From positions 156,806 to 180,805 of the forward strand of contig JBHLKY010000003.1 in NCBI GenBank assembly GCA_048886185.1: 24,000 bases of DNA. Reading direction: 5' to 3'. The stretch is from Candidatus Hermodarchaeota archaeon (lineage in GTDB: Archaea > Asgardarchaeota > Heimdallarchaeia > Hodarchaeales > Hodarchaeaceae). This document shows positions 1-24,000 of the stretch, in pieces. The number at the start of each line of letters is the position of its first letter. Position 1 is the first letter of the stretch. The position numbers were made by a program, and so were the translations under genes. The notes under the pieces are model-generated. The model had not been told where the DNA came from and searched no databases. It saw nothing but the letters and a program-made list of their open reading frames with translations.

Positions 1-270
1 GTAAGAAAAAGAGAGGAGGTTTAAAGGAAGACAAATAACAAGTTCTTTCTTGGAGAACATTCTCAATCTCATGATGTCATTTCTTATGGATATCTTAGTA
101 ACTTTAAGTGGTCTCTACTTTACTTATTATCCTATGATCAATTTTACAGGTATGATTTTTCGAAATTTAGACCAATAACTTTGTGAGGAACATATTAGAT
201 TAAATACTACTTTAATCTTCGCAAATAAATATCCTAATACATAACACATCCATGAAGATTTCAAGTAATG

Positions 271-280
271 TATATAAAAA
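271..280 (+). promoter_or_regulatory. TATA-box-like element upstream of the MBL-fold gene
   Basis: TATATAAAAA lies ~30 nt upstream of the ATG at 306. That spacing would give a very short leader under the archaeal TATA-to-TSS rule of ~26 nt. A/T-rich hexamers are common by chance in this AT-rich DNA. Confidence 0.25.
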
Positions 281-305
281 CTAATTTAGTTTATTATTTC
301 AGATT

Positions 306-1322
306 ATGGTGAACAACAGGATGTGGGTGATTCCAATCGCCTCAGAGTCCTTAGGTACTCGGGGTTTTTCTCTATTCATAGTTTCTGAAGATCAAAAAAT
401 TCTTATTGACCCATCTGTATCTCTTGCTCCATTTCGTGATGGATATCTTCCGCATATTCAAGAGATAGCTGCATCTTTTCTTTCTCGGCAGTATATCATG
501 AAATTCTGGGAACTATCTTCAATTATAATTCAAACCCATTATCACGCTGATCATTACTCATTGGGCGTTGATCGGCCATATGAATTTACGGATAAAGTCA
601 TTGCAAAGACGTTATATTCTCATCCTAGAAAAAAGATACTTGCTAAAGATCCAGTAAGAAATATAAACCTTAATCAAAAAAGAAGAGCGTTTTGGTTGTG
701 GAAAAACAAAGGCCTTCCATTATTTGTAGCTGATGGTAATACATTTATCTTCGGACGAACTAGAATAACCTTTTCAGATGCCTTACCTCACGGGAAACAA
801 AATTCAAGACAAGGCTGGGTTGTTGCAGTCTTTATATCTGATTCTTATGGAAGTCTCTTGATTTCGTCTGATGTGGTAGGCCCTGGATCTGATTGTGCAT
901 TAAATTTCATATGTGAGAATCCTGCTGATTTGATGATAATAGATGGCCCCTCGACTTATCATCCTGAACAAACTGATATAGAGAAAGAAAATGCTTTTAA
1001 TAGATTAAATCAGGTGAATGATATTGGTCCAATGATCCTTGATCATCATCTATTACGAGATTTAGAATGGAAAACACAATTGAAAGATCATGGTATTCTA
1101 GGTGAAATAATAACACTAGCGAGTTTATTAGAGTTACAACCAATGTGTTTAGAAAGTAAAAGATCTCAATTATATGAACAATTCCCCATGAATTCCTTTT
1201 TTCATAATAGATTCCAGTCTCACGATCCAATAATTTCTCAACAAGTGGAAAAAGTAGCAAAAACTCTTCCTGTTTATCGAAAGATGAATCAAATTCATAA
1301 AGAGATCCTTGATACCAAATAA
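306..1322 (+). CDS. Metallo-beta-lactamase-fold protein, archaeal UPF0282-like
   Basis: 338-aa ORF with an ATG start. It has the HxHxDH-type motif (THYHADHY) and an N-terminus (IPIASESLGTRG...LIDPSVSLAP) that resembles, from memory, the conserved archaeal UPF0282 family. A later DGP...DHHLLRD segment also fits. Confidence 0.7.
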   Translation: MVNNRMWVIPIASESLGTRGFSLFIVSEDQKILIDPSVSLAPFRDGYLPHIQEIAASFLSRQYIMKFWELSSIIIQTHYHADHYSLGVDRPYEFTDKVIAKTLYSHPRKKILAKDPVRNINLNQKRRAFWLWKNKGLPLFVADGNTFIFGRTRITFSDALPHGKQNSRQGWVVAVFISDSYGSLLISSDVVGPGSDCALNFICENPADLMIIDGPSTYHPEQTDIEKENAFNRLNQVNDIGPMILDHHLLRDLEWKTQLKDHGILGEIITLASLLELQPMCLESKRSQLYEQFPMNSFFHNRFQSHDPIISQQVEKVAKTLPVYRKMNQIHKEILDTK

Positions 1323-1368
1323 ATTAACAATATCCTATAAAGTAGGATATTAATGAGTTTCCGTTAAG

Positions 1369-1557
1369 TTATATGCCAAAAATTAGACTTTTAATGGTAA
1401 AAATAAAAATCCCAAATAATAGACAGAATTTTCCGATCCGGTTTCCAGTAGGCGCATATAAAATCGCTCCCAGAGTTATCAAAAGAGCTCCAAATTGAAT
1501 AGATATAATTACATCTAGAAGAGACCAAAAGAAGTTTGATAGGATTTCATTTAACAT
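1369..1557 (-). CDS. Hypothetical small membrane protein (2 predicted TM segments)
   Basis: 62-aa ORF with an ATG start, beginning 4 nt after the stop of the upstream 178-aa ORF (tight coupling). It is strongly hydrophobic with no recognisable motif. It could be a compositional artefact of AT-rich DNA. Confidence 0.35.
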   Translation of the reverse strand: MLNEILSNFFWSLLDVIISIQFGALLITLGAILYAPTGNRIGKFCLLFGIFIFTIKSLIFGI

Positions 1558-1561
1558 AGAA

Positions 1562-2098
1562 TCACATTTTCCATAATGGCATTTTTGGAAACTGGAAATT
1601 TAATGGTAAAATAATACACACAAGACAGAATCCACTTTTTTTTAAATTTTTAATTCTTTTTGAATCAGATATGATCAGATAAAGGCCTAAATTTCCAAGG
1701 AAAATAATAAGAGATAATACTGCAAAAATAAATAACAAATAGGAAGTAATAAATGACATTAAAATGTAAAATCCCTCAAAAGGTTCCTCTACAAATGGTG
1801 AATTAGGAAATTCCAAATTAAAAATAAAAATTAAGAGTATCAGGATGGATATTGACCGAAAAATCATCATTTTTCCATTTTCTTCATTATAATTCAAGAG
1901 ATAGATTATTGATCCTGAAATAAGTGATAAATTAACTGTTACAATTGCTATACTAAGTAAAAATGGAAATAAAAAAGAAAAAAAAGCAAGAAGTTGTTTT
2001 GGAATGTCCTGTATATAGTATTGGATCCCTTGTGAGAATAAATTTCTTATTTGAGCTATTATAAGGACTTTATGAATAGGAATCAAAATTATCTCCAA
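1562..2098 (-). CDS. Hypothetical polytopic membrane protein
   Basis: 178-aa ORF with about 4-5 hydrophobic segments. The track start is a TTG codon and the first internal ATG is far downstream, so the 5' end is uncertain. No motif recognised. Confidence 0.4.
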   Translation of the reverse strand: MEIILIPIHKVLIIAQIRNLFSQGIQYYIQDIPKQLLAFFSFLFPFLLSIAIVTVNLSLISGSIIYLLNYNEENGKMMIFRSISILILLIFIFNLEFPNSPFVEEPFEGFYILMSFITSYLLFIFAVLSLIIFLGNLGLYLIISDSKRIKNLKKSGFCLVCIILPLNFQFPKMPLWKM

Positions 2099-2344
2099 TT
2101 AATTTACCATAGTGAACCTATTTTCCTTTTTTATGCAAAGATATAAAGTCCCAAAGAAATGATAAAAAAAGCTCGAATTCAAGAAAGATTGCTTCTAATA
2201 AAGAAAAAAGCCAATAATCCATCATCTGAAGACTTTAGGGTTGAAAAATAGCCATTGAATAATTGAAAATAAGGGCATAAAAATAGATAATCCTTCTATC
2301 ATCCCTGAAAAACGTTAGAATTCACAATAATCCCTGTTTTAAAT

Positions 2345-3730
2345 TTAGAATGTACATAGATCCAATTTTATCTCTTCAAAATTCACCAGTATTTCATCAA
2401 AACCAATTTTCTTATTTTTAATTATAGAATCCAAGGTGAAAACTCCTGATTCAGCTTTAGGGCGAGAGAAAAATGATTCGAGATCCTTTTCAGACAGCGT
2501 TTCTATTTTTCCTTTATCTGTTAATTCAACAATTCTCATGACTGAACGCTTTTTGACATTTTTGATCCAAGAGACATTTAATTCTATAAAAATGTGAGGA
2601 AAAGAATTTTTCATCAGTTCTAATGGAATATTATATATATCTTTCAGACGTGCAAATAGAAATTTTGGATTCTTGCCATGTATCGTTTGAATTGATGGAA
2701 TTCCAACAGAAAGAACATTCAGGAAGGCATTAAAATGATCTTTTGTGGAAAGCTCCCCTAAATTGATGAAGTCTGGGCTTCTATGTAAAATTTTTTGAAT
2801 TTCCAATGATTTTGAAACAGTTCGAGTTTCAAGAGGATCATAACCCAGACGAAATCTCACGATATTTCCCTGTCTTATTTCGGGAGTTTCGAGGACATCC
2901 TCCACTGACAAAAGTCTGAATTGAGAAGGAATATATTCAATCAAAGCATTTTGCAGCGTAGTTTTGCCTGAATTTGGAGGTCCAATTATAGTTATGGAAG
3001 TCTGATTTTGTATTAAAAAAACTAATAAAATGGCTTGAGTTAGACTAAGACTTCCATTTTCAATTAAATCACGAATTCTTAAATTCTCTGAGCGAAATTT
3101 TCTGATATCAATGTGAACATCTTCTATAGTGAGAGGAGGAATATCAACAGTAACTCGAGTATGAAATAAAGGAGATACAAAATCAGATTTCATTGTAGGA
3201 TTACTATGATTTAGAGAAAAATCATTTTCCAACGCTATTCGATGGATAAAAGCTTCTATTTCTTTTTTTGAAAGTTGGATTGAGGTACTGCATCTTCCGT
3301 GTCTCGAATGATCTATATAGAGCTTTTTCCTGCTTGAATCTAAATACACTTCATCGATTTTATCATCAATTAAAAGCGGGCCTATTTTCTCGAAATCTAG
3401 TGTACGAAATAAAATTGGGATTAAAAGTTGTTTCGGGGTTTTTAGTTGGTTAAAAATATCTTCTAATAAATGATTGTAAAGTTGGTTGAAAGTACAGAAA
3501 TCTTTTTTTCGTAATATAAATTCTTTCAGGTAAAATTTGACCTCCTTTTCATAGTCGCTGAAATTTTTCAGATAATTATATGTTGATGTGTTATAATGAA
3601 CCTGGTACTCAAGTTGTTCGTTTTCAGATAGTTTGGTTATCGTTGCTATGTAACAGTTATATGGATATGAGTCTATTACGATTTCATCATTTGGATAGAA
3701 GCTGGGATCAATTTTTAGACGCTGATTCAT
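2345..3730 (-). CDS. Type II/IV secretion-system ATPase (FlaI/ArlI / VirB11 / TadA-like, T2SSE family), divergent
   Basis: 461 aa.
- Walker A: IIGPPNSGKTTLQNAL.
- Upstream 'IDEVYLDS...LYIDH' and 'RVTVDIPPLT...IDIRKF' blocks typical of the T2SSE N-terminal/linker region.
- Walker B-like region: RSPDFINLGELSTKD.
- His-box-like SIQTIHG. Confidence 0.85.
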   Translation of the reverse strand: MNQRLKIDPSFYPNDEIVIDSYPYNCYIATITKLSENEQLEYQVHYNTSTYNYLKNFSDYEKEVKFYLKEFILRKKDFCTFNQLYNHLLEDIFNQLKTPKQLLIPILFRTLDFEKIGPLLIDDKIDEVYLDSSRKKLYIDHSRHGRCSTSIQLSKKEIEAFIHRIALENDFSLNHSNPTMKSDFVSPLFHTRVTVDIPPLTIEDVHIDIRKFRSENLRIRDLIENGSLSLTQAILLVFLIQNQTSITIIGPPNSGKTTLQNALIEYIPSQFRLLSVEDVLETPEIRQGNIVRFRLGYDPLETRTVSKSLEIQKILHRSPDFINLGELSTKDHFNAFLNVLSVGIPSIQTIHGKNPKFLFARLKDIYNIPLELMKNSFPHIFIELNVSWIKNVKKRSVMRIVELTDKGKIETLSEKDLESFFSRPKAESGVFTLDSIIKNKKIGFDEILVNFEEIKLDLCTF

Positions 3731-3763
3731 AATTTCACTCCTTTAACGAAGAATTTCTGATCT

Positions 3764-4087
3764 TTAATGTTTTTTCTTTGACTCTTGAATCATTTGGTCA
3801 AAGATTGTACCCAAATTCTTAGGAAAAGTAATTTTTAAGGAATTAATTTTACTTTCTGCAATATCAAAACAATATTTTCTCCGTACAATTCCTTGGCCAT
3901 CAATATAAAGAGTAAGGATATGACCCTCTTTTACATGAGGCATTGCTTTTGTTATAAGAGAATGTTGTTCTTGTGCAATACTGAGTTCAGATTCAGTTAC
4001 AAAAATCGATTCTTTCTTTCCACAGATTGGACATGTAGTTTGAATGATAGATTTCTGTGCATGAAGTACAGTCAATTCCATTACCAA
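3764..4087 (-). CDS. Small CxxC protein of unknown function, first gene of the ATPase operon
   Basis: 107-aa ORF ending 33 nt upstream of the ATPase start on the same strand. It has a single CPICG motif plus a downstream H-x4-H (PHVKEGH). No family recognised. Confidence 0.5.
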   Translation of the reverse strand: MVMELTVLHAQKSIIQTTCPICGKKESIFVTESELSIAQEQHSLITKAMPHVKEGHILTLYIDGQGIVRRKYCFDIAESKINSLKITFPKNLGTIFDQMIQESKKKH

Positions 4088-4290
4088 AATTATTTTTAGA
4101 ACTGAAAATAAAAAAACCCAAGTTTCCCATAATCAAAGATCAATCCTCAAGAATTCTTCTTGAGTAAAAATAAGCAAACTAAATTATTAAATAATGCTTA
4201 AAATATTGAAACAATACTCTTTTCTCCATTACTAGACATATTATACTCCATCCATCTCTACTCAAGTTGCCTCTTATGAATAGTAATTAA

Positions 4291-4303
4291 AGAGGTTTCC
4301 TCT
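4291..4303. promoter_or_regulatory. Palindromic motif AGAGG-TTT-CCTCT (copy 1) in the divergent intergenic region
   Basis: Perfect 5-3-5 palindrome. Its 12-nt core recurs in inverted orientation at 4554-4565. Confidence 0.3.
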
Positions 4304-4553
4304 AGCCAGCTATTGTATTGTAATGCCTAATTAGATTCCTCGGTAATCTCCATTTGATTGATATCAGATTAATCAAGAATTCGCTTTGATAAGAACTTCA
4401 TTACATAATTGAGGCGGTAGAGAAGGGTCTTCTAATTTTCTCAAAGCTTTAGTAATCACCTATGAAGAGGTTCGATAAAACTGAAACATGCAATTTTCTA
4501 CATGATTCTCGTGTTTAAATAAAGCATTCTGTGATATTATGATGATATGGCAT

Positions 4554-4565
4554 GAGGAAACCTCT
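4554..4565. promoter_or_regulatory. Palindromic motif GAGG-AAA-CCTCT (copy 2), ~45 nt upstream of the platform gene start
   Basis: GAGGAAACCTCT is the exact reverse complement of AGAGGTTTCCTC at 4291-4302. It sits just upstream of a TTAAAT element and the ATG at 4609. Confidence 0.3.
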
Positions 4566-4608
4566 GCTTAAATTCGAAGACTTATTTGAGAATTTGGTGT
4601 CGAATTAA

Positions 4609-6120
4609 ATGTCAAAGGACTTTCGTTTCATCTCTAGAACCATTTTTCTTGCCATATTTGGAAACTTCGACTTCTTTAATACTTCAGATTTTGAGGAATA
4701 TTTCAAATCAAGATATAAAATCGGTGAGAGGCAGGTTTATATAATTGTTTTCTTTTTTTTCATCTTTTCCCTGATTTTCATTGGTTTTCAGATGTTTATA
4801 CTAAAGAGTGTCTCATTTGAGGATATTTTAATGGAGATATTATTAGTATTAATCTTCTTGAGGTTAATTAACCGTATCATTTTGACTCAGTTCCAGGAAT
4901 ATAGTACTTCTATTGAAACTATAGGCTATTTCGTTGTTAATGAGCTCCTAGTAATATTAGATACTTCCCATTCTCTGAAAGAAGCACTTAAGTTCATCAT
5001 ATTAGGCAATTATCCATTATTTTCTAAAACATTTGAAACTGCAATGGTTCAAACACATTTTGGTTATTCCCTTGAATTTTCACTAAAATATCAGATCAAG
5101 AAGTGCCTCAATGGGAATATTCAGACTATTTTTCTTAATATCTTAGAAATCTGGGAAAACGGGAAAAATATGGCACTCCTTTCTAAAGATAAAATTCTTA
5201 ATCGAATTTCAGAGCAGATAACAGAAGAAACCAGTAAAATCGATTCTTGGGCATCATTATCATCTGGAATAATATATTTAAGTCCTCCTATAATGTTGTG
5301 TTTTTTATTGATCTCTGGAAACATGAATGTGTTATTTGGAATAACAATTATCATATATATAGTGGTAGGATCATTCTTTTTTCATCCAGAGAGACATTTA
5401 ACTGTATTTTCTAGAAATAACGAAATTTTAAATTATGACAATAAATCATTAGAATTTCTCATTATTTTATCAGAAAATCTGTTAAAAGGCAGCTCTTTTG
5501 ACAAGAGCTTAAGTGATTCACTAAAAATAATTGAAAATGACATATACAGAGATCATCTAGTAATAAAATCAGAGCATTTGACTCAATTTCGATTAGGGTT
5601 AACTCAAGAAGAGGAAATAAAAGAAATTTTTTCTCCTGAAATTTTCTCTGAAAGAATTTCTCAGCTTGTTTTATTGATAAAGAAGTTCTCGATGATTGAT
5701 AGTTATATTGCTGGGAAAAAACTGCTGACAATGACCACTGAATTGAGTAAAACCAATGAATTGTTGAAAAAGGGGAAGGCCCAACTTACGGCAACAAAAT
5801 TCCATGGAAATGTTATACAAATACTTGCATTGATATCATTAGCTTTTATTGCAGGAGCCAGTCCTTTATTTTTATTTGTTTCAAGTATGTTAAGCCAATC
5901 ATCTACTGAATCAGCTATTAGAATGGATCATTCCATATTTGAATTAATTTACTTCATAATTGCCATTTTAATAAGTGTATTACCAATCAAGGGAGTCGAA
6001 ATCAGAAACTTCAGAAAATATAACAGAATTCCTTGGAGAAATATCTTTGGATTATCAAGATTCACCTTATTTCTTATTGTTTATATGTTTCTTAAGAATT
6101 TATTGACAGGTTTATACTAA
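4609..6120 (+). CDS. Polytopic membrane platform protein, FlaJ/ArlJ / TadC-like (two T2SSF-like repeats)
   Basis: 503 aa with multiple TM segments. Two soluble segments resemble the T2SSF domain pattern:
- ...LDTSHSLKEALKFIILGNYPLFSKTFETAMVQTHFGYSLEFSLK...
- ...LSENLLKGSSFDKSLSDSLKII...
Each is followed by TM helices. It is transcribed divergently from a T2SSE ATPase. Confidence 0.6.
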   Translation: MSKDFRFISRTIFLAIFGNFDFFNTSDFEEYFKSRYKIGERQVYIIVFFFFIFSLIFIGFQMFILKSVSFEDILMEILLVLIFLRLINRIILTQFQEYSTSIETIGYFVVNELLVILDTSHSLKEALKFIILGNYPLFSKTFETAMVQTHFGYSLEFSLKYQIKKCLNGNIQTIFLNILEIWENGKNMALLSKDKILNRISEQITEETSKIDSWASLSSGIIYLSPPIMLCFLLISGNMNVLFGITIIIYIVVGSFFFHPERHLTVFSRNNEILNYDNKSLEFLIILSENLLKGSSFDKSLSDSLKIIENDIYRDHLVIKSEHLTQFRLGLTQEEEIKEIFSPEIFSERISQLVLLIKKFSMIDSYIAGKKLLTMTTELSKTNELLKKGKAQLTATKFHGNVIQILALISLAFIAGASPLFLFVSSMLSQSSTESAIRMDHSIFELIYFIIAILISVLPIKGVEIRNFRKYNRIPWRNIFGLSRFTLFLIVYMFLKNLLTGLY

Positions 6121-6227
6121 TTAAATCATTTTTTCAGATAATGATATTTTTGGGAGTTTTTTAAGATCCACTTTATTACAAGACAGATGATCTAGGAAGA
6201 GCTGATTTTAATAAAAAGCTGAGAAAA

Positions 6228-9200
6228 ATGTCAATAAGAAATAAGTTCCAAGATTCAGTAAATACAATTGTTTTCTTACTTATTACATTCTCATTAGTAT
6301 TCAGTTCTCTCAATACATGTAATATCCTGCAATTTTCTGATAAATCTGCTTCTGAGATTAATTACTTTCCAAAAAAAGAGTTTTTTACCCAGAATGTTCA
6401 AAAAAATATTTCTAAATTCCAAATTAATTCGTTTTCATCCAATGAAGAACCCATACCCTATTTTCTAGAACAAAGCAATGAATTCGATTTAGAACTTAAC
6501 CAAATGAAACAAATATTAACCACATCAAACACAAACATTTCCATTAATTCAAAAGTTAAAAATTCATCCTTTCAGATCCTTTCAACAGGTAATACAAGCA
6601 TTAATGAGTGGCAAAATGGTATCGAACCTGATTATGGATATGTTAATGTATCTACGTTTCTTTCGGAGGATGAAACTGTCTTTCAATTAAATTACTCTGA
6701 TAATAGTGTGACTCCTGCTTCAGGAATTACTAACACGAAGTTTCTGGGCTCCTTCAATCCGAATGTAACAAGTTCTTCAACTATCATATCTTTTGACTTT
6801 CGAATCCCATATGTAACCCCAGGCTTTTTGAGTACTTTACACACTCTTGTATTGGATTTTAGATTTAATAACGGCTCGATAAGCTTTATATTATCTGATT
6901 TCGGTGGAAGCATTGGTGAAATACTTGAGGAAAACATTACAAGGCCTAATGGATCTGATACATTATTCATATTGTGTAATGATACAGTACCTTTCAGTTG
7001 GAAACATATTTCTTATAATATTACACGATTGGTCACAACATACTTTGATCTAGAGGATTACATAAAATTTTCAGAGCTTACTACCCTTTTCTGTTATTTG
7101 ATTTCATTTTCACCAGAATTTCAATTATGTCTCGATTTAAACAATATAGAGTATTTTGCATCATTACCCTGCAATCCGCCAATTAACTATTCAATAGGAG
7201 AAACAACTGTTTTTTCTGAGAATGGTTCTCTCTCTTTCGAGTCAGCTTTGGGAAATTTCACTTTTTGTGCTTACGAGGACTCCCCGAGGAATAATTCCCA
7301 GACATATCTAGAGGTTAACATATCTCGTATATTTAACTTGGAAAGCTTTTGTTGGGCTGAAAATTGGAATAAAACTAATGTGAAGATTAAGATGTTTCTG
7401 AATATTCCTAAAATTCTTGAAGGGGCATCTTCTAGTATAATACACATTTTTCTTCCTTCTGATTGGAATAATCTTAATATCATTAACCATAGTGTTAATT
7501 TCAAGTTTCTTAACAAAACAAGAATGTTAAATGAATATACTTTAGGTAATTATTATAAGCTGAACGTCTCTAGAATAGAGGAGGGTATTCTAGAGGCATG
7601 GACATTAAATCATCTCTCAAATATTATTACTCCCACAGATATTAGCAGAAATGAAGTCATTGAAATTAGAGGTGACTTACATTATCCCTTACCGGGTTAT
7701 ATAAATTTATTTTTGCAAAATGGGTCTTTTATCTATCATCAAACAACACTCCCAATGATCAATTCAACTTTTATTTTTCCAAAAATAACCATAACGGATC
7801 AATTCCCTCTTGGAATTGTACAATTAACTCTTAATTGGTCATATTCGCATGGATTTGGAATTTTTAAAAAGCTAGTTTATATTCATGAGGATGTTAATCT
7901 TCACTCACTTATTCTATTCCAATCGCCGCAAAATATAGATATACATCAGTTTGAACCATTATTGATTAACCTTAGCCTCTTAAAAAATGGGAATAAATAC
8001 TCTACAAACTCAACTTTGGTATTCTTATTTATGGAGACTGAATGGTTACTTTTTTTTCAAACATCTAATAATGACTATATTTTAAATGTGTCTCATATTA
8101 TTTGGAATCCAGGGGATTACACGCTTGATATTATCGCTTCTGATGGCAATTTATTTTTTGCAAAAAATGTTGTGAACATAACTGTTGAACCTGCATCCAT
8201 CTTTTGGAGTTTTGAAAATTTAAAAACAGAAATATTGAAAAACGAGAGTATTAATTTCCGAGTTTATTCTTATGTAGTTCCTCAAGGAAGTTTATATTTT
8301 AAAATTCTTTCAGGTTTAATTATTCGGATTTGGATTAATGACACAATAGTCTCTACCTATCAAACAAACTTATATGGATTTAGTGATGTTGAATTTTATC
8401 ATGGAACCCTAATAGATGGGGATTTTCTTCAGGTTGTCCTAGAAGGTAGACTTGGAGGGGAGGTTGTTAAACTTCAAACAGTATTATTCCTTATTTCGAA
8501 TGAAACAGTCCTAAACAGTGGAGATAGAGCCTATATTAAAGAAATAACGAGATCTGTAGTAAAGGCGAATGAAACTTTTTATATTTATTACACTATCGAA
8601 TACTTAAGCAATAATTCAAATTGGTTTATACAGATAGAAACATTTAGCGATTTAATATTATCCGCATTCATTTTAAGAGATAACTATGTTGTTGGAGCCC
8701 ATATTGAGGATGAAAAGTTAATCTGGACACTTAAAGCAGATCCATCGATTAAAGACACTTTGGTTTTAGAATTACCAAGCCCAACAGTCTTGGTCAGAAA
8801 GGAATCTTTAGGAAAAAAGTTCAGATTGAAAATCTTAACAGAATCGAAATTAACGATCAATAACTACACAATAGAAATTAATTTACAATTTCTAGGCTTC
8901 ACATTTTCAAATATTTCTCTTTTTGATTCATTAAATCGTGATATCACAAATCTATTTCCAATGACCATTAAGGGGACATTTATTTCATTTTTCAATCTTA
9001 ATATAATTGCTGGGCTAGAAATATGTTACTTCTTAGAAGGTTATCTTCATACATTAGAAATTGTAATAAAAAAGCCTTTTCTGCCAACTTATATGTATAA
9101 TGAGAGTATTATTGGAAGCTGGAAATTTTCAGCCCAAATCAACTCCTCATATTCAGTTATATATACCATCTTAGGTTTAGGCTCTTGGGAATGTTATAAT

Positions 9201-9755
9201 ACTAGCCTAAAAGTATTCTCAAATGCATCTAGTATCGTAACAGCCTTTTTACCACCTCAAAAATGGAATTATTCAATTTCGATTCAATTGATAGTGAAAT
9301 ATCATTTTGCGTTTATAATAGGAAGTTCATTCCAGAACTTCTCAATTAGAGACCCATTTCCCCCAACATTAGATTATTCTATCGAACCACTGGTTAATCT
9401 CATTCGAATACATGCTTTTGTATTTGAGCCTGATAGAGCTTCAGGAATCAAGAATGTCTCTCTATTAATAGGAGAAGAAAATTACTCTTCTCTTAATTTT
9501 TCATCATATCACTTTGAATTTGAAATCCCAACTGTCCTTGCAACTTCCTCATTCATCAAAATAAAGGTTTTCGATAGGGCTGGTAATGAAAGAACAACTG
9601 ATTTCATTGATATTAATAATTTTATTTCTAATTCTTCTTCTCTTTTCATGAATTTAGCAACACAATTTCTCTTTTCTACTCTTTTTTCTGTAGTTATAGT
9701 TAGTAGCATTCTCTTTTCTCGAATAATTCGAAGGAGAAGGGCCTCAATTCTTTGA
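6228..9755 (+). CDS. Giant surface protein: N-terminal signal/anchor, C-terminal TM anchor with RRRR tail, very dense in N-glycosylation sequons
   Basis: 1175-aa uninterrupted ORF.
- N-terminus: ...NTIVFLLITFSLVFSSLNTC.
- C-terminus: ...FLFSTLFSVVIVSSILFSRIIRRRRASIL.
- About 45 N-x-S/T sequons by my hand count.
- Beta-sandwich-like strings such as GDYTLDIIASDG...NITVEP and KVFDRAGNERT.
No family recognised. Confidence 0.8.
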   Translation: MSIRNKFQDSVNTIVFLLITFSLVFSSLNTCNILQFSDKSASEINYFPKKEFFTQNVQKNISKFQINSFSSNEEPIPYFLEQSNEFDLELNQMKQILTTSNTNISINSKVKNSSFQILSTGNTSINEWQNGIEPDYGYVNVSTFLSEDETVFQLNYSDNSVTPASGITNTKFLGSFNPNVTSSSTIISFDFRIPYVTPGFLSTLHTLVLDFRFNNGSISFILSDFGGSIGEILEENITRPNGSDTLFILCNDTVPFSWKHISYNITRLVTTYFDLEDYIKFSELTTLFCYLISFSPEFQLCLDLNNIEYFASLPCNPPINYSIGETTVFSENGSLSFESALGNFTFCAYEDSPRNNSQTYLEVNISRIFNLESFCWAENWNKTNVKIKMFLNIPKILEGASSSIIHIFLPSDWNNLNIINHSVNFKFLNKTRMLNEYTLGNYYKLNVSRIEEGILEAWTLNHLSNIITPTDISRNEVIEIRGDLHYPLPGYINLFLQNGSFIYHQTTLPMINSTFIFPKITITDQFPLGIVQLTLNWSYSHGFGIFKKLVYIHEDVNLHSLILFQSPQNIDIHQFEPLLINLSLLKNGNKYSTNSTLVFLFMETEWLLFFQTSNNDYILNVSHIIWNPGDYTLDIIASDGNLFFAKNVVNITVEPASIFWSFENLKTEILKNESINFRVYSYVVPQGSLYFKILSGLIIRIWINDTIVSTYQTNLYGFSDVEFYHGTLIDGDFLQVVLEGRLGGEVVKLQTVLFLISNETVLNSGDRAYIKEITRSVVKANETFYIYYTIEYLSNNSNWFIQIETFSDLILSAFILRDNYVVGAHIEDEKLIWTLKADPSIKDTLVLELPSPTVLVRKESLGKKFRLKILTESKLTINNYTIEINLQFLGFTFSNISLFDSLNRDITNLFPMTIKGTFISFFNLNIIAGLEICYFLEGYLHTLEIVIKKPFLPTYMYNESIIGSWKFSAQINSSYSVIYTILGLGSWECYNTSLKVFSNASSIVTAFLPPQKWNYSISIQLIVKYHFAFIIGSSFQNFSIRDPFPPTLDYSIEPLVNLIRIHAFVFEPDRASGIKNVSLLIGEENYSSLNFSSYHFEFEIPTVLATSSFIKIKVFDRAGNERTTDFIDINNFISNSSSLFMNLATQFLFSTLFSVVIVSSILFSRIIRRRRASIL

Positions 9756-9765
9756 GCTGAAAAAT

Positions 9766-11223
9766 GTGGATCAAATTACATTGAAAGAAAAAATCAGGAT
9801 TTTCATCATAACATCTTTTCTATTCATTATTCTAATCTCTGTAGAAGGTTTTATTATATTAGATGATCCTAGCGGAATTTTAAAGGAATTTCTAGCATCT
9901 CCTATTGAGTTAATAAACTATCTTCCTATCATTATACTGCTGTTTGTATTCGTTAGAGAAATAACTTCATTATTTAACAAGAATGTTCCAATGTTAGATT
10001 TCACGTGGCTAAGAAAAGGTATAATCTTTGTCTCAAATTTCAATATTTACTTGGTGATTTTCGAGACACATTCCCTTGGAAAAATCCAAACAAGCGAATT
10101 AAGCCAATTAAAGCATTTAGAATTGTTCTCATTAGAATTGGACAAAAAAAATAGATGTGTTAGGGTCATTCTTTATTCAAATTCCTATAAAGAATTGGAT
10201 AAATTAATTATAAATTCAAAACCAATTCTAGAGGTTGTTTTACCTGATATTCACTTAATCTCATTCATTCATTATAAGAAGTTGTTCGATAAGACTGAAG
10301 TAGTCAAATTCAGAAAACAATTCATTTTAAAAGAGAATTCAAAATTTCTTTTCCCTCAATTTATCAGTAATCCTACTGCGAGTATTAGTTCTTCGTTTTC
10401 CAGAATTGTTTTAGCCTTCAACATTCATAAAAGAGGAAATAGCAGTGAAAATGATAATGTAGTTAGATGTGTTCAGTTATATTGTCTTGAAGATTTTAAT
10501 CAGAATTCTTTTTTTAGGTGGGCAAATAAGATACTTTCAAGCCCTCATAAGAACTCACCTAAATTCCTTTGGGGCAATCATGAGCTTCAAAGGATTAGAT
10601 TGAGATGTCAGATTGAAAAAAGATTCTTATTTTGTTTTCAAGATGGACTCAATTTATTTAATCGTGAGTTAGCTCTTCTCCTGTTAGGATTAAAGAAAGT
10701 TGGAATTGAAGAAAAGAAAACTGACTATTCTCTTGATACAAAACAATATGAAACAAAACACTCATCCTTATTAAGTACAGAAACTGAAATACATACCTCT
10801 GGAGCAAATCAAATCTGTTCCGAAATGTGTAATATTCTGAAAGAGAATAAATTATCGAATACAGAAAAAGAAAAGAAATGCGTCAAAAGAGGAGCTCTTA
10901 GCAAGAAATTATTGATAAATGATGATTTTTATTTAATTATTGAAAATATTTTGAAACAAAAAAAAGAAACAGATCAATTTCATCTAATTTCCGAATTATA
11001 CAAACAAATCTCACATAAACAATTCTTTTGTGTGCTAGCACATTTGAGTCAGATAAGAAAGCCTGAAATATCTCATCAAAAGATTATCAAAATTATTATA
11101 ATTCTATTAAGATTGATTTATCAAGTTCAGGTAACTCCTTCTAGTGATAAAAGATCTCCTTCTGTAGTATTGGCTGATAATGAAGTGATTGAAAAGATTT
11201 CTCCCTCATTGACTCCAAATTAG
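9766..11223 (+). CDS. Membrane-anchored protein of unknown function (N-terminal ~3 TM, large Lys/Asn-rich soluble domain)
   Basis: 485-aa ORF with a GTG start, 10 nt after the stop of the 1175-aa gene (operonic). Hydrophobic N-terminal ~100 aa. No catalytic or binding motif recognised. Confidence 0.6.
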   Translation: MDQITLKEKIRIFIITSFLFIILISVEGFIILDDPSGILKEFLASPIELINYLPIIILLFVFVREITSLFNKNVPMLDFTWLRKGIIFVSNFNIYLVIFETHSLGKIQTSELSQLKHLELFSLELDKKNRCVRVILYSNSYKELDKLIINSKPILEVVLPDIHLISFIHYKKLFDKTEVVKFRKQFILKENSKFLFPQFISNPTASISSSFSRIVLAFNIHKRGNSSENDNVVRCVQLYCLEDFNQNSFFRWANKILSSPHKNSPKFLWGNHELQRIRLRCQIEKRFLFCFQDGLNLFNRELALLLLGLKKVGIEEKKTDYSLDTKQYETKHSSLLSTETEIHTSGANQICSEMCNILKENKLSNTEKEKKCVKRGALSKKLLINDDFYLIIENILKQKKETDQFHLISELYKQISHKQFFCVLAHLSQIRKPEISHQKIIKIIIILLRLIYQVQVTPSSDKRSPSVVLADNEVIEKISPSLTPN

Positions 11224-11231
11224 ATAAGGAA

Positions 11232-11334
11232 TGGGCCCACCCGGATTTGAACCGGGGATCTTTTCCTTAACATTTGGAACAAATGTTATCTCGGTTATCA
11301 GCCGAGCGCTTTAACCAGGCTAAGCCATGGGCCC
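11232..11334 (-). tRNA. tRNA-Ile (anticodon GAU) with a ~28-nt insertion between the anticodon stem and T stem (putative non-canonical intron)
   Basis: Reverse-complement fold:
- Acceptor GGGCCCA/TGGGCCC with discriminator A.
- D arm GCTT-AGCCTGGTTA-AAGC.
- Anticodon arm CTCGG-CTGATAA-CCGAG.
- T arm CCCGG-TTCAAAT-CCGGG.
33 nt lie where a 5-nt variable loop is expected, including a perfect 8-bp hairpin AACATTTG-TTC-CAAATGTT. No CCA is encoded. Confidence 0.8.
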
Positions 11335-11394
11335 TTTTTTGATATGAAAAAAGGTAAGATTTTTCCTGAGTCTTCCTTAAATAAATCTTGTGGA

Positions 11395-11796
11395 CTATCG
11401 ATAACTCTTGGTATATTTTGCTCGCGCTCCTGGTCCACCAAAGTGCTTAGGTTCACGACGACGTGGATCTCCTACTATCATATGACGATCATATTCAATA
11501 AGTTTAACCCGTAATTCTTCAGAATCAGTCCAAGATAAAAGAGCTCGTGCGATAGCAGTTCTAGCAGCGTCAGCTTGACCCATATACCCTCCACCTTTAA
11601 CTTTAACCTTAATATCTATTTTATTTTTAGTTTTTTCATCAATAAAATAGAATGGCTCCAATAATTTCAACCTGACAATTTCAGGCTCAATGATCTCTAT
11701 TGGTTTGCCATTAATTAATATTCTACCTTTTCCTTCTTTGATAATGGCACGCGCAATAGCAGTACGTCGCTTTCCACTTCGTAACATACTTTTCAT
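11395..11796 (-). CDS. rps9: 30S ribosomal protein S9 (uS9)
   Basis: 133 aa. GKRRTAIARA, GGGYMGQADAARTAIARAL and the C-terminal ...GARAKYTKSYR are hallmarks of uS9. Confidence 0.95.
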   Translation of the reverse strand: MKSMLRSGKRRTAIARAIIKEGKGRILINGKPIEIIEPEIVRLKLLEPFYFIDEKTKNKIDIKVKVKGGGYMGQADAARTAIARALLSWTDSEELRVKLIEYDRHMIVGDPRRREPKHFGGPGARAKYTKSYR

Positions 11797-11806
11797 TTAT
11801 AAACCT

Positions 11807-12244
11807 TCATATCTTTGATTTCAATTCGCCAAGGGATATGTAAGATGCTTTAGGATTTATTTTCTGAGTTGCTGGGATGATTTCAATTTCTTTTTCGTGT
11901 AATTCTTCAGGAAAGTCCTTGAAAACAACCAAGCGATTATAAGCTTCCTTTCCTTTACTTTTATGATATGGAAGCATACCACGAATCGTTCTCTTCAGGA
12001 TCTTGTCGGTTTCACGGGGGTAAAAAGGACCTTTTAATGGATTCGATTTGGTTTTAATTCTCCTTCTTTGCGAATATCTGCTGGCTATTAGATCTCCTCT
12101 TCCAGAAATCAATCCTTTATCTGCATTGACTATTATGATCTTTTCTCCATTCAATAACCTTTTAGCTACAATACTTGCTAATCGACCTAAAATAGAATTT
12201 TCTGCATTTATGATGTTTGATTCATCTAATAAATTATCGAGCAT
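11807..12244 (-). CDS. rpl13: 50S ribosomal protein L13 (uL13)
   Basis: 145 aa with the ILGRLAS..AK.LL.GEKIIIVNA and TIRGMLP..K.KG..A..RL blocks. A GAGGA Shine-Dalgarno-like motif lies ~10 nt upstream. The gene ends 10 nt before rps9. Confidence 0.95.
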   Translation of the reverse strand: MLDNLLDESNIINAENSILGRLASIVAKRLLNGEKIIIVNADKGLISGRGDLIASRYSQRRRIKTKSNPLKGPFYPRETDKILKRTIRGMLPYHKSKGKEAYNRLVVFKDFPEELHEKEIEIIPATQKINPKASYISLGELKSKI

Positions 12245-12264
12245 TATTTTTTCCTCTTTTTCCC

Positions 12265-12651
12265 TTATTTAATTATTCTGATTTTAGATCCATTAGGATT
12301 CTTTTTTACAAGATCTTCGATGGTTAGACAATGTCCACCAACAGAGGTGATTTTCTCTCGAGCTGCTTCTGAAAACGATTCTGCTGCAATATCAAGTTGA
12401 TGATTCAATAATCCTGTACCCAGAACCTTCCCTGGTATCAATAAAACATCACCTGGAGATGATATTCTATTTAGATGGGATAAATTCACGGTAACGCGCC
12501 TCCTTTTCGCCCTTGATAGTTCAGACGCTAGTAACGACCAGATTTTAGCGTTATTTGCAGCAGCGACTCCTTTCAAAAGCCTAATTAACGTGATTTTGTT
12601 TGGATCTGATCTTCCCTTAGTTTTCAACTGAATCACACTTTTAAAACTCAT
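12265..12651 (-). CDS. rpl18e: 50S ribosomal protein L18e (eL18)
   Basis: 128 aa. DPNKITLIRLL, AKIW..LA..L...RRRRVTVNLS.LNR, PGKVLG.G.L.H...AA.SFSE.A.EKI...GG.CLTIE.L...NP.GS..RII closely matches archaeal L18e as I remember it. Confidence 0.88.
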   Translation of the reverse strand: MSFKSVIQLKTKGRSDPNKITLIRLLKGVAAANNAKIWSLLASELSRAKRRRVTVNLSHLNRISSPGDVLLIPGKVLGTGLLNHQLDIAAESFSEAAREKITSVGGHCLTIEDLVKKNPNGSKIRIIK

Positions 12652-13441
12652 TTACAAGAATATTAAATTCTTTTGTTTTTTCTTTCAATAGTTTAAGAGC
12701 TTCAATCAGAATATTTTTGATCGAAAGTGCTCCAGTACTTTCAATGATAAATACGAAATCTTTCCCAGTTGTTGATACTGTAACAGCATCCAATTCACAG
12801 ATATCAACACATTGGTTGCATAAACTGCAATTTATCACATTTACAGCCAGAATTTCATCGTTTTCAATCTTTATGATATCTCGAGGACAAACCTCAACAC
12901 AATCTCCACAAAAAGTACAATTGTTTAGATTAAATTCAACATAAGGATTATATTTGTAAGAAACTGTTGAAATGGGTTGCCACTTTGCATGATCTATCCC
13001 TCTACCAAGTCGAGCAATAGCTTCGAGAAAAATCTTTTGGTCTCTAGCCATTTTAAGAATTGGAATATTTGGGTGAACAGGAACTATTTTGGGATCTTGA
13101 GATAATAAATGACTGGAAAAAACTATTTCTACATCTTGGTCACCCGATTTTTCTAGAGTTAAAGAAACCTCACAGGAAGTACACCCTTGTCCCCCACATG
13201 AACATAATTCGTGTCTGACATAGTTTTCTAGATCAGTCTTAAGAGGAATTAGTCCTAATCTATGTGCTACGATTTCATCATAAAGAGGTGTTGTATTCTC
13301 TATTACAATTACTTCATCAATTGCCATTGTGGGAACTTCACTCAGGATCATTCTCCGCAAAGTATTTGCGAAGGTTGGGGTTACTTCAGAGAGAATAAAC
13401 TTGACGAAATTCGCTCTTTGTTCAATAATCTCTAATTCCAA
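12641..13441 (-). CDS. rpoD: DNA-directed RNA polymerase subunit D (Rpo3) with a ferredoxin-like Fe-S domain
   Basis: 266 aa.
- N-terminus: FANTLRRMILSEVPTMAIDEV.
- HRLGLIPL block.
- Two CxxCxxCxxxC motifs (CTFCGDCVEVCP, CSLCNQCVDIC) plus CSCGGQGCTSC.
The start codon at 13441 is TTG. The 3' end overlaps the rpl18e start by 11 nt. Confidence 0.9.
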   Translation of the reverse strand: MELEIIEQRANFVKFILSEVTPTFANTLRRMILSEVPTMAIDEVIVIENTTPLYDEIVAHRLGLIPLKTDLENYVRHELCSCGGQGCTSCEVSLTLEKSGDQDVEIVFSSHLLSQDPKIVPVHPNIPILKMARDQKIFLEAIARLGRGIDHAKWQPISTVSYKYNPYVEFNLNNCTFCGDCVEVCPRDIIKIENDEILAVNVINCSLCNQCVDICELDAVTVSTTGKDFVFIIESTGALSIKNILIEALKLLKEKTKEFNILVNEF

Positions 13442-14259
13442 AGATAAAATACCACCTTTATTTGGATCACTTTATTCTAGAACCTAACGTTAGAATCAAA
13501 GAAAAAAACCCATTTTTTCTCTTCTTCTTACTGTTGGTGACTCATAGTGATGTATTTCGTACGATATGGCTGCAATTAAGTTAGCTATAAATGTTTTTTT
13601 CTGAATCTGGTTTCTTTTCTGAAGAAATGCTGAATTAAACCTTTCAAAAGAAATAATCGTTCATTTAATCCTGAATTTCACCCAAGTATAGAAAATAATG
13701 TTCCCTTATAGAGTTAGCGGGAAAATTAAGGTTTTTTTTATTGAAGCATTTGTAACTAGAATCATTATTGCAGACTCTCTCTGTGGATTTACTACCTTTC
13801 ATAAGAAATCACCTGTAAAATAAAAGTAGGAAGGAAAAAAACTCCTCCTATTCTTTTAATTAAGACGGAGGAATCACCTGTGGTGATTGATAGATGTTGG
13901 AAGTGACAATTAATACAAAATGTTGAACTATTGCATTAACAAGATTCGGTTGGAGTTAACAAGAGGAATTTAAGCCCTCATTGTAGGAATACCTTTATAT
14001 GATTAGATTCTGCGTCAAACCTTGAATTCTCATTCTCAATATTAATTTGAAATCTATTGGGGGAAAACTAGAAAACAAACTACCATTAGATGATTTATAA
14101 GGCCTCTTCAGAGTTCTCTGAGCTTAATAATACTCTAGTAGCAGAAGAAAGATATGAAATAACCTAAATAAATTGGACTAATGACTGACTTACTCAAAAT
14201 TAGGACTTTAAAAAAGATTAGCTCTTTCATTTAATGAGCACTTGTAAAAGATGGTTTAA

Positions 14260-14538
14260 ATGGTATTGATAATCCTAAGTCAATGGGATGAATATATTCG
14301 TGGATGGCAACTTCTTATTGAATCTGGAGATCAGATCTTTTGGACAATCCTCATTCTTGTTGCTTGGATAGTTCGAGCAATATCCCTAACAATGATTCTT
14401 ATCCAGCTTGGAGAAAAGTTGATTCGAAATAAGAAAGACTTTGAATTCAATATTTTGATCACTGTAGTAATTTTTATTTTAGTAACAGTTCCATTTTTTT
14501 TGGCTGGACTACCTCTAATTTATCCTATTATACCTTAA
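14260..14538 (+). CDS. Hypothetical small membrane protein
   Basis: 92-aa ORF with an ATG start and two to three hydrophobic segments, convergent with ksgA (16-nt gap). No motif recognised. It may not be a real gene. Confidence 0.3.
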   Translation: MVLIILSQWDEYIRGWQLLIESGDQIFWTILILVAWIVRAISLTMILIQLGEKLIRNKKDFEFNILITVVIFILVTVPFFLAGLPLIYPIIP

Positions 14539-14554
14539 TCTCGAAATGATCATT

Positions 14555-15430
14555 TCATTTGGACAAAAAAGTGATTAAAATTTCATTAAAAACATTAAAA
14601 AGGTCAAGTATTTCACTAGGGGAAAGACTGATTGGCTTACGAGAATGATATTCAAGCCTATCTAATTCATTCATGAATAATTTTCGCTGATCACGTGAAT
14701 ATTGTTTTGCATATATCTGTAAATTATTTCTTACCTTTTTATGTTTTCGACAAAACAATCGTGTTAAAAATTCGAAGAAATTTTTGTCTTTTATTATCTC
14801 AGGGGATTTCAACTTAGTACCACGTACAAGAGCTGATTGAACCTTGGGCCTAGGGGTAAAGTAGTGAGGGGGGAATGTTTGGATTAGCTCAAACTTATAA
14901 GAATATGAGGAAAAGACTGAAATTCGGCTATAAGAAGAATCTCCTGGTTTTGCACACAGATGGTTAGCAAACTCTCTTTGTAAGGTAAGTGCCATGATTT
15001 CAGGTCGATTTTCAATCGTTGTTATCTTTTTGATAAAGGGGGAGGATATATTGAATGGAAGATTAGAAATCAGTTTCTGATGAGGAGGAATTTCAAGGTT
15101 AAGAAAATCTCCTGAAATGATTTTTAATTTCTCACCATAATTAATAAATTCTTTTTTTACTATAGAGGAAAGAATTGGATCGATTTCAAAAGAGAAAACT
15201 TTTTGACATTTTTGAAGGAGAAAATAGGTTAGTGTGCCAATTCCAGTTCCAACTTCAACAATAATATCTTCCTGACTGGTATCTACAACTGAAAGAAGGG
15301 CATCAATCACAGCTTTCTCTATAACAAAATTTTGTCCTGAAGATTTTGATGGAGTAATGGCATATTTTTGAACTATAGTCTTAGTGTACTTCTTTAGATT
15401 TCCTTTTTCAAGCAGATTGAAGAAGCTCAA
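14555..15430 (-). CDS. ksgA: 16S rRNA (adenine1518/1519-N6)-dimethyltransferase KsgA/RsmA/Dim1
   Basis: 291 aa with SGQNFV, the SAM-binding VVEVGTGIGTLT, and NLPFNISSP (the NLPYxIS motif). Confidence 0.9.
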   Translation of the reverse strand: MSFFNLLEKGNLKKYTKTIVQKYAITPSKSSGQNFVIEKAVIDALLSVVDTSQEDIIVEVGTGIGTLTYFLLQKCQKVFSFEIDPILSSIVKKEFINYGEKLKIISGDFLNLEIPPHQKLISNLPFNISSPFIKKITTIENRPEIMALTLQREFANHLCAKPGDSSYSRISVFSSYSYKFELIQTFPPHYFTPRPKVQSALVRGTKLKSPEIIKDKNFFEFLTRLFCRKHKKVRNNLQIYAKQYSRDQRKLFMNELDRLEYHSRKPISLSPSEILDLFNVFNEILITFLSK

Positions 15431-15442
15431 TATCGGTCAAGT

Positions 15443-16045
15443 TTATAAGGATTTTTTTGTGAATAAATAATATTTTGGTGAAGTTTCAAGTTCTAACAGA
15501 ATACGATTAGTGAATATTGACATGGGATCTGTGATTCCAGTTCTTTTGGTGAAATCACCAAAGGATGAGAATGGACCCTGTTTTCTGGCTTCTAAAATTG
15601 ACCATAGTCTCTTTTGTCCAATTCCAGGAAGTAATTCAAGCTGGTGCATTCGTGTTGTGAGTGGGTGTGCCAGATTGATGAAATTTATATATTTTGATTC
15701 TGATGAATTTACAATATTCTTGATTATAAGAGGGAGGCTTTCCAGAGCCAAACTAGAAAGTTGATCATATCGGAGCTGTTTTACTCGTAAAATGCGTTTA
15801 TTTCTTGGTGAAAGTAGTAAAGTATCACCTACTGTGAGTCTTAATCCATTTACCAAAATCACATCAAAAAGTTGGAATCCTTTAACCGTGATGACAACTG
15901 CTAACGGATTATAATCTTCAGAACGTCTGTGACTTAATGATTTTCCTTGAGGATAAAAATCTATTACTACGCTCTCTCCTATGATTTCAAATCGGTCTTT
16001 TAGTTTCCTCTCCTCTCTTTTTCCTCGTTGATCTCTTCTTCTCAT
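15443..16045 (-). CDS. DUF655/COG1491-like putative nucleic-acid-binding protein (OB-fold plus helix-hairpin-helix)
   Basis: 200 aa, ending 12 nt upstream of ksgA. It has a basic N-terminus and a C-terminal HhH-like LELLPGIGQKRLWSILEARK. From memory, the COG1491-KsgA pairing is a conserved archaeal neighbourhood. Confidence 0.6.
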   Translation of the reverse strand: MRRRDQRGKREERKLKDRFEIIGESVVIDFYPQGKSLSHRRSEDYNPLAVVITVKGFQLFDVILVNGLRLTVGDTLLLSPRNKRILRVKQLRYDQLSSLALESLPLIIKNIVNSSESKYINFINLAHPLTTRMHQLELLPGIGQKRLWSILEARKQGPFSSFGDFTKRTGITDPMSIFTNRILLELETSPKYYLFTKKSL

Positions 16046-16448
16046 GAATTAAATTCCTCAAAAAAACAAGGTTGGAAATTAGTCTCCTCTTGGTTTTATA
16101 CTTTTAAAGAATTTTTATTTAAACATCTAGTCATTTAATCCTTAATAATTTCCTACTTTCTAATGAATAGTGAAATATAGCCTATCCCTTGCAGCTGAAA
16201 GGGATTTAATCGTGGGTAGATGGCAAAAGAGATTTTTAAGGTAAATTTAGATATTTGGAAACCAAATATCCCTATAGAAATTTCTTTTAAGATGTAAACT
16301 TAGTTCTAAACCATTCATGTTTTTCCTCTCCTTGATGGGGGTGATATACTCTACAGAAAATCTCAGAAATCATTCAAGGAGGTTTAGATAGCAATGATCT
16401 ATTACTATATAATAAAAATAGCCATAAGGTACCAATATGCAATAGCTC

Positions 16449-17561
16449 ATGGTTTATTGGTGGGAAAGTCATTTTTATTCAAGTCTCTCTTTCTGTGATT
16501 TGCTTAGATATGAGATTTCCAACTTATTCTTGGTGAATAAATTGAAATACGGCTGTTTAGAATGTGGTGGAAATCTTGTGCAAACTGAATCTGATATTGT
16601 TTGTATGAATTGTGGTTTGGTAGCAACTAAAATTTTCGAAAAGCCGACGATACAGCTGATAAAAGCAGAGAGAAGTTTTGGAAACCAATATGCATCTATA
16701 AGTGAGAGACCTAGTGCCATGAAATCTTTAGGAACATACATAGGTTGTTATCGAAAGAAGTTTTTAGCCGACTCTAAAGGTGTTCAATTAAAAATTTCTG
16801 CTAAACAGCAATTTCGGCGATTAAAATCTCTGAACGACATTTATCTCCACTTTAATGGTCGCCAGCGAGAGTATCGCGCTTATAATTTCTTAACAACTAT
16901 TTGTAGTATGCTTCAAATTACTGAGGCAGCAAAAGCTGATGCTTTATTCCTGTATCGAAGTGTAGAACCGCATTTACACGGGGAGCTAAAACTTTCCAGT
17001 TTAATTATGGGCTCTCTTTACTTAGCTATTAGATCCAGGAGAGAAAATATTGAATTAATACGTCTTGTTGGCACCGTTCATAGTCGTGGTTACACAATTC
17101 AGGGTAAAGACATAATAAAGGCTGCTTCATTAATTAGACAACATGCTCAGATTCGAGTAAGTCATGTAAAATCGGAGGAGTATCTGGATACTATTATTAG
17201 TCGTCTCCAGAGAGACGCTGCGATATTAAAACAAGTGCAAAAAAAGATAGTTGTCATAAAAAATGAATATTTTCATTATTTAAAGGTTACAGCAAAAAAA
17301 TTACTTATGAATTTCCCACGATCAAATCGAGGTGGACGTAATCCATTTATACTAGCAGCAGCGATAATCGTTGCTTCAGATATTCTGTTAGCACAGCAAA
17401 ATTTGTTTTCCCACTGTTATAAACATAAATCTAAACGAGGAATCTTAACACAAAAGCACATTGCAAAAATCTTAAGTATAGCTGAATTCACATTACGTGA
17501 ACACTTTCTCTTGTTAGCAAAACCTTTAATGGAAGATGAAATGAAAAATAATCAAAAATAA
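16449..17561 (+). CDS. tfb: Transcription initiation factor B (TFB/TFIIB family), divergent
   Basis: It has a zinc ribbon (CLECGGNLVQTESDIVCMNCG) followed by two cyclin-like repeats (...AKADALFLYRSV...SLIMGSLYLAIR... and ...GRNPFILAAAIIVASDIL...). The ATG at 16449 gives a 35-aa hydrophobic extension before the ribbon. TTG at 16530 or GTG at 16533 would give a canonical short N-terminus. Confidence 0.78.
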   Translation: MVYWWESHFYSSLSFCDLLRYEISNLFLVNKLKYGCLECGGNLVQTESDIVCMNCGLVATKIFEKPTIQLIKAERSFGNQYASISERPSAMKSLGTYIGCYRKKFLADSKGVQLKISAKQQFRRLKSLNDIYLHFNGRQREYRAYNFLTTICSMLQITEAAKADALFLYRSVEPHLHGELKLSSLIMGSLYLAIRSRRENIELIRLVGTVHSRGYTIQGKDIIKAASLIRQHAQIRVSHVKSEEYLDTIISRLQRDAAILKQVQKKIVVIKNEYFHYLKVTAKKLLMNFPRSNRGGRNPFILAAAIIVASDILLAQQNLFSHCYKHKSKRGILTQKHIAKILSIAEFTLREHFLLLAKPLMEDEMKNNQK

Positions 17562-18069
17562 TTAATAAAGTAAGATTGCTTTTTTTGAAGAATTATTATA
17601 ATAGAATATCTAGCTGAGGAGTTTGGAATATCCAAGATTAAAATTTCTCAAAATCTCTCTCAAAGTGGTAATTCAATAGACAATGAACCGATTATGAAAT
17701 TAGATTCCTCATACAGGAAATACATCACTCATAGCTGATTCCAGAGTCATAATGGAAGGCACCTTACTATCGATGCCAATTAGACATACAAGATCTTGAT
17801 AACCGGACTTCTAAAGGCTTCTACAGCCGATAAGGTAACTGATGTCGGATTAAAGCCAGTATAATAGAAACTGGATGTGGTGACGAGTTATTTGATACTC
17901 TTCTGTGAATAAAATTAAGAAATCTTTTATCAGAATTCATAACCTACCTCGAAAACATGATAAACTGTAGTCCACTTCGCTGACTCTTGGGATTAAACAA
18001 AAAAACCAAGTTTATACAGTAATATTTAATCCTATATTAACAAATCGAGTAATTTTCTGGTGAATAATA

Positions 18070-19599
18070 ATGGCAGATCTCGAAAGAATGAATTTAGTGG
18101 TTACAGGTCACGTCGATCATGGGAAGTCGACTGGTTTAGGCCACATGTTATTCCTACTCGGTCAGATTCACGATCCTAAAAAGAAAAGACAACCTTGGCG
18201 TATAGCTGAGAGATATTTCAAAGATAGTAAAGCGCAAGGTATGGGAAGTTGGTCATATGCTTGGATCCTAGATCCTCTCATAGATGAGAGAGAACGGGGT
18301 TTAACAATCAACGTATCTTTTATGGAATTTAAGACCAAGAATTATATCTTTAACCTTATTGATGCCCCTGGGCACAGTGACTTTATTAAGAACATGATTA
18401 CAGGAGCCTCACAAGCAGATGCGGCAATCCTAGTAGTTTCAGCGAGAAAAGGAGAATTTGAGGACGGGACTAAAGTAGCTGGAACGGCCTCTGGAAAATA
18501 TGCAAACGTTATTGGAATGACCACAGAACATATGCTTCTTCTTACTTCTCTAGGTGTTACAAACATTGTTGTTGCAATAAATAAAATGGATGTTGTAGAT
18601 TATGATCAGAAGCGGTACGAACAAATCAAAGATGCAATTCACAAGATTTTCACCCAACTTATGACCGCGTTACAGATAGATAACAAAGAAAAGTACCTAG
18701 AAGCTATTAAATATGTCCCTACAAGTGGTTTAGTTGGAGTGAATGTTCTTTCAAAAGATGTAACATTTAAAAATCTTGAAGGACATATTTCTGCCGCAAA
18801 AGCTGGTAGTGGTGACTCTGAATTCATTGAATCATTGGAGAAGGAGAAAGAAGGTATTGAAGCAGGATTTGACGCGTTATCTTGGTATGATGGTCCATCC
18901 TTAATTGAAGCTCTTGATATACTAGAATCTCCAGCAGTTCGTAAAGAACAATTTGCGAAACAATCAATTCGGATACCAATTCAACAGACTCTGAATATAG
19001 CTGGCGTTGGTACAGTTCTTACTGGTCGTGTTTCAAGTGGAATTCTTAAACCAAATACTGAAGTTGTCATATCTCCTACAAAACAGAGTATTGAACCCCT
19101 CCCAATCACAGTAAAGTCAATTGAGGAATTCCATAAGGAAATTCCCCAAGCCCTACCAGGTGATAATGTTGGATTCAACATAAAGACCAAGAATATTGGC
19201 GCAAAAGACATTATCCGAGGAGCAGTAGTCAGTGATCCAAAAGATCCTGCAAAAGCTTTAAGACCAAATATCGACGCATTCTTATCATTTGTGCTTGTTG
19301 TCCGCGGATTAGGTAAAAAATCCAAGAAAAAAGGAGAAGTGTGGGGGATCCATGAAAACTACTCACCTGTTGTTCATTGTGGTACAGCTCAAGTCGCCTG
19401 TCGTGTGACTCAAGTTCAAGAAAAGGATTTACTTGCTCAAGGGGAAAGGGGAATGGTTTGGATGACTCCACTAAATCCCCTCGTTATTGAACCTTTATCC
19501 AAATCCCCTGCACTTGGACGATTTGCATTACGGGATTCTGGTAAAACTGTTGCGGTGGGAGTAGTTCAGAAGATTGAATTGGGCAAATATGCTACCTAG
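18070..19599 (+). CDS. tuf: Elongation factor 1-alpha (aEF1A) with lineage-specific insertions in the G domain
   Basis: 509 aa, versus ~430 aa typical.
- G1: GHVDHGKST.
- Switch I: ERERGLTI.
- G3: DAPGHSDFIKNMITGASQADAAILVVSA.
- G4: NKMD.
- Domain II: IRIPIQ...GVGTVLTGRV...PGDNVGFNI.
- Domain III: HCGTAQVACR...LGRFALRDSGKTVAVGVV.
A GGTGA Shine-Dalgarno-like motif lies ~8 nt upstream. Confidence 0.85.
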   Translation: MADLERMNLVVTGHVDHGKSTGLGHMLFLLGQIHDPKKKRQPWRIAERYFKDSKAQGMGSWSYAWILDPLIDERERGLTINVSFMEFKTKNYIFNLIDAPGHSDFIKNMITGASQADAAILVVSARKGEFEDGTKVAGTASGKYANVIGMTTEHMLLLTSLGVTNIVVAINKMDVVDYDQKRYEQIKDAIHKIFTQLMTALQIDNKEKYLEAIKYVPTSGLVGVNVLSKDVTFKNLEGHISAAKAGSGDSEFIESLEKEKEGIEAGFDALSWYDGPSLIEALDILESPAVRKEQFAKQSIRIPIQQTLNIAGVGTVLTGRVSSGILKPNTEVVISPTKQSIEPLPITVKSIEEFHKEIPQALPGDNVGFNIKTKNIGAKDIIRGAVVSDPKDPAKALRPNIDAFLSFVLVVRGLGKKSKKKGEVWGIHENYSPVVHCGTAQVACRVTQVQEKDLLAQGERGMVWMTPLNPLVIEPLSKSPALGRFALRDSGKTVAVGVVQKIELGKYAT

Positions 19600-19619
19600 C
19601 TATCCCTTTCTCTTTTCTC

Positions 19620-19626
19620 TTTTTTT
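19620..19626 (+). terminator. Oligo-T tract (T7) downstream of the first EF-1alpha gene
   Basis: A run of 7 T within a pyrimidine-rich stretch, 21 nt after the stop codon. Archaeal termination commonly uses oligo-T signals. There is no experimental support. Confidence 0.3.
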
Positions 19627-19644
19627 CTTTGAATCTCATTCTTT

Positions 19645-19654
19645 TTTATAAAAA
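19645..19654 (+). promoter_or_regulatory. TATA-box-like element upstream of the second EF-1alpha-like gene
   Basis: TTTATAAAAA is centred ~33 nt upstream of the ATG at 19682. That is consistent with an independent, short-leader transcript for the paralogue. Confidence 0.35.
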
Positions 19655-19681
19655 TCAGCCTAGGATTGGCGGTTTAACTCT

Positions 19682-21013
19682 ATGGTTGATGATAGACCAA
19701 CTATATCTCTTGTTTGGATCGGACATGTGGATCATGGGAAATCAACAACATTAGGACACTTATTATTTCAAATCGGTGCTGTTGATCCCCGAATATTAGA
19801 AAAGTTAAAGGAGGAAGCTGTACAGCATCAAATGGAATCTTGGCAGTGGGCTTATATTCTTGATTCATTACCAGAGGAAAAACAACGTGGAATCACTGCA
19901 GATATTGCGTTTTATCCATTTGAAACAAAAAAGCGAAATTTCATGCTCATTGATGCCCCTGGACATCGTGATTTTGTGAAAAACATGATTCGTGGTGCAG
20001 CATTAGCAGATGCATGTGTTTTAGTTGTAAGTGCTGTACCAAATGACCTTAAATCTGGTTTAAAGAGTGGTAGCTACGACAGTCCTGGAGGTCAAACTAG
20101 AGAACACGCAGTTCTGGCATCCGTTTTAGGGATTGAACAGATCGTTGTGGCAATCAACAAAATGGATTCAGTTAATTTTCAAGAAAGTCAATTTCGGATA
20201 GCAACAGATCATATTAAGACGCTATTTCAGGAAATTCAATCACCTTGGACTAAAAAATTGGATAAAATCCCATTTATCCCCATAAGCGGGTTTTTAGGAG
20301 ATAATCTAGCTCATCCTTCAACAAATTTCAAATGGTACTCAGGCCCAACCTTAATTGAAGCTTTAGATGCATTAGAGGGTTCCGTGTCTAATGAAGAATT
20401 AACAATGAGATATGTTTCTTATGATTTGGATGAACGTCATGGTTTTGGTACATTGTTATTAGGTAAAGTCTTAGGGGCCCCATTGAAAACAGGAGATCTT
20501 GTAAGAGCTCTTCCTTTGAATAATGTGTCTGAGGTTAAAGAGATATGGAAACAAGATACTAGAATATCACATATTAGCCCTGGTAATCATGGATCAGTAC
20601 TATTACGAGACTTAGATAAAGATATGTTGGAAGAAGGGATTGTTCTAGCCCCCGAGCAATTAGATTATCGTTTTGCCTCCCTAATTCGTGCTAGTCTGTT
20701 AATACTCGAAGGATCTTTTGTACCTGGTTCTTCTATGATTTTACATTGTGGAACTTCCTATACAACCACACAAATTTCAAATATATCAAAGATTTTGAGG
20801 ATGAATCCAAAGTATAAAAAATTACCCCGGAATTTTGAAGGACATATAACTATTGCTTTTAAAGGGGAACTCATTGAAGTAGAATTAGTTTTAGATTCCC
20901 CTCTAGTCGTTGAAAAATTTAGTGACTTTCCGGAGCTAGGTAGAATAATATTACGCCATTCTGGGCAAACCATCGCTGTTGGTAAAATAAACGATATAGT
21001 AAGGGAGAATTAG
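19682..21013 (+). CDS. EF-1alpha-family GTPase paralogue (intact G domain, divergent domains II/III)
   Basis: 443 aa.
- G1: GHVDHGKST.
- Switch I: KQRGIT.
- G3: DAPGHRDFVKNMIRGA.
- GGQTREH.
- G4: NKMD.
- G5-like: PISGFLGDNL.
- WYSGPTLIEALD.
Domain II/III strings (GFGTLLLGKV, PGNHGSVLL, HCGTSYTTTQ, LGRIILRHSGQTIAVG) are recognisable but strongly degenerate relative to aEF1A. Confidence 0.8.
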   Translation: MVDDRPTISLVWIGHVDHGKSTTLGHLLFQIGAVDPRILEKLKEEAVQHQMESWQWAYILDSLPEEKQRGITADIAFYPFETKKRNFMLIDAPGHRDFVKNMIRGAALADACVLVVSAVPNDLKSGLKSGSYDSPGGQTREHAVLASVLGIEQIVVAINKMDSVNFQESQFRIATDHIKTLFQEIQSPWTKKLDKIPFIPISGFLGDNLAHPSTNFKWYSGPTLIEALDALEGSVSNEELTMRYVSYDLDERHGFGTLLLGKVLGAPLKTGDLVRALPLNNVSEVKEIWKQDTRISHISPGNHGSVLLRDLDKDMLEEGIVLAPEQLDYRFASLIRASLLILEGSFVPGSSMILHCGTSYTTTQISNISKILRMNPKYKKLPRNFEGHITIAFKGELIEVELVLDSPLVVEKFSDFPELGRIILRHSGQTIAVGKINDIVREN

Positions 21014-21110
21014 AACCTCTACATTAATTATAACTAAGAATTCAATCTAGTTAATACCTGACTTAAATTAGTCATAAATAGATGTAAATGTTTCATTACT
21101 TTGTAGATCC

Positions 21111-21692
21111 CTAGCGAGCGCTTAAGGCAACACGTTCAATATCCTGCTTTCTTTTTATTGCATTAGAGTTTGGATTATTAGTTGATGCTAAGATTAATTG
21201 TTCTGCAAGAATTTCTTCAAATGCTCTTACGCTATTAAAAGCTGATTTCCTCACTGCTTGAGCCAGTAAGCGTAAGGCAACATCTACCCGCCGTTGAGGC
21301 GCACTATCTACAGCTGTGTGATAAACAATTCCACCATATGAAATTCGGGTAGTCTCTTCCCTCGGAGCACAATTGATGATAGCATCCACAAGAACCTGAA
21401 TAGGATTACTCCCTGTTTTCAGCTCAACTATTTGTAAAGCAGATTTGACAACATTAAGAGCTAAAATTTTCTTTCCAGTGTTTTTCCCAGGACTCATTAA
21501 TTTGTTTGCCAGACGTTCAATAATATGAACATAGGATTTATGAAATCGTTTATGTTCATGACGTCCAGCACTATGGGGAACAAGTCTTTCAGTTAAATTA
21601 ATGTAACGGACGAGACTAATATCTTTGATTTCGATTTCCTTACAATTCCATAAACCAAATATCTTCATTTCTTCTGGAACAGCCATTTTCAT
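21111..21692 (-). CDS. rps7: 30S ribosomal protein S7 (uS7)
   Basis: 193 aa with ...HSAGRHE.KRF.K....IIERL.NKLM..G.NTGKK, NPIQVLV.AI.N..PREE.TR and the C-terminal KRK.DIERVA.SAR, typical of archaeal uS7. Confidence 0.95.
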   Translation of the reverse strand: MKMAVPEEMKIFGLWNCKEIEIKDISLVRYINLTERLVPHSAGRHEHKRFHKSYVHIIERLANKLMSPGKNTGKKILALNVVKSALQIVELKTGSNPIQVLVDAIINCAPREETTRISYGGIVYHTAVDSAPQRRVDVALRLLAQAVRKSAFNSVRAFEEILAEQLILASTNNPNSNAIKRKQDIERVALSAR

Positions 21693-21705
21693 CTTCCATC
21701 TATAC

Positions 21706-22029
21706 TTAAGTCCTTAATTCGATTTCTACGAAAATTGAACGCGAAACATTTAGTCTTATAATCTGTCGCATCGTTCTATCGTCTGCATCGATGTCTATCA
21801 AGCGTTTATGAATTCTTAATTCGTAATCTTCCCAAGTTGCAGTGCCTTGTCCGCTTGGTGACTTCCTTACAGGTAATTTTAACTTTTTTGTTGGTAAGGG
21901 AATAGGACCTCGCATTTTCACCCCAGATTTTTCTGCAATTCTTTTCATTTCATCGCAGATTCCATCTAGCTGTCCAACATCGGTACTCATCAACCGAATT
22001 CGCGCTACGGACACCAAGATTAGATTCAC
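21706..22029 (-). CDS. rps10: 30S ribosomal protein S10 (uS10)
   Basis: ARIRL.STD...LD..C..........G....GPIPLPTK.L...VRKSP.G.GT.TW...ELRIHKRLIDI matches uS10. The track start at 22029 is GTG. An in-frame GTG at 22014 (MSVARIRL...) would give a more canonical N-terminus. Confidence 0.9.
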   Translation of the reverse strand: MNLILVSVARIRLMSTDVGQLDGICDEMKRIAEKSGVKMRGPIPLPTKKLKLPVRKSPSGQGTATWEDYELRIHKRLIDIDADDRTMRQIIRLNVSRSIFVEIELRT

Positions 22030-22245
22030 CTATTTGCTTATGCAATTCTTTGTGTTAGATTACTCGAGTAGGTAGAATGATTTGGGGTTATAAGGATTGT
22101 TGGTTTCTATCATACGCCTTCCTTTTTTACATTGAAATTATGCAAAACCTGACTGACATCAATAAGTGATTTAGTAGAAACGTTGTTTTTTAAGATAAAT
22201 CAGGATTTAAAGGATAACAGAGATCCCTTGGATGCTGAAAAAGAA

Positions 22246-22436
22246 CGCCAGGGGAGGGATTCGAACCCTCGAGTACAAAAAGTACACTGGCTTTCTGACA
22301 CAGGTTATAATTCCTTAATGACTCAAGGCCAGCGCCTTACTACAGGGAAATGGGAGACCATTAACCCATCCACTTGGCTTTCGAATTGTAATACTCCATG
22401 GAGATTTAAAAGTGAAAGTATCTACAAAACCCCGGC
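22246..22436 (-). tRNA. tRNA-Ser (anticodon UGA), apparently interrupted by three introns
   Basis: Reverse-complement fold:
- 3' part is clear: T arm GAGGG-TTCGAAT-CCCTC, 3' acceptor CCCTGGC with discriminator G, and a long variable arm GTAC-TTTTT-GTAC (class II).
- Anticodon stem CTGGC...GCCAG encloses CTTGAG plus ~29 extra nt (canonical 37/38 intron).
- D-arm halves GCC-AAGTGG and TAAGGC are split by ~30 nt.
- The only complementary 5' acceptor, GCCGGGG (one G-U pair), lies ~49 nt further upstream.
Total length is 191 nt, giving a mature tRNA of ~83 nt. I did not verify BHB motifs at the splice sites. Confidence 0.6.
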
Positions 22437-22461
22437 AAAACGGATAGTTAATGATTTATTA

Positions 22462-22911
22462 TCATGTTTTATAGTCGTACATCACAATTGTTCCACCAAT
22501 AGCTACAATAGTCAGGATGATTCCCATGATTAATAATGTGATGGATGTCCTTGCATCATAAGCGAATCGTGTAGAATAACGGATTAAGTAAAGGCCTCCT
22601 GAACCTATACTGAAAAATAGGCCTGCTATTAAAGATTCTACTAAGAATTGTTCACTTGAAGATTGAAAAATTGGTACAAGTTGAGTGGCCGTCTGTCCCA
22701 TCGGTAGTGGTTGTTCTGTAACATCGTAAAGTCCACCAGCTAGAATGAATACAGTTGCAACGAGTATGAGGGCCAAAATATATTTATGGGGTGCTTCATA
22801 GGGGAGTTCGATATCTGGAATCCTAAAATCGATTGTGGGCTTTTTAAGGCCTGGGATCCATGGAAGTCGTTGTGGATTTTCCTTAATTCTTTCAGGTTGC
22901 TTTTTTGACAT
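22462..22911 (-). CDS. Hypothetical membrane protein (basic N-terminal tail, 3 predicted TM segments)
   Basis: 149-aa ORF with an ATG start, ending 25 nt before the inferred tRNA-Ser 5' end. Hydrophobic segments are ILALILVATVFILAGG, LIAGLFFSIGSGGLYLI and LLIMGIILTIVAIGGTIV. No family recognised. Confidence 0.55.
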   Translation of the reverse strand: MSKKQPERIKENPQRLPWIPGLKKPTIDFRIPDIELPYEAPHKYILALILVATVFILAGGLYDVTEQPLPMGQTATQLVPIFQSSSEQFLVESLIAGLFFSIGSGGLYLIRYSTRFAYDARTSITLLIMGIILTIVAIGGTIVMYDYKT

Positions 22912-23122
22912 AAGAATAACCTTTGAAATCCGTTCGCTATAAGATTCTCTTTTTTTTGGTTGGTTTTGTTGATCTAGGTGTCCTGATGTTTAGTTTAAAC
23001 CCCTTTTTGGCGCATATTACTTAGGATGAAGCTTTAGGGGGCGATACTGTTAATAGATGTACGGGATGAGGCGACATGAATCTGACTTAATTTATTTTCG
23101 AAATTAAATAATAACAAAATAA

Positions 23123-24000
23123 TTAGTTGGTTTTCTGAGATTTTGAGATTTTTGGATGTTTATTCTTATTTATAATCTTCTCAAAGTCAATAAACCCCAT
23201 TCCTTCTAGATCTGAAATCTTAATTATCGTCAGATGGGAATTTTCTATTGATGAATCAATGGAATCGACATTATCATCATCTAAGAACCATACCGCTTTC
23301 TTTTGGAGGAATTTTGAAAGGCTTTCAATCAATAGCAATCTATCAGTATCCTCTTTTTCATTCGAGGATGTTACACCAGTAATCATCGGATAAGTGGAAT
23401 CTTTTCGACCTTTAAGAACGATTTTATCTTTATTCGGTTCAGAGAGACCATCAAAAGGCTCTGATCTAAACCAAAGAACATTAAATCCTTTATCTGTTAA
23501 ATAATTCGTAATTTCTTTTTGTAATTGGGATCGTGGTTGCTCATAACCTTTTAATATGTTTTGGCCGATGTTTTTGAATTGATTCTCTAGAATATCTAAA
23601 GGAACATCAAGATTTTCCCCTAAAATGGTACTAAGAATTTTAAAGTACTGCATTTTTGGAAAACTTTCACCTTTTTCATATTTATAAAGTGATTGTCGTG
23701 AAATTCCAACTTTATTTGCTAGAATTGCCATGTCTAGTTGTAATTGGTCTCTTCGCGCTTTGAATTTCTCCTTAGAAAGATTAACATAAACTCCTCCTCT
23801 ATCTGCAAACTTTGAGATTTTAGCTTGATTTAATCCCTTTTCATATTGAAGAAACATTTGTAAAGTCTTTAATGAAATTGCAGAAACATTATGTCTCCGA
23901 TACAATGTTGCTTGCTTGATCGATTTTCCTGCAGCTGAATGAGCAATAAGTAAGGGAAATCCTGAGATTAATTTTGAGATCAGTTGTAAATCGATGGATG
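23123..24000 (-). CDS. HTH (XRE/HTH_3-type) transcriptional regulator, archaeal COG1395-like; 5'-truncated by the window edge
   Basis: HTH core: LDMAILANKVGISRQSLYKYEKGES. The track 'start' at 23905 is a TTG. Translating upstream in frame by hand (...SIDLQLISKLISGFPLLIAHSAAGKSIKQAT-) shows no stop up to position 24000, so the gene very likely continues beyond the window. Confidence 0.7.
   Translation of the reverse strand, partial: SIDLQLISKLISGFPLLIAHSAAGKSIKQATLYRRHNVSAISLKTLQMFLQYEKGLNQAKISKFADRGGVYVNLSKEKFKARRDQLQLDMAILANKVGISRQSLYKYEKGESFPKMQYFKILSTILGENLDVPLDILENQFKNIGQNILKGYEQPRSQLQKEITNYLTDKGFNVLWFRSEPFDGLSEPNKDKIVLKGRKDSTYPMITGVTSSNEKEDTDRLLLIESLSKFLQKKAVWFLDDDNVDSIDSSIENSHLTIIKISDLEGMGFIDFEKIINKNKHPKISKSQKTN

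Follow-up and report, generated by a model that had tools for sequence, protein, structure and literature searches.

A conserved Hodarchaeales gene cluster for a T2SSE-family ATPase, a platform-like protein and a giant surface protein as the probable core of a split type IV filament machine

The window, a stretch of 24,000 nucleotides from a Candidatus Hermodarchaeota archaeon, contains a cluster of seven ORFs, four on the minus strand and three on the plus strand. An earlier note, made from the sequence, had described two divergent operons sharing a control region of about 0.5 kb, and this layout was recovered: an intergenic region of 521 bp (4088-4608) separates the operon beginning with the genes for a 107-aa protein (o107) and an ATPase from the operon encoding a 503-aa protein, a 1175-aa surface protein (GP1175) and a 485-aa protein (o485). 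A gap of 246 nt follows the ATPase gene and precedes the last two genes of the minus strand, encoding o178 and o62. About 9 of 11 species-level genomes of Hodarchaeales share the order and orientation of the genes, thereby providing the conservation that the note had proposed to look for. In these orthologous loci, hereafter window-type loci, all seven proteins are present at 27-80% identity, and the seven-gene synteny persists down to 39% identity of the 503-aa protein. The S9-L13 operon is a constant neighbor of the cluster, and the whole region is flanked by RNA polymerase and ribosomal-protein operons. The chromosomal site is fixed, inheritance is vertical, and hallmarks of mobile elements are absent. 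The gene cluster is real and strongly conserved in this lineage of Asgard archaea.

The minus-strand gene at 2345-3730 encodes a bona fide T2SSE-family secretion or assembly ATPase of 461 residues, as previously proposed. The protein matched the Pfam T2SSE model (3.6e-14, 52.7 bits for a cut-off of 24.9) and harbors the Walker A motif GPPNSGKTT. Its orthologues are 57-75% identical, and the nearest solved structures are those of A. fulgidus GspE (2oap, 7e-19), CpaF (3e-15), and FlaI (5e-14). The ATPase scored under every NCBIfam equivalog cut-off; the best match was VirB11 (TIGR02788, 96.7 bits for a cut-off of 249.95), limited to the C-terminal ATPase domain, and the BasE model matched weakly. 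The Walker B and His-box regions had been regarded as degenerate, an interpretation that did not hold. GEL-ST replaces GE[IV]RG and the sequence VGIPSIQTIHG is devoid of the first His, but these residues are common to the entire Asgard/Nezhaarchaeota ATPase clade and are therefore conserved variants rather than signs of decay. The Walker A motif, the Asp box, the D..GE of Walker B, and the second His of the His box are kept, and all catalytic residues are present.

The polytopic 503-aa protein (4609-6120, plus strand) had been proposed to contain two T2SSF-like repeats. Direct detection failed, since neither the protein nor its family consensus matched any Pfam or NCBIfam model, including T2SSF, and the internal repeat was not significant in hhalign (E 0.18). 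The T2SSF relationship was recovered transitively. Of 1.84 billion representatives, only 39 were recovered as relatives with the family profile. Two of these, P0185 (43.8 bits) and P0183 (29.3 bits), exceed the Pfam T2SSF cut-off, and T2SSF matches were found in 7 of 32 family members. With a narrow profile, hhalign aligned residues 279-434 with the second of two half-size platform genes of locus L034 (90.9%, E 1e-6) and residues 88-252 with the first (44%, E 2e-4). A broader profile, A2, raised these values to 98.5% and 99.1% for the two halves, which are not independent figures since A2 includes T2SSF-positive distant members. The AF2 model (pLDDT 75.8) consists of two units, each comprising a cytoplasmic helical bundle, a long helix, and a TM hairpin. 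These profile comparisons show a putative fused TadB/TadC (FlaJ)-like platform with two T2SSF-type modules, encoded by one gene in the window whereas related archaeal loci have two half-size T2SSF genes. The best Foldseek match in the PDB was weak (3jc8 chain Ca, E 0.16, probability 0.82); this entry models the architecture of the type IVa pilus machine, and its chain Ca is presumably PilC.

GP1175 (6228-9755, plus strand) was confirmed to be membrane-anchored and rich in sequons. The protein has an N-terminal hydrophobic segment, which is Sec-like and is not preceded by a conserved [KR][GA], and a C-terminal TM segment followed by an RRRR tail. The C-terminus is conserved in the family as a TM segment and R.I[KR]KR[KR][TA]SI[LF]. 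Residues 76-1123 were modeled by AF2 (pLDDT 76.3) as beta-sandwich domains throughout, forming an all-beta ectodomain of about 1050 residues for which Foldseek returned only generic Ig/FN3/macroglobulin arrays. None of the 22 family members matched a Pfam model. The number of N-x-S/T sequons, 45, exceeds the 18.6 ± 3.8 expected from shuffling of the composition (maximum of 32 in 2000 shuffles), and sequons recur at 26 alignment columns in at least 80% of the 22 orthologues. The excess and the positional conservation of the sequons indicate that the ectodomain is probably extracellular and glycosylated.

The remaining proteins of the cluster are small or membrane-embedded. The gene for o107 (3764-4087, minus strand) is constantly located just upstream from that of the ATPase, and also adjoins it in the more distant loci L004, L018, and L019. 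Residues C17, P18, C20, H49, D61, R67, and R68 are invariant, and H54 nearly so, in window-type and distant loci (29-78% identity), a pattern of the zinc-binding type; no relative of o107 was detected in Pfam or the PDB. The hydrophobic character previously attributed to o178 and o62 was confirmed, with about four and two TM segments, respectively. The orthologues of o178 (178 aa, 1562-2098, minus strand) are 52-79% identical, share the motifs YLLDYNEENGK and LKKS..C..C..LPLGFQFPNMPLW, and have no Pfam or NCBIfam match. The two-Asp/GxGD pattern typical of A24 peptidases is absent from o178. The last gene of the minus-strand operon encodes a two-helix membrane hairpin, o62 (62 aa, 1369-1557), kept in nine orthologous loci (57-71% identity) with a nearly invariant YAPTGNRIGKY loop. 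It lacks a class III signal, and its comparison with the Flp-like family described below was not significant in hhalign. An upstream extension of o62 is impossible, since no start codon lies between the preceding in-frame stop and its ATG. The spacer between the ATPase and o178 genes (2099-2344) ranges from 64 to 240 nt in orthologous loci. Its three small ORFs (26-35 aa), for which the note had proposed a class III signal-peptide scan, recur in contigs of the same strain only and are absent from orthologous loci, leaving the spacer without a gene. On the plus strand, o485 (9766-11223) starts with GTG 10 nt beyond the stop codon of GP1175, in agreement with the initial annotation. It has two N-terminal TM helices (at about 6-39 and 42-71), a single sequon, a Cys-containing domain that is probably cytoplasmic, and the motifs KIQTSELKQLKHL..FSLELD, SKPILEVVLPD, and NQIC.ELCN...KC. 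The protein is present in all complete window-type loci (27-48% identity), has no Pfam or NCBIfam match, and is absent from the distant cluster types compared; o485, o178, and o62 are all confined to window-type clusters.

The locus had been described as devoid of pilin, prepilin peptidase, and FlaF/G/H genes. Inside the window this description stands: none of the cluster ORFs matched FlaF/G/H or A24 models or carries a class III signal, nor is a protein with such a signal encoded within ±10 kb of the platform gene in 11 window-type loci. A prepilin peptidase was not detected in about 0.5 Mb of loci with a crude scan for GxGD and with precomputed Pfam labels. The absence of a pilin does not extend to the contig, which carries a 70-aa Flp-like gene 9.0 kb to the left of the first position of the window, divergent from a gene for a small GTPase of the Ras superfamily. 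Both genes were identified in L038, which is the contig of the window itself (11,322 bp aligned at 99.99% identity). The 70-aa protein comprises a variable basic leader, a Gly at position -1, an invariant SPLVEEGILIG mature N-terminus with Glu at +5, and a hydrophobic helix, the junction being RRKRRG/SPLVEEGILIG. Its 17 homologues share the variable leader, [KR][GA] at -1, an invariant SPL[VM]EE[GA]IL, and Glu at +5. Pilin models of Pfam and NCBIfam gave no match. We consider this protein a candidate prepilin of the Flp/Tad/Epd type, with a cleavage site read from the sequence pattern.

The genomic context of the candidate prepilin varies among relatives. In window-type genomes, the gene (84-89% identity, in the same conserved neighborhood) lies some 10 kb away from the cluster, and its partner is the GTPase, not the ATPase; this layout is shared by L027/L007 and L035. 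In L030-L032 and L034, the pilin gene neighbors those of the ATPase and platform, and in L004, L016, and L018 it is located within the clusters. The GTPase gene adjoins the pilin gene in seven metagenome loci and L038, and the ATPase gene in L004, L016, L018, and L019. Thus, the pilin, the GTPase, the Cys/His zinc protein, the ATPase, the platform, and a homologous giant protein occur together in more distant Asgard relatives. The presence of Flp-like genes inside or beside the ATPase-platform clusters of relatives indicates that the ancestral system had a pilin; the functional link between pilin and cluster in window-type genomes would follow from this arrangement. Two of the three observations that the earlier note had listed against its own proposal were not made, since gene order is conserved among genomes and the platform is T2SSF-related. 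The third, bona fide prepilins among the small ORFs, was made in part, since the candidate lies in the same neighborhood and not among the small ORFs of the cluster.

Together, these results support the assignment of the ATPase and platform, both very divergent, to the core of a type IV filament (TFF) superfamily machine, as the note had surmised from these two genes. We favor, as the probable reading, that the cluster encodes core and accessory components of a Tad/Epd-like type IV filament machine of Hodarchaeales that is split and specific to this lineage. The locus differs from an ordinary Tad/Epd locus and includes a small GTPase in its conserved set; the platform, the pilin, the giant protein, and the four accessory proteins are outside every curated family. 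The machine would be of a known kind, with new accessory proteins. The prepilin would be cut after the Gly of RRKRRG/SPLVEE by an unlinked class III signal peptidase. The hexameric ATPase would dock onto both cytoplasmic helical domains of the platform, and ATP would drive the extraction of mature pilins from the membrane and their passage into a thin filament devoid of globular heads, as in Tad/Epd pili. The GTPase and o107, with its invariant Arg-Arg, might switch or position the ATPase. GP1175, held by its C-terminal helix with the conserved tail in the cytoplasm, may act at the surface as a filament adhesin or as a collar through the surface layer, and o485, o178, and o62 may form a membrane sub-complex coupling it to the platform. 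The roles of these proteins are suggested by their co-occurrence. The system is likely to function in adhesion or cell-cell contact. Epd pilins without a globular domain and two-gene platforms have been described (bioRxiv 10.64898/2026.04.22.720090), as have large S-layer-like proteins with a C-terminal TM segment and PilY-like adhesins in archaeal type IV pilus loci (PMC4858521). Filaments of cultured Hodarchaeales are 15-25 nm thick, exceeding pili (10.1101/2025.02.26.640444), and would be left unexplained by a bare Flp-type filament.

The note had offered a dedicated surface-display or assembly system, in place of a classical pilus, as one possibility, the other being a new T4P-like subtype. 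In its present form, the display alternative holds that the ATPase and platform have ceased to build a pilus and insert, extract, or display GP1175, perhaps with o62 and o178 as adaptors, the Flp-like gene serving the GTPase. The Sulfolobus bindosome, in which a TFF core is employed in surface display, provides a precedent, and the weak BasE match, the distance of the Flp-like gene, the lack of class III signals around the platform, and the restriction of o485, o178, and o62 to window-type clusters are in line with it. So is the constancy of the giant protein, the steadiest partner of the ATPase and platform across cluster types. We nevertheless regard this alternative as unlikely: the Sec-type N-terminus and C-terminal anchor of GP1175 differ from the N-terminal class III helix of every known TFF substrate, the Flp-like gene has ATPase and platform genes next to it in L030-L034 and belongs to clusters that also encode the giant protein in L004, L016, and L018, and the pilin is highly conserved in window-type genomes, where it keeps the same conserved neighborhood.

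The partnership of GP1175 with the ATPase and platform, proposed from the window, could instead reflect the juxtaposition of a TFF-like core (o107, ATPase, platform, and perhaps o178 and o62) and an independent surface-layer or adhesin operon (GP1175 and o485) in a frozen housekeeping neighborhood. The unusually static gene order between the flanking RNA polymerase and ribosomal-protein operons, the generic Ig-like fold of GP1175, the N-glycosylated surface-layer proteins reported for Hodarchaeales (10.1101/2025.02.26.640444), and locus L006, in which the giant gene does not follow that of the platform, are compatible with this view, which we find improbable. In three other cluster types (L004/L021, L016, and L018; 37-43% ATPase identity), homologous ATPase and platform genes are found together with homologues of GP1175 (tblastn, 1e-10 to 1e-15) despite changes in gene order, orientation, and flanks; ribosomal genes are absent from the vicinity of L016, and the giant gene divergently adjoins the Flp-like gene in L004 and L018. 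In window-type loci, the platform and giant genes are on the same strand, about 100-450 nt apart, which, with the tight giant-o485 spacing in the window, is consistent with a single operon. The link to the giant glycoprotein is thus genuine and evolutionarily stable, as supported by these comparisons.

A VirB11-type or Ced-like apparatus for DNA or protein transfer, evoked by the best NCBIfam match of the ATPase, by DUF87 (HerA/VirB4-like) ATPase genes a few kb from the clusters of L016 and L018, and by the resemblance of o62 to the small two-TM membrane proteins that accompany the crenarchaeal Ced importer, is very improbable, since the VirB11 match is partial and far under its cut-off, full-length similarity is highest to GspE, CpaF, and FlaI, genes for VirB4, VirD4, VirB6, and relaxase are absent from all window-type loci, inheritance is vertical at a fixed site, and the conserved set includes a Flp-like prepilin.

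The split filament machine that we favor could possibly have a dedicated regulator, a divergent TFB (TFIIB-like) paralogue of 370 residues (16449-17561, plus strand; 21.8 bits for a Pfam TFIIB cut-off of 23.6), whose membership in the system is uncertain. Homologues (29-35% identity, E 1e-33 to 1e-68) are encoded in L004, L016, L018, L020, L021, and L034, at most a few kb from ATPase, platform, or Flp-like genes, the L016 copy being directly upstream from the platform gene on the same strand. Alignment of 10 orthologous intergenic regions revealed two conserved promoter-like elements in the control region, the block AAAAWAACCCAAGTTTC on the o107 side (4107-4122, minus strand) and the block GATTCTCGGGTTTAAATAAAGGA about 90 nt ahead of the platform start (4508-4523, plus strand). 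Their shared pattern, CYYGGGTT and an A/T box, has two matches in the window for 0.21 expected. In the window, the control region contains some 230 nt of additional sequence, together with an inverted repeat of 18 nt (4291-4308 and 4548-4565).

The seven open reading frames (ORFs) listed in the earlier note, a reading of the sequence alone, were all present with the coordinates and spacings that it gave. The minus strand carries o62 (1369-1557), o178 (1562-2098), a gene encoding a 461-residue ATPase (2345-3730) and o107 (3764-4087). The plus strand carries genes encoding a 503-residue platform protein (4609-6120) and a 1,175-residue giant protein, GP1175 (6228-9755), followed by o485 (9766-11223). 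The o names give lengths in residues. We consider it fairly probable that this cluster supplies the motor, the platform and accessory proteins of a split type IV filament (TFF) system, whose candidate pilin and small GTPase would be encoded beyond a run of genes for RNA polymerase and ribosomal proteins.

The cluster is flanked on the left by a gene for an MBL-fold protein and on the right, in order, by genes for a tRNA, S9, L13, L18e, RpoD, KsgA, DUF655, a TFB-like protein, two EF1A-like GTPases and S7. The tRNA gene (11232-11334, minus strand, 103 nt; Rfam RF00005, 61.8 bits), which lies directly after the o485 stop codon and downstream of S9, presumably contains an intron since it is missed by ARAGORN. 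The window derives from the Hodarchaeales/Heimdallarchaeia group of Asgard archaea. Over the part covered by the fetched locus, window positions 1-11322 are 99.99% identical to JBHLLS010000003.1 (GCA_048938885.1), and the platform, ATPase and giant protein are each 100% identical to proteins in metagenome-assembled genomes (MAGs) labeled "Promethearchaeota archaeon".

Synteny was surveyed with the platform family as the probe and one genome per GTDB species. This led to 11 loci, all in MAGs of Hodarchaeota, Heimdallarchaeota or Promethearchaeota. Conservation of gene order was confirmed, as about 9 of the 11 species-level loci displayed the seven genes in identical order and orientation beside the S9-L13 operon. 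Protein identity among orthologous loci was 57-75% for the ATPase, 57-80% for o107, 39-64% for the platform, 36-63% for the giant protein, 27-48% for o485, 52-79% for o178 and 57-71% for o62. The cluster is rearranged in one Hodarchaeales MAG (L006; JBHLMN010000016.1, locus 129-12632): the 178-residue gene is broken into two ORFs, an insertion of about 7.3 kb separates it from the ATPase gene, and the platform gene is followed by an MBL gene rather than by the giant protein gene. Small ORFs in the gap at 2099-2344 were ruled out as prepilins, being conserved only within the same strain.

The ATPase matches the Pfam T2SSE family (52.7 bits, cut-off 24.9) and displays the Walker A, Asp box, Walker B and His box of a TFF assembly ATPase. 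Its closest solved structures are A. fulgidus GspE, CpaF (3e-15) and FlaI. The protein falls below all NCBIfam equivalog cut-offs for VirB11, TrbB, FlaI, TadA and BasE, with scores of 66.9 for FlaI (cut-off 550), 59.2 for TadA (373), 53.7 for BasE (1000) and 96.7 for VirB11 (TIGR02788, 249.95), the last match spanning the C-terminal domain alone. The His box (GIPS.QT.HG) and the GEL-ST segment following Walker B, previously regarded as degenerate, occur as the same variants in 28 homologues from Asgard archaea, Odinarchaeia and Nezhaarchaeota, in which the Walker A Lys/Thr, the Glu-Asp of the Asp box, the Asp..Gly-Glu of Walker B and the second His are invariant. Thus, these residues are a clade signature and not a sign of decay, and the claim of a degenerate ATPase was abandoned. 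A paralogous ATPase of the same family without a platform (L020:4463-8759) adjoins FtsZ/tubulin-family, TFB-like and diphthamide-synthase genes. This recalls the clade 1 T4P loci of Thermococci and methanococci, for which FtsZ-family and diphthamide-synthase neighbors have been reported (Makarova et al. 2016, PMC4858521).

Sequence and profile searches of Pfam, NCBIfam and the PDB returned no match for the 503-residue platform, and no T2SSF match was obtained with the HMM consensus of two alignments of its family (A1 and A2). Searching 1.84 billion representatives with the family profile retrieved only 39 relatives. The most distant of these pass the Pfam T2SSF cut-off of 25.2 (43.8 bits for P0185 and 29.3 bits for P0183), and T2SSF matches were found in 7 of 32 family members. 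In two related archaeal loci, L032 and L034, two platform genes of half size, whose T2SSF matches are near threshold, come after the ATPase gene. With hhalign, residues 88-252 of the window family align to the first half-size gene product and residues 279-434 to the second, with probabilities of 44% and 90.9%, respectively, for a narrow profile; the values of 99.1% and 98.5% obtained with a broader profile are not independent, since that profile includes T2SSF-positive distant members. In the AlphaFold model (pLDDT 75.8), a unit made up of a bundle of cytoplasmic helices, one long helix and a transmembrane (TM) hairpin occurs twice. The best structural match of the model in the PDB is a weak one, to chain Ca, which we take to be PilC, in an architectural model of the type IVa pilus machine (3jc8). 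Internal duplication was not significant by hhalign (E 0.18), although the start motifs do line up. From these comparisons and the predicted fold, we conclude that the 503-residue protein is a putative fused TadB/TadC-like platform. The earlier proposal of a FlaJ/TadC-like protein with two T2SSF repeats was upheld in part: the T2SSF link is transitive, through relatives and through the match of the two halves to the genes of L032 and L034, and direct detection was negative.

Distant ATPases of the same family (37-43% identity) are encoded by differently arranged clusters, L004, L016, L018, L019 and L021, which hold a platform homologue of about 500 residues devoid of Pfam match, an o107 homologue, a small GTPase and a giant-protein homologue. 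The GTPase belongs to the Ras superfamily, with Pfam Arf/Ras/Roc matches, and adjoins the ATPase in L004, L016, L018 and L019. Loci L004, L016 and L018 also encode a protein of 63-67 residues that comprises a basic leader, Gly or Ala at position -1, the motif SPL[VM]E[EH] and a hydrophobic helix. A scan of metagenome contigs with the latter proteins as queries yielded 14 further loci. The small pilin-like gene is divergently adjacent to the GTPase gene in seven of these and located beside the ATPase gene in four, with a detectable platform gene in three of the four. One fetched locus, L027, overlaps the left flank of L007, which harbors a complete window-type cluster, at 100% identity.

Extension of the window's own contig to the left (L038) revealed, in order, genes for a small GTPase (minus strand), a 70-residue protein (plus strand), a KH protein, RIO1, a Csl4-like protein, a methyltransferase, S12, NusA, L7Ae, RpoA2, RpoA1 and the MBL-fold protein, followed by the cluster. 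The GTPase gene (L038:1-534, minus strand) and the gene for the 70-residue protein (L038:650-862, plus strand) are divergently paired, about 9.0-9.7 kb to the left of window position 1, the latter gene being 9.0 kb from that position and about 10 kb from the cluster. The sequence of the 70-residue protein is MRINFLKIGVSSLEKLLRRKRRG before and SPLVEEGILIGLSLFGFLLILSIVTGVLDWLLVNADELLKQLGSLFS after a putative class III cleavage site, at which RRKRRG is followed by SPLVEEGILIGLSLFGFLLILSIV. In 17 homologues, the leader is variable, the segment following the Gly or Ala is almost invariant, and Glu is found at +5. Members of the family have 63-71 residues and a single hydrophobic helix, and matched nothing in the Pfam and NCBIfam libraries. 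This anatomy is that of a candidate prepilin of the Flp/Tad/Epd type, with cleavage predicted from the sequence. A subunit with a class III signal is lacking in the cluster and in the rest of the window, where the description "pilin-less" remains accurate, but a candidate is present on the same contig 9.0 kb to the left, and within the cluster in relatives. The Pfam annotations that accompany the loci include no class III signal peptidase (A24: PibD/FlaK/EpdA/TadV), and a polytopic ORF with a GxGD-type motif was not found in about 0.5 Mb of loci.

The AlphaFold model of the giant protein (pLDDT 76.3) displays beta-sandwich domains (residues 76-1123), flanked by a hydrophobic helix at the N-terminus and a TM segment at the C-terminus. 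Foldseek returned only generic Ig/FN3/macroglobulin arrays, and none of 22 orthologues had a Pfam match. The protein contains 45 sequons, versus 18.6 +/- 3.8 expected from its composition, and 26 sequon positions are present in at least 80% of the orthologues, at identities down to 34%. This excess and positional conservation are strong indirect evidence that the ectodomain is exposed and N-glycosylated. The N-terminus is Sec-type in appearance, with no conserved Gly or Ala ahead of the hydrophobic core. At the other end (window 9680-9755), the TM segment is followed by a conserved R.I[KR]KR[KR][TA]SI[LF] tail, whose end, [KR][KR]x[ST][ST]I[LF]-COOH, is conserved in all orthologues, suggesting a docking motif for a cytoplasmic partner. 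The TM segment and basic tail also raised the possibility of an archaeosortase substrate, but the putative Pro motif before the TM segment is absent from the window sequence. The family comprises 25 close homologues; the named ones all come from Hodarchaeales, Heimdallarchaeota or Promethearchaeota, and by this distribution the family appears restricted to Asgard lineages.

The remaining proteins of the cluster, like the giant protein, have no counterpart in any curated family of Pfam or NCBIfam. In o107, residues Cys17, Pro18, Cys20, His49, Asp61, Arg67 and Arg68 are invariant and His54 nearly so, which suggests a C2H2-like metal site and an Arg-Arg motif. Searches of Pfam and the PDB revealed no relative of o107. 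The adjacent GTPase prompted consideration of o107 as a Roadblock/MglB-like protein; this assignment was not retained. Protein o485 combines a pair of TM helices at its N-terminus with a Cys-containing domain that is probably cytoplasmic. Proteins o178 and o62 are four-TM and two-TM proteins, respectively, with conserved loops, and both lack class III signals and peptidase-like motifs. The assignment of o62 as a leaderless pilin was dropped, since hhalign comparison with the Flp-like family was not significant, and that of o178 as a novel prepilin peptidase was rejected, since the conserved Asp pair and the GxGD motif are missing. Comparison of o178 with the 153-residue neighbor of the L018 pilin was not significant.

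The element YTYGGGT[TA] lies directly upstream of an A/T-rich TATA-like box at each of the four promoters that serve the system in this genome: those of o107/ATPase (window 4107-4122, minus strand), platform (4508-4523, plus strand), GTPase (L038:582, minus strand) and pilin (L038:592, plus strand). The two copies of the cluster are conserved in orthologous loci. This BRE-like motif carries little weight, since it is absent from the distant cluster types and its relaxed forms are frequent. The divergent control region is about 230 nt longer in the window than in orthologous loci and contains an 18-nt inverted repeat (4291-4308 and 4548-4565; 89% complementary, 239 nt apart); a regulatory structure or the insertion of a small element may account for this stretch. 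Window 16449-17561 (plus strand) encodes a divergent paralogue of TFB (TFIIB-like), whose Pfam match is below threshold. In L004, L016, L018, L020, L021 and L034, homologues of this paralogue are encoded no more than a few kb from ATPase, platform or pilin genes; the one in L016 lies directly upstream of the platform gene on the same strand. The TFB paralogue may be a dedicated transcription factor of the system.

The closest described systems are the archaeal Epd/System 1 pilus, which corresponds to clade 1 of Makarova et al. 2016 (PMC4858521), and the bacterial Tad pilus. A two-module platform, putative in the present case, and a short headless pilin are common to them. Epd pilins are short and devoid of a globular head, and the Epd platform has two modules (Sivabalasarma & Albers 2026 preprint). 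The present system likewise combines a T2SSE ATPase, two putative T2SSF platform modules and a short pilin-like protein without a globular domain; L032 and L034 have two half-size platform genes, as in System 1, and large putative adhesins are present in System 1 loci (PMC4858521). In contrast to Epd/System 1, the platform is here a single fused protein that escapes T2SSF models, the locus has no dedicated EpdA-type peptidase and no minor pilins, the pilin gene lies about 10 kb off, where its partner is a small GTPase gene, and the accessory set consists of o107, o485, o178, o62 and GP1175.

Likeness to Tad/Flp systems resides in CpaF being among the closest solved ATPases and in a pilin-like protein of 63-71 residues with a leader ending in Gly, a conserved N-terminus of the predicted mature form, Glu at +5 and one hydrophobic helix. 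The bacterial Flp motif is G/XXXXEY, and the pilin-like protein differs from it by the lack of Tyr at +6. Further differences include the low TadA score, the setting in an archaeon with a single membrane, the lack of a secretin and of TadZ/TadD/TadG equivalents, and a pilin unmatched in the Pfam and NCBIfam libraries. Membership in either the Tad/Flp or the Epd group is not supported by the TadA score, the fused platform, the unrecognized pilin about 10 kb away and the failure to find a peptidase in about 0.5 Mb.

Archaeal T4P loci also include PilY-like adhesins and large C-terminally anchored "S-layer-like" proteins; the clade 4G loci of Thermoproteales encode a very large protein with a C-terminal TM segment and a second large secreted protein, read as an S-layer-like protein and an adhesin (PMC4858521). 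The association of a TFF core with a very large C-terminal-TM protein is a likeness of architecture, whereas the giant family described here appears confined to Asgard lineages. The tie between the motor and a Ras-superfamily GTPase consists of conserved adjacency of their genes in at least 11 distinct loci. In Myxococcus, the small GTPases MglA and SofG control type IVa pilus ATPases. In contrast to that case, the link is here genomic only, the GTPase belongs to the expanded Asgard set (Pfam Arf/Ras/Roc), and window-type and distant core clusters have no Roadblock/MglB gene, one being found nearby in L016 only.

The concept put forward in the earlier note, a TFF core acting with a large surface glycoprotein, resembles the Sulfolobus bindosome (BasEF, BasABC), in which a TFF ATPase and platform organize large surface glycoproteins rather than a long pilus. 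Bindosome substrates carry class III signal peptides, whereas the giant protein has no conserved class III cleavage motif; this N-terminus and the low BasE score place the locus outside the bindosome group. An archaellum is disfavored by the FlaI score and by the absence of any ORF matching the FlaH, FlaF/G, FlaX or FlaCDE and archaellin families of Pfam and NCBIfam, and VirB11-dependent type IV secretion or conjugation by the TIGR02788 score and by the absence of VirB4, VirB6 and VirD4 from window-type loci.

The reading as a split TFF system keeps one part of the initial interpretation, a TFF-like core tied to a giant glycoprotein. In this system, the 70-residue candidate prepilin would undergo cleavage, and the ATPase and platform of the cluster would polymerize it; the GTPase, o107 and the TFB paralogue would regulate the process; the giant protein would act as an adhesin or envelope collar; and o485, o178 and o62 would have their own roles. 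Its distinctive features are a fused and extremely divergent platform, an unrecognized pilin family, a conserved small GTPase and Cys/His protein, three extra membrane proteins, a recurrent TFB paralogue and the dispersal of its parts. No paper describing the module or its link to a GTPase was found in the literature searched. TFF systems are widespread in archaea except Asgard archaea, in which ordered searches have detected core components only, with possible pilins elsewhere (2026 preprint). Asgard censuses would detect the core only because the platform, pilin and accessory proteins escape the models and because the parts are scattered among housekeeping operons.

Current proposals place Hodarchaeales closest to eukaryotes among the archaea. 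At contacts with syntrophic partner methanogens, the protrusions of cultured Hodarchaeales bear helical filaments with a thickness of 15-25 nm and knobs measuring about 50 nm (10.1101/2025.02.26.640444). A bare Flp-type pilus would be much thinner, and the locus would therefore not account for these filaments unless the giant glycoprotein forms part of them. We regard as improbable the more specific proposal of an Asgard-specific TFF machine in which the eukaryote-like Ras/Arf GTPase, the novel Cys/His Arg-Arg protein and the TFB paralogue would govern a Tad-like motor and which, with the giant glycoprotein, would build the thick, knob-tipped filaments of Hodarchaeales. The ATPase, fused platform, Flp-like pilin, small GTPase, zinc protein, giant glycoprotein and TFB paralogue nevertheless provide candidates for the surface filaments of cultured Hodarchaeales, and offer a testable example of a small GTPase of eukaryotic type that would be coupled to a membrane machine of prokaryotes. 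What makes the system notable is the lineage of its host, the failure of current models to detect it and its association with a small GTPase; even if that link is wrong, at least six conserved, uncharacterized, lineage-specific protein families are defined.

Several other genes were observed in the vicinity of these loci. Glyco_transf_22 and PMT_2 genes are present at L017:9177-12822, and small membrane proteins of about 158 residues are encoded at L018:5487-5963 and L019:5935-6414 (both plus strand), the former with one sub-threshold OST3/OST6-like Pfam match. These glycosylation-related neighbors fit with a glycosylated surface product. ATPase genes of the DUF87 type (HerA/VirB4-like) are present in L016 (1-1455) and L018 (3267-5312), at a distance of a few kb from the TFF-like core, and L016 has genes for a Roadblock/LC7 and a TPR-RING protein nearby. 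In the window, the tandem EF-Tu/EF1A-family genes (18070-19599 and 19682-21013, both plus strand) encode proteins of 509 and 443 residues, one of which is presumably aEF1A and the other a paralogue.

Follow-up and report, generated by a model that had tools for sequence, protein, structure and literature searches.

A tRNA-Ser(UGA) gene with three predicted endonuclease-type introns in a Hodarchaeales archaeon

We describe an interrupted tRNA-Ser(UGA) gene on the minus strand at 22436-22246 of the window (the whole 24,000-nt stretch of DNA that was analysed, C3:156806-180805 of the genome), 191 nt long from G1 (22436) to the discriminator G73 (22246). Comparison with related genomes makes it probable, at about 0.88, that this gene is functional, the sole one of its kind found in the genome, and interrupted by three endonuclease-type introns whose splicing would leave an 85-nt class II tRNA. 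Each of the three junctions, once spliced, matches the sequence of intron-less orthologues, and the boundaries taken from these orthologues assign 106 of the 191 nt to introns and 85 nt to the mature tRNA.

The genome (G000) is a Hodarchaeales MAG of 4.84 Mb in 75 contigs, 96% complete. Its closest relatives by uS7 (82-93% identity) are MAGs labelled Hodarchaeota, Heimdallarchaeota and Promethearchaeota, including Candidatus Hodarchaeum mangrovi and B3_Heim. Among archaeal orders, Hodarchaeales have been put forward as the nearest to eukaryotes.

The gene and its flanks

The gene is laid out as GCCGGGGT (49 nt) AGCCAAGTGGAT (28 nt) TAAGGCGCTGGCCTTGAG (29 nt) AGCCAG-TGTACTTTTTGTACTC-GAGGGTTCGAATCCCTC-CCCTGGC-G, then TTCTTTTT, where parentheses hold the introns. 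Its parts and neighbors are listed here in window coordinates (BHB, bulge-helix-bulge).

22437-22448, minus strand: 5' leader, ACUAUCCGUUUU, conserved and adjoining +1
22429-22436, minus strand: exon 1, GCCGGGGU, the 5' acceptor strand (1-7) and U8
22380-22428, minus strand: predicted intron 1, 49 nt between U8 and A9, BHB motif
22368-22379, minus strand: exon 2, AGCCAAGUGGAU, with A9, the 5' D-stem strand and the start of the D loop, in which G18 and G19 lie
22340-22367, minus strand: predicted intron 2, 28 nt in the D loop (about 20a/20b), HBh'-type motif
22322-22339, minus strand: exon 3, UAAGGCGCUGGCCUUGAG, with the rest of the D loop, the 3' D-stem strand, G26, the 5' anticodon-stem strand and C32 to G37
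22325-22323, minus strand: anticodon UGA, within exon 3
22293-22321, minus strand: predicted intron 3, 29 nt at the canonical 37/38 site, relaxed BHB motif
22246-22292, minus strand: exon 4, with A38, the 3' anticodon-stem strand, the variable arm, the T arm, the 3' acceptor strand CCCUGGC and G73
22238-22245, minus strand: T-rich tail, UUCUUUUU, directly after the discriminator, a putative transcription stop judged from sequence alone
22183-22533, plus strand: 116-aa antisense ORF, spurious, overlapping the 3' end of the protein gene at 22462-22911

Exon 1 pairs with CCCUGGC at 22253-22247, including the pair G4.U69; an earlier note on the window had seen this distant 7-mer pair with the 3' acceptor strand through one G-U, and had placed the ends of the gene where we place them. 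Exon 4 forms a T arm, GAGGG-UUCGAAU-CCCUC, and a long variable arm, GUAC-UUUUU-GUAC (a GUAC/GUAC stem with a 5-nt loop). The long variable arm, the UGA anticodon and a G73 like that of the Ser(CGA) and Ser(GGA) genes of the same genome are all traits of class II tRNA-Ser. CCA is not encoded.

ARAGORN calls the spliced 85-mer, with corrected boundaries, as tRNA-Ser(tga). It called no tRNA in the unspliced window, and its whole-genome run with introns allowed missed the tRNA-Ser(UGA) gene. Rfam at the gathering threshold likewise missed it, the sole match in the window being the tRNA-Ile at 11232-11334; in E-value mode the 3' half of the gene alone was matched, at 22.6 bits against a cut-off of 29. 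In its minimum free energy (MFE) fold the 191-nt precursor has the complete set of tRNA helices, namely acceptor, D and anticodon stems plus the variable and T arms, and each of the three inserts projects as a side hairpin; the energy is -59.7 kcal/mol, compared with -48.2 +/- 4.4 for shuffles (z = -2.6). G+C content is 59% in the exons, 35% in the introns and 33% in the window.

A leader box, (A/C)C(C/U)AUCC(G/A)UUUU, precedes +1 in most copies of the genus, with or without intron 1; its role might be that of a promoter or initiator, of a processing signal, or of a terminator for the upstream gene. The product of that upstream gene (window 22462-22911, minus strand) is 149 aa long, ends ...MYD(Y/F)KT*, has predicted membrane segments and matches no Pfam family; in every copy of the genus the gene immediately precedes the tRNA. 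The 116-aa antisense ORF, which the earlier note had called almost certainly spurious, has no Pfam match and is open in the window genome only, with stops in all three antisense frames of 20 of the 20 other copies.

Splice junctions and intron variation among relatives

Among 61 related genomes searched, the interrupted gene was found at the same locus in 20 of the 21 genomes of the genus, a recurrence well beyond chance, with one Ser(UGA) match per genome except for a tandem in G012. We parsed 21 related copies from about 20 genomes into exons and introns; 20 are functional copies and the other is a pseudo-copy from G012. When the class was searched with the spliced sequence, six tRNA-Ser(UGA) genes without introns turned up, all in other Heimdallarchaeia families. 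The sequence of their 5' halves is GCC(A/G)GG(A/G)TAGCCAAG(C/T)GGA(C/T)(T/A)A(A/C)GGCGCTGGTCTTGAAAACCAG, and through junctions 1 and 2 they run ...GGTAGCCAAG(C/T)GGA(C/T)TA(A/C)GGCGCTGG...

Junctions were set from intron-less relatives, independently of any splicing motif, and then compared with standard BHB geometry, in which the 5' bulge takes in the final two bases of the exon and the first of the intron, the 3' bulge the final two of the intron and the first of the exon, and a 4-bp helix H separates the bulges, flanked by helix h' on the inner side and helix h on the outer side. As a control that preserves relatedness, either splice site was slid by 1-3 nt in 13 copies (intron 1) or 20 copies (intron 2). 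Nearly all slid registers of introns 1 and 2 gave a mean H of 0-3.0. In shuffles of the locus the motifs used for introns 1, 2 and 3 arose at per-site rates of 0.00065, 0.0041 and 0.0017. A de novo BHB scan of the locus is unspecific by itself, with 44 hits against 36.6 +/- 7.9 in shuffles; the BHB test is informative at independently fixed boundaries only. MFE folding was considered as proof of the motifs and rejected: the optimum is a cloverleaf bearing intron hairpins, and enforcing the BHB conformations in its place costs about 15 kcal/mol for intron 1, 8.6 for intron 2 and 6.6 for intron 3.

Intron 1 is taken as the 49 nt between U8 and A9 because seven related copies (L005b, L008, L009, L010, L012, L014 and L019) are contiguous there, reading GCCGGGGTAGCC (= GCCGGGGTAGCCAAG; GCCGGGGT-AGCCAAG). 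Its H pairs C3G4G5G6 with UUCG (4/4), between bulges GU↓U and AA↓A (arrow, splice site); h' has 6 bp (UUGUAG/UUACAA) and h has 2 bp (G1C2/G10C11). H is 4/4 in 12 of 13 functional copies, while its intron strand varies (UUCG, CCUG, CCCG, CUCG), with 8-9 of the 9 distinct copies paired at each position. The true register has a mean H of 3.9/4 and the motif in 13/13 copies. Two slid registers also pair at 3.8-3.9, since the acceptor strand has a G run along which the site can shift, but they form h' in just 1-2 of 13 copies, as against 13/13 for the true one. The motif occupies acceptor bases 1-6 and G10/C11 and therefore competes with the acceptor and D stems. Intron 1 has thus probably been cut by the time the 3' acceptor strand is made or folds, and an intron at 8/9 may impose co-transcriptional or ordered splicing.

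Intron 2 is absent from the six intron-less orthologues, where GCCAAG(C/U)GGA(C/U)UA(A/C)GGC is uninterrupted. Because these six read so, the D arm is 17 nt (GCCAAGYGGAYUAMGGC), with the disputed A(C/U) exonic; intron 2 is therefore 28 nt (22367-22340) and the mature tRNA 85 nt. The motif has H = GUGG/CUGU (4/4, with three G.U pairs in the window genome), bulges AU↓G and AG↓U, and a 2-bp h' (GG/CC); there is no contiguous h, the D stem following after a 2x2 loop. All 20 functional copies parsed have H at 3-4/4. Pair types differ at each H position (U.G, C-G and U-A at H2, for instance), and the intron strand is variously CUGU, CUGC, CUAU or UCGU. The ortholog-defined register, with a mean H of 3.8/4 and the motif in 19/20 copies, is the clear maximum of 49 registers.

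Intron 3 occurs in every copy of the genus and is absent from the six orthologues of other families, whose anticodon loop is uninterrupted. Its motif is relaxed: H = CUUG/UCAG is 3/4, with U34 unpaired, the bulges are AG↓U and AA↓A, h is the anticodon stem extended to 8 bp, and h' has 3 bp. Over 20 copies the mean H is 2.5/4, with 9/20 at H >= 3 and h' >= 2, and U34 is unpaired in 16 of 19 distinct copies; h' covaries (C-G/U-G; A-U/U-A/C-G/U-G). Such a motif falls within the hBH and relaxed classes accepted for (alpha-beta)2 enzymes (PMC4090602, PMC5829648). The G after CUUGA and the A before GCCAG are invariant in the genus and their intron-side neighbors vary, which gives the loop as CUUGAG↓A and position 37 as G; G37 is also seen in a Ser(GGA) gene without introns from the sister family. 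An alternative register (H = U33-A36, 5' site +1) has a higher mean H, 2.9 vs 2.5, yet was rejected because it would give an 8-nt anticodon loop and keeps h' in fewer copies. Splicing at 36/37, leaving A37 as in other families, was rejected too: it gives no H helix, and G37 is invariant in the genus.

With these junctions, most of what the earlier note had read from the window alone is borne out. It had proposed three introns removed in cis, which agrees with the junctions fixed by intron-less orthologues, the BHB motifs in register and the presence of splicing genes; its 49-nt intron between position 8 and the D stem is the one lacking in seven related copies, and its 29-nt intron at 37/38 the one lacking in the six orthologues. 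Its D-loop intron was rightly placed but, at ~30 nt, too long: it has 28 nt, with the 5' end 2 nt further 3' (GTGGAT↓GGG...). The gene length of 191 nt holds, with an intron total of 106 nt in place of ~108, and the ~83-nt mature tRNA gives way to one of 85 nt. BHB motifs at each junction had been suggested as a check; at the ortholog-defined junctions introns 1 and 2 can form them with 4/4 central pairs and intron 3 in relaxed form (3/4).

Purifying and compensatory selection acts on the exons, which are better conserved than introns, with mean identities to the window copy of 100, 87, 92 and 91% for exons 1-4 and of 63, 73 and 65% for introns 1-3; exon 1 shows no variation among the parsed functional copies of the genus. 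The T stem has a double compensatory swap in L020/L029 (GAGGG/CCCUC to AGGGG/CCCCU), and pair 4:69 is G4.U69 in the clade of the window genome and G4-C69 elsewhere.

The intron set differs within the genus. Introns 1+2+3 are found in 12 parsed copies from 11 genomes, including the window genome; G001 and G016 likewise have 1+2+3, and the additional named record L029 matches G001. Introns 2+3 alone occur in G011, and six genomes have 2+3+4. All four introns are present in one gene in G007 (L004) and G003 (L006). On a poorly resolved tree of three neighboring proteins, the 1+2+3 and 2+3+4 gene types need at least 2-3 changes. The fourth intron (29-32 nt, in the T loop at 59/60) was seen in L004, L006, L005b, L008, L009, L012, L014 and L019, and has a full hBHBh' motif, with H 3-4/4, h' of up to 9 bp and the T stem as h.

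In G012 (C266, L005) two Ser(UGA) copies stand in tandem about 60 nt apart. The syntenic 1+2+3 copy is degenerate, with a 5' acceptor strand GCTGGGA and its 3' acceptor strand replaced, and is followed by an intact 2+3+4 copy with a different leader. The arrangement looks like gene replacement caught in progress, and a decaying 1+2+3 copy beside an intact 2+3+4 copy would point to whole-gene replacement or recombination as a way in which intron patterns change. That the Hodarchaeum-like genus is a further, undescribed hot spot of tRNA-intron turnover is a tentative idea, which we think rather doubtful.

Splicing genes, tRNA complement and alternative readings

Two EndA ORFs, which between them cover C8:47026-47280 and C8:79836-80096, were found in the genome, each with PF01974 and PF02778. 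One, alpha-like, is closest to PDB chains 3P1Z_B, 3AJV_B, 2CV8 and 2ZYZ_B, which we take to be catalytic subunits of crenarchaeal heterotetramers; the other, beta-like, is closest to 4FZ2, 5X89 and NEQ261, presumably structural units. The alignment of the alpha-like ORF covers the Crenarchaea-specific loop, GKPVGIRKPKSPRFDRP, and sets a Lys against chain position 44. This loop is conserved among TACK and Asgard archaea alike, and its residue K44 is described as conferring broad substrate specificity (PMC5829648). The pair fits an (alpha-beta)2 enzyme, with its assembly and specificity predicted from these similarities; this EndA type has been linked to non-canonical and multiple introns (PMC4090602). 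RtcB is also encoded (534 bits).

In the pathway that we propose, a precursor of ~191 nt would be transcribed with introns at 8/9 (49 nt), ~20a/20b (28 nt) and 37/38 (29 nt), and each exon-intron pair would fold into a bulge-helix-bulge or a relaxed HBh'/hBH motif. A two-subunit (alpha-beta)2-type EndA would cleave in both 3-nt bulges, RtcB would ligate the four exons into an 85-nt class II tRNA with G37 and G73, and CCA would be added after exon joining. We infer transcription, splicing, splicing order and methylation of G37 from the sequence.

We searched the 96%-complete MAG for a second Ser(UGA) gene, another check suggested in the earlier note, by exon BLAST and by an anticodon-arm/T-arm pattern that requires an intact T arm, and found none beyond chance AT-rich matches. 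Two more Ser tRNA genes were found, both ending in G: Ser(GGA) at C8:87232-87349 and Ser(CGA) at C3:85533-85668, which has one intron at 37/38 and another at 59/60, the latter of the type described above as the fourth intron. In eight conserved window genes, 34 of the 130 Ser codons are TCA. Because TCA is common and the other Ser tRNA genes found read other codons, tRNA-Ser(UGA) is needed.

Interrupted tRNA genes appear to be common in this genome, as the earlier note had suspected in calling the lineage rich in unusual tRNA processing: 24 of 33 tRNA gene candidates with an intact T arm exceed 90 nt and 9 of 33 exceed 125 nt. The genome-wide ARAGORN run that permitted introns yielded 32 tRNA genes, of which several are miscalls; 23 Rfam tRNA matches reached the gathering score. 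That standard finders miss an essential Hodarchaeales tRNA gene means that the tRNA complements and codon-reading capacity of these MAGs are under-called.

Several further observations were made on the tRNA complement. Some interrupted tRNAs are miscalled by ARAGORN, for instance as tRNA-Pyl(cta) or Tyr(ata). Very long candidates lie at C3:182111-182309 (199 nt), C3:54060-54222 (163 nt) and C3:46450-46608 (159 nt), with others at C3:133930-134061, C8:75302-75431, C11:94667-94801, C8:148504-148636 and C29:31130-31264; the very long candidates probably carry two or more introns each. The one at C3:46450-46608 was considered as a Ser gene (it shares the acceptor strand GCCGAGG), but from its anticodon loop GAA it is most likely tRNA-Phe(GAA). 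The tRNA-Ile(GAU) gene at window 11232-11334 (minus strand; Rfam 61.8 bits) has a 29-nt insert in the variable region, the interruption to which the earlier note had drawn attention, and a strict BHB scan of it yields 3/4 motifs only.

CCA is not encoded in 28 of the 33 tRNA gene candidates. A search for the archaeal class I CCA-adding enzyme (TIGR03671, PF09249) gave no match in this genome, and matches in just 2 of the 21 from its genus and 1 (sub-threshold) of the 12 from family f5, as against 28/31, 12/12 and 3/3 genomes of families f3, f4 and f7. ORFs of the class II PolyA_pol type occur in 18 of the 21 genus genomes and in 11 of the 12 from f5; side loci for this observation in the window genome are C5:41348-41725 (plus strand) and C12:5864-6232 (minus strand). 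Class II CCA-adding enzymes seem to have been reported for Asgard archaea in a 2026 preprint (bioRxiv 10.64898/2026.05.29.728689).

Other readings of the locus were weighed against this one. Intron 2 might instead be 30 nt (AUGGG...GUAG), which would leave an 83-nt tRNA with a 15-nt D arm. ARAGORN also accepts that 83-mer, and the paralogous Ser(CGA) of the genome does have a 15-nt D arm, GCCAAGAGGAAAGGC. In the six intron-less Ser(UGA) orthologues, however, the D arm is uniformly 17 nt, the disputed A(C/U) is conserved in every copy of the genus, and moving the 5' site of intron 2 by -2 drops the mean H to 1.9/4 with the motif in 0 copies, against 3.8/4 and 19/20 for the 28-nt intron; we consider the 30-nt version very unlikely. 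Group I or group II introns were also considered and rejected, the inserts being 28-49 nt long and no Rfam intron family matching in the window or at the locus.

It is highly improbable that the gene is a decaying pseudogene, or that its D-loop or 8/9 inserts are never removed, with a working tRNA-Ser(UGA) encoded elsewhere. Standard tools do leave the gene uncalled, the degenerate tandem copy of G012 shows that copies can decay, and another Ser(UGA) gene could sit in the unassembled 4% of the genome or have a form that evades the scan. Against this stand exons conserved with compensatory changes over about 20 species while the introns drift, BHB motifs kept in register, the frequency of TCA codons, and the search results, which give no other Ser(UGA) candidate here and a single match in each genus genome bar G012. 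A split, trans-spliced tRNA, in which the upstream GCCGGGGU is coincidental and the true 5' exon comes from another locus, has precedents in Nanoarchaeum and Caldivirga (PMC4090602), and exon 1 is short (8 nt). The spacing of this 8-mer is nevertheless conserved, and a BHB links it with exon 2, in 13 functional copies as well as the pseudo-copy of G012; in seven same-locus copies the two exons directly adjoin, and the four exons are colinear within 191 nt. BLAST with exons 1 and 2 found no other plausible 5' half for Ser(UGA), the sole good match being Ser(CGA), whose acceptor strand GCCGAGG pairs with its own 3' end. The chance of a split gene is thus close to negligible, and a functional cis-spliced gene with introns of 49, 28 and 29 nt is the reading we retain.

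Comparison with known systems

This kind of feature is already described from other Asgard classes and from Thermoproteales, and the Ser(UGA) locus adds a clean, comparison-defined case of three BHB-type introns, one of them at 8/9. The split and tri-split genes of Nanoarchaeum equitans and Caldivirga maquilingensis (PMC4090602) resemble it in their endonuclease and ligase chemistry at BHB-like junctions and in having break points at intron positions; they differ in that the four exons here are colinear on one strand, so that trans-joining is unneeded.

In the Thermoproteales, tRNA-Pro(UGG) of Pyrobaculum islandicum has introns at 25/26, 37/38 and 56/57 (Sugahara 2007, cited in PMC4090602). 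As there, one canonical and two non-canonical BHB/HBh' introns share one cis gene in the window genome, alternative precursor folds are needed (compare the 3/4 intron in the acceptor stem), and an (alpha-beta)2 EndA with the specificity loop would be at work, its assembly here being predicted. The phylum differs, as do the intron positions 8/9 and ~20a/20b.

The earlier note had held multi-intron tRNAs to be best known from Thermoproteales, which overlooks the published Asgard cases: there are Asgard archaea that have inserts in 92-95% of their tRNA genes, as many as five in a single gene, including some in the D arm that tRNAscan-SE misses (PMC11291895; bioRxiv 10.64898/2026.10.13.758758). 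Several Heimdallarchaeia lineages have fewer than one insert per gene according to the main text of the latter, in which Hodarchaeales are not named. Our gene shares with the published Asgard tRNAs several short (~20-50 nt), often non-canonical introns per gene, D-arm inserts missed by standard annotators, BHB or relaxed BHB boundaries, two EndA paralogues in the genome, and intron presence that varies among close relatives. It differs in lineage, belonging to Hodarchaeales within Heimdallarchaeia, and has three introns, with four in two congeners. The gain and loss of archaeal tRNA introns were left open in that work (bioRxiv 10.64898/2026.10.13.758758), and the same locus with two, three or four introns in one genus provides a natural series for both.
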